IMG/VR virus record: IMGVR_UViG_3300025012_000026
Coordinates: 124,001-188,000 of that record
Direction: 5' to 3' (one strand)
DNA: 64,000 nucleotides
A program made the position numbers and the translations under genes. Below, piece after piece: positions 1 to 64,000 of this stretch. The stretch's first letter is position 1. Each line of letters opens with the position of its first letter. The notes beneath the pieces were generated by a model. The model was not told the DNA's origin. It saw only the letters and a program-made list of their open reading frames with translations, and did not search any database.

Positions 1-69
1 TCTAACAATGTCTAAGATATCCATATTTCCATAATCCATTGTCATCATATTTCTATCACCTCCCTTCAA

Positions 70-321
70 TTACTTCCAGTGATTATTCTTCTTTAGAATA
101 TCAACAACCTCATCAGCATAATCAACATCAACATTAATAACAAGATATTTATTTCCTGTATTCTTATTGAATTTATATCTACTGATTCTAATATTTTTAA
201 GTATTCTAGCTAAATCTGTCCTATCTTGTTCTGAAGCATGTTTAATCACATCTTCTTGTTTAATGACAATGTATTTATTGAAGTCTGCACCACTTAAATT
301 AACACTCAAATGTTTTACCAC
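70..321 (-). CDS. hypothetical phage protein
   Basis: 83-aa ORF preceded by a purine-rich RBS (AGAAAGAAG); no recognisable motif. Confidence 0.6.
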   Translation of the reverse strand: MVKHLSVNLSGADFNKYIVIKQEDVIKHASEQDRTDLARILKNIRISRYKFNKNTGNKYLVINVDVDYADEVVDILKKNNHWK

Positions 322-489
322 CTTCTTTCTATTTTAAATAACCATTAATTCTTTTATCATAAAGATATTCACCTAATGATGAACTTAATAAGTTTGCAAA
401 TATTCTCAATTCCTCTAATTGTTTAAAATTTAGAACAGGATAATTATTGAGTAACGGTTTCATTTGTTCGACAATATATATTTCTCTGA

Positions 490-693
490 TTATGTATCAC
501 CTTCTTTATCTTCGATTAATTCTACCTGAACCATCTTGCTCCTATCTCCATAAAACCATTGCCAATTGTTCTCTTTTGAACAAATGTTTTTAAATTTAAT
601 ATAAACAAGATTGGAGGAGTTTTTATATAAGAATCTACTACATACCATTGATTGTATGCAATCGGAGTATTCACATAAGCAGAAATCGAACAC
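490..693 (-). CDS. small Cys-rich hypothetical protein
   Basis: 67-aa ORF with C-x5-C-x5-C-x-R pattern; abuts the upstream gene. Confidence 0.55.
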   Translation of the reverse strand: MFDFCLCEYSDCIQSMVCSRFLYKNSSNLVYIKFKNICSKENNWQWFYGDRSKMVQVELIEDKEGDT

Positions 694-696
694 TAA

Positions 697-903
697 TTAA
701 TCTTCCATCCTTTCATTTTTAATTTCTGACATTTCATTATCAAATACTTCAATTGCCACCTTTTTGTAATAATGACCTTTATTAGTGTCTTGATCTACAA
801 TGAATGCGTAATTAACTTTATCTGTATAGTTTTTCTCATACTCTTCAGAAGTGCACTGAATCCAATCACCATCTCTACCATGTAAAATTTTAATATGTAT
901 CAC
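697..903 (-). CDS. hypothetical protein, paralog of 1031-1177; likely shorter than the 697-1071 ORF call
   Basis: RBS GAGGTG at 901-906 followed by (ATT)KILHGRDGDWIQCTSEEY...; similarity to the upstream mini-ORF begins here; exact start uncertain. Confidence 0.5.
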   Translation of the reverse strand: MIHIKILHGRDGDWIQCTSEEYEKNYTDKVNYAFIVDQDTNKGHYYKKVAIEVFDNEMSEIKNERMED

Positions 904-1030
904 CTCTTTTGATTTAGCAAGAATTTGATTAGTGGTATTAATAAGATATGTGATCAAATTCTTGCTAATATTTATTTTATGCTTATGTATGTTAATTATG
1001 TCAAGATTATTGAATAATAGAATATAGATA

Positions 1031-1177
1031 TTAACCGATTTTCTTATAATAAGTAGTGATATTTGTGTCATTATTTTTGCTGAACATGAAGTTTGCTTTG
1101 TCTTGGGAATTGTATTCTTGAGAAGTGCATGTAGTCCATTTTCCGTCGATGCGATTGATGAGTTTTGTGGGGTTCAT
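1031..1177 (-). CDS. unannotated 48-aa protein MNPTKLINRIDGKWTTCTSQEYNSQDKANFMFSKNNDTNITTYYKKIG
   Basis: translated by hand; strong RBS AGGAGGTG and a consensus promoter directly upstream; paralogous to the next gene. Confidence 0.75.
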   Translation of the reverse strand: MNPTKLINRIDGKWTTCTSQEYNSQDKANFMFSKNNDTNITTYYKKIG

Positions 1178-1207
1178 TTTTGTTTTTCACCTCCTCTCTA
1201 TGTGAAT

Positions 1208-1236
1208 ATTATAGCATGTGGGGAATGTGGTGTCAA
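1208..1236 (-). promoter_or_regulatory. sigma-A type promoter
   Basis: TTGACA-17 bp-TATAAT with TG extended -10 on the minus strand. Confidence 0.8.
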
Positions 1237-1242
1237 GGAATT

Positions 1243-3504
1243 TTATTTATTGGTTTGAGATAGTAGCAATTCTTTAAGATAAGTTTTTCTATTAAAGTCT
1301 GCTTTTTTCTTTATAGCTCTATTTACCGTTTCTATTTCACCAAAATGGAATACTTTTTGCTTTGCTCTCGTTTGCGAAACATAAATAAGATTGCTATTAA
1401 GCATAAAGGTGTGAGCTTTAGGAGTTATCATAATAACCTTTTCACATTGACCGCCTTGGCTCTTTAATATCGAAATACTATATGAAAGCTTAATATTAAT
1501 TAAATCACTTTTATTATAAATAACCAACTCATCAAATTGAATAATTAATTTACCATTCTTAATTTTTACGATTTTACCTATTTCTCCATTTGCAACAAAT
1601 GTTTTATCATCTTCGTCTATATAACTTTCATTATATCTTATCGCACTATAATTATTAACAACTTGAATAACAAGATCATTCTCATAAAATTTTGTATCTC
1701 CAAGTTGAACATGTATATTTCCTGATAATACATTAGGATTTGCTATAGGTTGCAAGTGCTTATTTATAGCAACCGTTCCATAATCACCTACATTATACGA
1801 TGACAATATCATTATATCTTCTTTTGATGTTCCAGATGATAATAATTTTTGATATAACGCCACAACATTTTTCATTATATTTTCTTGCAACATAGGTATA
1901 AACATATATCCTTTGTCATTACCAAACATTTGTGGATTTTTAGAATCTGCTAGGAATTTTTCACTATTTCTTGTTTTTGTTGCTACAGTTAATACTCCTC
2001 CTTCTCCATATCTAAATATTTGAGTAAGAGAAACTATTGGAATTAAATTTGAATTAATTAGATCATAAAAAACATTACCTGCTCCAACAGAAGGAACTTG
2101 AGCTGAATCTCCAATCATCAATAACTTAGTTTTAGAAAAATCAATTGCTTCTAATAGATGTTTCATTAAGAAAACATCACACATCGAAAATTCATCCACA
2201 CAAACGATAGAATAAGGTAATTTACTTTCTTCGTTATATCCCCATATTGGAGGTTTGTATAATAATCCTCTATGTATTGTTGATGCAGGTTCTTTTGCAT
2301 ATTCCGACAATATTTTTGCAGCCCTTCCTGTGGGAGCAAACAAACAAAATGATTTATTATTATCATTCAACATATCAATCAAAGATTTAGTTGTAGCACT
2401 CTTCCCACTCCCGCTAAACCCATTGAGAATACACACATTAGAATTACACACCATAGGTAAAACTTTATGTTGTTGCTCTGTGAGAGTAATATTCCCATTA
2501 TTCTTATATTTTTCCGTATCAATTTCCCATTTATTTTCCACCTTCAATCCTTCTAAAATCCTATTAGCAATATATAATTCTGTTTGATATGTTTCTTCTA
2601 ATGCAACAGTATTTAAACCTTTATCAAAATGAATATCTTTATCATTCTTAATAATATCAACAAAATGTTCAATACATTTCTTTGCTAGTGCTTCAGATTG
2701 TTTTCTTAGGACTTTGATATCAATTTTAGTATTTCCATCATTCTCATTTTCTTCTAGTAGAAACATAATTGCTGATTTTTGTCTTTGACTAGAAGTTTGT
2801 AAATCAAAAGTAAAATCAATTGGAGGAATTTCTCCTTTTGCTTTTGTTGTAATACAATCTTTGTTAAATTCAAGTAGTATCTTATCTGCAGTTTTGAATG
2901 AAATTCTTGACAATCCGCATAAACACATGTACGGATTGTCTTGTAGTTTTTCTTTAATCTTATCCACTGAACCATATTTATCATATAATGCCTTTAAGAT
3001 TTTGAATTCAATAAATCCTTTAAATTCTGTAACTAATTCTCCTAATACAAAATTCTCAACAATTTTTCTTTTAATGACCTCAAATCTAACTTCTCCAATA
3101 TTGTATAATTTCTTTAAATCAATGTCATCTAAGCGATTATTTATAACTCTATCAATAATATCTGGATATTCACGCATCACTTCATCAACCTGACTATTAC
3201 TATCTAATATGCTTTGTAAAAACAATCTAGTTGATGTCTCTGTTTTAGGCATATCCCTTCCTATATTAATTACTTTATACGATATTCCATTTTTCCCTTC
3301 TTTTTCTTCTGATTTTATACTATACTCTATGCCCGTTTCAAGGTCGGGTAAATTTCCTAGAATGCTGACATTTTGATAAGAGTTTTTAACTATATGAGGA
3401 TATTTAGTTTCATCAACATCTAGTGCATATATTTTATAATCGTCAGTATTATAAGGGTTTGCTACCACAACACCTTTAAATTCATAAATTATTTTATTTT
3501 TCAA
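1243..3504 (-). CDS. recD2: RecD2-like SF1B ATP-dependent DNA helicase
   Basis: Walker A GFSGSGKS; APTGRAA, TIHR, VDEFSM, GDSAQVPSVGAG, QIFR, KSQG and YVSQTRA motifs; N-terminal OB/HhH region. Confidence 0.9.
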   Translation of the reverse strand: MKNKIIYEFKGVVVANPYNTDDYKIYALDVDETKYPHIVKNSYQNVSILGNLPDLETGIEYSIKSEEKEGKNGISYKVINIGRDMPKTETSTRLFLQSILDSNSQVDEVMREYPDIIDRVINNRLDDIDLKKLYNIGEVRFEVIKRKIVENFVLGELVTEFKGFIEFKILKALYDKYGSVDKIKEKLQDNPYMCLCGLSRISFKTADKILLEFNKDCITTKAKGEIPPIDFTFDLQTSSQRQKSAIMFLLEENENDGNTKIDIKVLRKQSEALAKKCIEHFVDIIKNDKDIHFDKGLNTVALEETYQTELYIANRILEGLKVENKWEIDTEKYKNNGNITLTEQQHKVLPMVCNSNVCILNGFSGSGKSATTKSLIDMLNDNNKSFCLFAPTGRAAKILSEYAKEPASTIHRGLLYKPPIWGYNEESKLPYSIVCVDEFSMCDVFLMKHLLEAIDFSKTKLLMIGDSAQVPSVGAGNVFYDLINSNLIPIVSLTQIFRYGEGGVLTVATKTRNSEKFLADSKNPQMFGNDKGYMFIPMLQENIMKNVVALYQKLLSSGTSKEDIMILSSYNVGDYGTVAINKHLQPIANPNVLSGNIHVQLGDTKFYENDLVIQVVNNYSAIRYNESYIDEDDKTFVANGEIGKIVKIKNGKLIIQFDELVIYNKSDLINIKLSYSISILKSQGGQCEKVIMITPKAHTFMLNSNLIYVSQTRAKQKVFHFGEIETVNRAIKKKADFNRKTYLKELLLSQTNK

Positions 3505-3520
3505 TTATTTACCCTGCTTT

Positions 3521-6500
3521 CTAATATACATCATAGTTGATAAGTATCTCTTCGTCCTCATCTGACTTCATCCACTTGCCGCCAACGTTCTTTGTCTTCT
3601 TTTGAGTTTTGAATTCATTGACTTTTAAGACATCGTACAACTTGAAGGGGTTTTGGGAGAATATCTTGCCATCCTTGATTTTTGTCTTCATTTCTTTGCC
3701 ATTATTTATTTGGCGTAATGTGACATATGGTTTAGTTTTATCCTTATATACTTCATACTTAATAATTATATAAAAACTATCTCCTGCTCCTTCATTGATA
3801 TACTTAACATATTCTAAATAATCCATTTCAAATTTAACTTGATCTTTAATTGACATTGATTTGTCTTCTATAGTTTGAATAACTTCTCTGACATATCCTA
3901 TCATATCTAATTCTTTATAAAGTGTTTCAGTTGTTTTATTACTATATTTTTTTAATGTATCTTCATTAATATTTAGTTTTGCAATATCTTTGAAATTTAT
4001 TTGTTTACGACTTGCAAAAGTATCATATATTTCAATTATTTGAAGAAGTTTTTTATTCTTGCCAAATTTTTTAAAGAAATCTAGTCCAGTTAATATTTTT
4101 AGCTGTCTTGAATTAGTTGAAGTATTTTTTATATCTTGCAATAGAGTTATAAAATTAGTATATTTAGTTTGTTGTGCTAAATTATATAACTCTATTGCCA
4201 CTTGACCATTGAGAAATTTAATTGAAGTTATAGATTTATAAATTGTATTTGTTTTCCTATCAAATGAATATGTATCTATTGAATTTCCAAATTCAATGTC
4301 TGATAATTTAATATTAAAATAAGGTAATTCTTCAAGAATCTTATGAGTTTTTTCTGTATCGGAATCATATTCATTTAATATAACCGTGTAGTATTCTAAG
4401 GGATAATTTGCTTTTAAATAAGCCCCATATAAACTATCCCAAGCTACAGAAAGGCTGTGACTGGCATTAAAAGAATATTTCGAGGCATCATTGACAACTT
4501 GCCATACATCCTCAAACTTTTCATCATTACCTACGTTTTTTATATATCCTGCAATTAATTCACTTTTAAGTTCTGCAATCTCTTCTTCTTTAAATTTCTT
4601 TTTTGCAATCTTTTTGATGATGTCGTAAGTATGATCTTCTTTAAGTCCACACCATACAAGAAATGCCATAATAGATTCTTGATAAAGCATGAAATGATAT
4701 GATGGTTCTAGAATATCATCTATTTCTTTAACTCCTGTTGAATATTCATTTCTCTCTAAAAATGTATTAAGTAAACTTGCGAACCCTGGCCTAATGGCAG
4801 CTACAAAACCAGAAATTTCTGCTACATTAATGGGGCAGTATCTTTTAACAAAAGTCGTACTTAAATCTGTGTCAACTTGATTAAGAGTTGCTGTCAATCC
4901 ATTTTTATATAAATCCCAAACCTTATCATTAAGGAGTTTTTTTAGTTCTCGAATATTCGGAATTGGTTTATCAAGTAATTTGAAAGTATCTGATACAATT
5001 TTCCAAACTTTTACAGTAAGAAAATCATTTTTAAGATATTTCCAATTATCGGATGTATACCCATCAATACATGCACAAATTTGATCCCCTACTCTTAGCA
5101 ATCCTAATTCTTTAGATATTGGTTTGTTCAACATAACAAAACTACATGGACTAGGAGATATACTATCTATTACTCCTATAAACTTTTTGGATTCTTCAAT
5201 TAAATCTTTCCATTGTGGATCTTTAACGTATTTCTCAACATCTTTACCAACTTCATTGTATTGATCCATTGGCATATCATATGCTCTACATAGGTTTCTA
5301 AAAGCAGAAGACTCTTTCATAGTTCCTATGGCATACATATAGTAAACATTGTCTTCTCCTAAAATATCTTTAGATGCTTTAATTGGAGCTTCTACGTCTG
5401 CCCAATTAAAATCTATATCGGGCAAACTTTTAGATTCAAGAATTCTTGAAACAGTCATAAATCTTGAAGGATATAGAGGAACTTCAGATTCAAATCTATC
5501 TATTTCTGTGAATCCTAGAAGTTTATTTACATAGAAGCTAACCGCACTGCCACGTCCCGTTCTAGTAAGAATTCCATCATATACATTAACTGCCCTATCA
5601 ATAATTCTTTCATTTAATAAAAAATAATCTGCCATATCTGTATCTTTAATGGTATTATATTCAAATGCGATTCCGTCTTGATATTCCTTATGTCTTTTTG
5701 GATCAATATTTTTCTTTTCTTCTTCCCATTTTTCTAAAATAATTGATTTAAGTTTTTTATTAGAATCTTCATTGGGATAAATTGTTGGCATTTTAATATC
5801 TTTTGTGAAAATTAAATCTTCACATTGATCGAATATTAATGTATTATTTAGTGACTGGATAATTTGATTACTTGATAAGACATTTTGATCTTTATATCTT
5901 TCAACGATAGTATCATAATCAGGATAATCTAAGATAAATCCTTCTTCCTCTTCATATCTTAAACCCTTTCCTCTTAGAAATAAATCTCTATCATGTCTTT
6001 GTTCTGGATAGATATAGTGAGAGTCGTTGGCATGAATAATTGGAATATTAAATTCTCTAGCTAATTTAGTTATTTTTAAATTATGTATAACTTGAATTTG
6101 ATGAGCATGCGCTTGTGTTTCTAGATAAAAATTATTACCAAAATGTTTTGCTATAGGTTCTAAAAATATATTTGTAGCATCTTCATCTCTTAATATTCCT
6201 GCAACACAAGCAGATGTAACTATAAAATTGTTTGGATTTAATGAAAGCAATAAGTTTAAATCGATTCTTGACTTATAATAAAATCCTGTCTTATTTGATT
6301 CAGACATTATCTCATTTAATTGATAAAAAGCATCTTGATTTTTACCAATAATAATAATATGGCTATTTCTATTGTCTTTTTCAAATCTATCTTTTACAAT
6401 ATAAAGTTCTGCCCCAAAAATCATTTTAATATCATTCTTTTGGCATAAATCATACATTTCTAAAAAGTTACCGCCCCACCCATGTTGAGTTGTAAATAGG

Positions 6501-6613
6501 GTGGTATGATTTAATTCTTTTGCTCTGTCTATATAATCTTGTGGTCTTACTATACAATCCAATGTCTTAACATTCGAGTAGTGACAATGTTTATGGTAAT
6601 TATTATATCTCAT
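3521..6613 (-). CDS. dnaE: DNA polymerase III alpha subunit (family C, SPbeta YorL-like)
   Basis: PHP domain (HKHCHYS, ANDSHY); GRGSA, LPDIDF and YSFNASHS motifs; no intein seen. Confidence 0.93.
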   Translation of the reverse strand: MRYNNYHKHCHYSNVKTLDCIVRPQDYIDRAKELNHTTLFTTQHGWGGNFLEMYDLCQKNDIKMIFGAELYIVKDRFEKDNRNSHIIIIGKNQDAFYQLNEIMSESNKTGFYYKSRIDLNLLLSLNPNNFIVTSACVAGILRDEDATNIFLEPIAKHFGNNFYLETQAHAHQIQVIHNLKITKLAREFNIPIIHANDSHYIYPEQRHDRDLFLRGKGLRYEEEEGFILDYPDYDTIVERYKDQNVLSSNQIIQSLNNTLIFDQCEDLIFTKDIKMPTIYPNEDSNKKLKSIILEKWEEEKKNIDPKRHKEYQDGIAFEYNTIKDTDMADYFLLNERIIDRAVNVYDGILTRTGRGSAVSFYVNKLLGFTEIDRFESEVPLYPSRFMTVSRILESKSLPDIDFNWADVEAPIKASKDILGEDNVYYMYAIGTMKESSAFRNLCRAYDMPMDQYNEVGKDVEKYVKDPQWKDLIEESKKFIGVIDSISPSPCSFVMLNKPISKELGLLRVGDQICACIDGYTSDNWKYLKNDFLTVKVWKIVSDTFKLLDKPIPNIRELKKLLNDKVWDLYKNGLTATLNQVDTDLSTTFVKRYCPINVAEISGFVAAIRPGFASLLNTFLERNEYSTGVKEIDDILEPSYHFMLYQESIMAFLVWCGLKEDHTYDIIKKIAKKKFKEEEIAELKSELIAGYIKNVGNDEKFEDVWQVVNDASKYSFNASHSLSVAWDSLYGAYLKANYPLEYYTVILNEYDSDTEKTHKILEELPYFNIKLSDIEFGNSIDTYSFDRKTNTIYKSITSIKFLNGQVAIELYNLAQQTKYTNFITLLQDIKNTSTNSRQLKILTGLDFFKKFGKNKKLLQIIEIYDTFASRKQINFKDIAKLNINEDTLKKYSNKTTETLYKELDMIGYVREVIQTIEDKSMSIKDQVKFEMDYLEYVKYINEGAGDSFYIIIKYEVYKDKTKPYVTLRQINNGKEMKTKIKDGKIFSQNPFKLYDVLKVNEFKTQKKTKNVGGKWMKSDEDEEILINYDVY

Positions 6614-6623
6614 ATTTATCCTC

Positions 6624-7775
6624 CTAATCCATCAAATCCTTCATCCACGACAAATCCTCTTCATCTACTTTACTATCTTTATTATTAAACATCTCTAAAG
6701 TATCAAGATATGCCTTATATGGTGCGTGAATTTTTGCTGAATAACCATTCAAATTCGCCAAGAAATAACTTTCTGTATCTGTAACATCTTGCCACCATAT
6801 TTTATTATCCAATGTATTTTTATATTCAACTTGCTTAACCTTAATCTCTTCAACTGTCTTTACAATATCATCTAATAATTCTTGAATTGATTCATCATCT
6901 AGCGATATTTCAACATAACAATCTTTAACTACAAATTTACTCTTTACATCACCAGGTAAACATTCTATTGAATTGTCAACTACCATTTTATTAAGATAAT
7001 CATCTATTTCTTCTTCGCTGAATTTACTATCTGATTTCTTTAACCACATCTTAGCATTTGATGATAAACTACTTCCTATAGCATTTCTTTCAACGATTCT
7101 ACTTTTTAATTTGCCATTAGCTTGCATACATTCTACTTCTACATATTTAAGGAACGCCCATCTAGCAATAATTTGATCCATCGGTATGTTTAGTTTTTTG
7201 TGGACACCATAACTATAAAGTAGAAGTTGACCTTGCTCTTTCTCTATTTTTTTACCTTTATACAAGGAGCTTGTTTTCCAATCTGTGATTACGCAGATAT
7301 CTTTATCTTCTCTTTTTTCCATATGTATAGCATCTACATAAGCCTGTATTAGTATATTATTTATCTTTATTGGAACAAAGACTTCAAGTTTCAATTTATG
7401 AGGTATTCGTTGATGATTTTTAAAGAAGTGTCTCATACATGATTCATATTTATTTCCTATTTTTTTATTTTTGTCTTCATCACTTCTATCATATTTTAGA
7501 TTGCCAATAGTAAATTCAAATAGTTTTTCTTCAAATATTTCTATCATATCGGCGTAGGATATTTCTTTATTATAATATTTTTCTAATATATCATGAGAAG
7601 CGTTACCAAATACCCCGTATATTGAATCTTTTCTGTCCTCTGGTATTTTAAGAATATATCGTAAGAAGAAAGTATAAGTGTCTCCTTTGTATTGGTTATA
7701 TTTTGACCATGAATATATTTCATCACAATCTAATTTATTAGCTATTAATCTAATTTCTTCGCCTGTTTTACGCAT
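6624..7775 (-). CDS. PD-(D/E)XK nuclease (RecB/AddB/Cas4-like superfamily)
   Basis: YSWSK...G..SHDILE N-terminus; E...YVDAI...ITDWKTS...QLLLY catalytic pattern. Confidence 0.8.
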   Translation of the reverse strand: MRKTGEEIRLIANKLDCDEIYSWSKYNQYKGDTYTFFLRYILKIPEDRKDSIYGVFGNASHDILEKYYNKEISYADMIEIFEEKLFEFTIGNLKYDRSDEDKNKKIGNKYESCMRHFFKNHQRIPHKLKLEVFVPIKINNILIQAYVDAIHMEKREDKDICVITDWKTSSLYKGKKIEKEQGQLLLYSYGVHKKLNIPMDQIIARWAFLKYVEVECMQANGKLKSRIVERNAIGSSLSSNAKMWLKKSDSKFSEEEIDDYLNKMVVDNSIECLPGDVKSKFVVKDCYVEISLDDESIQELLDDIVKTVEEIKVKQVEYKNTLDNKIWWQDVTDTESYFLANLNGYSAKIHAPYKAYLDTLEMFNNKDSKVDEEDLSWMKDLMD

Positions 7776-8496
7776 TAGTTATAATCTCCTCTTTATCTAT
7801 ATCTTGAAATGTACATTGCCTATGAGTTTTTCTTTTACCTGCTAAACACTTATTAACATTAGCTTGTATTAAATCATATTTTTTACATATATCAGTTATT
7901 AAACCTATGTCACTTTCTCCAGAAGGTAAATTTATTTTAATGTATCTGTTACTTCTTTTATTTCTTGAATTTTCACTTCTTGTTACTATTCTAATATTTT
8001 CTTCTTCATAATTACCATTGTTATCAATTCTGTCTACTTCATATATTTTATGATTTTGTAATAAATCTTCATACTTATCAACATTTTGTAAATAATCAAT
8101 GAAATATTCAAAGCACAGCCAATTTTCTGAAACGAATATTCCTCTCCCTCCATAATCAATATAACTTTTAGTTGATGGATTGTAACATCTCTCTAACATT
8201 TGTTTCCAATGGGGATATAATTTATGGCGAGAAGACATATTACCCAAACACCCAACTCCACAAACTGCACCGTAATAATATGGATTTTTCAAAGTTCCGT
8301 TTTTTATATTATGATGTCTAGCCGATAATTGCGTACCATCATCAAATTCTACCAAAAAGGTATGATAATTACGGCGTTTTTCTATCATACCAACAATTCT
8401 ACATATACCATAATTATTTGTTTCCCATAAACTACCGTTATAATATGTAACGGAGGTGTTAGCTATTAATTGAATTTCTTCAAATTGTTTTCTCAA
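7768..8496 (-). CDS. free-standing HNH homing endonuclease (probable TTG start at 8496)
   Basis: W..MLERCYNP...YGGRGI.V...W..F..F and DRIDNNGNY...N.R..T..EN.RNKR motifs; C-terminal NUMOD1-like HTH. Confidence 0.85.
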   Translation of the reverse strand: MRKQFEEIQLIANTSVTYYNGSLWETNNYGICRIVGMIEKRRNYHTFLVEFDDGTQLSARHHNIKNGTLKNPYYYGAVCGVGCLGNMSSRHKLYPHWKQMLERCYNPSTKSYIDYGGRGIFVSENWLCFEYFIDYLQNVDKYEDLLQNHKIYEVDRIDNNGNYEEENIRIVTRSENSRNKRSNRYIKINLPSGESDIGLITDICKKYDLIQANVNKCLAGKRKTHRQCTFQDIDKEEIITNA

Positions 8497-9565
8497 GTCT
8501 TTTGTCCCTCTCTTTAATATATTTTTTATGTTCTGAGTCATCATATACAACTCTATGTTTTAGTAAATATCTATATACTTTCTCAGGTTTATCTGCTGGC
8601 GATTCTTTTTCTTCTAGTAATCCATATTTATCGAACACATAACTTACGGTACGGATTCCATAGAATTTATCGCACATACTTCTAATATGTTGTAAGGAAA
8701 CATCTTTGTCCATACAAATAATTATTTCTGTATTAAGAGAAATCAATATTTTTACTTGTTCCTCAGATATATCATGTGATCCTATAGACACACCAGTTCC
8801 ATCTTTTCTACTATGTCTTTTTAATGTTGATTTCTCCGATTCAAACGCAACAACTCTATTTTCTTCTTGAATAGTCTTATAGTTTTCTTGCAATCCGTAT
8901 AAATGTATTGATTTTGGAAACTTTTTTAAAGGAAAATATTTAGGAATGTCTAACATTTTATATTCAGGAATTGTGGTTCTCCCAATCACTCCAACAAAAT
9001 CATTTTCATCACCGCACCAATACCTCCAGGGAATTATAATTCTTTTCTTTTCTGCACTATAACCAATTTTAAATACTTCACAGGTAAAAGGAAGAATACC
9101 ATCTATTCTTATCCAATCAATATGAGGTAATGGAATATACTCCTTGATAATCTCATTGTCATACAACTCAATGTCGTCAATGTTTACAATGCATCTTTTT
9201 CTTTTAACCTTTTTGAATACATTTAATGGATCTTTCTTATCAGGTTTATCTTGTTTATTAGTTTTAAATTTATATTCTAAACCAAATAATTCATGTAAAT
9301 ATTTATTAGCTTTTGAAAATGAAATATTTTTTATAGTTTGGCAAAGAGTAAATATATCTCCTCTTATTATTTCACCATCAGATTGAAATATTTTAGTAGA
9401 AAGTGTTTCTTTGTTTATTGCAATATTATTATTTGATGCATGTTCGGGTAAACCAGACCTATATTCTTTTGTATATTCTTTAATACCATGACAATTTAGG
9501 GATTTAAGTACTTCTTGTGTTTTATCATTGTCTAATATGTATTGTTTAAGCTCAATATAATCCAT
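8480..9565 (-). CDS. DNA primase (SPbeta YorJ-like, TOPRIM)
   Basis: RIIIPWR...VGVIGRT, KY, LYGL, FESEKS and CMDKD TOPRIM motifs; lies next to DnaB. Confidence 0.85.
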   Translation of the reverse strand: MDYIELKQYILDNDKTQEVLKSLNCHGIKEYTKEYRSGLPEHASNNNIAINKETLSTKIFQSDGEIIRGDIFTLCQTIKNISFSKANKYLHELFGLEYKFKTNKQDKPDKKDPLNVFKKVKRKRCIVNIDDIELYDNEIIKEYIPLPHIDWIRIDGILPFTCEVFKIGYSAEKKRIIIPWRYWCGDENDFVGVIGRTTIPEYKMLDIPKYFPLKKFPKSIHLYGLQENYKTIQEENRVVAFESEKSTLKRHSRKDGTGVSIGSHDISEEQVKILISLNTEIIICMDKDVSLQHIRSMCDKFYGIRTVSYVFDKYGLLEEKESPADKPEKVYRYLLKHRVVYDDSEHKKYIKERDKRLEKTI

Positions 9566-9585
9566 TCAAGTATATTCACCTACCT

Positions 9586-10333
9586 TTACTTAACTATTTT
9601 TGCATCAAATCCATATTTTTCATATAAATGACTATTGTTAAAATTTTTTATTTTTATCTCCTCCTTTAATCTTGCTATAATAGCATCATCTAATTCATCA
9701 AAATAACCTAAATGTTTTTTCTTTCCATAAAATATCTGTGAATGCCATTTATTCATCTGTTTGTTAAAATAAACTCCTTGGCAACCACTACTATTATTTA
9801 TATTTGGGTTCCTATTAACATTATTTTGTCTGTGATCTGTAGTTCTGAGATTATATTTACGATTATTACTTTTTTGTCTATCGATATGATCAACTTCTAT
9901 TTCTGGATTATTGACTCCCATAATAAGCCTATGTATTCTAATTGTTTGTTTTTCATCTTCATCATTTTCTGATATACTAGAAACAATATATCCTCGTTTG
10001 TTTTTATGCCAACAATATACTTGTATCTTATCATAGTCTTCTAAATCAAATTCAAAGTAATTATTTCTAAAATCATAACCTATACCATATTCACCAGTTA
10101 AATCATATGTATTAGTTTTGCTACACCTAGCAATATTAACTTCTTTTTGCAAACATCCACAACTTCGAGTATTTCCATTTCTTAAACTAGTGCCATTTAC
10201 TGTAAATATAGTTTTAAGAGGACAACTACATTGAACAATCCAATGACACACCCTATGTTTATTAATGTGAGAAAACTCTAAAACTAATAATCTATCAAAT
10301 GTTTTCCCTTTTAAATCAATTATTTTTCCCCAT
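9586..10333 (-). CDS. HNH + AP2-domain homing endonuclease with a disrupted or non-canonical start
   Basis: IHRLIMG...VDHIDR...NNRKYNLR (HNH); SGCQGVYF...KW..QI...HLGYF...AIIAR (AP2); frame extends upstream of the ORF call as IIDLKGKTFDRLLV, but the ATG at 10333 is out of frame by one base. Confidence 0.8.
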
Positions 10334-10344
10334 ATATAATCTCC

Positions 10345-11874
10345 TTACCAATCCATAGGTATATTAACTATACCTAATTCTTTATATACATTTCTCGAAT
10401 AATCATTTTCGCTGATAATCTGAAATTCATCTGTACTTCCAAATCTATTCTTAGTGACAAATATAATAGTATAAGACTTATTTTTGTCAAGTTTAAAGGG
10501 TATGCGAGTAAGTTTATTTTTACCTTCTAATCTAAAACATTTTAATTCATTTTTACCACCTTCAAATTCATCATCAAATGGTTTTCTTATCATTAAATTT
10601 GTTGATGCTACATCTACGATATTCTTAGCCAAACCAATATTATCATTTGTAAAATGCCTTTGTTTTGTACTACTTTTTCCTAATTGATATGTAATCCATA
10701 TATGTACATTTTTCCCTGCTGGTTTAATACAATCATAAATAGCAACACTATCCTTTGTCATTTCTGTCCATACTTGATCTGTTGAATTAATATCTGCACT
10801 AGCCTTCATTGTATCTAGTATGAACATTGAGCACCCTAATGAATGATATTTTTTGATAGTTTTAATTGCTAAAGACGCATTATATTTAGGAAATGGAATT
10901 ATAGTAATATTTTTATTCTGTTTCTTTTCTTCTATCCAGTCTGCACATTGATGTAATAATTCTTTATCTTCTGGAGAAAATTTACCATCTCGCAATCTAT
11001 ATTTTTGAAAATCTTTTTTGAATATATTATTAGCCACCCATATAATTAATTCTTTTCTCCATTTTGTCACATCTTCTTCATTTATCATTATGCATAATTT
11101 TTCATCATAAGTTATAACTTGTGGAAGAATTAATTCAATAGTTGTTGTGGTCTTACCTGCCCCACTTAAAGCTCCTAACATTGTAATATTACCTTCTAAA
11201 TTACCTCCAATTTCTTTATTTAGAATAGGGGAATTATACAAAGGCATCCCTACTGCCAATCCTTTATCCATTTCATCTACTAAATCATGAATCTCTTCGC
11301 ATAAATTATAACTCTTGACATCTCCTTCTGCATTGATAAATATATGATTTAAGTGAGTTTCATAATATGCATAAATTTGTTCAACATCCATATCCGCAAA
11401 CTTACTTAATTTATCATACACTGGAAATTTTGCTTTCAATAACCCCAACACAGCATTCCATTTATGTAGTTCACTTATATAACCAATTAAGTTTTCTTCC
11501 TTGACATACTCTTTAGCTTTTTCAATAGTATCATAACCACCATATTCTTCATATTTAATCTTCAATTTATTGTGTTTTTCAAGATATAATCCAACAGTTA
11601 TTTCATCTAATGATTGTTTTTTCTCTTTAATTACTACATCATGTGCAATTACAAAATAAATCTTCCATATATTATTACTAAACTCTTCTACTTTTAATTT
11701 CTCATTTGTATAAATTAATTCAGGATTCTTAAAAAATATAGAAGTTATATTGGCTTCTGCTGATAATTTAAACTCTTTTACTTTTTTTACAGCATCAATG
11801 AGTAATTGTTCATAAGGACTTATTTCTTTTTTTACAACAGTAGTTTTTGACTTTGTTTTTGTAGCAACAGCCAT
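10345..11874 (-). CDS. dnaB: replicative DnaB-like helicase (SPbeta YorI-like)
   Basis: Walker A GALSGAGKT; INEE, ILDTMK, TYQL and KNRFG motifs. Confidence 0.88.
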   Translation of the reverse strand: MAVATKTKSKTTVVKKEISPYEQLLIDAVKKVKEFKLSAEANITSIFFKNPELIYTNEKLKVEEFSNNIWKIYFVIAHDVVIKEKKQSLDEITVGLYLEKHNKLKIKYEEYGGYDTIEKAKEYVKEENLIGYISELHKWNAVLGLLKAKFPVYDKLSKFADMDVEQIYAYYETHLNHIFINAEGDVKSYNLCEEIHDLVDEMDKGLAVGMPLYNSPILNKEIGGNLEGNITMLGALSGAGKTTTTIELILPQVITYDEKLCIMINEEDVTKWRKELIIWVANNIFKKDFQKYRLRDGKFSPEDKELLHQCADWIEEKKQNKNITIIPFPKYNASLAIKTIKKYHSLGCSMFILDTMKASADINSTDQVWTEMTKDSVAIYDCIKPAGKNVHIWITYQLGKSSTKQRHFTNDNIGLAKNIVDVASTNLMIRKPFDDEFEGGKNELKCFRLEGKNKLTRIPFKLDKNKSYTIIFVTKNRFGSTDEFQIISENDYSRNVYKELGIVNIPMDW

Positions 11875-12345
11875 TTACCATAATTCCTCCAATTCCTTAT
11901 CAATATTTTTATCTTTTGATTTTGCTGTATATTCAGCTCCTTCATGTATTTGATTTTCTAATTCTATATGTATGGTTTTTTCTTCTGCTTTTTTAGAATT
12001 TTTTAATCTTAATACCACATTATTTATTTCATTTTCAACAAAACTCATAATAGTATTTATTAAATGCCGTTCATCTTTAATCTTATCTCTACTTGGGCCT
12101 AAATATTGAAGAATACTATATTTACAAAATTTACAAGTCAATAATATAATTTTATAATCATAATTTGCTTGTGGTTTCTGTTTTTTATTTGCCATAAATG
12201 TTCCTTTATGTAAACCTTTAAGTCTCAATGCTAAGTATCTTGGGAATTTTACACCCGTTTCATACTGTAAAATTTCTTTAAAAACATAGTTTGCTAATTC
12301 TAACCAATCCTCTTGTTCTTGTTTCTTGGTAATTTTCTCTTCCAT
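11875..12345 (-). CDS. SPbeta YorH-like replication-module protein
   Basis: W..L..YV.KEIL.Y...LRLKGL motif and syntenic position; RBS GAGGTG places the start at MEEKITK (12345). Confidence 0.6.
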   Translation of the reverse strand: MEEKITKKQEQEDWLELANYVFKEILQYETGVKFPRYLALRLKGLHKGTFMANKKQKPQANYDYKIILLTCKFCKYSILQYLGPSRDKIKDERHLINTIMSFVENEINNVVLRLKNSKKAEEKTIHIELENQIHEGAEYTAKSKDKNIDKELEELW

Positions 12346-12374
12346 TAAATCACCTCTATTAGTTTTATTAGAAC

Positions 12375-12404
12375 TAGGGATTATTGACAAATCAATAATC
12401 CCTA
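12375..12404. terminator. intergenic stem-loop, probable terminator
   Basis: TAGGGATTATTGA-caaa-TCAATAATCCCTA perfect 13-bp stem. Confidence 0.6.
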
Positions 12405-12432
12405 TTAAATTCATAGATATGTGTATATTTAT

Positions 12433-13413
12433 TTACAGCATTTCAGCGAATTCTAACACCTGATTCAATTTTTCAATATCATTATTAACTAAATCTTTGA
12501 TGTTGATTTCTAAATCTCTGATTTTCTTTCCAATCTTCTTTTGATTTTCCTCAGAACTAGTTTTTAGTAATGCTTTAATTTGGTTAGCAATATCTTCTGC
12601 TTGTTCATCTTCTGCTTCCATAAATTCAGTGTCTTTACTTACCCCTACTGATAAGTCTAATGCTTTTTTAACTCCAAATTTCTTTGTGCTTTCCCATTTT
12701 GCTCTCCAAATTTCAAAAGAAGGATTTTCAATGATCTCTCCTTTTTTGGTTACTCCAGTTCTATCTTTATAAATTTTACCAAAGTAAGTTACATTGCCAT
12801 CTTTGTCTTCTTTAGTAAACATTTGAAGTACAATATCAAAATCATGTTCTGCCTTCTTAGCTAAATCTGGTGCTTCTCCAATTTTCTTTTTATTAAGAGA
12901 AGATGGATCATCGAAAATATCTTTTTGATGAGCAATTTCAACTACCCACTTACCCATCGAAGAAAATATGATATAAGCAGTTTTTAGAGCTTGATTCCAT
13001 CTTTTAATATGACCCCAATCACGAGTCGCGAGGCCCAAATCTGACATATCCACTTCTTTGCCTTTTCTCATTTGTTTTCTTGATCTTTTTTCAACAACTT
13101 CGTATGCTGCTGCTTGCATGTTCTCATATAATTTTGTTCCACTATCAATTGCAATAGTATCAAAATCTTTTAATGCTTCCTCATCATTTAATTCATCTAG
13201 TGTTTCTTGAACTTCAGAGGCAGATGTGGTACGCATGACTCCAATGATATTAGGATTGCTTTCAAGATAATATGTATTACCATCTTCACTATCTACTAAA
13301 TTAATATTAGGAAATGTTCCTGCAAACGTTGATTTTCCTGACCCCGTGGCCCCAAATGCTAATACTTTACCACCAACATATGCTAAAATTTCTTCTTTTT
13401 TCTGAAAACCCAT
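12433..13413 (-). CDS. AAA_24/Sak4-like P-loop ATPase (SPbeta YorG-like)
   Basis: GATGSGKST, VDSEDG, IAIDSGT, IAHQKD and KDRT motifs. Confidence 0.8.
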   Translation of the reverse strand: MGFQKKEEILAYVGGKVLAFGATGSGKSTFAGTFPNINLVDSEDGNTYYLESNPNIIGVMRTTSASEVQETLDELNDEEALKDFDTIAIDSGTKLYENMQAAAYEVVEKRSRKQMRKGKEVDMSDLGLATRDWGHIKRWNQALKTAYIIFSSMGKWVVEIAHQKDIFDDPSSLNKKKIGEAPDLAKKAEHDFDIVLQMFTKEDKDGNVTYFGKIYKDRTGVTKKGEIIENPSFEIWRAKWESTKKFGVKKALDLSVGVSKDTEFMEAEDEQAEDIANQIKALLKTSSEENQKKIGKKIRDLEINIKDLVNNDIEKLNQVLEFAEML

Positions 13414-13462
13414 TTATTTAATCTCCTTTATTATTTATTTTATTATTTAAATGATTATTGTG

Positions 13463-13493
13463 TTTATCAGGAGGAATTTAACCTCCTGATAAA
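13463..13493. terminator. intergenic stem-loop
   Basis: TTTATCAGGAGG-aatttaa-CCTCCTGATAAA 12-bp stem. Confidence 0.6.
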
Positions 13494-13524
13494 TTCTGTG
13501 AAAATATTAATATATAACTATTAA

Positions 13525-14766
13525 TTATACATCTAACAATTTCATCCATGCTTCATCGTCAACTGCTTCTTCGTCCTCCTCAGTATCATCATCTTCTTTT
13601 TTATCTAGTGTTTTCTCAAATTTAGCAACACTTTCTTCTAAATCTTCTGTTTCTTCCTCCTTCTCTTCTTCAACTTCAATAAATTGAGAAAGAAAAACTA
13701 AATCGCTTTCTTTATATTTATCTTTATTGATTGCTAAAATTGGAACTTTTGTTTCTCCTTCGCCTTCAAATGTAATTAAAGGTCTTTTTATAAGCATTCT
13801 TTTTTCTTTATTACCACCAATTGCACATTTACTAAGAGCTTCTTCCTCTGTGATAACATTAAGTTCAATAAGTTCTTTAATATCTTCAGGAAGATCATCT
13901 AGAGTAATACTTACTACACTTGCCCCTTCAAGCATTTCTCCTTCTACAGTGACTTCTACAAGAGTGCCTTTTTTAGCAGGAGCAAAACATTTAGCAATGA
14001 GTTTCTTAGTATTTTCTGGTTTCACCTTATCTACTTCTAACTCAAATGTTTTTGTGAATGCTACTGTTTTCTTTATTTCTTTGCCGTCATATTTACCAAC
14101 ATAGTCAACTACATATCCCGTAATTGGAAATGATGCTTTTTCTCTATCTAATTTACCAACTGCATTTGCGTCACAAAGTATTGTTTGTGTAAATACTGCT
14201 TTATATTCTTCTGGTTTAGCTTTTGATAAGAATACAGAATTAACTTCTTTTTTAATAGAAACACTATCATTATATGCTTGATATTTCAATTTTCCTTTAA
14301 CATTTACTACCATTCCATTTTCAAGATGTTGTTGTATGTATTGAATTGCATCATATGCAGATAAAAATTTATTTTTGAATGTTTTATCTTTTGTATCTTT
14401 TTCTAAACCAACTTTGATGAAACAAGAGTCTGCTACTGATTCTAGAATTGTTTCGTCAAATCTATCATCCCAATCAATAGTGAATTTATTATCAAAATCT
14501 TCTTGTTTTTTACCATCTACTTCTTTTATACCATGAACATATACTACATTATCTCTTTCTGATCCATAACCACCCATCATATCTGAATAGATGACATTAC
14601 CATTTCCACAATCTACACCAAGATTCATTTGATTCCAAACCCAATCTGATTTTGTAGTATCTTTATCCATTGTGAAAGTATAATCATTTACTTTTGCTTC
14701 TCCGATGAGTAAGAATTGTGCTTTACCTTTTTTCAATCCTAATTGTTCCTCTTTAATTTTTGCCAT
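13525..14766 (-). CDS. YorF-like putative ssDNA-binding protein
   Basis: beta-rich OB-like body with a very acidic C-terminal tail ending in hydrophobic residues; first gene of the replication operon; start likely MAKIKEE. Confidence 0.6.
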   Translation of the reverse strand: MAKIKEEQLGLKKGKAQFLLIGEAKVNDYTFTMDKDTTKSDWVWNQMNLGVDCGNGNVIYSDMMGGYGSERDNVVYVHGIKEVDGKKQEDFDNKFTIDWDDRFDETILESVADSCFIKVGLEKDTKDKTFKNKFLSAYDAIQYIQQHLENGMVVNVKGKLKYQAYNDSVSIKKEVNSVFLSKAKPEEYKAVFTQTILCDANAVGKLDREKASFPITGYVVDYVGKYDGKEIKKTVAFTKTFELEVDKVKPENTKKLIAKCFAPAKKGTLVEVTVEGEMLEGASVVSITLDDLPEDIKELIELNVITEEEALSKCAIGGNKEKRMLIKRPLITFEGEGETKVPILAINKDKYKESDLVFLSQFIEVEEEKEEETEDLEESVAKFEKTLDKKEDDDTEEDEEAVDDEAWMKLLDV

Positions 14767-14943
14767 ATTATCTATTCCTTCTTTCAATAATTTTATTTTA
14801 TTATTTAATGCACATGATCTATTAAAATATATTGAAAGAAGGTGGAGATTTATTGAATTTGATTGGTCTTCTACATTTTCCTTTATTCTTCAACCACTCA
14901 GTCCTTTCTTAATAATTAACTATATTGTTTTAACCACTTAATA

Positions 14944-14972
14944 ATTATAACATAATCAAATTTTCATGTCAA
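14944..14972 (-). promoter_or_regulatory. sigma-A promoter of the replication operon
   Basis: TTGACA-17-TATAAT with TG extended -10. Confidence 0.8.
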
Positions 14973-15065
14973 CAAATATTATTTATTACTTTTAACAAAA
15001 CATAAATCGCATAAAATTCCACTTCTATTGGATGCAATATATAACATAATTATTTATGCCTATTT

Positions 15066-15146
15066 AAATGACCATAAACCCTTATGTAGCAACAGTTACA
15101 GGACTATTTTACTGATTTTATTGAAAATTTGAGTTTATGGTCATTT
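15066..15146. repeat. non-coding element copy 1 with terminal inverted repeat
   Basis: AAATGACCATAAAC (15066-79) / GTTTATGGTCATTT (15133-46); shares AAACCCTTATGTAGCAA and TTGA.AATTTGAG with copy 2. Confidence 0.65.
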
Positions 15147-15189
15147 TAAGCATAACCCCATAAAATGAAAATTTCTTGAGTAATACAAT

Positions 15190-15480
15190 TTACATTACAA
15201 ATTGACTTAATTTATCCCTTAACTCCAAATGTGAATTAATCTTTGCTTCTGCGTCCTCTTTAACTTGCTTATGACTCAATAATTCTTGCTCTAATGCTTC
15301 GATCTTTGCTTGACTTTGTTCTTTTGATTGAGCCAACATCTCATTTGCCTGATCTATTTTAGCAACTGCAATTTTAAATGCGGTTACTGCATTATCTACA
15401 ATACCTACTGCATTGTCAATCATCATGGAAGGGGTTACTGCACTCTTTTTAAACATTTTCATTCTTATTCCTTCTTTCAT
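15190..15480 (-). CDS. coiled-coil hypothetical protein
   Basis: heptad-rich 96-aa ORF. Confidence 0.6.
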   Translation of the reverse strand: MKEGIRMKMFKKSAVTPSMMIDNAVGIVDNAVTAFKIAVAKIDQANEMLAQSKEQSQAKIEALEQELLSHKQVKEDAEAKINSHLELRDKLSQFVM

Positions 15481-16352
15481 TATTAATTTTACATATAAGT
15501 TGACACAAGCAAATATGTTCTCATTCTTCTTTGTTTAAAACTATAATCTGCAACATATTGACCATAACGTACAAAGCAAAATTCTTCAAAAGTATAGATA
15601 TCCATATCGCAACGAGAAAAATCTAAATATAATTTGTCTAATATTTCGTCTGGATAATTAATTTTAAATTTCTGTAACATTTGTTTTCTCCTTTAAATTA
15701 TTATTAACTCCTCTCTACTACTTGAAATAAAACACCACAATCTGCTTTATGTAACCAATATAACTCATCCCTATTCAAATTAACTTGAATACGATAATGC
15801 AATGTAGTTTCTTCCATAATCACTCGATACGTATCTTTCTTGAAGAAATTAAAATCTTTAAGGAATTTTACTTTTTGCATTATATCAACCTCCTTAATTA
15901 TTTTCAATAGTTAAAGTTGATTCAATAATTAACCATTCTTTACTTTTGAGTTTTTCTTCAAGAAAATCAAATGTATATAAATCACTAGACCATGTATAAC
16001 CTTGACCTAAATCAGTTAAGAAGAAAAAGTTACCGTCTTTATTTTCCTTTTTTGTAACTAATCTAAAGTCTTTATAACTAACTGAAATTATAAAAGGCAT
16101 CTTTGGCAATTCAAAGTTCTTTTTCTCATTAATTACTATATTCATATCAACCTTCCTCTCCTTCCATAATTAATTCTTGTAGTGCAATAAAAGCAACATT
16201 ATTAACCAATGGCCCACCTTGACATTCATACTCACAAAACTCTAATTGTTTAATTGCTTTTGCTGGATTATTTTTAAATTCATCAATCATTTTACGTGAT
16301 GTTGATTCCATATGTATTCACCTCTTTAGATATTTAAAATAACTGTTTTAAA

Positions 16353-16706
16353 TTATTTTATCAAAGATTCAATAGTTCTCTCTAATCCTAATTCTTGTCT
16401 ACAATAATGTAAGAAATCTTTACTATTCATTAAACTTTGAAGTTCATTTAATGAGTAATTTTTGGTAGATGAATAACATACTACTTCTTTTGTAACATTT
16501 CTCCCTTCTGATTGCCAAAGACTTAATTCGCAATTATCAACCGCATATCTACTATTAAATAATTCGATTGCTTCTTCTTTAGATTCTGCGAATATTGGAG
16601 TAACCCATCTATATGAATGATCTTTTTCTTTGAATCTATATTTAAAGAAATATAATTTATACAGGTCATATGTAAACTTAACTGCAATAGTATAGACTTT
16701 TCCCAT
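16353..16706 (-). CDS. hypothetical protein
   Basis: ORF with GGAGGTG RBS. Confidence 0.65.
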   Translation of the reverse strand: MGKVYTIAVKFTYDLYKLYFFKYRFKEKDHSYRWVTPIFAESKEEAIELFNSRYAVDNCELSLWQSEGRNVTKEVVCYSSTKNYSLNELQSLMNSKDFLHYCRQELGLERTIESLIK

Positions 16707-16996
16707 AATTCACCTCCAATATAGAATAAAACTAAACTTTGAACTAATTAATATTCATCATCACTTTCTTCTGGTTCTTCTAATTCCATTCCAATAATAT
16801 TTCCGATAGAATATAACGCCCATGCCTCTCCATTGCTACAACCATCATTAAATACATCATTGCTGTTTCCTTCTGATCTAAGTTCTGTGTAACCACAACA
16901 ATATGCTTTATAATGTCCATTTATGTATTCTTTAATTTCTTCAAGTATTTCTAAACTATCATTCATGAATTAATGCCTCCTATTTATTTCATACTT

Positions 16997-17560
16997 CTAC
17001 TTACTAAACTCAATGAAATTTCTCCAAAACAACAACTCACTACTACTTCGATAAGCAACTCTTTCCAAACTATCAGCACACCATTTACGATATTTTTCTT
17101 CACTTTTAAATCTTGAATCAATTCTTTTCTTTGCCCTTCGAACCAATGAAACGCCTTTCATATCAGATATCTTTTGTGAATACTTCTTTAACTCAAAATT
17201 ATCAAGATCAATTTCAATCAATCCAATATCTTTTGGAATTAAATCAATAGGAATAGTGTTAACTGGACTTATGATATATGTATAGGCACTTGCACAGCAA
17301 AACCCATTTTTAAAATCACTCAGACTTGCTTTTGCTTCAATTCCTTTAACATCGTAATGAAATTTTCTTGGTGCTACTCTAACCTTTTTGATACCTACAC
17401 AATCAATGATTTCTTTTCTCTTTTTGCCAATATCTAAGTCCCACATGCCACCTACTTCAGTAGCAAGCATTTTGTAACCCCATCCAAATAATATGTATTT
17501 AGATATTTCCTTTAATAGAAAGTGCGTTTCTGTTTCATTCTTTGGTCTATCGAAACTCAA
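16997..17560 (-). CDS. MmcB-like PD-(D/E)XK nuclease
   Basis: TEV...IIDCVG...GIEAKASLSDF...YIISP...IP..IGLI pattern. Confidence 0.65.
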   Translation of the reverse strand: MSFDRPKNETETHFLLKEISKYILFGWGYKMLATEVGGMWDLDIGKKRKEIIDCVGIKKVRVAPRKFHYDVKGIEAKASLSDFKNGFCCASAYTYIISPVNTIPIDLIPKDIGLIEIDLDNFELKKYSQKISDMKGVSLVRRAKKRIDSRFKSEEKYRKWCADSLERVAYRSSSELLFWRNFIEFSK

Positions 17561-17619
17561 TTAATTATTATCACCTCGAATCATTATTTATTTATTTCAC
17601 ATAATCTAACCACATACTA

Positions 17620-17648
17620 AGTATAACATTTTCACAACCATATGTCAA
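17620..17648 (-). promoter_or_regulatory. sigma-A promoter
   Basis: TTGACA-17-TATACT with TG extended -10. Confidence 0.7.
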
Positions 17649-17860
17649 ACATTTTATTTTAGTATTTAATAAAATTATCCATCTTTATACCAATCACTAA
17701 TTCCATCTTCCTGTGTTTCACATTTGCCATTTTCATCGAGTGCAATAAGTTTTCTACTTTCTAAAGCAATTGTACAAGAATCCTCCCAATTATATTTACA
17801 ATCTGAGTTTTTACAATTGATTAATGTCATTTTATAATTTACCTCCTTTCTAATTATTTA

Positions 17861-18328
17861 TTAAGTATCCTTTATTTTTTGATTCCACAAACGAACATCT
17901 TTATTCAATTCATATATTGCACTATATAACAAATCACATTCATCGATATATTCACTATCATTGATTTCAGATATTGCTAATTCAATAAATTTAATTGAGT
18001 TTAAAATTCTTTGTCTTTGAAGATAGCAACTGTCTAAATTCATGTCTACTTCTTTTACACCATTACATTTATTATCAATAATCTCAACTGTCATTTCTTT
18101 TCTTGTTTCAAATTGTGTATTTTCTTTCATGAATATTTCTGCATCTTTCTGATCAAATGTGCTTGTATCTAATTCAAGACAATCATCATCATATTCGCAA
18201 GTGTATTGAGATGAATTTATCTTTTTCCAAGTTTCAGTAGTCCATTGATTACCAAATCCATCTGTTTGAGATTTATTGTAAGTGAATTTTAAGATGTTTC
18301 CTTCTTCTAATAATTTAAAATAATTCAT
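17861..18328 (-). CDS. hypothetical protein
   Basis: 155-aa ORF with AGGAGG RBS. Confidence 0.65.
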   Translation of the reverse strand: MNYFKLLEEGNILKFTYNKSQTDGFGNQWTTETWKKINSSQYTCEYDDDCLELDTSTFDQKDAEIFMKENTQFETRKEMTVEIIDNKCNGVKEVDMNLDSCYLQRQRILNSIKFIELAISEINDSEYIDECDLLYSAIYELNKDVRLWNQKIKDT

Positions 18329-18376
18329 AATTCCTCCTTTCTAAGCACATGAAAATATCCTTTTATTGGATTATTT

Positions 18377-18466
18377 GATTTTAGAAACCCTTATGTAGCA
18401 AGGGTTTCAGGGTTTAGGATTTTAGATATTTACGTCTTTCTTGACAATTTGAGGTATTTTAGAATC
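18377..18466. repeat. non-coding element copy 2
   Basis: GAAACCCTT-atgtagc-AAGGGTTTC palindrome (18384-408); TTGACAATTTGAG block; weak terminal IR. Confidence 0.6.
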
Positions 18467-18773
18467 AATTGAATGTTTAGATGAATTATTCAAAAATTAA
18501 ATCCTTAAAAATAGTTGTTTCTCCACCATCTTTAGAAATATTATTTTTCAGTTCATCTAGTGAATCACTTTTATAAAAATATCCTTGTCCGTCTAATCTT
18601 ATTAAAACATAAATATGATGACCTACATTAATAAAATTAGGTAATGCAGAAACTATATACCACTGACCTGTATAATCACTATAAGCATAATTGCCAATTT
18701 GCATATCTTCAGTATTTAATTTATTAATTCCATACATATTTATCATTCTCCTTTATTATTAAATGAATCAATC

Positions 18774-19316
18774 TTATTGTAAGTTTATTTTATACGTAGT
18801 ATCTATAGTTCCTTTTGGTACATAGATGTAATACTCTATTGCGCTTGGTTCTAACCAATAATTTGCTCTCTCGTCTTTATATTTCTCTTGTTTGCATATA
18901 ATTGATGGCGACTTTTCATTCGTCTCAACTACATATGTTTTATCCGATACCACTTTACCCATCATTTTACCTTTATCAGTTTCATACATGTAAAAGTAAT
19001 ACATTTGTTGTTCAATATATCCGCTACTTATAAATATCGATCCAGAAAACGATCCACTAATATTTGAATTATCTTTAAGTGCAATTATTTTTGATTCACT
19101 TAATATAATATATTCTTTTGGGGTTTTAGATAATTCATCTGCATGTTTTATTAGATATATAGATGGAACGATAAATATAGCAGAAATTATTAAACCAATA
19201 AGTAATGTTTTAACACTCTCAAGAAATCCATCGTCTATCCAAGTAAATATAAAGAATATTAATGTTGTTGCTATTGCTATCATTCCAAACAATAATAACC
19301 CACCTATTATTGCCAT
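18774..19316 (-). CDS. membrane protein (2 N-terminal TM helices)
   Basis: two hydrophobic segments followed by a soluble domain. Confidence 0.7.
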   Translation of the reverse strand: MAIIGGLLLFGMIAIATTLIFFIFTWIDDGFLESVKTLLIGLIISAIFIVPSIYLIKHADELSKTPKEYIILSESKIIALKDNSNISGSFSGSIFISSGYIEQQMYYFYMYETDKGKMMGKVVSDKTYVVETNEKSPSIICKQEKYKDERANYWLEPSAIEYYIYVPKGTIDTTYKINLQ

Positions 19317-19369
19317 TTAGTTTACCTCCTATTATTTCTTCTGCTCATATAAAACGGACATTTCGTTTA

Positions 19370-19774
19370 CTAATCAATCTTATCCACAGTAATTGGAATC
19401 CACATCTTAGGATTATAATTCAATGTGTATTTATATTTATCAACATTTTTACTTCTTAATTGTTCAACAACATAGGTTACATTGTCTGATAAACCAATAA
19501 AGTGTTTTTGATAACCACCATTCTCATCTTCTACTGTTACTTCAAGTTGATTATCTTCTCTATCAGCATTAATTGATATTCTTCCTGTCATCTGAAATAA
19601 TACATCACCTGTGATACAATCAATTACCGTAAGTTGACGTACAACATTAAAATTATCAGCTTCTAATGATAAATTGTAAGATACTTTTTCTGCTTGGGTT
19701 TGACCACAACCAGTAAGTGTAACTGATAACAAAACTGTACATAATGCAGTTGCAAATATTTTTTTATTTTTCAT
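19370..19774 (-). CDS. lipoprotein
   Basis: basic N-terminus, hydrophobic core and lipobox LTGC. Confidence 0.75.
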   Translation of the reverse strand: MKNKKIFATALCTVLLSVTLTGCGQTQAEKVSYNLSLEADNFNVVRQLTVIDCITGDVLFQMTGRISINADREDNQLEVTVEDENGGYQKHFIGLSDNVTYVVEQLRSKNVDKYKYTLNYNPKMWIPITVDKID

Positions 19775-20005
19775 TTTATATTACTCCTTCTTTTAATTTC
19801 TTATTTTACTTCCGCAACATAATTAATTTGCTCAATTTCTAAATTACCATCGTAATAATCAGTAGCATTATCTAATACCATTTCTTTTGCCTTTTGAATG
19901 GCAGTTACTTCATCAAATGCTTCAACCACTAAACTAGCACAATAACCAACTGCCATTTCGACTACAAACTTTTTCATTTAATTTAACTCCTTTCCTTTTT
20001 TTTAT

Positions 20006-20302
20006 TTATGGCACTAATTCAATATGGTCAATCTTCGAATTGAAAAATCCTACAGTATTTACCTTTACTCTGTCTCCATCTTTAGGATTAAGTTTGACTA
20101 TCTCTTCAATTCCTTTTTCTGTAAAGTCATAGTCTCTGAGCAACCAACTATAATTAGCATATTGATTAGCTATACCTTCTGTAAATACGACCTTAACTCC
20201 ATCATATTTATTTACTCTAGTTACATTTGTACCCTTACCACCACAACCAGTTAAACCAATTGATAAAATAATTGGCAATATTATATAGGTAAATTTTCTC
20301 AT
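20006..20302 (-). CDS. lipoprotein
   Basis: MRKFTYIILPIILSIGLTGC lipobox. Confidence 0.7.
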   Translation of the reverse strand: MRKFTYIILPIILSIGLTGCGGKGTNVTRVNKYDGVKVVFTEGIANQYANYSWLLRDYDFTEKGIEEIVKLNPKDGDRVKVNTVGFFNSKIDHIELVP

Positions 20303-20894
20303 ATTAAAACCACCCACATCTTTCCACACCAATTCTTAATTTTGACGGATATTATCATAAAATAATCTCTCTAAATACAATTTTAAATTTATCTTCATCT
20401 AAAATAATCAATGGTTCATTTAAATAATTAATTTCCTTAATTTTGAAGTTATCGCCCTTAAAATATATCATATGATCAACTTCAATGCTTTTCCCTATGT
20501 CTAGAATATCAAAGTACAATCCTTCTTCATTCTTGGTTCTAATTAGAGTATTCATTTTTAATCAATTCCTTTCTAATCTCTAGAAAAATCATTTATTTGT
20601 CTAGAATAGTTATCGTTGGCAAAGGATTTATTATTTTATCTAATAATTCTTTCCTTATTGTTTTAGTAATTTTCTCTAAAATATCAGGGATATATTCTGC
20701 ATCAGATTCAAAAGTTAATTTATACTCAAATTTACTCATACTCATATATCATTCACCTCCCTATATATTTTCTTCTTCTCTTTTTTGCTTTATATACGCT
20801 ACCAATTATGTATCCTAATATATCCTGTTCTTTTGCTTTAGTTTTTCTCGCTACTTCTTTATCTGCTTCATTCTTAAGATATACAATGATCTTT

Positions 20895-21434
20895 TCAGCT
20901 ATTAGCCACCTCAATATAATAAATACTATTCTTAGTATAAATTATATATTCTGAACCAATAATATCTATATTAGTCACTCTGGATGTAGTAATTGGCCCT
21001 TTACCAGTTAACATAACTATACTTCTACCAATTAATATATCTTCGCCAAACTTAACTGATAAATTGATAAAATTACTATGTTTATCATTTCCTAATGAAT
21101 CAGTAACTTTAGTGATAACACCTTTGATTGTCAAAACTTTCCCATTGATAATATTGCCTTCATCATCTACATAAATTTTATATAAAGGATTACCATTAAT
21201 ACCGTACCAGCTACCATTAATATTTTCACGTTCTTTAGGGGTTAATGGTCTGCAATCTGATTTCTTAAATTTAACATCAATAAATCCATAACCTTCTTCA
21301 AAGTTTCCGATGTAATATGTATCATCTTCAGAATGGATTCTAATCTTATCATCAATATTGCGACCAATATTACCTAATTTATGTATCGCAGGACTATTTG
21401 TTTTAAGCATCATAATTTTGTTCATATTATTCAA
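20895..21434 (-). CDS. hypothetical protein
   Basis: 179-aa ORF with GGGAGG RBS. Confidence 0.65.
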   Translation of the reverse strand: MNNMNKIMMLKTNSPAIHKLGNIGRNIDDKIRIHSEDDTYYIGNFEEGYGFIDVKFKKSDCRPLTPKERENINGSWYGINGNPLYKIYVDDEGNIINGKVLTIKGVITKVTDSLGNDKHSNFINLSVKFGEDILIGRSIVMLTGKGPITTSRVTNIDIIGSEYIIYTKNSIYYIEVANS

Positions 21435-21474
21435 TTGTTTACTTCCTCCCTTTATTATATATTTATTTTAGTAT

Positions 21475-21801
21475 TTAGTCAAATTTAAATTCTTTTGCAT
21501 TGTTGTCAATTCCTAATTGCTCATTTAATTTCTCATATTTCTTCATATCCTTAGTAAACCAAGAGGTATCTGTTCCTATGTAGTTTTTAATCCATAAAAC
21601 ACAATTTTCTCCTACTAGAAATGTTAGACACCCGTATAAACATAATTCTTGTGAACCAAGTTTTACTTTCTTTGATAAGTGATAATTACGAGTTAATTTC
21701 TTCTGAACCATCTCATATGTAAGATATTTATTTCCTTTTACTTTGTTGGTGTAAGTGTCATATACGTGATCGTGTAGATTTAATATTTCCATTACAAGCA
21801 C
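21475..21801 (-). CDS. hypothetical protein
   Basis: 108-aa ORF with AGGAGG RBS. Confidence 0.6.
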   Translation of the reverse strand: MLVMEILNLHDHVYDTYTNKVKGNKYLTYEMVQKKLTRNYHLSKKVKLGSQELCLYGCLTFLVGENCVLWIKNYIGTDTSWFTKDMKKYEKLNEQLGIDNNAKEFKFD

Positions 21802-21813
21802 TCCTCCTTTTAA

Positions 21814-22104
21814 TTAACATGGATACCCTTCATGTAAATTATCATTTTTGTCCGTATAAAAGAATCCATTAAATACATTACTCTCACAAACAATTTCTTC
21901 CGAAGATTTATAATCAATATTATTCTTATTCGCATACCCTAACGATTCTTCTAACTCTTCAAATCCTTCACGATTAGGACAGTAATAAATATCACCTGTT
22001 CTTTCGATCCAACTTCTTGGATGAATCCAATAATGCTCTGAGTATCTAGTTTTCCCATATGTATCACTTTGTATTAATTCTGATCCACAGTATGGACATT
22101 CCAT
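21814..22104 (-). CDS. Zn-ribbon protein, paralog of 62025-62231
   Basis: MECPYC...EHYW..P.SWIE..GDI..C...FYTD....LHEGYPC. Confidence 0.75.
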   Translation of the reverse strand: MECPYCGSELIQSDTYGKTRYSEHYWIHPRSWIERTGDIYYCPNREGFEELEESLGYANKNNIDYKSSEEIVCESNVFNGFFYTDKNDNLHEGYPC

Positions 22105-22120
22105 TTAATTATCACTCTCC

Positions 22121-22456
22121 CTACCCTACTAATCTCTCATTAATTCTCTGAATATCTTCGATAATTCTCACATTTAGATACTTCTTATGAATGTTAAACT
22201 CCGATGAACAAGATGTGTATTCTAAATCTTCTTCTGCTATTAAATAACCACTTTCATCTAACATTAATCCACCAATTAAACATAATCCTTTATCGCCAAC
22301 CGTAGATCCTCTAAGGTATAATGTATCACCTAATTTTTCTTCTCCAACAATGATAATGTCACAATTTAATTCTTTTTGCATATAATCTTTCTTTGACCAT
22401 TGCTGATATGTTTTACTATCTTTCTTTAGTTTGAAAAGATTAAATTCAATATTCAT
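22121..22456 (-). CDS. hypothetical protein
   Basis: ORF overlapping the upstream stop codon. Confidence 0.6.
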   Translation of the reverse strand: MNIEFNLFKLKKDSKTYQQWSKKDYMQKELNCDIIIVGEEKLGDTLYLRGSTVGDKGLCLIGGLMLDESGYLIAEEDLEYTSCSSEFNIHKKYLNVRIIEDIQRINERLVG

Positions 22457-22791
22457 TTAATTATTCTCTCCTTTACAAATTCGGCATTGTCTGGTAATAA
22501 CACCTTAAAATCATCTGGAATTTCACCATTATGCCAAAGGTTAGTAGAAACAATTTCTCTCCCATCGAAGAATTTAATAATGCATTTATCTCCACCAAAG
22601 CCCCTGAATGAACTTTTGCTATTTTCTTCTCCAATATGATAGTGTTTTCCGTCAATTCTTACAGTTTGTTTGTCATCTTTAATTTTCACCTTATCATTCC
22701 AAAAATCAATGTAAAAACATTTATCACCGCAAATTACTTTATGACTATAACAACTTTCTTCAATTTCTTTATCACATATTACACAATTCAA
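22453..22791 (-). CDS. hypothetical Cys-motif protein
   Basis: CxxC...CxxxC N-terminus; AGGAGG RBS. Confidence 0.65.
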   Translation of the reverse strand: MNCVICDKEIEESCYSHKVICGDKCFYIDFWNDKVKIKDDKQTVRIDGKHYHIGEENSKSSFRGFGGDKCIIKFFDGREIVSTNLWHNGEIPDDFKVLLPDNAEFVKERIIK

Positions 22792-23630
22792 TATTATTTA
22801 CCTCCTTAAATTTTACTTACAGGATAAAATGGAATTTTCGAGGGAAGTTATTTTTGTCTTTTGAGTTTAAGCATTTCTACTAAAACAGTTTTTAATTCTC
22901 TTTCTTCTCCCATTATAGATGCTTTAATAAGACGTTTATGTAAATCTAAATTATTTAATAAAAATTCTTCATCTTCTTTAGACACACCATCTTTAGATAT
23001 TTCTGCAATCATTGTTTCCCTTAATAGTTCAAAATCTAATTTATCATCTTCATCTAGTGGAATATCTCCTACAATTTCTATTATACATTCATCGTATATT
23101 TTAACTAATTCGTCTTGATATTTCATTTATTTACCTCCCTTTAAACCATACAACCTATCATTCAACTCATCGCTCCACTTAATCATAAGTTCATAATCTA
23201 CTTCTTCAAAAATACTTCTTTCGTACAATGCTCTGCATAAATCTTGAACTCTTTTAAATTCATAAATGTCTTTTGGCATAACTCCTAATGGTGGTTTAGG
23301 TTTTTGAATGTGATTATATGTATCAAATCCAGTAAATTCTATACTTGTTTTTGACTCTACTTGTTGTACCATGCCATAATTATTCTTACTAACATATTTA
23401 TATCCAATAGAGTCATAACTATTGTCCCAACAATTTACTTTTACTAAACTTTCTCCAGAACTCCATTCTAATCCTTGGTCATAACAATATTTTAAAAATT
23501 CATTTGCAAGATTCTCAGTTTCACAACTTACATAAAATTCGCCATCCATAAATTTATCCCAGTGTTTTCAATAGTAAATATTTCCATATTAATTCCTTCT
23601 TTCATTTAATTTATCGTTCGTCCCATAAAT

Positions 23631-24356
23631 CTAATTTTTCGTGCTATTCAACCAATCACAATACTTTTTGCATTCTTCTTTAATTATAAATCCAATTTTT
23701 GTATTATACTCTTTTTCTTCATGTAATAGCTTAATATCTTCGTTAAATTCATTTACTATCTGACAAAGTTTAAATTCATTATAACTATAATCATCTCTAT
23801 AACTAGATTCTTTTGATGGGATATAAGTTTTTGATATATAAAATTTTCTTTCTGATTGATATCGACTATCTCTTTTATTAAATTTAATTAGAGATAACTC
23901 TGATGCCTCTGGGACAAATTTATGTATCAAATTGCTACAATCACAGTTTGTTTCTGTTGTTTTACCATTTGGAAAATTGGCAACTAATTTACGTTTACCA
24001 TTGCATAGAGAACACTTATCTTGACGGAACCCTTTGCTATCAGCGAACCATACTTCTGATTTTTCTATGTAATCTTTTAAAGTATCACCTATGTTGCTTT
24101 CATAAAATTCTTTTTCGACTTCTCTTTTAAGATTATCTGTTTTATACTTTAAATCTCTTTCTTTATTGTTTATTTCTGATTCTCTTTTACTATATTCATT
24201 ATTTTTCTGTTTGAGTTCAAGATTTTCTTTATTGAGTCTTTCAATTTCTTCACGAATATTTGGCAATAAATGCTCTCTACATTTATCTCTAAATTCCTCA
24301 ACTAATTGATCTACCTCACTTGGTTCATAATAATTTTCATATTCATCGTAATCCAT
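23631..24356 (-). CDS. hypothetical coiled-coil protein with CxxC...CxC motif
   Basis: 241-aa ORF with AGGAGAG RBS. Confidence 0.7.
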   Translation of the reverse strand: MDYDEYENYYEPSEVDQLVEEFRDKCREHLLPNIREEIERLNKENLELKQKNNEYSKRESEINNKERDLKYKTDNLKREVEKEFYESNIGDTLKDYIEKSEVWFADSKGFRQDKCSLCNGKRKLVANFPNGKTTETNCDCSNLIHKFVPEASELSLIKFNKRDSRYQSERKFYISKTYIPSKESSYRDDYSYNEFKLCQIVNEFNEDIKLLHEEKEYNTKIGFIIKEECKKYCDWLNSTKN

Positions 24357-24837
24357 TTATTAAATCTCTCCTTCTTATTTTAAATTCCGTTCAAATCGAC
24401 TTTCTATTCTAAAACAAATTCATTATAATTTTTATGCCACAAAGTACATAATTCTTCACAATTATTTTTATTACAATCTTTACAAGTCATTGAACTTACT
24501 TCATCGCACTTTAACATATCGTTCATAGACGCTTGTGCAATTTCTACGGTTAATTTATACTCTTTTGCCAATTCTTTAACAATTGGATCGTTTATTGAAT
24601 AACCTTTCATAACGTACATCCTCCTTCCTAAAGTCTATGAAAGAAATCTTTGTTTGGATTATTATTATTTTTACACTAACGAACTATGCAAAATTAATCA
24701 TGAGGCATGGGTCTCTCACCCACACGGATAACTGTTGTAGCCTGAAAAAGTTCCAAAAAATCATCTACAACCGCATTTACACTGTTAAAATTCCAGTTAT
24801 GCTTTTTTAATTATCTTTTCATTACTCACCAATCTTT

Positions 24838-24910
24838 TCACAATTAATGGATTTGAACCATCGATCTTCCCTGACTATGGGGATGCATTTTCCGACTATG
24901 CTATACTGTG
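24838..24910 (-). tRNA. tRNA-like element / pseudo-tRNA with aberrant anticodon loop (nominal AGT, Thr)
   Basis: cloverleaf: acceptor CACAGTA/AATTGTG; D-arm GCAT-AGTCGGAAA-ATGC; anticodon arm TCCCC-ATAGTCA-GGGAA; T-arm GATGG-TTCAAAT-CCATT; no encoded CCA. Confidence 0.65.
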
Positions 24911-24956
24911 AATTTATTTATTGTAACGACATCTTGCTCTGCCACCCATTACAATC

Positions 24957-24985
24957 ATTATACACTGCTTGATTGTTAATGTCAA
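24957..24985 (-). promoter_or_regulatory. consensus sigma-A promoter driving the tRNA-like RNA
   Basis: TTGACA-ttaacaatcaagcagtg-TATAAT (17-bp spacer). Confidence 0.8.
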
Positions 24986-24996
24986 CAATTATTATT

Positions 24997-25884
24997 TTAT
25001 AATTGTGAAGTATTAAGAGATAATAAATATTTTTGGATATCTTGTTCTAAATCTTTCCTTTTGTTCCCTTGTGCAAGTATATGTATTAATTTATATTGTT
25101 TGTCCATACTCCATAATTCATGATGATACGTTTTTCCATCTTCATTTTTCTTTCTTAGGATTCTATATAGAGGATTTTCTTCTATGTATAATTTATAATC
25201 TTCTTTTAACCATTTATTAAACTTATCTAACCGTTCCTGAGAAAATACTGGGTTATCATGAGTATACCATTCTTCTATAGTAGAAGAATGTTTAGAACTA
25301 TTACAACTATTACAAGATGGTATACAATTGTCTAACCCATTAGATCCTTTATCATCTGCATGTTCTCTATGTAAATCATGAGGTCTCACTATCCCACGAT
25401 ATTTTTTAAAATGTTTTTCAATTGAAAGTCCACAGAAAGCACAACAATTGTTGAAATAGTTCTTGCACAACCTCCATTCTTTTTCACTAATATAATGCAT
25501 CTTTTCTTTTCGTTTCTCGGTATATATCTTTGATTTTTCTTTTCCCACTTCGCTTTTCAACCATTCTGCATGTTTACCTTTTAATCTTCTTATTTTAGAA
25601 TGTTTTTTAGTACATTCTTTATCTTTTTTGTTTGTGTGATATGTGTTTTTTCTTTTTACTCTTCGTACTTCCTTGTCTGTATTAAAATATCTTTTCTGTA
25701 CATCTTTAATATTACATAATTTACATCTGGAACTTAAATTATCACTACTTTGATTCCATTCATAGAAATTATCTAAATTCATGGGAAACCACTGTTCGCA
25801 TTTAGTACATTGTTTATATTCAATTTCATCAATCATTTTATGACGCTTATTATAATTAAATTGATTTCTTTCTTCTCTTGTCAA
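24997..25884 (-). CDS. HNH endonuclease with N-terminal Zn-finger
   Basis: CxxC...CxxC; CAFCG...HREH...N...NCIPSCNSCNSSK. Confidence 0.85.
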   Translation of the reverse strand: MTREERNQFNYNKRHKMIDEIEYKQCTKCEQWFPMNLDNFYEWNQSSDNLSSRCKLCNIKDVQKRYFNTDKEVRRVKRKNTYHTNKKDKECTKKHSKIRRLKGKHAEWLKSEVGKEKSKIYTEKRKEKMHYISEKEWRLCKNYFNNCCAFCGLSIEKHFKKYRGIVRPHDLHREHADDKGSNGLDNCIPSCNSCNSSKHSSTIEEWYTHDNPVFSQERLDKFNKWLKEDYKLYIEENPLYRILRKKNEDGKTYHHELWSMDKQYKLIHILAQGNKRKDLEQDIQKYLLSLNTSQL

Positions 25885-25923
25885 TTATAAATACTCCTTT
25901 TAATTTCCTATCATATTTGGATT

Positions 25924-26241
25924 CTAAGCTATTTTAATTGCATCATAATATCTATATATTATTCTTTCAAATATTGCTCTATTATGATCTATACAATCCC
26001 CTCCGAAGCATTCAATGAATTCTGAGCGTAAAAGAGTAATGATCTCATCTCTAGTGTAGTATTTTGAGTTGATGTAATATTCTTGTGTATCTTTTGCAAT
26101 TCTGCTCAATTCATGAGTGTATACCTCTTTGTAGGGGATGTCACATTCATCTTTTTCATTGCCAAAAATAGATATGATATGACTTTCTATTACATCCAAT
26201 AATACTAGTTTGCTCTTCATATTTAATATCATTCCTTTCAA
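25924..26241 (-). CDS. hypothetical protein, paralog of 26943-27200
   Basis: shared YYI.SK..T..EI.TLLR.EFI..F..DCI.H...IFERII..YY. Confidence 0.7.
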   Translation of the reverse strand: MKGMILNMKSKLVLLDVIESHIISIFGNEKDECDIPYKEVYTHELSRIAKDTQEYYINSKYYTRDEIITLLRSEFIECFGGDCIDHNRAIFERIIYRYYDAIKIA

Positions 26242-26942
26242 TATTGTGATTTATGGTATGTTAATTACCGAAATCAAACTTATTGCATATTACACAATAT
26301 ATATCGCTGAATGGTGGTGAAGTATAATCTATAGCACTTTTTCCATCTTCCCATTGATGGGTACATTGACTTTGAATATCTTTAAGTTGCTGTTTAAAAT
26401 CAGATTCTAACTTTTCTCGTTGTTGTCTTCGCCATGATTCTAAATCTATGCGTTTTCTTTGTAATGGATGAAAATTTAAACTAGATAAAATAGACACTTA
26501 CTCTACCTCTTTCGTTTTAATAATATCATCAAATTTGCGTATCAGTTTTTCATGCATTTTAGGATGCCTCATAGTTAATGTCTCTAAGTACCCTAAACCA
26601 TTCCTTATAAATATCATTTCATCTTTAGTTAATTCTAGTTTTAATAGTTTTGACATTTGTAACTGCTCCCTCCAAATAGCATTTTTATTGTGGATTCAAA
26701 TAATATTCCTTACCTAAAATACTCAAAGATTTCCTTCTTTGATATTCATCCCAACATTCTACACAACAGACAGGAACGCCTCTGTAATTAAAATCGTATT
26801 TAAAATTGATTCCACAGATACAACAAAACATTGGTTGTTTGGTGAATAATGCCATACTTTATCTCCTTCCTATCCTATAAAACAGTGGTTTGCTAGGATC
26901 TTATAATTGATTCAGCCAATCCACACTAATCTTATCACTTGC

Positions 26943-27200
26943 TTACAACATCCTATTGTAATATTCATTTATAATTCTCTCAAAAATTAAACAATCATGA
27001 TTAATGCAATCTTCATTAAAAGCCAATATAAACTCTGCACGTAATAAAGTAGCAATTTCTTCGTTGGTAAATAGTTTACTATCAATATAATATTGAATTA
27101 TTTCTGTAATTTCTTTTATTTCATGCACTCCATAATCTTCTTCGATATATTCATCATCCCAGATGTATTTTAAATTATTATTAATAGTCGATAACAACAA
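26943..27200 (-). CDS. hypothetical protein, paralog of 25924-26241
   Basis: same shared motif as 25924-26241. Confidence 0.7.
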   Translation of the reverse strand: MLLSTINNNLKYIWDDEYIEEDYGVHEIKEITEIIQYYIDSKLFTNEEIATLLRAEFILAFNEDCINHDCLIFERIINEYYNRML

Positions 27201-27735
27201 TGACTTTCATCCCTTTCTTAATTGGACATAAAATATGAGTTCTAGTGTATTATGTAAACATCCAAACCTTTGCATCGCAACTATTACAAGTTATCCAAAT
27301 TTGATCATGTTCACCAAGAATATCAAAACTTCCTAAATTATCTTCTGAGACATACCAACCATCACTTTCGCTATATGAACGCTCTTCTTTGTCTATTGGC
27401 CTAATTAGATTTACTTCATTTCCGCATGTGCTACAAATTATTTTAAACATTATTTAATCCTCCTCTTTGCTAGGATATTATCCATACTTTATTTGTTGTC
27501 TCAACTACAATAATATCTAGATCAAGCCAATGTTCCACATCAATGATATTTTCATGACTGAAAAATGACCCACCTTCATATACGATTAGTAATGGATTAT
27601 CTAATGTTAATTCGGTTTTTGCCATATCTAATTTCTTATGTAGGTATTGAGGACAGACATCATTTCCAGTGGGTTTGTTTTTAATTGAAGTTATTTCCAT
27701 ATATTTATCCTTTCAAATGGTTTGAAATTCTTTTT

Positions 27736-28218
27736 TTATTGCCAAAATTTATACCACTTTTTCGTTTCAGTTTTAGTATTTAAGCTTTTATTACAATTCC
27801 TTAATTCTTCTATTTGAATCCTCAACTCTACTCTTTCAAGTTCTCGTTGTAGTTCTTCAATTTGATCGTCTATATCTTTTTTGATTTTATTTTTTTCTTC
27901 TATATTATCATCTAATTTTAAAACTTTATCGGTATAATAGATAATATTTCCATCATCAGTACCCTCTACTGATTCAACTATATTACCATTAAATTTCTCC
28001 CCAATATTTAATCTGTAATCTAGATCCTTTAATTCAAAATATGTTTCATATGTGATTTCTTCATTTGAAATAATATCTCCCCATCTTAACATTTCAATCT
28101 TATGTTTAATTTGACGAACTTCATAAGAATCAAAATTAATACGACTAAAATACCAATAATTAACTACGCAAAATTTATAATTTAATTTTATATTTTTACC
28201 TTTAACAATTATTTTCAT
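27736..28218 (-). CDS. hypothetical protein with C-terminal coiled coil and KKWYKFW tail
   Basis: 160-aa ORF; basic/aromatic C-terminal membrane-targeting-like motif. Confidence 0.65.
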   Translation of the reverse strand: MKIIVKGKNIKLNYKFCVVNYWYFSRINFDSYEVRQIKHKIEMLRWGDIISNEEITYETYFELKDLDYRLNIGEKFNGNIVESVEGTDDGNIIYYTDKVLKLDDNIEEKNKIKKDIDDQIEELQRELERVELRIQIEELRNCNKSLNTKTETKKWYKFWQ

Positions 28219-28575
28219 AATAACATCCTTTCAAATCAGTTTTTCGAGGGACTATTTAATTAAACCCCTCTTTCATTTGTTCTTATTTCATTTCAAGAGT
28301 TAGAGACATGCCGTTCTTTTTTACCCATTGAAATTTTCCATCTTTATTCACCATAACATTTTGATCTCCAAATGAGATTGTAAACTTTCTTTCTTCCATA
28401 AATGAATTTATTTCATCTTCGCTAATTCCTTGAGAAAGCATTTTTTCTTTTATTGCATTATATATTTTATACATACCATCAATCCCTTCATTTATTATTC
28501 AGTATCTTCTAAATCTAATGTCTACCTTGCAAATTTATGAAAACAATCTGATAAATATTGAATCTTTCCATAAAT

Positions 28576-28953
28576 TTAGTTGTTGCTAGGATTGCTTTTT
28601 ACATTTGATTTAACCTTAATTGTAAATATACTCAATATTGCGGTTAATACTACATATGTCCAGAATCCATTAATATAAAATCCTAACAAATAATTATCAA
28701 GCAACCACAGTTTCACTGGAGTTAATACAATTGCCACAAAAAATAGAATTATAGTAGTTAAACACCCTATCCCTAAAGGGATTGTTAAAACAGAGGCAAT
28801 CATAAGTAAACTAAACAAATATCCTATAGCGACCATAAGCAAAGTTGCAATAATCATAGTTTTTGTATCAGAGATAGATATATATTCTTTAAAATACTCG
28901 TTACCAACCCAGAACACTAAAAATGTTAATATTGCGTTTAATATATTTCTCAT
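28576..28953 (-). CDS. 4-TM membrane protein, phage holin superfamily IV / YvlD-like
   Basis: four TM segments; LTIPLGIGCLT...GFYINGFW pattern. Confidence 0.65.
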   Translation of the reverse strand: MRNILNAILTFLVFWVGNEYFKEYISISDTKTMIIATLLMVAIGYLFSLLMIASVLTIPLGIGCLTTIILFFVAIVLTPVKLWLLDNYLLGFYINGFWTYVVLTAILSIFTIKVKSNVKSNPSNN

Positions 28954-29311
28954 AACGCTCTCTCTCCTTTTATTTTTATAATCAATTCAATGGTTAATTT
29001 TAAGCCCAATTTATTTTTCTTTATATCGATTACAATCTTTAATAATCTGAATATTAATTTGTTTAATATGTTTGCAATAATTTTTTGGTTGTAATATGAA
29101 TTGTTCAATATGTGATAATACAAAATAATGTCCTTTTTTATACCATTTTCCTAATCCAATGATCTTCAATGGATAATAAGGTAAATAAGTTATAAAATAG
29201 AATATCTGAGCAGGAATAACTACTAAAATTATAAACCACCAAGGGAAAGGATTAAAGAACATATTTTACACCTCCCTCCTTATTATCCTATGAAAGATTC
29301 GTTTCTTGGGG

Positions 29312-29764
29312 TTATCTCAACATCTTAAATCCACCCTTAACCAACCAATCTCTAACTTCTTTGACTTCTTCAATTGGTGTATTTTCTGGAACTAAAATAC
29401 TATTAATGTGTGCATAGGTCGAAGAATCTCCACCTCCCATATATTCATCTGAGATAATTATATAAAGCCAAATCTTATCATTGAAGATTATAAAATATTC
29501 TTTTGTACTATCAGGTAAAGGCATATCAAAATCATAAGCACTTTCCTCTAAGTCTACTTCTTTATTAAGATAGTAAATGAAATCTTCAACTTCTTCTGGT
29601 TCACTTCTATATGGATCTAAATCACTAAATTCCTTTCTAATTACTTTAAAATAATCTGGCTCTTTTCTACCTGTATTAGATATAGAAATCATTTTTCCTT
29701 CTTTGTCTAGTTCTTTATGTTTATACCACACTGCACCTTTACCATTATATTTAGTTACTTTCAT
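29312..29764 (-). CDS. hypothetical protein
   Basis: 150-aa ORF with RBS. Confidence 0.6.
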   Translation of the reverse strand: MKVTKYNGKGAVWYKHKELDKEGKMISISNTGRKEPDYFKVIRKEFSDLDPYRSEPEEVEDFIYYLNKEVDLEESAYDFDMPLPDSTKEYFIIFNDKIWLYIIISDEYMGGGDSSTYAHINSILVPENTPIEEVKEVRDWLVKGGFKMLR

Positions 29765-29978
29765 TATTACCTTCCCTTCATTTTCCTAATAATTTATTTC
29801 TTTTCTCTTGTAGCTCCAATATTTCATTAGAATATTCTTGTCCTAATACAATAAGTCCATTGCCATTCCAACATTTATCATCCATTAATATTTTTGCTTC
29901 AAACTCTTCTAATTCTAATAAATATTTTCAAGTTCTTCGATTCTTTTATGTAATGAATTCATATTAATTTTCTCCTTT

Positions 29979-30623
29979 CTATTCGAATAACCCCTGAACT
30001 TTCGAATTAATTTCTTTTTCTTCCCTAATTGTAAATATACTTATACTTGGATTTACTTTTAAAACATTTGCTAAAGTCGATGAATAGTATACTCTAAGAA
30101 TTTCGCCATACATAATCATTTTTGATTTATTGGCAAGTTCGTTTACTAAATCCAAAGATTTTTTATTGTCTGAACCGATATTATCACCATCTGTTAAATG
30201 TAGAATATAGATATCTAAATCTTTATTATCAATAATATCAATAATTTCTAATGCTTTTTGATAAGCAGGAGAACACCTAGTTCCACCAGTTTCTTGTCCA
30301 TCACTAAAATCTGCTAATTTATTAACTACAAAAGCCTCAGTATTATGTAAAATATAACAAACATCTAAATTTTTATAACTTACTGATAAAATATCAAATA
30401 TCTGATTATAAATTTCAGAAGATATTTTTCTTTCCCATGTTCCCATAGACCCTGAACAATCTCTAATTGCGATTAGTAAAGATGGTTTATCGTTTGTCAG
30501 ACTAAATTTATTAATAGTTTCTATGGCTTGTTCAATTTCTTTAATTTCCTCATTAATTATTTGAATTTCATTTCTTTTAGTTCTTAGCACATTAGTTAAA
30601 TTAATAATTTGTTTATTTATCAT
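29979..30623 (-). CDS. DUF444 (YhbH/YeaH)-type vWA domain protein
   Basis: MIDAS DCSGSMG; HNTEA, ETGGT..S.AY..AL, HLTDGDN..SDN and YGE motifs. Confidence 0.75.
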   Translation of the reverse strand: MINKQIINLTNVLRTKRNEIQIINEEIKEIEQAIETINKFSLTNDKPSLLIAIRDCSGSMGTWERKISSEIYNQIFDILSVSYKNLDVCYILHNTEAFVVNKLADFSDGQETGGTRCSPAYQKALEIIDIIDNKDLDIYILHLTDGDNIGSDNKKSLDLVNELANKSKMIMYGEILRVYYSSTLANVLKVNPSISIFTIREEKEINSKVQGLFE

Positions 30624-30855
30624 ATTATTTCTTCCTTCCTAAATAAAATATTATTTCATCCTTGTCTTTCTTCACATTTATCTTCAAATGCACAACCATT
30701 ACATAACCACACTTTACAGTTTTCACAAAAACAAGATTCTGAAGTTAATGTATTGCCACAAATATCACATTGAAAATCATTTGGATCGCTCATTTTGATT
30801 CTCCTTTCATAAGATAAGTTGTATCATTGAAGGGGTTGTTACACCCCTTATTCTA

Positions 30856-31260
30856 TTACAAATTTTTCATAATCTCATCAATCTCAAGTTCAACTTTCTT
30901 CTCATTAGAAAGTAATTGATGTAATTTAGATTCCATAACTTTCAACTTATTTTCTTCTTCTTTACGACTTACAAAATCTAATTTTGACTTAATATCAGTA
31001 ATCCATTCCATAACATGATACCCTGAAATAACAAAATCAATTTCTAATTCTTTTGCAGATTTAGCATATGAATTTAGTTTTACTAATAGATAAGTTAATT
31101 GCTCTTTATTAAGGACTTGAATATTAACTCTTATGCTGTCTAGTTCAATTGAACAATTAGTAATTGGATTAAATTTCTGAGACTTTCCTAATTTGATTTT
31201 CTTACCCTCAATTTGTTTTTTGAGTTCCATAATTTTAAGATCATTTGTTTCAGTTTTCAT
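30856..31260 (-). CDS. hypothetical phage protein
   Basis: 134-aa ORF coupled to the upstream gene. Confidence 0.7.
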   Translation of the reverse strand: MKTETNDLKIMELKKQIEGKKIKLGKSQKFNPITNCSIELDSIRVNIQVLNKEQLTYLLVKLNSYAKSAKELEIDFVISGYHVMEWITDIKSKLDFVSRKEEENKLKVMESKLHQLLSNEKKVELEIDEIMKNL

Positions 31261-31261
31261 T

Positions 31262-32383
31262 TTATTTCACCATCCTATAAATTTTTCCATTTTCTAAATA
31301 CTCATTTTTATAAACAGGATTATATTTTTTAAATACATCTTCAATAGTACCTATATTATTATGAACATAAGAATTTGTTGATCTTACATAATCTCCTCTT
31401 AAATAATATAAGTTATATTCTTTATCAAATCTAATTTCTGCAATTACTTCTTCAAAATCTTTTTGTGATTTAATATTAAGAGTACGCCAGTTCTCGTCTA
31501 AATCAAGACTATTAACATATTCGATAAATTCCTCAAAAGTGTATTGAATATATTCATCTTTGCTTTTATCATATGGAGAATATTCAGTTTTACATTCAAG
31601 TTTCTCAAATAACTCTGCGTAATTTTCTACACAATTAGTTGAAATAGTATCTATAAACCTTTCTCCTAGTGATTTGATAGTTAAGATGCTTAAATATGAT
31701 TCATCTCGATAATCTTTGGTTTCCCTAGCAAAGAAATGATGTTTACCTTTATTAACATCTTTCTTTACACTTTTATAACTCACACCTCCCCAATTAGTTC
31801 TTCCTTCGGGAATACTATCATATTCAGTGGTATGATAATCGAATCTGCCCATATAAACCCATTCTTCATTTGATTTAGTTTTATATGTAGCACCTAAGAT
31901 TAATTCTTTTGCCTTAACATAACTATTTTTAAGAATCATTTCACTATATTCAGTAATCTCTTTATAGTCAGGTGAATCTACTGGCATTAACAATAAATCC
32001 TTGCCATCCCAACCATAGACAAATTCACCTTCCAAACCCTTACCTTTGATAGAACTAGCATTTTCAAGAATATAGAGTAAGTTCTCTATTGTGACTTCGA
32101 ACTCAAAATTACGAGGATCGTATACCCTTACATACGCCTGTCTATGACTCCAATGGCTTGAATAGTCGCCTACTTTCTTATTTAATACAAATCCACTAGT
32201 TGGTTCATTGGTGAATTCTTGTGGTTCAATTTTATTATCCCTCCAACTATTCCAAGATGCTTCTTTTCTTAATTTACCTTTTTGATCAATGTAAATAACA
32301 TAAGCTAGTTGACCTGTATATGTATCAGAACGTGTTTGATAACCTACTTTAATTGTTTTAGGCAAAAATATTGTAGTATTCAA
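31262..32383 (-). CDS. hypothetical phage protein
   Basis: 373-aa ORF; function not recognised. Confidence 0.75.
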   Translation of the reverse strand: MNTTIFLPKTIKVGYQTRSDTYTGQLAYVIYIDQKGKLRKEASWNSWRDNKIEPQEFTNEPTSGFVLNKKVGDYSSHWSHRQAYVRVYDPRNFEFEVTIENLLYILENASSIKGKGLEGEFVYGWDGKDLLLMPVDSPDYKEITEYSEMILKNSYVKAKELILGATYKTKSNEEWVYMGRFDYHTTEYDSIPEGRTNWGGVSYKSVKKDVNKGKHHFFARETKDYRDESYLSILTIKSLGERFIDTISTNCVENYAELFEKLECKTEYSPYDKSKDEYIQYTFEEFIEYVNSLDLDENWRTLNIKSQKDFEEVIAEIRFDKEYNLYYLRGDYVRSTNSYVHNNIGTIEDVFKKYNPVYKNEYLENGKIYRMVK

Positions 32384-32615
32384 TTTTAGTTTGTCACTCC
32401 TTTATTTCATTATTATTTTCATCAACCAATTTTAAGAAACCACATTCACAACTAATTGTTACAATTTCATCTTTTACACTTACTTGTAATTTTGTGTCTT
32501 TCCAACTGCTTCCGCAATTCGGACATTTCTTATATTTTCTAGTGATATTGACAAATTTAAATGCATCCATTAAATATATCACCTCCCTTCATTCAATTAA
32601 ATATGCAATTTCAAA

Positions 32616-33116
32616 CTAATTAACAACTTCAATTCTTATTTTCTTGCCGTAAAATCTTCTACATATTTCATCCATTTCAAGATTGTCTACTATATACCTA
32701 TCTCTACCCCAATCTGAATATTTAGTACGCAATTCACCTTCATAAAAAGTATTTAAATATGGCAATATTAATTTACTTTCGATGTAATTATAAAAAGTAT
32801 TTACGGAATAATCTTCTTCCGAATCCACACTAAAATAAGGATCATCATCTTCAATAATATGTCCATTAGGTAAACTACCTTGCAATCCAATTTGAATAAA
32901 TTTACTTATCCAACCATCACAATCTTCTACTCTTATATTAGCGTAACTTTGGGATATATTTAAGTTGTGTGTCTGTTTTAATTTAGATAGAGCTTCTTTA
33001 TAATTTAAATTAATAATATCTTGTTCATTAATACATTCTGACTCATGACTTACACAATCATATCTCTCTTCAAATTCAACTCCACATTTCTCACACTTAA
33101 AAACTTCTTTAGGCAT
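32616..33116 (-). CDS. hypothetical protein with N-terminal C2HC Zn-finger
   Basis: FKCEKCG..F....C..HE..C. Confidence 0.65.
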   Translation of the reverse strand: MPKEVFKCEKCGVEFEERYDCVSHESECINEQDIINLNYKEALSKLKQTHNLNISQSYANIRVEDCDGWISKFIQIGLQGSLPNGHIIEDDDPYFSVDSEEDYSVNTFYNYIESKLILPYLNTFYEGELRTKYSDWGRDRYIVDNLEMDEICRRFYGKKIRIEVVN

Positions 33117-33701
33117 TTAATACTTCCTTTCTAATTTAGCATGAATTGTTCTTTTGATTTGGTTTTTATTTGAACCCTTTATCATAAATATCTTTTCTAA
33201 CCCATGCCCACCTATGATCTCCTTGCCCACAATAGTATCCATACAATCCCGTCTCTGGAATAAGGCATCTAATATATTCATACCCATTCCATTTTGCTTT
33301 TCTATCATCCCATTCTTGTTGTGTATATTGATACTCTTCTGCCCAAAAACATTCTGAAGAACTAAACATTAATTTAATTCATCTCCTTTTATTTTATCTT
33401 ACACAACCATTAGGGACTATACTAAAAGATAAATTATCAAACATCAAATCTTCTAATCGTAAAGTTTTAATAATTGTTGCCCCTTTTAAGATACTTATTG
33501 ATTGCCCAATATTTCCTGAAATTTGATAATTGTATTTATGTATCTCATTCATTTCTTCTTCTGGTATAATTGCATCTAATCGTCCAATAGAATTAAGAAA
33601 TTCAAATACCTCATGTTTATAAACTCTTACTTCACTCATTTGTTTATCCCCTTTATTTTATCATAAATCCATAATTTCATCGTGTTTTGTTATTTTCTGT
33701 T

Positions 33702-33736
33702 ATCCAAGCCTACCGCCTATCTCAGTAGGCTTGGAT
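33702..33736. terminator. stem-loop
   Basis: ATCCAAGCCTAC...GTAGGCTTGGAT 12-bp stem downstream of 33757-34176. Confidence 0.6.
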
Positions 33737-33756
33737 TAATTATTTATGCCTATCTA

Positions 33757-34176
33757 TTAAGCGAAATACAGAACAATGTCATCTGGATGCACAATTTTAT
33801 CTGATTCATTTGATATAAATTGATGAGTATTAGAAATGATCAATTGCTTTTTATTTAATGTTGGCACATGACATACAGCCACCGACTCACCATTAATATT
33901 TAAAGAAAAACTCTTTTCATCTTTATGAACCATACCAGCCATAGGAGTTAATTTACTTAGGGCAAAATTTCCACATCTGATACTGACTAAATCTTTATCT
34001 CCAACATTCATATCACATATGTATTGATATAACACCCACTTAACATCGCCAAGATAATGTTTTGTATCTTTAATTCCCTCAAGTGATTTTAAAGCATCAA
34101 AAACAGATTGACATTCTTCTAAAGTACACCACTTATCAAACATTTTTATATTATGAGTATTTTGAAATTCTAACAT
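33757..34176 (-). CDS. hypothetical protein
   Basis: 139-aa ORF with AGGAGAG RBS. Confidence 0.65.
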   Translation of the reverse strand: MLEFQNTHNIKMFDKWCTLEECQSVFDALKSLEGIKDTKHYLGDVKWVLYQYICDMNVGDKDLVSIRCGNFALSKLTPMAGMVHKDEKSFSLNINGESVAVCHVPTLNKKQLIISNTHQFISNESDKIVHPDDIVLYFA

Positions 34177-34289
34177 ATTAAATCTCTCCTTCTTTTATAG
34201 CTGTCGCTCGACATGCTTTTTGGAATTTATTTATATAAACACTCGATAGGAAAGTGTAGATACCATTATGTTAAATTATTTATGTATAG

Positions 34290-35495
34290 TTATATCGCTG
34301 TTTCGAGTGGAATAGGGTTTGATTTTATGTATTCATCGTAATATTGCCATTTGAGAGGTTCATTGGTGATTGGATGCTTCCCTGCAGACTTTCTTTTATT
34401 TAAACATACTAAACTGATATTTTTAAAAGAGGTATTGGTTTTTTCGCCAGCATCAGATAAGGAGTCGTACACTGTATTTGTGTTTATGCATATAACTTTT
34501 CGTTTATTAATTGGATTTCTTTTATATTCCTTTAACTCTATAGGGTTGTTTAACTTGTTATAATCTTCTAAATACATCCAATAATAACCACCTGAGATAT
34601 TCCTTTCTCCACGACATACCAAACTAATATTGCTACAATTACATAATCTTTCTGCATCTGCAATCGATGGGTATATTACAAGTGTATTTAAGTTTATAAC
34701 TTGTTTTTTAATAACATAACTGGATAAAATTTTACCTTTTTCTGTCATTTTAGCTTTATATATTTTTTTATGTCTTATCTTTCTTTTAAGAATTTTTTCA
34801 TCAATATTTCCATTGATGTCTATATAATTCCAATCACGTCCACCAGCAGAAATACGATTGCCTCTACATACATCTCCAATATTTGTCCAATTGACCCCTG
34901 TTATTTTGCCAGCATCGTGTAAACTATTATATATTTCTTTTGTATTCATATCTATTACTTTTTTAGCACTTATAGGTATTTTACCATACATAGGATTTTT
35001 ATTTCCTAATTTTTGTTGTCTAAGAGTATTTATTAACTCTTGTGTGTAAACAATATTGTTAGGTTTACCTTTATGTAAGTCACTTAGTTTCTTTTTATGT
35101 TCATCGGAAAATTTTTTACCTTTATTAACACCTTCTTTGCCTAACCAATAATTATTTAATGATATTTTCTTTTTGCTTTCTTCTGTATGTTTATAGCCAC
35201 TACACCCATCCCCACCAGAAGTTAAATTATAACCATTTGGAGATACGGCATTAAGTTCTTTAATCCAATACTTTTCTTTTTCGTTTAACTCTTGTTCTGT
35301 ATTTGCTACATCTATTACTTCCCATTTAAAATTTTCTTTACCATATTTTCTAATAGCATTGTAGAAATGATAGTTTAATTTCTTTTTAGTATTTACACTA
35401 GAAAGATGTTTCTTTTTTCTTATATCCATTGTATAAATAGTTTTACCTATGTATAATTTATTGTTTATTATATTAGTTGCTTTATAAATTACCAT
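34290..35495 (-). CDS. GIY-YIG homing endonuclease with NUMOD3 and NUMOD1 repeats
   Basis: VIYKATN...YIGKT...R...H...E.YWI...GYN; HTEESKKKIS (NUMOD3); repeated KVI..NT...Y.S..DA (NUMOD1); RBS places the start at MVIYK. Confidence 0.9.
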   Translation of the reverse strand: MVIYKATNIINNKLYIGKTIYTMDIRKKKHLSSVNTKKKLNYHFYNAIRKYGKENFKWEVIDVANTEQELNEKEKYWIKELNAVSPNGYNLTSGGDGCSGYKHTEESKKKISLNNYWLGKEGVNKGKKFSDEHKKKLSDLHKGKPNNIVYTQELINTLRQQKLGNKNPMYGKIPISAKKVIDMNTKEIYNSLHDAGKITGVNWTNIGDVCRGNRISAGGRDWNYIDINGNIDEKILKRKIRHKKIYKAKMTEKGKILSSYVIKKQVINLNTLVIYPSIADAERLCNCSNISLVCRGERNISGGYYWMYLEDYNKLNNPIELKEYKRNPINKRKVICINTNTVYDSLSDAGEKTNTSFKNISLVCLNKRKSAGKHPITNEPLKWQYYDEYIKSNPIPLETAI

Positions 35496-36293
35496 AATTC
35501 TCTCCTCCTGATCAGTGGAGGCGTAGCCACGCTCTACAACTTGCAAGTTCTCCACTAATTTATTTATTATTTGTTTTTATATACACTACCAATTCCAATC
35601 TTCTACAATATCTTGTTCTGCTTTTATTCGATTTTTGATTTGTACTGGTAATTCTTCAACTCTATTATCCCATTCATTTAATTTACTAAGTAAGTCAATA
35701 ATTTGTTGACCACTCTTTTTATATGGATATTTACTATTTAATAATTTGTAGTATTTAAAATAAGTATTAAACCTAATAACTTTATCCATATTTCTCTCCA
35801 CCCTATAAAAGTTAAATTTGATGGATTATGTATGTAATTTAGATAATCTACATTCTTCTAATTGTTTCTGTAATTCCGCTTTTGACACCATATCTCTATA
35901 ATACTCACACTTAGTTGTAATAGTAAATGGTAAACCAAGCATATTTATATCTTTAATCTTACGCTCGACATCAATAGCATAAGGACGTAACCTACATAAA
36001 TCAGTTATTTCACATTTTGCACAATCCATTTACTACCTCCTTTCTGCCAAATAAAATAATCCTTTTAAATGAAGTGTGGAACCCTAATACTTTCACGAAT
36101 TCTTTCATATTCTTCTTCAGAAACTTCCATAAGTATTTCGTCAGAACCTCTTGCTTTAATATACTGTTGCAATTTTACTTTTTCTTTTTCTCCACCAATG
36201 CAAATCATTACATAATTATTAATTCTTGCAGAATATGTTACTAAAAATTTATCGCCTTTCATAATAATCATCCTTTCAATTAATCTCCTTAAA

Positions 36294-37097
36294 TTAATCT
36301 TCTTCCTCTTCATTTATGTCCAAATAATAAGTTGTTTTAACTTCTTTCCTTTGAATAAGTTTAATAATATTCCCCAAATATTTATTATTAATTGTAAAAT
36401 ATAAATCTCCATAATCATCATCAATAGTTATTTCAAAATCATCTAACTCATAATTATTTGCTTTAATATTTAGAACAACAGATTCTTTTAATTCCTCAAG
36501 AGTTATGCGTCTTTGTTCAATATCATAGTATTTTTCATCAATTAGTTTACCTATAATATTTTTATATACAGTATTTTTGATATATTTTATAACAGTAGAA
36601 ATATTATTTAAACCAAATAGATGTTCATTTATAATAAAATTTCTTCCTATTTCTTCGTAAGTATCAAATAAAGTAAAAAGATTTGAGAGTTGTTGTAGTA
36701 ATAATTTTCTTTGAGTTAAAAATATCCTCATGGAAAATGTTCCAGAACCACCTCCTCGTTTATATCCTGCATCGCCTTTAAATGGTCTCATAGAACATAG
36801 CCTATAATTAAAACTCATATCTTCCTCAAAATAATGATCTAAATCAGATTTAAATTCATATAATTGTTGTTTTTCTATTGATCTAAAATGATTATATATT
36901 TCACTAATAAAACCTATGTAATTCATATTATTTAATTCTTCTGATGTATACAATTTACTATCTGGCAAATCTTTTAATTCACTATTATAATCTATAGATA
37001 TTTCAAGTTCATATCCTTTATCTATAGATTCTTTAATAGTTTGTAATATTTCATTTAATTCTACATCTTTTTTATTCATAATAATCATCCTTTTCAT
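36294..37097 (-). CDS. hypothetical protein
   Basis: 267-aa ORF. Confidence 0.7.
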   Translation of the reverse strand: MKRMIIMNKKDVELNEILQTIKESIDKGYELEISIDYNSELKDLPDSKLYTSEELNNMNYIGFISEIYNHFRSIEKQQLYEFKSDLDHYFEEDMSFNYRLCSMRPFKGDAGYKRGGGSGTFSMRIFLTQRKLLLQQLSNLFTLFDTYEEIGRNFIINEHLFGLNNISTVIKYIKNTVYKNIIGKLIDEKYYDIEQRRITLEELKESVVLNIKANNYELDDFEITIDDDYGDLYFTINNKYLGNIIKLIQRKEVKTTYYLDINEEEED

Positions 37098-37947
37098 ATT
37101 TTACATTCAATTAATTCTTAACTAACCCCATATACTTTACCATATTACTTCTAAACTCTACAACTAAGCTCATCAAATCGCTTTTCATCTGCTCTTCTGC
37201 TTTTTCTAATACATCTCTAGAACATCCTTCTGTGATACCATATATTTTCTTTAAAGCCTTTTGCAATAATTCAGTATCCTCATCCGTCGATCCATATCCA
37301 TCAACATACACATCGCTTTCAAGTAATGCACCATAAAGTAAGATATCAGTTTTTGTCATTGTTTTATCATCCTTTCTTTCTATAATTAAATACTCTTATA
37401 CCATTCGCTTAAAGCTAGTGAAAATTCTTGCTCTTTATTATTAAGATATGTTCCATCTTGAAAAAGCTTTTCCATTAACTCTGCTTTGAGTTCAAAAGAT
37501 GCATTTAGAAATCTTTCAAATAGTTTTTGTTTATCTTCTTGAGAGTAAATAGTTTCTGAATCCATTTTAGATATTCCTCCTCTCCTTATTAATCTTTATG
37601 AACGCTTAATAAACCATTTTCACAATCATTGTATCTTGGGCAAGAATCTTCTGTACAAACTTCAGAAGCACATTTAACTTGATTATCTTCTATCCATACT
37701 CTAACCACATAGAATTTAGATTCTGTACGTGTAAAACTCATTTTAATTTTACTCCTTTCTTTGCTTGAAATTTTTACATTCTATTATTGGAAGAGATAAC
37801 GCATCATTATCGTTTTTACCATCAGGAGCAAATTCACACAAATACCAATCATAAAATATCCAATTATCACACTTTCTACATATAGAACCGATAAGTCCTT
37901 CGTCTATCCAGAAACTCATTTAGATTCATTCCTTTCATTTAAAAGTT

Positions 37948-39036
37948 TTATTTAATAATTTTAAATAATGTCTCAATATGTATATCTAAATCCTTTTTCT
38001 TTTTACCAGTAGCAAGGACTTCGATTGTATTTCTTTTCTCATCCACAGACCATAATTGATAAAAATATGTAGTCAATCCTTCTATTCTTTTTCTTTTGAC
38101 TTTATAAGGAGGTTTATCTTCGATAAATTCTTTATGCCCTTCATCCAACCACCATCTAATAAATGATAACATTTCTTTATCGAAATAGTCTTGCTTTCTA
38201 TACCATTCTTCCATATTGCTTGTATGTTTGCCACAATTACATCGTCTACAAGCAGGAATAGCATTACTTAAATCATTATAACCTTCGGGATCGGAATGTT
38301 CTTTATGTAATACTTGACCATGTATAACAAGATGATCTTTTTCAGAAATACTACAATATGCACAACTATAATCAAATATACTCAAACAACTACGCCATTC
38401 TTCTTCTGAAATATCGTGGTCGCGATGATTGGCTGTATATATTCTTACTTTATCTGGATTGTTTTTTACCCATATCTTATAATCACTAATTACTTTATCT
38501 TTATGTTCTTTATTATAAGCTTTTGCTCTAGTATTATAAATTTCTTTATGTCTATAATAATGATCTTGAATACTTTTTCTTGCTCTTTCAACATTTAAAA
38601 GTCTGTGTGCTATTGATTTTGCAGTAAGACAAATTTTACATCCCGAAGAATATCCCAGTTCGGGTTTCTTTTTATTTATCATATAGAAATTATCATAATT
38701 TTCTTCTAACCAATTCTCACATATTGTACATCTTCTTTCTACTATTCCTTGATTATTAATCCTATGATTTAATTTATACATCTCATGCGTATTTATTACT
38801 TTAATACTCTGTTGTTTCGGTGTCTTATTCTTTATTTTTGTATCTTTAAATATTTTTGCTTGATTATCGTCTTTTACTTTTCCTCTCTTAAAGTTTCCAT
38901 ATTGCGTGTGAATGCAATTTCCACTAACTAGAAATTTTACTATTACATTATCACAATTTTGATAATCAACAATTTCCATTTCTTTTCCTTCTTTATTGAA
39001 TCCTACTTCTCCAACTCTATTATTTAAACTTGCCAA
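37948..39036 (-). CDS. HNH endonuclease, paralog of 24997-25884
   Basis: CAYCS...HKEH...NAIPACRRCNCGK; shares the Zn-finger and C-terminal domain with 24997-25884. Confidence 0.85.
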   Translation of the reverse strand: MASLNNRVGEVGFNKEGKEMEIVDYQNCDNVIVKFLVSGNCIHTQYGNFKRGKVKDDNQAKIFKDTKIKNKTPKQQSIKVINTHEMYKLNHRINNQGIVERRCTICENWLEENYDNFYMINKKKPELGYSSGCKICLTAKSIAHRLLNVERARKSIQDHYYRHKEIYNTRAKAYNKEHKDKVISDYKIWVKNNPDKVRIYTANHRDHDISEEEWRSCLSIFDYSCAYCSISEKDHLVIHGQVLHKEHSDPEGYNDLSNAIPACRRCNCGKHTSNMEEWYRKQDYFDKEMLSFIRWWLDEGHKEFIEDKPPYKVKRKRIEGLTTYFYQLWSVDEKRNTIEVLATGKKKKDLDIHIETLFKIIK

Positions 39037-39072
39037 ACTATTCTCATTCTCCTTTTGTTTTATATATTAGGT

Positions 39073-39127
39073 ATATGTGAGCAATTGACAAAATTTTGCA
39101 TGATTTTATTATCAATTGCTCACATAT
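39073..39127. repeat. 16-bp perfect inverted repeat after ligA
   Basis: ATATGTGAGCAATTGA ... TCAATTGCTCACATAT with a 23-nt loop. Confidence 0.7.
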
Positions 39128-39131
39128 TTTC

Positions 39132-41093
39132 CTATTGTTTGTTAATCATAACTAAAAATTCATCTTCTTGTAATACTTTAATTCCTGCATCTAACGCCTT
39201 CTGAGTTTTTGATGAACCTTTTAATTTCCCTACTACTAAAAAATCTAAAGACTTATTAAAACCATTTGCGAATTCTCCACCTAGACTTTCAACAATGCTT
39301 TTAAGTTCTTCCTTCTTATGCGATTCAAACGTTCCTGTACAGTAAAGTTTGAGTCCATTGAGTACGCTATCCACATTAACCACTTCCTTCTTTTCTTCTT
39401 TAATAATATTCACACATTCCAACAACTCCAAAAACATATTCATATTTTCTTCGTTTTGGAAATATTCATAAATTGAAGTTGCAGTAATATCCCCGAAATC
39501 ATTAATGTTTACAAAGTTCATATATGATTTTGTTGCTTTTAAGAATAAATCAATGTCATTATTAAAATGTTTAGTAAGTCTCTTTGATGATCCAAAACCA
39601 ACATTTTTTATGCCAAGGGATGCAATCAATGAAGTCATACTTATTTGTTTTGATTTTTCTAAAGCAGTCATTAAATTGTTAAAAGATTTAACCCCAAATC
39701 CACTAAGTTTTACTAATTCTTTCTTATGTTCTTCCAATTTAAAGATGTCCATGTAATTCTCAATAAACCCTTTATCAATGAACATTTCTAAAGTTGCTTC
39801 ACCAAGATCACCAATATTAAAACATTGCTTGCTCACAAAATGTTTAAGTTTCTGTGTTAATTTAGCTTCACAATCAGGATTAAGACAAAACAAGTCGTGA
39901 GTTTTTACAACCAATTTAACTTCTACATCACCACCACAGGTAGGACATTTTGTAGGCAATTGTTCTGTGTTACTTCTGGTGATATTATTCTCAATGGCAG
40001 GGATAATTTTGTTTCTCTTCGTTATTTCAATGACATCATCCTTTCCAAGTTTTAAATCCCAAAATCTATTTAAGTTATGTGTTGTTGCTCTGGATACTTC
40101 TGACCCTTCAATATTGACAGGTTGGAAGATTCCAGTGCCTATGATTTTACCGAACCTACTTGTATTCCATTCTGTGTATAAATATTTCGTCTTAAACCAT
40201 GAGTCTTCGAATTTAAAAGAAACAGAATGCTTTGGATGGTGAGCCACTTGCCCTAAAGACAATCCATATTCTATATCATTAAACGATAAAACGAGGCCAT
40301 CAATTGGAAAATCGAGAATAGGAATATCTTCTATAATTTTATTCATTGTTTCTTCAATATTATTTTTTGTAACCATCCAATATTGTACAACATAGAATCC
40401 TTGTGATTTCAACCACTCTAATTGCTCTTGTTTTGTTTTGAATTTATTTCCTTTGATAATATTAAATGCACAAAATTCTATATTGCGTTCTTTGCATATT
40501 TTGCTATTTAATAAACCCGTAGATCCATTTGCTAAGTTCCTTGGATTTGCATATTTATCATCTTGATTTAATATTTTTGAATTAATTTCATTGAATGAAG
40601 AATATTTCATGAAATTCTCACCAACGACTATAATATCATCGTTGTCATCAATGCTTAGTGGAATATTTTTTATGCTATGTACGTTGTGCGAAATATCTTC
40701 ACCAATGTTTGTTTCAGAATCACCCCTAGTAACTAATTGTTTAAATTCCTTTTTATAATGTACAGCCCCAGTACCACCATCCATTTTTAACATTAATACA
40801 CCTTGTTTATCCCCTAACCATTTTACTAGTTTAGGAATTTCTTTGACTTTTCCTAAAGATAAGAGTGGGATTTCATGTTTAACTTTTGGCAAATCTGACA
40901 CCACAGGATATCCAGCTCTTTGAGTAGGAGAATCACTCATAACTACTCCTAATTGTTGTTCTAAGGACTCTAATTCATCAAAGAGTAGATTGTATTCTCT
41001 ATTCTCCATAATTGGTTTATTCAGGTTATAATAGGCATTACAGGCGATATTAAGTTGTGTTACTAATTCTTTAATCCGATCTACATTATTCAT
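39132..41093 (-). CDS. ligA: NAD-dependent DNA ligase
   Basis: motif I KMDG; TRGD, NPRN, IDGLV and AT.HN motifs; C4 Zn finger, HhH repeats, C-terminal BRCT. Confidence 0.95.
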   Translation of the reverse strand: MNNVDRIKELVTQLNIACNAYYNLNKPIMENREYNLLFDELESLEQQLGVVMSDSPTQRAGYPVVSDLPKVKHEIPLLSLGKVKEIPKLVKWLGDKQGVLMLKMDGGTGAVHYKKEFKQLVTRGDSETNIGEDISHNVHSIKNIPLSIDDNDDIIVVGENFMKYSSFNEINSKILNQDDKYANPRNLANGSTGLLNSKICKERNIEFCAFNIIKGNKFKTKQEQLEWLKSQGFYVVQYWMVTKNNIEETMNKIIEDIPILDFPIDGLVLSFNDIEYGLSLGQVAHHPKHSVSFKFEDSWFKTKYLYTEWNTSRFGKIIGTGIFQPVNIEGSEVSRATTHNLNRFWDLKLGKDDVIEITKRNKIIPAIENNITRSNTEQLPTKCPTCGGDVEVKLVVKTHDLFCLNPDCEAKLTQKLKHFVSKQCFNIGDLGEATLEMFIDKGFIENYMDIFKLEEHKKELVKLSGFGVKSFNNLMTALEKSKQISMTSLIASLGIKNVGFGSSKRLTKHFNNDIDLFLKATKSYMNFVNINDFGDITATSIYEYFQNEENMNMFLELLECVNIIKEEKKEVVNVDSVLNGLKLYCTGTFESHKKEELKSIVESLGGEFANGFNKSLDFLVVGKLKGSSKTQKALDAGIKVLQEDEFLVMINKQ

Positions 41094-41118
41094 TTATTTA
41101 TCCTTCTTTCTTAAATTT

Positions 41119-41169
41119 ATATCTCTTTTGTACTACCTTAATAATAACACAAAAGAGATATTCTGTCAA
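41119..41169 (-). promoter_or_regulatory. ligA promoter overlapped by a 13-bp inverted repeat
   Basis: TTGACA-17-TATTAT (TG extended); ATATCTCTTTTGT / ACAAAAGAGATAT arms flank the -10. Confidence 0.65.
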
Positions 41170-41197
41170 ATAATTTTATTTATTGATTTATACCTAA

Positions 41198-41662
41198 CTA
41201 ATCCTTAACAATCTTCTTACTCAAACATTTCCTACCATCCCGATATCCAATCACAAATCCTAATTTTCTTAATCCGTGTTCATATACATCCCTACGTCTA
41301 TTATCTGTCCAATAAACACTAATAAAATCTCCATCTTTACAATAAACTGATTTCTCAAACTCAATTATTTGATTCTTGCCCCATAGCAAACCTTCCAATC
41401 CACATTTACCAGTTTCATGATCGGTTAGAATATCTTTTTCACCTAATATCAATTGCCTGAGATGCTTTTTCTTATTAGCAATTGCTAATAGTATTACATA
41501 TTCATTAGATTTGCTTTGCTCATGTTTCCAAAAATATATTCCTATGGTTTGATTATTTTTAAGTTTATGTGTTTTGTAAAGACCATAAATATGTTTGTCT
41601 TCATCGAATTTTATTCTTTCAAAGTCATCCATATAATCTCCTTTCTTATGGCATAAAATCAC
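41198..41662 (-). CDS. hypothetical phage protein
   Basis: ORF with internal RBS before MDDFER. Confidence 0.65.
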   Translation of the reverse strand: MILCHKKGDYMDDFERIKFDEDKHIYGLYKTHKLKNNQTIGIYFWKHEQSKSNEYVILLAIANKKKHLRQLILGEKDILTDHETGKCGLEGLLWGKNQIIEFEKSVYCKDGDFISVYWTDNRRRDVYEHGLRKLGFVIGYRDGRKCLSKKIVKD

Positions 41663-41678
41663 AAACTTATCCTATTGT

Positions 41679-42257
41679 TTAATTCCGCCAATTGCTAGAT
41701 AAATTACCCATACTAATATCAAAACAACTTGCAATATATTTATTATCAATATACAAATGATCAACACTCAATTTTTCTTTTAAACATTTCTCTTCCTTCT
41801 CAATTTCATCAATAAAACTATCCCAATTATCACTTATAAACTTGATAAATCCTTCATCATTGCCCCTTTCCCTAAAACGCCTTATCCATTCATCCTTCAT
41901 GCTCTTATCTGGGTAAACCATGAAGAAATTAATATTATTCTTATTTAATGCTTTTCTCACAATATCGTGACTTGATACAAAGATAACATCTACTTTGCCA
42001 ATATTATCCTTAATATGTTTGATATAATTTGTAGGAAAGTTAGGATCTCTTTCTTTTGTATTTTCTCCATTTTCATCTTTAATCCAACTAAAATTACTCG
42101 AATCAGAATCTAACATTGCAAATGGTTTGCCATTATAATTATTGAACATGTAGGACTTGCCACAGGCAGGAAATGCACTTACTATGATTGTTGGTTTGTA
42201 TCTTGTGTTTATAGATTCACAAATTTTATTCCATTCTTTTGTAGGCATAATACACAT
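41679..42257 (-). CDS. P-loop nucleotide-kinase-like protein
   Basis: IIVSAFPACGKS...DSDSS. Confidence 0.65.
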   Translation of the reverse strand: MCIMPTKEWNKICESINTRYKPTIIVSAFPACGKSYMFNNYNGKPFAMLDSDSSNFSWIKDENGENTKERDPNFPTNYIKHIKDNIGKVDVIFVSSHDIVRKALNKNNINFFMVYPDKSMKDEWIRRFRERGNDEGFIKFISDNWDSFIDEIEKEEKCLKEKLSVDHLYIDNKYIASCFDISMGNLSSNWRN

Positions 42258-42313
42258 AATTTTAAATCTCCTTTATTACTTATAATCCTTTAAAACTTCT
42301 CTTTCCTAGTATC

Positions 42314-42781
42314 TCAATGATCAATCGTAATCTTACCCAATTTCACACAATGTTCACATCTACAAATTTTCCATCTATAGTAGTCCTCTGCTCCCATTAA
42401 ACAATAATAAGGTTTTTTAGAATCATGATTCATATTATTAAATATGTGCCCATTTTTATGATTCAATTGTTTCTTCCTATCTACATAATCTCTAAAACTT
42501 TCTTCAACTTCCGAATTTGTATCAAATTGATTATAAGTATAATGATTAAACCAATTGCAACACCAAGTTTCATCTTCTACAAATTTATATTCAGCATTCT
42601 TAAATACAACTCCATTATGTTTTGCTAATATACCAAGTTTAAACTCTTGTAATTCATTTTCTAATTGACTAGCAGATGGATTATCTTTGTACATAATTGA
42701 ATATCCTGTGCCATTGTTTTCAAAATCATCTTGATCCCAAGTTGCATAAAATTTGTAGATTGGAAATTTATTTTCCATCAT
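42314..42781 (-). CDS. hypothetical phage protein
   Basis: 155-aa ORF with C-terminal CLMGAED...CRCEHC. Confidence 0.65.
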   Translation of the reverse strand: MMENKFPIYKFYATWDQDDFENNGTGYSIMYKDNPSASQLENELQEFKLGILAKHNGVVFKNAEYKFVEDETWCCNWFNHYTYNQFDTNSEVEESFRDYVDRKKQLNHKNGHIFNNMNHDSKKPYYCLMGAEDYYRWKICRCEHCVKLGKITIDH

Positions 42782-44145
42782 TTAATTATCAATCCCTTCC
42801 ACGTTATAATCACCATATCCCATATTTTCATCTGATAAACACTTCTTACTAACTGGATACCCTAACTCTTTTAATAATCTAATCCAATCTTCATTAGAAA
42901 TTCTATGCCCTTCTCGTATAAAATCTTCACCTAGATTTACCTGCAATACTTCCCAGTCACCAGATTTACAAGTAATCAATTCAATTAATGGTTTAATCAT
43001 ATTAATACTTCATTCCTTTCCCATACAATACATTATTTAATTGATCATTAATCTCTCACTTTAAACAAATACTTAATACCATCTCTAATCGTCATTCCAT
43101 TTTCCAAAGAATATTGAGTAATCATATCTTCATTATTCTTCATAAATTTAAATACCTCTCCCTCATCTTCAAACCATAATTCAGCATCTTGCCAATTATA
43201 AGGATTTAATTTTATCAATTAATTCGCTCCAATCCTCAACATTGTTTTCAAAAACTTCTTCAAATAACTTACATTTTCTAATTAAATCATCTCTAGATTT
43301 TTTAATATTCTCAAGCAGATTACACTCAGAACTTACATCAATTCTGTATGTAGTTTCTAAGCAAATTGGATAGAAATAGTCCGTATTGTAACTACCACAA
43401 GTTTCACCTATACATTTCATTATTATTAATTTTCCTTTCCATCATTCTTAGCATGATAAACAATCACTTTGTCTAAAGCACATTTATAATGATTTAATTC
43501 TTTTTCCATTTGTGAAATCTTATCTGGTAAAGAGCATTTTAATTCATTGCTATCTACTGCAAAAACAAAAGCGTCGAGTATGTTACAGAATCCACAATTA
43601 TTTGAAAAATATGATAAACCGCAGTTTTCTTTTATACATTTCATTATTTTTTCACTCCATTATATTTATTATTCCATTCTGAAATAAGTATCGCAAAATT
43701 TACAAAACCAACATGCAAAATCAACTGTCTTCTCAACTTCTATTATTTTTGCTGAACAAAATGGGCAGATATCACTCCATAGAATATCTTGCTGATGTTC
43801 ATTAAGTTGAAATGTGTAAATTAATCTACTCATATTGTTTCTGCTCCTCTCTTATCATATCTCCATATTCTTTAAGCATAATTTTCAATTCTTCTAATGC
43901 CACATTTTCTTCTAATTTTTCAAGTTGCAATTCCATTTTGTCAAGATCACAACCATCAAAGAAACTTCTAAAATCATCCTCTGACATTGTTCCATGGTCT
44001 ATGCATTGATAAGCAACTTCTGTCAATCCTAATAAAATTACAATATCTCTGTTTTTTATTTAATTTTCCTTCTTTCTTCTTGTATAATAATTTACATTAT
44101 GGATATATTACTATCGTCAACTAAAACGTTCTCGTCCTACATCAA

Positions 44146-44173
44146 ACCTTGCCTTCTGGCAGGGTCTTTTTAT
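44146..44173 (+). terminator. intrinsic terminator in the antisense (+) orientation
   Basis: ACCTTGCC-ttct-GGCAGGGT (needs a G-U pair available only on + RNA) followed by CTTTTTATT. Confidence 0.55.
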
Positions 44174-44182
44174 TCCACAGAT

Positions 44183-44365
44183 TTAAATTAATTTAAACAA
44201 TAATACAATTGGTATAGCAAATAATGCTAATATTCCTCCGAAAATTATTGTGTATATTAATCCAACAACCACATATCCGAATAATTTAATAAGTATTGAT
44301 AATGCTTTAAATAATTTACTTTGTATACTTAGTTTAAATAATAATAATTTCCATTTTATTTCCAT
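44183..44365 (-). CDS. small hydrophobic membrane protein
   Basis: 60 aa, Lys-rich N-terminus with a long hydrophobic C-terminus. Confidence 0.6.
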   Translation of the reverse strand: MEIKWKLLLFKLSIQSKLFKALSILIKLFGYVVVGLIYTIIFGGILALFAIPIVLLFKLI

Positions 44366-44385
44366 TAATATTATCCCTCTTTCTC

Positions 44386-45042
44386 TTAAATTATATTAAA
44401 CACAACCTGCTCATGCCCCAAACCTAAGACCAATCCCTCAATATCTTCTTGCAAATTAATCATAGCATCATCAAACAATTTCCTATCTTTACCAATTGTA
44501 TTAACAACATTTTGCTGTGCTTGCATAGATAATATTTGAGTGTCAGATGGACTAAATTGATCGAATAGAAACATTGTATTTCCATCTGTAATTTTAGAGT
44601 TTTGAGTGTTTTGTTCAATATATAATAATTGGACTCGATTCTTTGGGATGCTTATGTATACTTTCCCATCTTCGATTTTCAGAACTTTTATGTATTCAAG
44701 ACTGTTGATTCCAATTCCAAAATTATATTCGAAGTCAAGAGTGATTTCTCTTAAAGTGAACTTATCAAAGAATTTATCTTTATTAGTTATTTTGCTAAAA
44801 TAATTGTATTTACCTTTTAATGATGTAATTTCACCTACTTTTCTTAATTCATTTTGGATTAGAGTTGGGTCTTGCATCTTCTTTAATTCTGCTGTTCTTT
44901 CAATATCTTTTTGATAATCTCTTAGTTGCACTTGTTCAACTGGTATAGGTTTTGGTATAGATAGATTGTGATATTTCATATAAATATTTGTAGCAAATAA
45001 AGTTCCTAATATTGTTAAAGCAATAATTGTTGGTTTTTTCAT
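44386..45042 (-). CDS. DUF4230-like membrane-anchored protein
   Basis: N-terminal TM; GI....I......KVYISIP pattern; C-terminal A..NL...L..LG...V.F. Confidence 0.55.
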   Translation of the reverse strand: MKKPTIIALTILGTLFATNIYMKYHNLSIPKPIPVEQVQLRDYQKDIERTAELKKMQDPTLIQNELRKVGEITSLKGKYNYFSKITNKDKFFDKFTLREITLDFEYNFGIGINSLEYIKVLKIEDGKVYISIPKNRVQLLYIEQNTQNSKITDGNTMFLFDQFSPSDTQILSMQAQQNVVNTIGKDRKLFDDAMINLQEDIEGLVLGLGHEQVVFNII

Positions 45043-45077
45043 TCAACTCACTTCCTAGATTTTATTTTATGATTTAA

Positions 45078-45419
45078 TTAATCATTGTTAGGCATAGGCC
45101 CACGATGTAACTTAACCCAATCAGGCTTATATCTTTCAAGCAATTTAAACATATTGTCTCTTCCTACTCCATCTGCTGTATGAAGAAATATTTGTTTAGG
45201 ATAAATATTTGGATTATATTGTCCTAATTCAATAAGATATTTTACAAAATCATATCCAGTTGGCTCATTTTCGCCTAAATCGTGATCCAAACTAATAATG
45301 TTCACCTCTTGATCTAATTCTTTTAATTCGTCAAGTTTATAAATTAATTGACTTACTGTTTTTACTAATATAAACCCATCTGGGCAATCGCGCAAATCGT
45401 CAAGATATAGTGATATCAT
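45078..45419 (-). CDS. cyclic-phosphate-processing receiver-like domain protein
   Basis: LYLDDLRDCP...ISLDHDLG...TGYD...HTA..VGR.NM. Confidence 0.75.
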   Translation of the reverse strand: MISLYLDDLRDCPDGFILVKTVSQLIYKLDELKELDQEVNIISLDHDLGENEPTGYDFVKYLIELGQYNPNIYPKQIFLHTADGVGRDNMFKLLERYKPDWVKLHRGPMPNND

Positions 45420-46724
45420 TTATTTTCTCCCCTTTCTATAATTTCCAATCAGAAATCTTATCCTTAACCATATCTTTTAATTTTTCATAAACCATTTCAT
45501 GAACTGCTCCATTGTCTAAAAGTTGATAGCTTACACTTTCTGATATTGCTTCAGGTAATAGTTTGTCAATTTCCATTTCAATTATTTGTTGAATATTTTC
45601 ATTAGACATTTTACTGCGAACAATGTCTTTTATGATTTGAGTTAGTCCTTTTTCTTGAATTACAGTTTCAATTTCATCTTTAATGACTTGTTCTAACATT
45701 TTATTTTCCTTCTTTCTTAAATTTTGATAATTTCATTTTCTTTAGTTAACCAAGCAATTTCCATATCTAAATATTCTTCTTCTGGGACAATATAATAGAA
45801 TTTTTTACCTAATTTTTCAGGCGTTCTATTTTTACTTTCTGCTTTTAATATTAAAATATCTTGATAAAATTTAGATGATAAAAACATTCCTCCAATACCA
45901 ATACATAACCCAATGGCAATCCCCTCTAATATCATATAATTACTCCCTTATTCCCATTAGAATAAACCATAGATTTTATCTACCAATCTTTATGTTCAAA
46001 GATAAACTTACTAGGTAATATTTCTAATATTCTCCCCATTTCTTCCGAAGTAATTTCAATATTATCTTTATCTGTATTATAAAAATACCACCAAAATGAT
46101 TCTAAAAATTCATCAATTTCAATCCAAGTCACTAAATCTGGTTCTAATAAAATATTGAAATAATCATTATATTTATTTAATACATTTAATATAGAATTTA
46201 TTAAATCTTCGTTATTAACTTTTAAAGTGTAAAATAATCTACTTTTGCACGATGTAGAGGTTAGGAAATCAGCATTGGTATAATAATAAGGTTTAAATCC
46301 TTTATTTAATAATTTCTTATACATATTTTTCATCCTTTCAAATAGTCATTTTAATAACTTTGTTCCAATTACTTTCTTCTAATATGCCAACTATAATTAT
46401 CTGAAAGACATTCCAATTCCTCATCCCCTTCTAAACGGCATCTTTTTAATTTCCTATCACTGTTTTTACAGTTTATGCAATTATCAATAATTCTCGCATT
46501 AAATAAATCATCTTTTAAACTCTCAATAGTATCAAACAAATCTCTAACCATTTCCATTGCTCCATCTACAAAATTAAATGAACCATATTTATTACATGCA
46601 CTAATTAAATTACAGCAAGGATTTTTTGGAGTACATTCCATACAATTATCATTATATTCTTCGTCTAATTGACCAAGAATCAAAACCTTTAATTTGATTA
46701 ATTCCTCATTGCTTAATATCATAA

Positions 46725-47168
46725 TTAATTTGCCAACTCCTTCTTTACAATTTCACTAGCAATTTTACCGTCATAAGTCCCACCATAGGAGTTCTTCAGT
46801 ACAGACATAACTTTGCCCATTTGCACTTCTGAATTAATATCTTTCAATGCTTCAATAATATCTCTAACAACATTTTCTAACTCCTCTCTACTCATTTTCT
46901 GAGGCAAATACTTACTTAAAACTAAAATCTCAGAAACAATATTACTTGTATTCTTATTATTTTTCAAAAGAATTGTTTGAATCTCATTTGCATTTTTAAT
47001 AAATTTCTCAATGACTTGCAACACTTCTGCATCTGTAGATTGTCTATTTCCAAGGTTTTTACCTATCATAGAGGCTTCAGAATATAGGGTTGTTAATAAT
47101 GTTGCAGTATCAATTTTACGAGCCTTGCGTGCGATAAGAGCATCTGATTTAATTTGATTGATTAACAT
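46725..47168 (-). CDS. GatB/YqeY domain protein
   Basis: A.KAR...L...E...L..YLP..MS.EEL...MGKVM..LK....DGK..S..VK. Confidence 0.85.
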   Translation of the reverse strand: MLINQIKSDALIARKARKIDTATLLTTLYSEASMIGKNLGNRQSTDAEVLQVIEKFIKNANEIQTILLKNNKNTSNIVSEILVLSKYLPQKMSREELENVVRDIIEALKDINSEVQMGKVMSVLKNSYGGTYDGKIASEIVKKELAN

Positions 47169-47186
47169 TTATTTCACTCCTTCTTT

Positions 47187-47795
47187 CTAATTTTTATAAT
47201 TATCAAAATCATTTGATATGGAATTGGAATATTGTTTAACAATTAAAATTCCTTTACCATATTCGGTTCCATAACAACGATAATTAATAGAGACTCCAAA
47301 ATTATTCTTTTTCAAAGTAAGATTAATATCTGAAATCTTTCTACCATATTCATAAGTCCTAATTTCTGCTTTTGCATATCCTAAAACTGGTATTAAAAAT
47401 TCACAGATTTTATTTAGTTTCTCTGTGCCATCATCTCCTTCTTCACTTTCAACACTCATATTAAAATTCAACCCATCATTAGTAGGATATAATTTGAGTG
47501 CATTAAAGAATGCTGTAGCAATTTCTTTTTCTATTTCTGCTTGATCTACTGCCTTCTTATTTTTCTCATCAAGATATTGTGGATTCTTCTCTAGATAATG
47601 TTTACATTCTCTGACACCAAATTTAGTTTCTTCATAAAAGTACACATCTGCTTTGTTAATATAATGCATATCATCTAATAAAGAGTATTGTAATTTATAT
47701 GCTTGAGAGTGTAATTCTTGTTTTACTTCTACGACTTTAGCATTTACTACGCAGATATTACTTTTAACACAATTATCACATTTATTTTTATACAT
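47187..47795 (-). CDS. hypothetical protein
   Basis: 202-aa ORF with RBS. Confidence 0.65.
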   Translation of the reverse strand: MYKNKCDNCVKSNICVVNAKVVEVKQELHSQAYKLQYSLLDDMHYINKADVYFYEETKFGVRECKHYLEKNPQYLDEKNKKAVDQAEIEKEIATAFFNALKLYPTNDGLNFNMSVESEEGDDGTEKLNKICEFLIPVLGYAKAEIRTYEYGRKISDINLTLKKNNFGVSINYRCYGTEYGKGILIVKQYSNSISNDFDNYKN

Positions 47796-48187
47796 TTTAT
47801 CTTCTCTCCCTTTCAGTTAGATATCCAATTCACTGTAACAAATCAACCAATATTATCCTATGTTCTAAAATAAAATCCAATATATCTTGATAATAAACAT
47901 CTTCTGGACAATTTTCACTAACAAATTTAAGCAATTCTTTATCAATATCTTCGATAATTTGATATTCTCCCTTATAAACTTTTACTGATCCATTTTCATC
48001 ATTAAAACATACTCCAATAGAACCATCATCATATACTCTATCATCTTCGACTGTATAAACCTTACCAATATATTTACTAATATCTGAGGCAGTACTACTA
48101 GATGGAGCATTTGCGATAATTTTTACTTTCATTATTTTCTCTCCTTTGTTTTTTTTATTAAAATTAACATTATGCTCTACATTATGA

Positions 48188-48646
48188 CTACTTTACTAAT
48201 CTCAAAATATTAGTATGTAATGGTTTCCTATTTTCTATTGCATCTGAAATTTCTTCATACTCTAAAAAATCCTCATCGTAAAAATTATTGTACGGATCTT
48301 CTTCGTCATAATCCCATTCGTTTGTTTCTTTCCATACTTCAAATGCCCCTTGATGTAAATCATGGTTGTTATCGTATTTTGATATAAATGATTTATCAAT
48401 CATAAAATTTTCGGGAACAATTTTAAATGTTTTAACAAATTTAATTAAACATATTTCACACATTTGCGCTTTCCATGAATTATTATTATCAAATATGCTA
48501 TTATAACCAAATGAAAAATTAAGTTGCTGAATTGAATCTAATTTATCTTGTTCAACTGGTTTACCGCAACAGTTGCAAATAACGCCTACGATGACTTGCT
48601 CTGTTCTTGTAATCTCTACACTTTTTGTTATAATCATTAAATCCAC
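48188..48646 (-). CDS. hypothetical Zn-binding protein
   Basis: CNCCG...FGY.S.FD...CEIC. Confidence 0.65.
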   Translation of the reverse strand: MDLMIITKSVEITRTEQVIVGVICNCCGKPVEQDKLDSIQQLNFSFGYNSIFDNNNSWKAQMCEICLIKFVKTFKIVPENFMIDKSFISKYDNNHDLHQGAFEVWKETNEWDYDEEDPYNNFYDEDFLEYEEISDAIENRKPLHTNILRLVK

Positions 48647-49006
48647 ACTCTTTTCTAATTAATTTATACTTTATAAGATTATACGAATAAGAATTATAAA
48701 TTAAGGGTGTATTGGAAAGTTTTATGAAAATATTTTATGTCTTCTTTTATGTATCACTATCGATTAATAAGTTCTCGTTCATTTATATGTTCTACTATTA
48801 CAAAAGAATTATCAAAAGTTATTTTAAACTTGAAATCATCTGGTTTATTTTTACCAAATCTTTTTATCATTTCCTTCTTTAGTTCATCTTGTTTTCTAAG
48901 TCTATCTCTGAATCCATCAAACTGAACATATACATAATCTCTCATAATATTAAACATCTCCTTAAATTTTATTTTTATATTTTACTAATTTGTTCACATG
49001 ATTATG

Positions 49007-49558
49007 CTAATTTTCTAAAATTGTTACTGTAGCATATCCAATACCGAAATCAATTGATTTTTTACTCGGGTTACTACTATGAAAATCTCCCAGAAACAAA
49101 TCCACTCTATTTCCAATTATTCCTGAACCTGTATCTACTGTTGTATAATTGTCTGAATATTTCTTATGTTTATGATCTATAAATGTCAATTTTACTTTTT
49201 TATTTAATGGAATTACTCTAGTATCAACTGATATGAATCTAGCACCAGTATTTTCCCATGACTTATTTTTTAAGTTTGTACCATTTTTTGTAATACCAAA
49301 ACCACTTTCTCCTCTTGATTTGGTGCATGATTGGACAGATAAATCATAACTAGTCACTTTAAATATGGATTTATCTTCTTCGCTAATTATCTCTTTCTTA
49401 GTAGGAGTCACTATGTATTGCTTTCTTAGTTCTTTCAAAACATTAGCATCACTTCCTTTGTAATTATTAATATGATTTGATCCCATACTACTTATGATAA
49501 TAAAAGCACTAAGTAAAATACTAAGTTTTCTCATTTTGTAACTTCTCTTTTCTGTCAA
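49007..49558 (-). CDS. secreted 3D-domain (MltA-like lytic transglycosylase fold) protein
   Basis: signal-like N-terminus; VTSY...GITKNG...SVDTRVIPL...DTGSGIIGNRVDLF. Confidence 0.85.
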   Translation of the reverse strand: MTEKRSYKMRKLSILLSAFIIISSMGSNHINNYKGSDANVLKELRKQYIVTPTKKEIISEEDKSIFKVTSYDLSVQSCTKSRGESGFGITKNGTNLKNKSWENTGARFISVDTRVIPLNKKVKLTFIDHKHKKYSDNYTTVDTGSGIIGNRVDLFLGDFHSSNPSKKSIDFGIGYATVTILEN

Positions 49559-49595
49559 GTTTTATTTTGGGTTTTATAGATTAAGAGAAAGGGGA

Positions 49596-50087
49596 TTAAA
49601 TCCCCACTTCTACCATTGCTCTGTAATCCATCAAAATACTTTTAATTCCTATGGAATCAACCACTGGATGATCTATTTCTATTTCATTGATCACTATGTG
49701 TTTAAATGGGCAAGTTTTAACAATGCCTAGTTTAACTTCACTTCTTGAAACTTCTAACATATTAACTCTTTCAATATGGAATGCAATCCCAAATTTTATT
49801 TTTATTCCCTTTTCTTGGAGAAGATTTAATTCATTTTTGGCATCCAATTCATCTGTATATGTATAATATCCATTCGAAAGCGTTTCAGAATAAGAATATA
49901 TATATCTCCTAATTTGTTTGTCATATGAGATTGAGTTAACTCCTACAAAATTTCCTCTACTATCTTTTAATACAAATACTTCTAATTCTGTCATTAATTC
50001 AACTGCCCCCTTTATATTTTTTAGTGAAACCAAATGCTTGTTCCTTTCTGAGCATATTTTAGGAACATATATTCTCCCTTTGCCCAA
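49596..50087 (-). CDS. hypothetical protein
   Basis: 163-aa ORF. Confidence 0.55.
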   Translation of the reverse strand: MGKGRIYVPKICSERNKHLVSLKNIKGAVELMTELEVFVLKDSRGNFVGVNSISYDKQIRRYIYSYSETLSNGYYTYTDELDAKNELNLLQEKGIKIKFGIAFHIERVNMLEVSRSEVKLGIVKTCPFKHIVINEIEIDHPVVDSIGIKSILMDYRAMVEVGI

Positions 50088-50226
50088 TTACATTATCCCA
50101 CTTTGTCCATCCAATTGCAAAACAAAAATTATATGCATATAACCATTCTTTCGACAAAATAATTTTAAATTAGATTTAATTATTTTTATACTCTCATGTA
50201 TTTTAAGTTTAGACTGATATAATTGG

Positions 50227-50258
50227 GTCTACAGTCCCATCACTTAGGGACTGTAGAC
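50227..50258. terminator. stem-loop overlapping the yopR-like stop codon
   Basis: GTCTACAGTCCC-atcactta-GGGACTGTAGAC. Confidence 0.65.
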
Positions 50259-51250
50259 TTAGTTTGTGTTTGCTTATAAGTCTCATACATTTCTTTTAAT
50301 CCTTGCCAACCCCTTTCATCCAATTCTAAGTCTTTAAATAATTGCTTAAAATCTTCAGATTTTAATTCACCAAGTTCTATTTCTTTTTGTAAACATCTGT
50401 CAAGCATACCGGATTGAAATATAAGAGTTGGATTTAAAAATTTAATACCTGTATAAGTTCTAAAGTTTTTAAATCTCGAACTTATATTTCCAACAGTAAT
50501 TTTTTCATCATTGTCACTACTTTTCCTGTCAAGTGTTCTAAGAATATATGGAGTATCTTTAACAGGCATAATAGCAAATCTTCCGGTATCTTCTCCATTT
50601 GATTTATGATAAGTGTCTTCAATGCAAGCCATTCGCAATATTTCCATAGTCCTTGGATCTACAGTTATAGGTCTTGGTCGAGGATTTTTAATTTTGTCAT
50701 CTGGATCTCTAGTTATAATAACTATATTTGATTCAGGGTCTAGATCACTCATTTTTAGATTTCTTAATTCTTCATAGGTGTGTCCTTTTATTGTTCTGCC
50801 TCTGATATTTTCATATAATGATGCCATTAATGCTTTATCGACATAATTATACAATCCGTCACAATAATCATACATTTGTTCTCTAGTGATATAGGAATTT
50901 CTCTGAGCTACTTGATGGATATATTTTGGTAAATCTTCTTTTTTATCAACTAATTTCAATACGTTCATTGAACTGTAATTGTTAAATAAACACCAATCAA
51001 GATATTGCATGATAATTGTATAAGATACACCTAATGATTTAAGAGATTTCTTTTTCATTCCAATTAGTAATTCTTTTACTTCCTCGTAACTAAATTTGCT
51101 CAAATCTTTGTTTTTTTCATGCTCGAATCTACTAACACTTTTTAAGATAGAGGTATTTGTCACTCTAGTGCTTTCATTAGGATATTTCTCATCAAGAAAA
51201 CGATTTTTCAATTCTTCGTTAAATAAAGTTCTTTCAATAGTTAATGACAT
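50240..51250 (-). CDS. mrpR: SPbeta YopR/MrpR (SroF)-like master repressor with a tyrosine-recombinase fold
   Basis: FNEELKNRFL, KDLSKFS..V.ELL, QYLDW, YITRE, L.NY..KA....L.E, Y...NG and FLNP..I..SG.L blocks match recalled YopR; HxxR catalytic motif absent; follows a yopQ homolog. Confidence 0.8.
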   Translation of the reverse strand: MSLTIERTLFNEELKNRFLDEKYPNESTRVTNTSILKSVSRFEHEKNKDLSKFSYEEVKELLIGMKKKSLKSLGVSYTIIMQYLDWCLFNNYSSMNVLKLVDKKEDLPKYIHQVAQRNSYITREQMYDYCDGLYNYVDKALMASLYENIRGRTIKGHTYEELRNLKMSDLDPESNIVIITRDPDDKIKNPRPRPITVDPRTMEILRMACIEDTYHKSNGEDTGRFAIMPVKDTPYILRTLDRKSSDNDEKITVGNISSRFKNFRTYTGIKFLNPTLIFQSGMLDRCLQKEIELGELKSEDFKQLFKDLELDERGWQGLKEMYETYKQTQTKSTVPK

Positions 51251-52605
51251 TATGATACCTCCTTCTGAAGTTGATAAACAACATCTTTAAAATAATCAGA
51301 AATCTTTTTAAATGTAGATAAATTTACATGATTTTCGATTCCAATTTTTTTCCAAATTTTATTTGATTTATCGAAATCTAAAGAGTTTAATACTTTTACT
51401 AATCTAGGTTTCCAGTCATCACCATATTCTTGTCTTAATAAATCTCCTAAAATAATATACCCCATAAACATGTTGTTATGTGCAAGATATGAATTTTCTT
51501 TGGTATTAGATAATTCTGTTTTAAACTTTGAATAATTGAGTCCAATAATATTATTGAACAACTCTACAATATCATTTTCAACTTGTGCGGTTCTAATAAC
51601 TGGCTCCTCTTTAAGATCATAAAGAAATTCAATGGATTTTGATAAAGTATCAAATGTCATTAATTTGTTTTCAATAATCAATTCCTTTTCATTTAAGGCT
51701 ATACGATTAAACATTTCGTTTGCCCTTTGTCTAGAATTAATAGCTTTTGCTACTTCCATATTTGGATTGGCTGTATTTTTAAAATCAACCCATTCAGTTT
51801 CAATTTGTGTACTTTTACTTTCTTGTCGAATTATTTCATTGGCACGCTCTTCTGTAACGTGGTGAATATAAATTGATGTAACCCTATCTATGTCATTCTT
51901 AATTTCAACAGTTTTTAACATGCCACAGGTTCTATTTGCACCATCAATTATGTCTACTAACGTAGACGCATTATCTGGTTCAATTAATAACGTTCTAGTT
52001 TTAAGATCATACTTAAACTTTTCTTGTCCATTTATTTTGCGAATGTTCCACATAATAGCATTAGTGCAAAAAGAACCATCTATCATTGACTCTGTAATTT
52101 CTGATACCTTTTTGCTGTCAATATTAATAGATTCAACAATTCTGTTTCCACTTCGTCTTTTTAAAAGTTGTCTTTGAGTATTTGGATTATATGTTAATAG
52201 TCCATTACCCATATAAAGATTAATATTTTGATAAGTTTCCTTTGTACATAACCATTGACTATCATCTATTTGATCGACATTATGAAGTAAAATATACTTA
52301 ACTTTTTCTTTATCAAGTTTTTTGTAATAATCAGCAGAAGACAATTCAATCTCTGTAAAGAACTCATCTGGATTTATTTCTGTTCGGTGAGTGTATCCAT
52401 AAAGATATTTTGTAAATAAACATAGTTCAATTTCTTCAACATAAACCAAAGGAATTGCTTTAGTGAATATACCTGTAGTTCTGCCCCTCGGTATACCTCT
52501 TTCTAATAATTTGCCTATGACTTGCTCTTGAATTTGATTGTCATTTGAATAATCTTCAATGACTAAATTAAGAATATCCTCAAGAATTTGACGATCTTGT
52601 TTCAT
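51250..52605 (-). CDS. yopQ: SPbeta YopQ (SroE)-like DndB/DGQHR-family protein
   Basis: INP..FFTE.E, LL.YNPN.QR, DIIDGANR (DGQHR variant) and LDFDK.NK.W..IG blocks; about 451 aa; RBS places the start at MKQDRQ. Confidence 0.8.
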   Translation of the reverse strand: MKQDRQILEDILNLVIEDYSNDNQIQEQVIGKLLERGIPRGRTTGIFTKAIPLVYVEEIELCLFTKYLYGYTHRTEINPDEFFTEIELSSADYYKKLDKEKVKYILLHNVDQIDDSQWLCTKETYQNINLYMGNGLLTYNPNTQRQLLKRRSGNRIVESINIDSKKVSEITESMIDGSFCTNAIMWNIRKINGQEKFKYDLKTRTLLIEPDNASTLVDIIDGANRTCGMLKTVEIKNDIDRVTSIYIHHVTEERANEIIRQESKSTQIETEWVDFKNTANPNMEVAKAINSRQRANEMFNRIALNEKELIIENKLMTFDTLSKSIEFLYDLKEEPVIRTAQVENDIVELFNNIIGLNYSKFKTELSNTKENSYLAHNNMFMGYIILGDLLRQEYGDDWKPRLVKVLNSLDFDKSNKIWKKIGIENHVNLSTFKKISDYFKDVVYQLQKEVS

Positions 52606-52678
52606 AATATTTATTCCTCCTTTTGACATATCAGCAACAAGTTATGTTGCTATGTATTGGTTAATAATACGCAATGCT

Positions 52679-52777
52679 ATTATAATATATAATATGCCAA
52701 TACGTCAAGAAGAATGCCTGATTAGTTTTATTATTTATGATTATATCATTATAACATTATTGATTGCATAATGTCAA
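52679..52777 (-). promoter_or_regulatory. two tandem sigma-A promoters upstream of yopQ-yopR
   Basis: TTGACA(52772-77)-18-TATAAT(52748-53) and TTGACG(52703-08)-18-TATAAT(52679-84). Confidence 0.6.
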
Positions 52778-52816
52778 ATAATTTATTTTATACACTTGAT
52801 TATCATATCTCTCACC

Positions 52817-53638
52817 TTAATTAATCATATTCTCATAATCTTGATTCCCAACATTTTCACAAACCATTTGTGCTGTTTTTTCTTTGCATAAATAATGATT
52901 AATTACCATTAGTAACCATGTTAAAAATATTACTGGAATAGATGTTATTATAACAATAGCAATTAGTTCATCAATAAATTGTAATTTAATTATAATGCTA
53001 TTGTTTTCTACTAATTTGTTCATATAATTTACCACTAGAACTCTAGTTGACAATACTAACAACAAACCACTAATAATAAATTTATTTCTGATAACCGAAC
53101 TAAATAGATTAATTTTTACTTTGCTGTTTTTTCTAACTAGAATTAAGGAAACAATACATAGATGCAAAATTTTGATTGGAATGGCCCATAAGATATTGTA
53201 CATGACATTATCATTAAAAAAACTATATGGCTTATCTAATAACGATAATAGAAGTGGACAGTATGCGTATTCTATTATTCCTACAATGACGAAGCTTCCG
53301 ACTGTATAGATTGCTGTTTTAAATATTAATGATATGTTTATGTCAAAACTGTTTGTGATGACTATGTATTCCATTAAGATTATCATTAGAAACATAATTG
53401 ATAATATAGAATTTTGTTTTGGTACTATGATAATATACTTGAAGATATTTGCCATTATTGCTACTGGTAATGCTGTGAGCATAATCCATGTTAGACTACG
53501 TTTCCACATTAAAATATCTAGTAGATCATTAATTTTTAAAAGTGATAATGCGATGATTACAATGAACATTTGTTCAGGGAGGCCAACAAATATGGTGTTT
53601 AGGATGGCATTTGTTATGGATTGCATATGGGTGTTCAC
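52817..53638 (-). CDS. polytopic membrane protein B, AgrC-sensor-like without kinase domain
   Basis: about 7 TM segments; MQ.ITNAILN....LPE..F motif shared with 55463-56272; directly downstream of agrB; no H-box or GHKL domain. Confidence 0.7.
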   Translation of the reverse strand: MNTHMQSITNAILNTIFVGLPEQMFIVIIALSLLKINDLLDILMWKRSLTWIMLTALPVAIMANIFKYIIIVPKQNSILSIMFLMIILMEYIVITNSFDINISLIFKTAIYTVGSFVIVGIIEYAYCPLLLSLLDKPYSFFNDNVMYNILWAIPIKILHLCIVSLILVRKNSKVKINLFSSVIRNKFIISGLLLVLSTRVLVVNYMNKLVENNSIIIKLQFIDELIAIVIITSIPVIFLTWLLMVINHYLCKEKTAQMVCENVGNQDYENMIN

Positions 53639-53644
53639 TCCTTT

Positions 53645-54277
53645 TTATTTTATTTTTGAATCTAGCGCAGAATAAACAATTTGCCCTATTCTGCTTATAC
53701 TAAATAATTCTAATAATAATCCAAAACAACTTGAAATTACAATAATCTTTAGATTGAAAAGTAGGGAGATGGTCATTATGATTGTCCATATAAATAGATA
53801 ATATGATGACCATCTTTTGAATTTTTTGATTTCTAATGGCTCTGTGATTGGTTTATTTGGTGTATCTCTAGGTACATAACGATAAATTATATACATTGTC
53901 ATTACAACACAGAAATTGAATAAATACCACATGTCTATAAATGACCAATATTGGAGTGTATATTTGATTAATAATGCTGATCCAATGAACTGAATGGTTG
54001 AAAAAGTTATACATTTATTATATTCCCCGAAATGGTATCCACCTGCTATGATACGTAAACTACTGAAGGTCAAGGCGATTATTAGGGTAGGAAGCTTTAT
54101 GCTAAAAATAGATGCTAAAGATACCATTAACATAGCCTTAAAAATAGCACCCCAAACTACCATGAAACCATATGTGAAAACCTCAATCTGATCTTCTACG
54201 GTAGGATATTTATCATTAGGTACTTTTTTTGCTAACCACTTAGCAGAATGATTTGATACAAATTCTATAAAACTCAT
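53645..54277 (-). CDS. agrB: AgrB autoinducing-peptide processing membrane cysteine protease
   Basis: E...YG; LRIIAGGYH......C (conserved Arg/His/Cys); P.DTPNKPI; about 210 aa, multi-TM. Confidence 0.92.
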   Translation of the reverse strand: MSFIEFVSNHSAKWLAKKVPNDKYPTVEDQIEVFTYGFMVVWGAIFKAMLMVSLASIFSIKLPTLIIALTFSSLRIIAGGYHFGEYNKCITFSTIQFIGSALLIKYTLQYWSFIDMWYLFNFCVVMTMYIIYRYVPRDTPNKPITEPLEIKKFKRWSSYYLFIWTIIMTISLLFNLKIIVISSCFGLLLELFSISRIGQIVYSALDSKIK

Positions 54278-54304
54278 TAAATTATTTAATCTTCCTTTCT
54301 TTTA

Positions 54305-55129
54305 TCATGCATAAGCCACCTGTTGCCCTACACTAGTATAATTATTTTCTTGTATATTCTGTCTGATTGGTTTAACTTTATTTAGATTTTTCAAAGTCTC
54401 TATTGCTTCCTCTTCGTTTACATGTAATTCTAAAATACCCTCAGATTTCATAAGGGCAATTTCAACTTTCAACATTATATTTGAAGGACATTCAGCGACT
54501 TTTTGAAATACTCCATTCTTTCCTATTAATCTTCTTTTTGATATTGTGTTTGGTAATTCACAACATATAATAGAGTCCTGTGGGATATTACATTCTTTAC
54601 TGCTTGCGAAAACGTGAGTCGGCATCTTAGCTTTGGATCTAGTTGTCATCGCTATGACAATAGAGTTGCTAGAGCAAGCATTCCCCTTATTATTTTGCAC
54701 CACAAGCACCATTCTTGGGCCGCCTACTTCACTATCTATCCCTTTGTCACCAAAGTCTGCGAAACAAAAATCTCCTCTTCTGACACGAATATTTTTTATT
54801 TGCTCTAAATCATTATTTGCATATAAAGAGTATCCACATGCTATTTTTAGATCCTGCAACGAAACCCTACCTTCTGAATTATTTGCGAAAACATTGAGGG
54901 TTTGAACGTTCGGATAAACATTTATTTTTTCACGAACGATAAGTTCTATGTACCCTCCTTCAATTTTGCAGTCTGCTCCAAAATTATTGATTGTCCTATG
55001 GGTTCCTTTAGCAAGCATAATTAAACTAGCTAGTTTCTTAAAATCCTTTTTGGCATTTACCTCAGTGTTGGTGGTATTAGTTGATTTGGCAAATAATTTG
55101 TTGAACATAATAATGCACATCCTTTTCAT
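54305..55129 (-). CDS. XRE-type HTH - MazF/PemK endoribonuclease fusion
   Basis: N-term L..AKG..RTIN.F...C.I...YI......P....L..FA....G.VS...L..ACGY (XRE HTH); C-term RRGD..FAD.G....SE.GG.R..LVVQN..GN..S....IAMTT...K.PTH...DS.I.CE...TISK.RL (MazF); probable start MFNKLF at 55108. Confidence 0.85.
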   Translation of the reverse strand: MKRMCIIMFNKLFAKSTNTTNTEVNAKKDFKKLASLIMLAKGTHRTINNFGADCKIEGGYIELIVREKINVYPNVQTLNVFANNSEGRVSLQDLKIACGYSLYANNDLEQIKNIRVRRGDFCFADFGDKGIDSEVGGPRMVLVVQNNKGNACSSNSIVIAMTTRSKAKMPTHVFASSKECNIPQDSIICCELPNTISKRRLIGKNGVFQKVAECPSNIMLKVEIALMKSEGILELHVNEEEAIETLKNLNKVKPIRQNIQENNYTSVGQQVAYA

Positions 55130-55132
55130 ATT

Positions 55133-55201
55133 TAATAAGATATAAAATAATTTTCTTTAACTGATAGTATAATTATATCTTATTATGTATGGATATGTCA
55201 A
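55133..55201 (-). promoter_or_regulatory. promoter of the HTH-mazF/agrB/sensor-B operon with overlapping inverted repeat (candidate operator)
   Basis: TTGACA(55196-201)-18-TATAAT; 13-bp perfect IR TAATAAGATATAA (55133-45) / TTATATCTTATTA (55173-85). Confidence 0.7.
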
Positions 55202-55240
55202 CATAATTATTTTCAATTGTCTATTAATTTATATTATGGT

Positions 55241-55270
55241 TATAGGAGAGAACCGAAGTCCTCTCCTATA
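55241..55270 (-). terminator. UUCG-tetraloop stem-loop after agrD
   Basis: minus strand TATAGGAGAGGAC-TTCG-GTTCTCTCCTATA; no poly-U tail. Confidence 0.65.
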
Positions 55271-55287
55271 TGTAAAAGTGATTAAAA

Positions 55288-55407
55288 TTATTTATTTAGA
55301 CATTTAGGATCTTTTGGTTGATAAGAAAACGCCCAAGAAGCCATATTTGATGTAAATAGTGCTAACATAGATACTAATCCAGCAAGAACAATATATACTT
55401 TCTTCAT
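55288..55407 (-). CDS. agrD: AgrD cyclic (thio)lactone autoinducer propeptide, 39 aa, missing from the ORF track
   Basis: MKKVYIVLAGLVSMLALFTSNMA-SWAFS-YQPKDPKCLNK; RBS AAAGGAGGTG; amphipathic leader and clostridial (H/Y)QPxxPxxL tail. Confidence 0.9.
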   Translation of the reverse strand: MKKVYIVLAGLVSMLALFTSNMASWAFSYQPKDPKCLNK

Positions 55408-55462
55408 GTTAATGTCACCTCCTTTCCAAGAATTTATTTATATAACAAATGCCTTAATCATC

Positions 55463-56272
55463 TTAATCAATAAGATTTTCTTGCGTTTGCTGTATACGTT
55501 TTTCTATACCGACTACACAATTTATCATATACCACAACACCATAAGAAATATAGTTGGTAGACTTAGAATGAATCCTATTGATAATATTTGTTCCCAAAT
55601 TGGCAATGTGCTTAAGATATTATTATATCCTATCAATTTCACAACATAAATTGTAAATAGTGTTAAGAAAGATATTATAAAAATTATCATATTGGTTAAT
55701 GGTTTATTTTTGAACACTAAATTGTACAATTTGATATTTACTTGTTCATTCATCTTAACTATAAAAAATATTATTATTGAGAATTCTAAAATTCTAGAAG
55801 GAATTACTAGTAAAAACATATAAGAAATATTTTGATTAAAATATTCATAAGGAATTTTTAACAATGAAAACGTTAGTGGCATATAAGCTAATTCAATTAA
55901 ACTGACTATTATTAGAGTAATCATTGAGTAAACTATGGTTTTAAATATTAGTTTATTTTCTTGAGTTATTTCAGTAATTCTTATTATGTAAATAATCGCC
56001 AACCAAAATATTATTAATGAGATTATTGATGTTAATAATTTAGGCAAAATTATAATATACTTAAAAATACTTATACACATTGCCATCAGCAATGAAGGTA
56101 TTATAATCCACTTAATATTTATTCTCCACATTCTTATGTCAAGTAAATCAAATCTTTTGAACAATATTAATGTCATACATGTTACAAATATTTCTTCAGG
56201 TAAGGATATAAGAACCATGTTCAATAAAGCATTTGTTACACCTTGCATATGTATTACCTCTTTCTTATTCAT
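55463..56272 (-). CDS. polytopic membrane protein A, AgrC-sensor-like without kinase domain
   Basis: about 7 TM segments; paralog of 52817-53638; directly upstream of agrD; probable start MQGVTN at 56248. Confidence 0.7.
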   Translation of the reverse strand: MNKKEVIHMQGVTNALLNMVLISLPEEIFVTCMTLILFKRFDLLDIRMWRINIKWIIIPSLLMAMCISIFKYIIILPKLLTSIISLIIFWLAIIYIIRITEITQENKLIFKTIVYSMITLIIVSLIELAYMPLTFSLLKIPYEYFNQNISYMFLLVIPSRILEFSIIIFFIVKMNEQVNIKLYNLVFKNKPLTNMIIFIISFLTLFTIYVVKLIGYNNILSTLPIWEQILSIGFILSLPTIFLMVLWYMINCVVGIEKRIQQTQENLID

Positions 56273-56288
56273 TTCTTAACCTGTAATA

Positions 56289-56317
56289 AGTATACCATAA
56301 GACAAGGTGTAACGCAA
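56289..56317 (-). promoter_or_regulatory. promoter of sensor-A/agrD
   Basis: TTGCGT-17-TATACT with TG extended -10. Confidence 0.55.
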
Positions 56318-56329
56318 GTATTATTTTAT

Positions 56330-56941
56330 TTATTGATTCATATATACCTTATTAATTTCTTTGACTGAACAGTAAACTATTATAAAAGCAAATATTCTTA
56401 TTAAAATATCACCAATACTCCAAATTGACATACCAAATATATCAAATATATCGGACAAAAATATTAGATTTGTCATATGATCACCTAAAACATGAAAATC
56501 ATTAAACTTAGAAGCATTCATAATCATATCATACTGAGTGTAACCAGTTGAATAAGATACATCTGGGAAAATAGGCATCATCCCATGATTAAAGTACATT
56601 ACAATATAATTCAATACAAATCCACACAAGAGACTACAACAAGCGATAATATACTCTTTATACTTCTCATGCCTAAATAGAACATCAAGTCCTAGAATCA
56701 TATATGATCCTAATATAGCATTCTTTATTATGTGTTGATATTGAAGAAAGTAGTAATTTTGATTCATTATTGTATATTGTAGATAGATGTAAAATATAGA
56801 CATTAATATAACTGGATAGATACTCCATCTTTTTAGTATTGGTTTTATATTGTATGATTCTTTATGTATTTGGAATTTTCCTAGTTTTATGTAAAGATAT
56901 ATTTTAGAGAATATGAGCGATGCTATTAGTGTCTCGACCAT
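56330..56941 (-). CDS. DUF5317-family membrane protein
   Basis: LNYIVM..NHGMMPI...H......T.L.FLSDI.......SIGDI pattern; multi-TM. Confidence 0.7.
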   Translation of the reverse strand: MVETLIASLIFSKIYLYIKLGKFQIHKESYNIKPILKRWSIYPVILMSIFYIYLQYTIMNQNYYFLQYQHIIKNAILGSYMILGLDVLFRHEKYKEYIIACCSLLCGFVLNYIVMYFNHGMMPIFPDVSYSTGYTQYDMIMNASKFNDFHVLGDHMTNLIFLSDIFDIFGMSIWSIGDILIRIFAFIIVYCSVKEINKVYMNQ

Positions 56942-57001
56942 TTATTGTATTATCTCCTTTGTATTATTTTGTAATAATTTATTTATTTACAATCATGTAT
57001 T

Positions 57002-58738
57002 CTACGGAGGTTTATTATTTTGATCTTTAATCATATTCTCATAATCTACTAAATACATCCATTTAAGTAATTCACCAGTCTCAAGATCTTTACCACATGT
57101 TTTTTGTTTATTTTTGCAACATCTTCCAATTCCGACACGATTTATATTATATTCTTTTGATGCGTTTGCAATAGAATTGAATACTTTGTTTGTTGTCAAA
57201 CATATTATCTTCATATCTCTTGAACTATGTAGTATATACTTTATTTCTTGTTTATCTTTAAAAATATATTCTTCGTAATACATCCAAACCATCTTTTCCC
57301 CTGTTTCGGGATGTTTTCCTGCCGATTTTTGTATACCTAAACAACATGATGAAATATCACTATTCCTTATATTATACTTACTTGTTGCATCAGTTATAGA
57401 ATTAAAAATTTCATTAGTTGTTAAACAAACAACTTTTGTTTGCATTACTTCTTTAGTATCATAATCACACCACCCCAATTCTACACCTTGTTTTAAATAT
57501 CTAGAAACTGTAGAGGTATGAACCTTTATTATATCTGCTATTTCTACAGTCCTTTTAATTCCACTATTCCATAAATTACATGAAATTTTAACTAAACTTG
57601 AACATCCAGCCTCATGACACTTCAACCAATCTATATCTTTTTCTTTAAAATTAAGTAATATGGGCAATCTAGACCTCATTATGCTATTCTTTATCCACTC
57701 TAACTCAGACTTTCTACAATCGATTATTATGTAATTATTAATATTGTTTGTTCTCGCTAACCACTCTTTATCAAAATCATTTTCCTGAACTTCTGCTAAT
57801 GAAACTTTCCAATTACCTGTTATTTCTTCATAATGCTGAATTCCTTGAATTTCAATGACAATTTTATCTAATTTTTCTATGTAAAAATCATATCTGTATC
57901 CACCACACCATTTAAAAGTTATTTTACTCAATTGAGATTTAAAATTTAGATGTAATTGTTCTAAAAAAGATAGAAAGAACTTCTCTGGATAACTCACACC
58001 ATCGGAACATCTAGGGCAAGCAAATCCATGTACTACTAAGGTGCTAAAATTTAAATTTTTATCATATCCACAATCTGGACATTTCATAGGTATTTTTGGA
58101 TTTGATCCAAAAGAATGTTTATTTGCATCTTCTTTATTTACCAAATACTTAATTAAATGTGGATGAGTTGTCACAACCATATTACACATATTGCAATCAA
58201 GACTTCCATTTTGTCCATTTGTAAAACTACTAATACTTTTTAATTCACTTTCATGTTCTGGATGTTCTAAACACTTAAACCAATAACCTTTTTTATTAAA
58301 ACCTGCGGAACTAAAGCTTACATCATTAGGGCTTAATACTTTCCCATTTTTTATATTTTTTGCATCATCCCATCTAGATAATATCCAATCTGCCAATTCT
58401 TTAGGGAGATTATCGTAACACCATTGATAAAAAGATTTACTATTTTTTAATTTTGTAATTCTTCCATTTTCACTCACAAACAGTTTTATGGCACATTTTA
58501 TACAATAATATTTTTCACCCTCATGTCTTAAATCTATATAATGTCGCCATATGACATTTTTTATAATTTCTCCGCAACCATCACACTGAATATCGACTAA
58601 TGCGTGTGAACTATGAGGTAAATCCTCTACTTTCACTTCGAATTCATTGCCCATTTTTGTAAAGATATAATCTCTTTGTTCATAATATTTTTTAATACTT
58701 GCATTCCATTTCATTTTTACGGTTTTAGTTATTAACAA
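57002..58738 (-). CDS. homing-endonuclease-like protein (Zn-ribbons + DUF559/Vsr-like nuclease + NUMOD1 repeats)
   Basis: several CxxC ribbons; S.PE...YDFYI...IEIQGIQHY; C-terminal KVVCLTT..F.SI..A repeats and KSAGKHP.TGE..W shared with 34290-35495. Confidence 0.8.
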   Translation of the reverse strand: MLITKTVKMKWNASIKKYYEQRDYIFTKMGNEFEVKVEDLPHSSHALVDIQCDGCGEIIKNVIWRHYIDLRHEGEKYYCIKCAIKLFVSENGRITKLKNSKSFYQWCYDNLPKELADWILSRWDDAKNIKNGKVLSPNDVSFSSAGFNKKGYWFKCLEHPEHESELKSISSFTNGQNGSLDCNMCNMVVTTHPHLIKYLVNKEDANKHSFGSNPKIPMKCPDCGYDKNLNFSTLVVHGFACPRCSDGVSYPEKFFLSFLEQLHLNFKSQLSKITFKWCGGYRYDFYIEKLDKIVIEIQGIQHYEEITGNWKVSLAEVQENDFDKEWLARTNNINNYIIIDCRKSELEWIKNSIMRSRLPILLNFKEKDIDWLKCHEAGCSSLVKISCNLWNSGIKRTVEIADIIKVHTSTVSRYLKQGVELGWCDYDTKEVMQTKVVCLTTNEIFNSITDATSKYNIRNSDISSCCLGIQKSAGKHPETGEKMVWMYYEEYIFKDKQEIKYILHSSRDMKIICLTTNKVFNSIANASKEYNINRVGIGRCCKNKQKTCGKDLETGELLKWMYLVDYENMIKDQNNKPP

Positions 58739-58805
58739 TTAGCAACACCTTTTTGCCAATTGTTAATAACTTTATATTTTTCAATAAACATCCTTCTCCT
58801 TTTAT

Positions 58806-59228
58806 TTATGCATACACAATATTCTTATCTTTCTGACCTATTGAGAATTGAATAAGTATACCTTGATTTATACGTTCCATAGTTTCAGAATTACAATATC
58901 CAACTTTCTTCAAAAATATATCTTCATTTTTGTTAACTAACATAACTTGTTCACAGAGAGCAATAGAATCTCTTAATAGTCCTGAAGAGTTTTTATTTAT
59001 GCTTTTGTGAGTTGGTAATTTTGACTTCGTGCCGATAGAACTAATTGGACATATATGCACAACTGGACTGTAGCGATTTGCCATATTATTACTTACAATT
59101 ATGCATGGACGCAATTTTCCTTGGATAGATCCCTTGCCTTCTCCTAGATCAACTAACCATATCTCTCCTCGATTAAATTGTTGTGGTTGTTGAACATTAT
59201 TTATTACATTTTGCATAATAATTATCAC
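58806..59228 (-). CDS. mazF: MazF/PemK (NdoA-like) endoribonuclease with no adjacent antitoxin
   Basis: RGEIWLVDLG...GS.QG..RPCIIVSN...NRYSP....PISS...KLPTH...GL.RDS.AL.EQ. Confidence 0.9.
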   Translation of the reverse strand: MIIIMQNVINNVQQPQQFNRGEIWLVDLGEGKGSIQGKLRPCIIVSNNMANRYSPVVHICPISSIGTKSKLPTHKSINKNSSGLLRDSIALCEQVMLVNKNEDIFLKKVGYCNSETMERINQGILIQFSIGQKDKNIVYA

Positions 59229-59340
59229 TCCTTCTTATTTAACCTTGTGATAATTATTATTCCCCACAGCTTGGATAATATACGTTGTCCAACAAAACTT
59301 TTATTTCTACATTCTAATCACCCCCTTACATTCTAATACT

Positions 59341-59611
59341 TTACCACCATAAACTAGGCAAACACAATGCAAATATATTAACTATATCTTCTACTTTTTC
59401 TTTCTGCTCGTCAGTCCTTTTCATTGTACATAGATAATCTTTCATATAACCATAGTTTAAATGTGAAGTCCATTGACCAAGTTTCTTTTTCATCAAAACC
59501 ATATATTTCTCTTTCTTTAATCCATCGTTCTTGCCTTGAATCATCTTTATTCCAACCTTGAGGAGTATTGTCTTCTAATATACCAAGGTCTTTAAGATAT
59601 TTACCTAACAT
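59341..59611 (-). pseudogene. probable internally deleted or frameshifted phage gene
   Basis: N-part ...GFDEKETWSMD..F..WLYERL.MY.E ends at 59411; a plausible C-terminus (...FALCLPSLWW) lies in another frame ending at 59341. Confidence 0.45.
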
Positions 59612-60318
59612 TTATTTTCCTCCTCTAACCCCTTAAATGCCATAATAGCAACCTCTAATTGTTCCACACTTGGTTCCTTTGTGAAAATATATTTCTGCAA
59701 TAAACTTCCTACAAAATAAATTGGCTTAACAAACCACTTAATAATCCTATTATCAGATCTCATTACTTCATATGTAATTCCCCATCCTAATAACATTGCT
59801 CCAGAATGAACTAATGAAACTAATAATCCACTAATTATAATTAATCCAATATACAAATTAGTTCCACAATTATCATTTACACAACTTTGATTCATTGATG
59901 TTTCAATCGACACTTTACCATTTATTTCGTAATCATTTACCACTTTATGTTCTGCTCCATGATAATATTTCGTTTTACTACATTTATTAAATAACAACAT
60001 AAAAATAGGCAATATAATGAAATTATGATAGTTACTGTTTTGTAGACTGCTTGGTTCAAAATTGTATAGACCATAAGAATAAATAAGACTTAGTGCCAAT
60101 AATAACAAACCAAATTTTGTAAAAATTAATTTTAATATAATCCAATATGCTCTAGCAAAAGGTATTCTGTAAAGAAAATTCTCTAAAATATTTTGCTTAT
60201 CATCTTTGAGTATTTTATTTACAATAATATTATTGCCTTTTCTTATTGCTGTTGAAGTATGAGTTTCTGATTCAAACATTACATTATTGTATCCTGCTCT
60301 ACCACCTAGTAAATTCAT
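59605..60318 (-). CDS. DUF1385 (YqhQ-like) membrane metal-binding protein
   Basis: GGRA....VMF, IPF.R, YHGAEHKV, CGTN and LQKY..TKEP...QLEVA motifs. Confidence 0.85.
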   Translation of the reverse strand: MNLLGGRAGYNNVMFESETHTSTAIRKGNNIIVNKILKDDKQNILENFLYRIPFARAYWIILKLIFTKFGLLLLALSLIYSYGLYNFEPSSLQNSNYHNFIILPIFMLLFNKCSKTKYYHGAEHKVVNDYEINGKVSIETSMNQSCVNDNCGTNLYIGLIIISGLLVSLVHSGAMLLGWGITYEVMRSDNRIIKWFVKPIYFVGSLLQKYIFTKEPSVEQLEVAIMAFKGLEEENKC

Positions 60319-60832
60319 ATTCTATCCACCTCAAATCCCCTTAATATCATTCGGAATCCCAAATTCCCACTTATCACAACCTACAACCGGATAAATCTTA
60401 ATTATAAACCCATGTTGTACATTCATTTGCTCTCCTACTCTGCAATATTGTAATCTCCCATCTCTCATTCTAGCATTTTTACAAGTCAAACAAGTTTTAT
60501 TTATCACATTATAATCACAAACTTTTTCATGGATTTCCATTTCTTCTTTTGGGAGTAACATAGTACAGAAATCACATTTGAATATTGGTTTCATATTTAA
60601 TCACTCTCCTTTCTTTAATACAACAAGACAAAAGACTTGTTCTAAACCAACAACTTCTTTAATTCATGTTCAAAATAAAATGTTGCAGGATTTTCAATTA
60701 TAGTATAAGTATATCTAGCTTGTTTCAGTGTATAACCCCATTCATTTACCGTGACAATTTTACCATCTAATAATACTTTTTCTCCATCTTGAAATTTTGG
60801 ATTAAATTCATTAATCAATTTAATTCTCCTTT

Positions 60833-61285
60833 CTACTCAAACATTTTAACAGTATTCTTAAATATCCCTGCCATATCACAAGAATAACCAAATCTATCAT
60901 GATTTTTATCAATATCAATAAGAATATTTCCATCATTGTGTCTTAATGACGATGCTTTCCAATCACAAACCATTTCAATTAAATCTACTAAATCCATATC
61001 TTTAATTCCATTAGGCCAATGTTGGGGGTGATGTCTATTTTTTGCATAATGATGATCTAATGCTTCTTTAAGTTCTTCAAGAGTCTTTTTATCTTCTTCG
61101 CTTCCATAGGTGCAACCAGCCAATTTTGAATTATGTTGAGCAAAAATATCTGCTTCAAAGTCCTCTAGTTTTGAATTATCATGATTGATTGCTCTTTCAC
61201 CTAATTTCTGGATAACTTTATTCATAAACTTATTGACCAATTGCTTATGTTTGTATGTGTCACACATTGTTTCATATTTTGTCAT
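60833..61285 (-). CDS. HD-like protein (DUF5662-type)
   Basis: H...V...RA..HDNSKL...HHY..NRHHP.H...DL.EM.CDW. Confidence 0.7.
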   Translation of the reverse strand: MTKYETMCDTYKHKQLVNKFMNKVIQKLGERAINHDNSKLEDFEADIFAQHNSKLAGCTYGSEEDKKTLEELKEALDHHYAKNRHHPQHWPNGIKDMDLVDLIEMVCDWKASSLRHNDGNILIDIDKNHDRFGYSCDMAGIFKNTVKMFE

Positions 61286-61457
61286 TATTTATTTTCCTCC
61301 CAATGCACAAGCAAAAAATATTCCAATCCACATTATGAAAAACCAAGCAACAGGACTTTGAGGTAAAATATTAATCGTAATATGCTTTGCTTCTTTATTA
61401 TTCTCACACATAATTAAACACTCCTATTCCGATCAAACTATTCTTTGAATTGATAAC

Positions 61458-61832
61458 TCATCTACATAACTTTAAATTTTTTAACCAATTTAATTCTTTT
61501 GGAAAATCATCATAATCGATAATTCCCATATTAATACATGTCAATGTATTAGGTTCTAAATCCGTCCATCCTCTATCTCTGATAGCGATATAACCTTTAA
61601 CTTCTAATTCCTCTAATTTTGATTGCGGAGCATAAAGAATAATTTTCTTTTGATAATTCGTCATATATAATTCAATAGTTGAATCGTATTCCTTACTCTC
61701 ATCAATCATAAAATTATAAAAATATACTGCTACTGCGTGTCCGACTTGACCTGCAAGTTTTCCTTTATTGATTTCAATATCTTCATTAACTAATATATAC
61801 ATTCTTAAATCCATAATTAAATCTCCTATCAA
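61458..61832 (-). CDS. pth2: peptidyl-tRNA hydrolase, Pth2 family
   Basis: MYILVN.D....KGKLAGQVGHA...KIIL...I.DRG.TD...T.TC. Confidence 0.85.
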   Translation of the reverse strand: MIGDLIMDLRMYILVNEDIEINKGKLAGQVGHAVAVYFYNFMIDESKEYDSTIELYMTNYQKKIILYAPQSKLEELEVKGYIAIRDRGWTDLEPNTLTCINMGIIDYDDFPKELNWLKNLKLCR

Positions 61833-62024
61833 TCTCTAAAAATCAATTCTTTATCTTGATAATCCTGACTAATAACTTCATACTTAAACTCAGTCAATAT
61901 TGCATAATTTCTACAAGTCCTTCATTTTCTTGATTAAAAGACACCCAAATTACTTCTTTTATATTTGTGTCTTTACTTTTACAGTAAGGGCATGGGATGT
62001 TGTTTATCATTATTTACTCCTTTT

Positions 62025-62231
62025 CTAACATGGATAACCTTCATGTAATTCATCTCTTGAATCAGTATAAAAACTTTCTTGATACATGTCGCACTCTTCA
62101 TTATCGCATTTGAAAATATCTCCCTCTTTCTCTATCCAAGATTGAGGGTACGACCAATAATGTTCTGCTACTTGACGCTTACCATAGTAATCTGTGCATT
62201 TTAATTCATAACTACAATATGGACATTCCAT
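62025..62231 (-). CDS. Zn-ribbon protein, paralog of 21814-22104
   Basis: MECPYC...EHYW..PQSWIE..GDIF.C...FYTD...LHEGYPC. Confidence 0.75.
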   Translation of the reverse strand: MECPYCSYELKCTDYYGKRQVAEHYWSYPQSWIEKEGDIFKCDNEECDMYQESFYTDSRDELHEGYPC

Positions 62232-62316
62232 AAAAAAATATCACATCCAAATCTTTATCAGGAAGATATACTTCGTTTATCTCCATATATCTTCCATTTA
62301 CTCCACTTTCTAAATC

Positions 62317-64000
62317 TTATTTCAAAACTCTCGCTCTAATTTCTGCTAAACTTTCATCTCTTACTAATTTTCCATCAATAAATACATCTTCAAGTAAATC
62401 AATAATATCAATTGCATCTTTTTCCATTTCATTTAATCCATCAACCAAATAGATACCATTTTCACCATCAACTACTGCAACCATTCCTTTTTGAGATTTT
62501 TTGATTCCACCAATATCGGTTTTAGGATCTTTAAAGATAAACTTTTCAACTCCATCAATAACCGTATAAGTGGCCTTTAAAGCGAACGAAAATGTGTCTC
62601 TGGTGTGATAACCTAAAGAATAACTTCCAACTCCGTATACGATGTTTTCTGCTGAAAACCCCTTTGCTTCTAATTGTTTGAAAGTTTCTTCTGCAATTTC
62701 TGGACTTATGCTATCTCCATATATTAAGCCCACATGACTATCTAGTACCTTATACCCTTTACTATTAATAGTTCCTCCAAAGGTATCCCATAATGCTTCT
62801 ACAGAACCCTTTTGCTCTATAGTTAATTTTACTTCTTTACAAATATGAACATTAGCACCATCAATATAATAATATTGTTTATCATGTCTATTCCAATCAA
62901 TTTCAATAACAATTTCATAATGCTTATCTTGAAATTTAAAAATTGCATCTTGCCTAGAAATACCATGTTCTCCATGAGGTGTATCATTTCTTATATCGTC
63001 AATTATTCTCTCCAACATAATTTCCTTGCAATCTTCCAGATTATCACAATATTCTTCATTGGTTAAATCTTCAACAATCACATTACCGCAAATAATCTTT
63101 ATTGGACTTCCAGAATCAGGACGAATGACACACTTACCATTTCTACTCATAATATCATCTTTCAATGAAGGTAAAATATTCCCCAAGACATTAAAATAAT
63201 CATACCCATCACTAACTATACTTACAATTCCACTAGGGGCAACTTCAGTAATCATTCTCTTAAAATATCTCAAATCATCTTGATATCCACATTGAATACT
63301 ATGTTCCGTTGCTAACACACTTGCTGAAACTAATTCCTTTTCCACATTAACACCATAATATTGCTCTAAATATTGAATACTTGGAATCGTATCACTACCA
63401 GTAAAATATAATAAATGTCCTGCTCCTGTAGTTACTGCATCTTCATGACCACTCATACCTCTATAACTAAAATTATGACATTGCCATTGAATATGATCTT
63501 TACTATCACATGTTTTCTCAGCCCACTTTTCACAAATGTCTCTATATTTCTTTACAATTGTTGTTGCAGTAATTACTTTCCACATATTTGCGGAAATCAA
63601 TGTCTCTAAGAAATTAGTCAACCAATAGAACTCTTTTTTAGTATTTTCAATTGTAAACACAGGAACTTTCATTGGAATCAATGTGCCTTCTTTTACTGCC
63701 TTGATTTTAATAGGAAGGTATCCTAAATCATGTAATGCTTCAATATGAGTTGTATCTGCACAATTATCTCCTAGAGAATTTTTAATGATTCTTTTATAAT
63801 CTGCAACTACTATTGATTTATCAACATTGAAAAAGTTTTCATTGAAATTATCAATTAGATAATCTTTAATAAATCCTTGTAAACCAAAGAATACTACTTC
63901 ATTAATTCCTTCAATTCTTGAATGTCTAGGCGTAAATGTAGAATAAATTTTTTCTGTACCTTTTTCACTCATAATGAGGTGGCTTATTTTGTACGAATCT
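62317..64000 (-). CDS. nicotinamide phosphoribosyltransferase family (Nampt/NadV or Namat), 5' end beyond the window
   Basis: frame continues to the window edge as ...DSYKISH; FFGLQ, HNFSYRG, ATEHS, VSDGYD, IRPDSG, IYGDSI, GVGSY and KDPKTD...KKSQKG motifs. Confidence 0.92.
   Translation of the reverse strand, partial: DSYKISHLIMSEKGTEKIYSTFTPRHSRIEGINEVVFFGLQGFIKDYLIDNFNENFFNVDKSIVVADYKRIIKNSLGDNCADTTHIEALHDLGYLPIKIKAVKEGTLIPMKVPVFTIENTKKEFYWLTNFLETLISANMWKVITATTIVKKYRDICEKWAEKTCDSKDHIQWQCHNFSYRGMSGHEDAVTTGAGHLLYFTGSDTIPSIQYLEQYYGVNVEKELVSASVLATEHSIQCGYQDDLRYFKRMITEVAPSGIVSIVSDGYDYFNVLGNILPSLKDDIMSRNGKCVIRPDSGSPIKIICGNVIVEDLTNEEYCDNLEDCKEIMLERIIDDIRNDTPHGEHGISRQDAIFKFQDKHYEIVIEIDWNRHDKQYYYIDGANVHICKEVKLTIEQKGSVEALWDTFGGTINSKGYKVLDSHVGLIYGDSISPEIAEETFKQLEAKGFSAENIVYGVGSYSLGYHTRDTFSFALKATYTVIDGVEKFIFKDPKTDIGGIKKSQKGMVAVVDGENGIYLVDGLNEMEKDAIDIIDLLEDVFIDGKLVRDESLAEIRARVLK

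What the first reader, a model, noticed from the sequence alone, without database searches (positions are those of the whole stretch)
55288..55407. Unannotated AgrD propeptide predicting a Ser-linked pentapeptide ring (SWAFS)
Seen: a 39-aa ORF MKKVYIVLAGLVSMLALFTSNMASWAFSYQPKDPKCLNK with a perfect SD, below the ORF-track cutoff. Known: clostridial AgrDs have a leader, a 5-residue ring starting at Cys (or Ser), and an (H/Y)QPxxPxxL tail that AgrB removes. Inference: the ring is S-W-A-F-S closed through the Ser hydroxyl (a lactone, possibly rearranging to a cyclic homodetic peptide), giving a phage-specific signal likely distinct from host thiolactone AIPs.
Basis: partly seen in the sequence, partly recalled or inferred. 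Interest (0 to 1): 0.8.

Follow-up and report, generated by a model that had tools for sequence, protein, structure and literature searches.

The report
Phage AgrD peptide with serine ring
A large Clostridium-type phage carries a real, conserved gene for an AgrD signalling-peptide precursor whose five-residue ring starts with serine, inside a cassette that has the AgrB maturation enzyme but kinase-less sensor-like membrane proteins instead of the usual receptor kinase.

Summary
Confirmed. The 39-codon ORF lies on the minus strand at 55288-55407, behind AAAGGAGGTGA. It passes NCBIfam TIGR04223 (AgrD; 30.8 bits, cutoff 19). AgrB, with its His/Cys dyad, lies 1 kb downstream.

About 40 distinct related loci keep the ORF. 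Most are metagenomic phage contigs of up to 237 kb. Median dN/dS is 0.16.

The residue five positions before the (H/Y/N/F)QP tail is always Ser or Cys. Ring positions 2-5 differ about four times more often than the rest of the peptide. The layout (Ala|Ser-x4|Tyr...Pro) is in register with Clostridium thermocellum AgrD, whose Ser-lactone pentapeptide was detected by LC-MS/MS. SWAFS closed through Ser24 is therefore the best reading. The chemistry itself is untested.

No AgrC kinase or AgrA was found among the 30 window ORFs scanned. agrD instead travels as a hypervariable module with a 269-aa seven-helix membrane protein. That protein's predicted fold resembles AgrC/VirS sensor domains, but it has no kinase. 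A second, orphan copy follows agrB. A MazF-fusion gene with its own consensus promoter separates agrD from agrB.

Phage agr genes (phiCDHM1) and Ser-lactone AIPs are both known. This is a new variant, not a new kind. The claim that the signal differs from host thiolactone signals is unsupported.

The parts
55288..55407 (-). agrD: 39-aa AgrD propeptide. It has a leader (residues 1-23), the predicted ring S24-W-A-F-S28, and a tail Y29-Q-P-K-D-P-K-C-L-N-K.
   Evidence: TIGR04223 30.8 bits against a cutoff of 19. Conserved in about 40 distinct relatives. Median dN/dS 0.16.
55415..55425 (-). Shine-Dalgarno sequence AAAGGAGGTGA of agrD.
   Evidence: Read directly from the sequence. The same motif stands before the ATG in nearly all relatives.
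55241..55270 (-). Conserved 13-bp RNA hairpin with a UUCG loop, starting 18 nt after the agrD stop and lacking a U tract. It is a likely 3'-end or stability element or terminator for the upstream transcription unit.
   Evidence: dG -19.7 kcal/mol, z -3.95. It is present in all phage-type relatives. In 21 sequences, 6 of 10 pairs show compensatory changes.
55172..55201 (-). Consensus sigma-70-type promoter TTGACA-18-TATAAT (12 of 12) between agrD and the MazF-fusion gene.
   Evidence: The same promoter lies about 80 nt after the agrD stop in at least 22 relatives.
55463..56272 (-). TM269: a seven-helix membrane protein with no kinase, immediately upstream of agrD. It is the candidate cognate AIP sensor.
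   Evidence: No Pfam, NCBIfam or PHROG hit. AF2 model pLDDT 84, pTM 0.80. Atlas structure matches to HATPase_c_5 / VirS kinases, TM 0.64-0.76 normalised by the query-side model. All 150 listed relatives of 256 are 56-326 aa, too short to carry a kinase domain. It co-varies with the AgrD ring and leader.
54305..55129 (-). MazF-fusion gene. It has an N-terminal helical domain of unknown family (about residues 27-112), a MazF/EndoA endoribonuclease domain (about 113-230), and a C-terminal tail. The true start is probably the ATG at 55108.
   Evidence: PF02452 E 1.7e-17. PDB profile hits E 2e-27 to PemK/EndoA. Foldseek target-normalised TM about 0.9. The start follows JGI gene calls and the family consensus.
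53645..54277 (-). agrB: the AgrB membrane peptidase/cyclase.
   Evidence: PF04647 E 1.4e-34. His82 and Cys89 are invariant in 30 homologues.
52817..53638 (-). TM273: a paralogue of TM269 (39% identity) downstream of agrB, with no AgrD of its own in the window. It is a candidate orphan sensor.
   Evidence: It belongs to a clade of 14 downstream copies nested inside the upstream copies that accompany SWLxx rings. The AgrD HMM hits the window only once.
56330..56941 (-). DUF5317 membrane protein, present upstream of the TM gene in nearly all phage-type loci that cover that side.
   Evidence: PF17248 E 1.9e-18. Synteny.
58806..59228 (-). Stand-alone MazF/PemK-type toxin gene at the 5' edge of the cassette.
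   Evidence: PF02452 E 6.4e-24. Present at this position in most relatives.
57002..58738 (-). HNH/NUMOD homing-endonuclease gene inserted between MazF and DUF5317. It is a mobile insert and not part of the system.
   Evidence: phrog_4538, phrog_559 and phrog_9084. It is present, absent or located elsewhere in relatives.

Best explanation
The ORF is the agrD gene of a phage-borne agr-like peptide signalling cassette.

Shown by sequence and comparison:
- It is a translated 39-aa AgrD-family precursor.
- An AgrB with the catalytic His/Cys pair lies 1 kb downstream.
- A Ser (Cys in a few relatives) is fixed five residues before the (H/Y)QP tail.
- The ring is hypervariable.
- agrD travels as one module with an equally hypervariable seven-helix membrane protein.

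Inferred:
- AgrB cuts between Ser28 and Tyr29 and transfers the acyl group to the Ser24 hydroxyl, giving a five-residue lactone SWAFS (neutral monoisotopic mass 578.249, [M+H]+ 579.256).
- The leader is then removed at or near Ala23|Ser24. If the cut is exact, this gives a tail-less ring that could shift to the all-amide cyclopeptide.
- The secreted peptide is read by TM269, a sensor with an AgrC/VirS-like fold and no kinase. A second, orphan sensor TM273 may read SWL-type peptides made by related phages.
- The output does not run through AgrC/AgrA phosphotransfer. No kinase and no LytTR regulator is in the cassette.
- The partners conserved in every phage locus are a MazF-fusion protein, transcribed with agrB from its own consensus promoter, and a DUF5317 membrane protein. 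The bacterial relatives carry an XRE HTH regulator in their place.
- The most likely role is phage-to-phage (lysogen-to-lysogen) density sensing in a c-st-like large temperate or plasmid-type phage. It would be organised in specificity groups like the staphylococcal agr types.
For: AgrD identity: TIGR04223 30.8 bits against a cutoff of 19. AgrB PF04647 E 1e-34, with H82/C89 invariant.

Conservation: about 40 distinct orthologues at a fixed position about 1 kb upstream of agrB. Median dN/dS 0.16. The SD is conserved.

Ring register: position -5 is Ser in most sequences. It is Cys in L054, L056 and L072 and in L095, L101 and L102. It is never any other residue. Ring positions 2-5 differ at 0.50 per site, against 0.13 per site for the rest of the peptide. 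C. thermocellum AgrD has the same A|S-x4|Y...P layout, and its cyclic Ser pentapeptide was found in supernatants (PMC5322536).

Module behaviour: against the window, L009 and L012 have AgrB 81-92%, MazF-fusion 93-94% and DUF5317 84% identical, but TM 41-42%, leader 15% and ring SWYFA. L030, L031 and L040 have AgrB only 53-60% but TM 68-70%, leader 50-55% and rings SFAFT/SFAFS. Clades of the TM tree coincide with ring types.

Sensor-like fold: the AF2 model has pLDDT 84 and seven long helices. Atlas structure matches have TM 0.64, 0.76 and 0.58 to 433-453-aa HATPase_c_5 kinases, including a VirS cluster.

Phage origin: DNA polymerase III alpha is 53% identical to that of Clostridium phage c-st. 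PHROG replication genes are present. Identical IMG/VR contigs reach 227-230 kb.
Against: - No chemistry, expression or binding data exist. No RNA run holding the region was listed.
- The sensor assignment rests on predicted-structure similarity only. Profile comparison with phiCDHM1-type AgrC N-termini was negative, and PDB and BFVD fold searches found nothing.
- Co-variation of TM269 with agrD can also come from physical linkage. It would equally fit a leader peptidase or an exporter, because the leader co-varies too.
- The residue before the Ser is not always signal-peptidase-like in relatives (Phe in L030, L031 and L040; His in L021). A tail-less product is therefore not assured.
- No downstream regulator has been identified in the phage. 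Only the 30 largest ORFs of the 64-kb window were scanned, and the rest of the roughly 230-kb genome was not examined.
Confidence: 0.72

Rival explanations
1. The gene is agrD, but the adjacent TM269/TM273 proteins are biosynthetic partners rather than receptors. They would act as a leader peptidase or exporter, in the way MroQ serves S. aureus AgrD. The signal would then be read by a host-encoded AgrC/VirS-type kinase, so the phage would be speaking into or jamming the host's own agr circuit.
For: The AgrD leader co-varies with the TM protein as strongly as the ring does. The TM gene sits between agrB and agrD in the bacterial relatives. No kinase or regulator is present in the phage cassette. 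A membrane protease is known to be needed for AIP maturation in S. aureus (PMC9388083, seen, title and abstract only).
Against: The family has no conserved His and no CAAX-protease motifs; its invariant residues are P25, E26, E127, P132, P158 and P239. The only recurring predicted-fold similarity is to the sensor domains of HATPase_c_5 kinases. A second copy without its own AgrD makes little sense for a processing enzyme.
Confidence: 0.2
2. The mature product differs from a Ser-lactone pentapeptide. It could keep an N-terminal exocyclic tail because the leader is cut further upstream. Alternatively, if it is tail-less, it could exist mainly as the homodetic all-amide cyclopeptide after an O-to-N acyl shift.
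For: The residue before the Ser is Phe or His in some relatives, which is a poor signal-peptidase site. Tail-less thiolactone AIPs of Clostridia rearrange to lactams, and the fate of Ser-lactones is stated to be open (PMC8251862).
Against: The C. thermocellum Ser pentapeptide, with the same A|S layout, was reported as the cyclic pentapeptide matching a synthetic lactone standard (PMC5322536). In the window the -1 residue is Ala.
Confidence: 0.3
3. The ORF encodes a small secreted or membrane peptide unrelated to agr, such as a bacteriocin-like or holin-like peptide, and the AgrD resemblance is compositional.
For: Pfam and PHROGs give no hit. Short hydrophobic peptides match weak models easily.
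Against: The score is above the curated NCBIfam cutoff. The ORF co-occurs with AgrB in about 40 phage-type loci and is found beside AgrB in most of the bacterial loci examined. The (H/Y)QPxxP tail and the S/C at -5 are conserved, as in characterised AgrDs.
Confidence: 0.03

Closest known systems
Clostridium (Acetivibrio) thermocellum AgrD Clo1313_2818 and its cyclic pentapeptide (Verbeke et al. 2017, PMC5322536)
   Same: It has the same layout residue for residue. The leader ends in Ala, a Ser nucleophile follows, the ring has five residues, and then come Tyr and a Pro six residues into the tail (A24|S25..F29|Y30..P35, against A23|S24..S28|Y29..P34 here). The product lacks an exocyclic tail and is closed through Ser rather than Cys.
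   Different: It is chromosomal and bacterial, and it is not next to any agrB, agrC or agrA. Here the gene is in a phage, in a fixed cassette with AgrB and sensor-like proteins. The ring sequence differs.
agr3 locus of Clostridioides difficile phage phiCDHM1 (Hargreaves et al. 2014, PMC3901668)
   Same: It is a phage-borne agrD plus agrB without agrA. Its AgrD also has Ser at -5 (SVWYI before NQPKMPKSL) and no Cys.
   Different: phiCDHM1 is a 54-kb myovirus with gene order agrC-agrB-agrD and a full 453-aa AgrC kinase (HATPase_c_5). Here the order is sensor-agrD / MazF-fusion-agrB-sensor and the sensors lack a kinase. AgrB is too distant for tblastn; it matches the profile of this clade's AgrB at only 34 bits.
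Brevibacillus phages Davies, Emery and Abouo (noted in PMC3901668)
   Same: They are phages with AgrB, a putative 39-aa AgrD, and one or two membrane proteins lacking a HATPase domain.
   Different: Their membrane proteins (gp44, gp45) show no detectable similarity to the TM family here (hhalign probability below 1%). They have no MazF fusion and no DUF5317. Their AgrD lacks the (H/Y)QP tail layout.
Staphylococcal agr specificity groups (S. aureus agr I-IV) and the Ser-lactone AIP of S. intermedius/pseudintermedius (own knowledge; 'rare cases' in PMC8251862)
   Same: A hypervariable block made of the AIP and its sensor is flanked by conserved genes, giving pherotypes. Ser can replace Cys as the ring nucleophile.
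   Different: The staphylococcal sensor is the N-terminal half of the AgrC kinase and signals to AgrA. There the gene order is agrB-agrD-agrC-agrA in one operon, and the AIPs carry exocyclic tails.
Bacterial three-gene AgrB-TM-AgrD loci with a convergent XRE regulator (found here in metagenomes and MAGs of Bacillota)
   Same: They have the same TM family (E 1e-71 to 1e-78 against the phage profile), the same AgrB clade (37-44% identity) and the same AgrD tail. Most rings use Ser.
   Different: The gene order is agrB-TM-agrD. The TM protein is about 40 aa longer. An HTH_3 regulator stands where the phage has no counterpart, and there is no MazF fusion or DUF5317. I found no description of these loci in the literature searched.

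Membership tests
AgrD family autoinducing-peptide precursor (NCBIfam TIGR04223) | Score above the curated family cutoff | tested here: met
   30.8 bits against a cutoff of 19, E 2.4e-7, covering residues 2-39 of 39.
AgrD family autoinducing-peptide precursor (NCBIfam TIGR04223) | Cys or Ser nucleophile five residues before the AgrB cleavage site | tested here: met
   Ser24 lies five residues before Tyr29-Gln-Pro. The aligned position is S or C in all of about 45 distinct relatives and never anything else.
AgrD family autoinducing-peptide precursor (NCBIfam TIGR04223) | Charged C-terminal recognition tail with a conserved Pro about six residues after the cleavage site | tested here: met
   The tail is YQPKDPKCLNK. 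Pro34 is the sixth tail residue, as in C. thermocellum (Y30..P35) and phiCDHM1.
AgrD family autoinducing-peptide precursor (NCBIfam TIGR04223) | Genomic association with AgrB carrying the catalytic His and Cys | tested here: met
   AgrB lies at 53645-54277 on the same strand. H82 and C89 are invariant. It is not directly adjacent: one gene and a promoter lie between.
AgrD family autoinducing-peptide precursor (NCBIfam TIGR04223) | Processed to a secreted cyclic (thio)lactone peptide | not testable with these tools
   This needs expression and mass spectrometry. The predicted cyclic SWAFS has [M+H]+ 579.256.
Canonical agrBDCA quorum-sensing operon | AgrC: membrane sensor fused to a HATPase_c_5 histidine kinase | tested here: not met
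   No kinase domain was found in any of the 30 window ORFs scanned with Pfam or PHROGs. The adjacent TM proteins are 269 and 273 aa, and all 150 listed relatives of 256 are at most 326 aa. The rest of the roughly 230-kb genome was not examined.
Canonical agrBDCA quorum-sensing operon | AgrA: LytTR response regulator | tested here: not met
   No LytTR or response-regulator hit was found in the ORFs scanned around the cassette. This covers the window only.
AgrC/VirS-type sensor domain (membrane part only) | Homology or shared fold with the multi-helix sensor of HATPase_c_5 kinases | tested here: inconclusive
   Predicted-structure matches have TM 0.64 (own model), 0.76 and 0.58 (family representative) to 433-453-aa HATPase_c_5 / VirS clusters. 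However, hhalign against phiCDHM1-type AgrC N-termini gave probability below 1%, and there is no solved structure to compare with.
MazF/PemK endoribonuclease (for the gene between agrD and agrB) | MazF fold and family profile | tested here: met
   PF02452 E 1.7e-17. PDB profile E 2e-27 to PemK/EndoA. Foldseek target-normalised TM about 0.9, 38% identity. Catalytic competence was not tested.
Arbitrium-type (AimP/AimR) phage communication | Linear imported peptide read by a cytoplasmic TPR receptor | not tested
   This was considered only as a functional analogy. None of the window ORFs scanned with Pfam showed a TPR hit, but that was not a targeted AimR search. The peptide here is of AgrD type with AgrB.

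The most novel reading that the evidence does not exclude
A whole clade of large c-st-like Clostridium phages may run a private, pherotyped communication system. Each phage would make its own cyclic Ser-pentapeptide and read it with a cognate kinase-less AgrC-like sensor, and many would also carry an orphan sensor tuned to another phage group's peptide. The signal would be coupled to a MazF-type endoribonuclease fusion protein instead of two-component phosphotransfer. That would be an agr-derived counterpart of arbitrium, with eavesdropping built in and an RNase as its output.
Probability: 0.25. Interest if true: 0.85.

Novelty: new variant of a known kind. Interest (0 to 1): 0.62.

Why it matters
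Phage-encoded peptide communication is well worked out for arbitrium. For agr-type signals it rests almost entirely on one unexplored example, phiCDHM1.

This locus is not a one-off. The cassette occurs in about 40 distinct metagenomic loci, most from large phage contigs, and shows clear signs of function. The peptide gene is under purifying selection. The ring is hypervariable and tracks the clades of the adjacent sensor-like protein. The regulatory RNA and promoter elements are conserved.

It gives a concrete, cheap test set: co-express two genes and look for m/z 579.256. It also raises a mechanistic question. How does an AgrC-like sensor without a kinase signal, and is the MazF-fusion protein its output?

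The Ser rings also offer natural material for the open chemical question of whether tail-less Ser-lactone AIPs rearrange to lactams.

Tried and rejected
1. Close relatives among isolated phages. Megablast and blastn of the cassette, and tblastn of AgrB and TM269 against 50,697 phage records, found nothing. tblastn of AgrB against plasmids gave only distant Clostridium AgrBs of 29-35% identity.
It was replaced by an iterated HMM over small ORFs of the fetched loci.
3. Single-sequence AgrB scan of genome contigs: no relative. The alignment-based repeat found 9 loci.
4. TM269 as a recognisable AgrC relative by sequence. hhalign against phiCDHM1 AgrC and a 7-sequence profile of its N-terminus gave probability below 1%. 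The PDB sequence search found nothing. Foldseek against PDB and BFVD gave only E>1 hits to GPCRs and others. Only the Atlas predicted-structure comparison pointed to HATPase_c_5 kinases.
5. TM269 as a relative of the membrane proteins in the Brevibacillus phage Davies agr cassette: negative.
6. My impression that the N-terminal domain of the MazF fusion is an XRE-type HTH was not supported. There was no Pfam hit, no meaningful PDB hit, and hhalign against the XRE regulators of the bacterial loci gave probability 0.8%. I leave it as a helical domain of unknown family.
7. CAAX-protease (MroQ-like) reading of TM269: there is no conserved His and no EExxxR/FxxxH/HxxxN motifs among the invariant columns.
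8. Expression evidence: only three tiny SOLiD metatranscriptomes from the same samples were listed, and none holds the region.
9. Mantel tests of ring identity against each neighbouring gene were all positive, so they do not discriminate. The informative evidence is the discordant loci and the TM tree.
Full report
**1. The observation**

The ORF exists as described but lies on the minus strand: ATG at 55407, stop ending at 55288, 39 codons. Upstream is AAAGGAGGTGA, with the GGAGG core 10 nt before the ATG.

The peptide scores 30.8 bits (E 2.4e-7) against NCBIfam TIGR04223, 'AgrD family cyclic lactone autoinducer peptide', whose curated cutoff is 19. The match covers residues 2-39. Pfam and PHROGs give no hit.

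Public JGI and ENA assemblies do call this exact 39-aa product, in 46 blocks of the collection. It has no Pfam hit on record there. 'Unannotated' therefore means 'unlabelled', not 'uncalled'.

**2. The genome**

All ORFs of at least 120 aa but one (53 of 54) are on the minus strand. PHROG hits include DNA polymerase, helicases, exonuclease, NAD-dependent ligase and homing endonucleases.

The DNA polymerase III alpha subunit is 53% identical to that of Clostridium phage c-st. It is 47-51% identical to those of other large Bacillota phages.

The region is identical in IMG/VR contigs of 227 and 230 kb. It occurs in groundwater and soil metagenome runs. A Clostridium sp. MAG contig carries the same cassette with AgrB 57% identical. 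The host is probably a Clostridium-like Bacillota, but this is not established.

**3. The neighbourhood**

On the minus strand, in order of transcription, the genes are:
- MazF-type toxin, 58806-59228
- HNH/NUMOD homing endonuclease, 57002-58738
- DUF5317 membrane protein, 56330-56941
- TM269, 55463-56272, with no family hit
- agrD, 55288-55407
- a 274-aa protein with a MazF/PemK domain, 54305-55129
- AgrB, 53645-54277 (PF04647, E 1.4e-34)
- TM273, 52817-53638, a paralogue of TM269 (39% identity)
- a DndB-like protein and an MrpR-like recombinase

None of the 20 ORFs of the cassette and its flanks scanned with Pfam, nor the 10 large replication ORFs scanned with PHROGs only, has a histidine-kinase or LytTR domain.

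**4. Conservation**

AgrB has 69 close homologues, almost all unnamed metagenome proteins. Many sit on contigs of 45-237 kb. His82 and Cys89 are invariant among 30 of them, with the spacing expected of the AgrB catalytic pair (the role of the pair is established knowledge for S. aureus AgrB).

I fetched 68 metagenome loci, 15 IMG/VR loci and 9 genome loci. An HMM seeded with two AgrDs and iterated over every 25-80-aa ORF of these loci found one AgrD-like ORF per locus wherever the position was covered. This gave about 40 distinct sequences.

In the phage-type loci the ORF is always about 1 kb upstream of agrB on the same strand. The fixed order is DUF5317 - TM - agrD - MazF fusion - agrB, followed in some by a second TM gene.

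Among 123 close pairs the median dN/dS is 0.16. Several pairs have dS of 0.2-0.5 with no amino-acid change. The SD motif precedes the ATG in nearly all. The ORF is a translated, selected gene.

**5. The ring**

All sequences follow the pattern: leader, then A (usually), then [S/C], four variable residues, [H/Y/N/F]QP, two residues, P, two more residues, and a hydrophobic residue with Lys near the end.

The residue five positions before the QP motif is Ser in most. It is Cys at exactly that column in L054 (CHFWF), L056 (CRFWF) and L072 (CWFHW), and in bacterial loci L095, L101 and L102. No other residue occurs there. An S/C-only column is what a ring nucleophile predicts. It is not what a mere signal-peptidase +1 residue predicts.

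The four residues after it are hypervariable: WAFS, WLFS, YFWS, MFFT, AFWT, AMWS, WYFA, FAFT and others. In close pairs they differ at 0.50 per site, against 0.13 per site for the rest of the peptide.

The register matches the one clostridial Ser-type AgrD with chemical data. In C. thermocellum the leader is predicted to be cut at A24|S25. The pentapeptide S25-F29 is closed by a lactone, Y30 starts the removed tail and P35 is conserved. The cyclic peptide was found in supernatants by targeted LC-MS/MS against a synthetic standard (PMC5322536). The window has A23|S24-W-A-F-S28|Y29...P34.

The phage phiCDHM1 AgrD also has Ser at -5 and no Cys (SVWYI before NQPKMPKSL).

Whether the leader is cut exactly before Ser24 is inferred. 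In some relatives the preceding residue is Phe or His. Whether a tail-less Ser-lactone rearranges to the lactam is stated in the literature to be unresolved (PMC8251862).

**6. The partner membrane proteins**

TM269 has no Pfam, NCBIfam, PHROG or PDB sequence match. A profile of 50 family members found 256 representatives at E ≤ 0.001 in 1.8 billion proteins. All 150 listed are at most 326 aa (the full-length ones 240-326 aa), so none has room for a kinase domain.

The AlphaFold model (pLDDT 84, pTM 0.80) has seven long helices plus a cytoplasmic C-terminal helix. Foldseek against PDB and BFVD found nothing.

In the ESM Atlas, TM269's own model matches a 433-aa HATPase_c_5 'GHKL' kinase cluster with TM 0.64 over 224 residues. 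The representative of the family's 637-member, mostly viral cluster matches a 442-aa HATPase_c_5/SPOB_a kinase cluster (TM 0.76) and a 'VirS' cluster (TM 0.58). HATPase_c_5 is the AgrC/VirS kinase class. Sequence-profile comparison with phiCDHM1-type AgrC N-termini was negative.

I therefore call these proteins AgrC/VirS-sensor-like by predicted fold. Their membership in that family is not established.

**7. Co-variation**

Compared with the window, loci L009 and L012 keep AgrB at 81-92%, the MazF fusion at 93-94% and DUF5317 at 84% identity. Their TM protein is only 41-42% identical, their AgrD leader 15%, and their ring is SWYFA.

Loci L030, L031 and L040 show the reverse. AgrB is only 53-60% identical, but the TM protein is 68-70%, the leader 50-55%, and the rings are SFAFT/SFAFS, one or two changes from SWAFS.

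In a maximum-likelihood tree of 53 TM proteins the well-supported clades coincide with ring types.

agrD and the upstream TM gene thus move together as a hypervariable module between conserved flanks. This is the pattern of staphylococcal agr specificity groups (own knowledge). Physical linkage alone could produce it, and the leader co-varies as well. The data do not by themselves separate 'receptor' from 'processing or export factor'.

The second copy argues for a receptor. The 14 downstream TM genes, including TM273, form one clade (support 100/99). That clade is nested inside the upstream copies that accompany SWLxx rings and is sister to the SWLFA one. They have no AgrD of their own, and the AgrD HMM hits the window only once.

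**8. Transcription signals**

A 13-bp hairpin with a UUCG loop lies 18 nt after the agrD stop, at 55241-55270 (dG -19.7 kcal/mol, z -3.95). It is present in all phage-type relatives. Across 21 sequences, 6 of 10 pairs show compensatory changes. It has no U tract.

A perfect TTGACA-18-TATAAT promoter follows at 55201-55172. It is conserved about 80 nt after agrD in at least 22 relatives.

The cassette therefore probably forms two units. The first is DUF5317-TM269-agrD, ending at the hairpin. The second is MazF fusion-agrB-TM273, from its own strong promoter. This is inferred from sequence; no transcript data exist.

**9. The MazF fusion**

Residues about 113-230 are a bona fide MazF/EndoA domain. 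The PDB profile gives E 2e-27, and Foldseek gives target-normalised TM about 0.9 at 38% identity.

Residues about 27-112 form five confident helices of no recognisable family. My guess that this is an XRE-type HTH failed the test.

The gene does not co-vary with the TM/AgrD module. If it is the output, it must contact a conserved part of the sensor. The N-terminal 50 residues and the C-terminal helix are the most conserved stretches of the TM family.

**10. Bacterial relatives**

Several Bacillota metagenome and MAG loci carry agrB - TM (about 275-322 aa) - agrD followed by a convergent HTH_3 (XRE) regulator. They lie on contigs with ordinary chromosomal genes. In L089, L096 and their like, the TM protein matches the phage TM profile strongly (E 1e-71 to 1e-78). 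In L095 and L101 it matches only weakly (E 5e-7 and 1.5e-6).

Their rings are mostly Ser-type (SWLNL, SFWGF, SWWNF, SIFSF) and sometimes Cys-type.

This shows two things. The kinase-less TM protein is a core partner of this AgrB/AgrD clade and not a phage oddity. And a Ser ring does not distinguish phage from host. I found no paper describing these loci or DUF5317.

**11. Comparison with what is known**

Phage agr genes were first reported in phiCDHM1, which has agrD, agrB and a full AgrC kinase but no AgrA. The same paper noted Brevibacillus phages with AgrB, a putative AgrD and membrane proteins lacking a HATPase domain (PMC3901668). Those membrane proteins are not detectably related to the family here.

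Ser-closed AIPs are known, from C. thermocellum and as 'rare cases'.

The finding is thus a new variant of a known kind. It is a sure AgrD family member and a likely Ser-lactone pentapeptide, set in a cassette architecture not described before: split transcription units, kinase-less sensors in one or two copies, and MazF-fusion and DUF5317 partners.

**12. Verdict**

It is untested in its chemistry and unsupported in its contrast with host signals.

My confidence that this is a functional agrD is about 0.95. That the mature ring is SWAFS closed through Ser24, about 0.7. That TM269 is the cognate sensor, about 0.5. That the MazF fusion is the output, about 0.25.

Noticed in passing
window 55241-55270 (minus strand): A conserved 13-bp hairpin with a UUCG loop lies right after agrD and has no U tract. 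Across 21 related loci, 6 of 10 pairs show compensatory changes. It may be a terminator, a processing site or a stabiliser.
   Followed up: partly
window 55172-55201 and 52748-52777 (minus strand): Two perfect 12/12 sigma-70 consensus promoters (TTGACA-18-TATAAT) are present. One lies before the MazF fusion-agrB unit and one before the DndB-like gene. The first is conserved in many relatives.
   Followed up: partly
window 52817-53638 (minus strand): TM273 is a second sensor-like protein without its own AgrD. Its clade is nested among sensors that accompany SWLxx rings, which suggests cross-listening to another phage group's peptide.
   Followed up: partly
window 58806-59228 and 54305-55129 (minus strand): Two MazF/PemK-type genes sit in one cassette, one stand-alone and one fused to an unknown N-terminal domain. 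I recognised no antitoxin gene next to either. The small ORFs at 59341-59611 were not examined.
   Followed up: no
window 57002-58738 and 34290-35555 (minus strand); L005 6714-8327; L083 6218-7783: Homing-endonuclease genes (HNH/NUMOD, GIY-YIG) are inserted at different points of the cassette in different relatives. In L005 one lies between agrB and a 98-aa remnant of the second TM gene.
   Followed up: partly
window 50240-52629 (minus strand): A DndB-like protein and an MrpR-like tyrosine recombinase form a pair that follows the agr cassette in most relatives. Two very different versions occur (75-98% or about 25% identity to the window's).
   Followed up: no
L089 7247-9588; L060, L063, L095, L096, L101: Bacterial chromosomal loci carry agrB, the same kinase-less TM family, agrD and, except in L096, a convergent XRE HTH_3 regulator. 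This is an agr-like module without kinase or LytTR regulator. I did not find it described in the literature searched.
   Followed up: partly
L093 26176-26289 (phiCDHM1 agrD): The published phage AgrD of phiCDHM1 has Ser, not Cys, at the ring position (SVWYI before NQP) and contains no Cys at all. The 2014 paper does not mention this.
   Followed up: yes
L016 5773-6552: One relative carries a second copy of the MazF-fusion gene after the downstream TM gene.
   Followed up: no
window 24837-24911 (minus strand): A single tRNA-Thr (anticodon AGU) is the only Rfam or ARAGORN hit in the 64-kb window.
   Followed up: no
window 62317-63972, 61458-61832, 59605-60318 (minus strand): Auxiliary genes lie beside the cassette: nicotinamide phosphoribosyltransferase, a PTH2-type peptidyl-tRNA hydrolase and a DUF1385 membrane protein.
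   Followed up: no
AgrD tails in window 55288-55320 and relatives: A Cys in the removed C-terminal tail (P-K/N-C-L/M) is nearly invariant in the phage clade, but it is Ser, Ile, Asn, Ala or His in several bacterial relatives and Ser in phiCDHM1. Its role is unknown.
   Followed up: no
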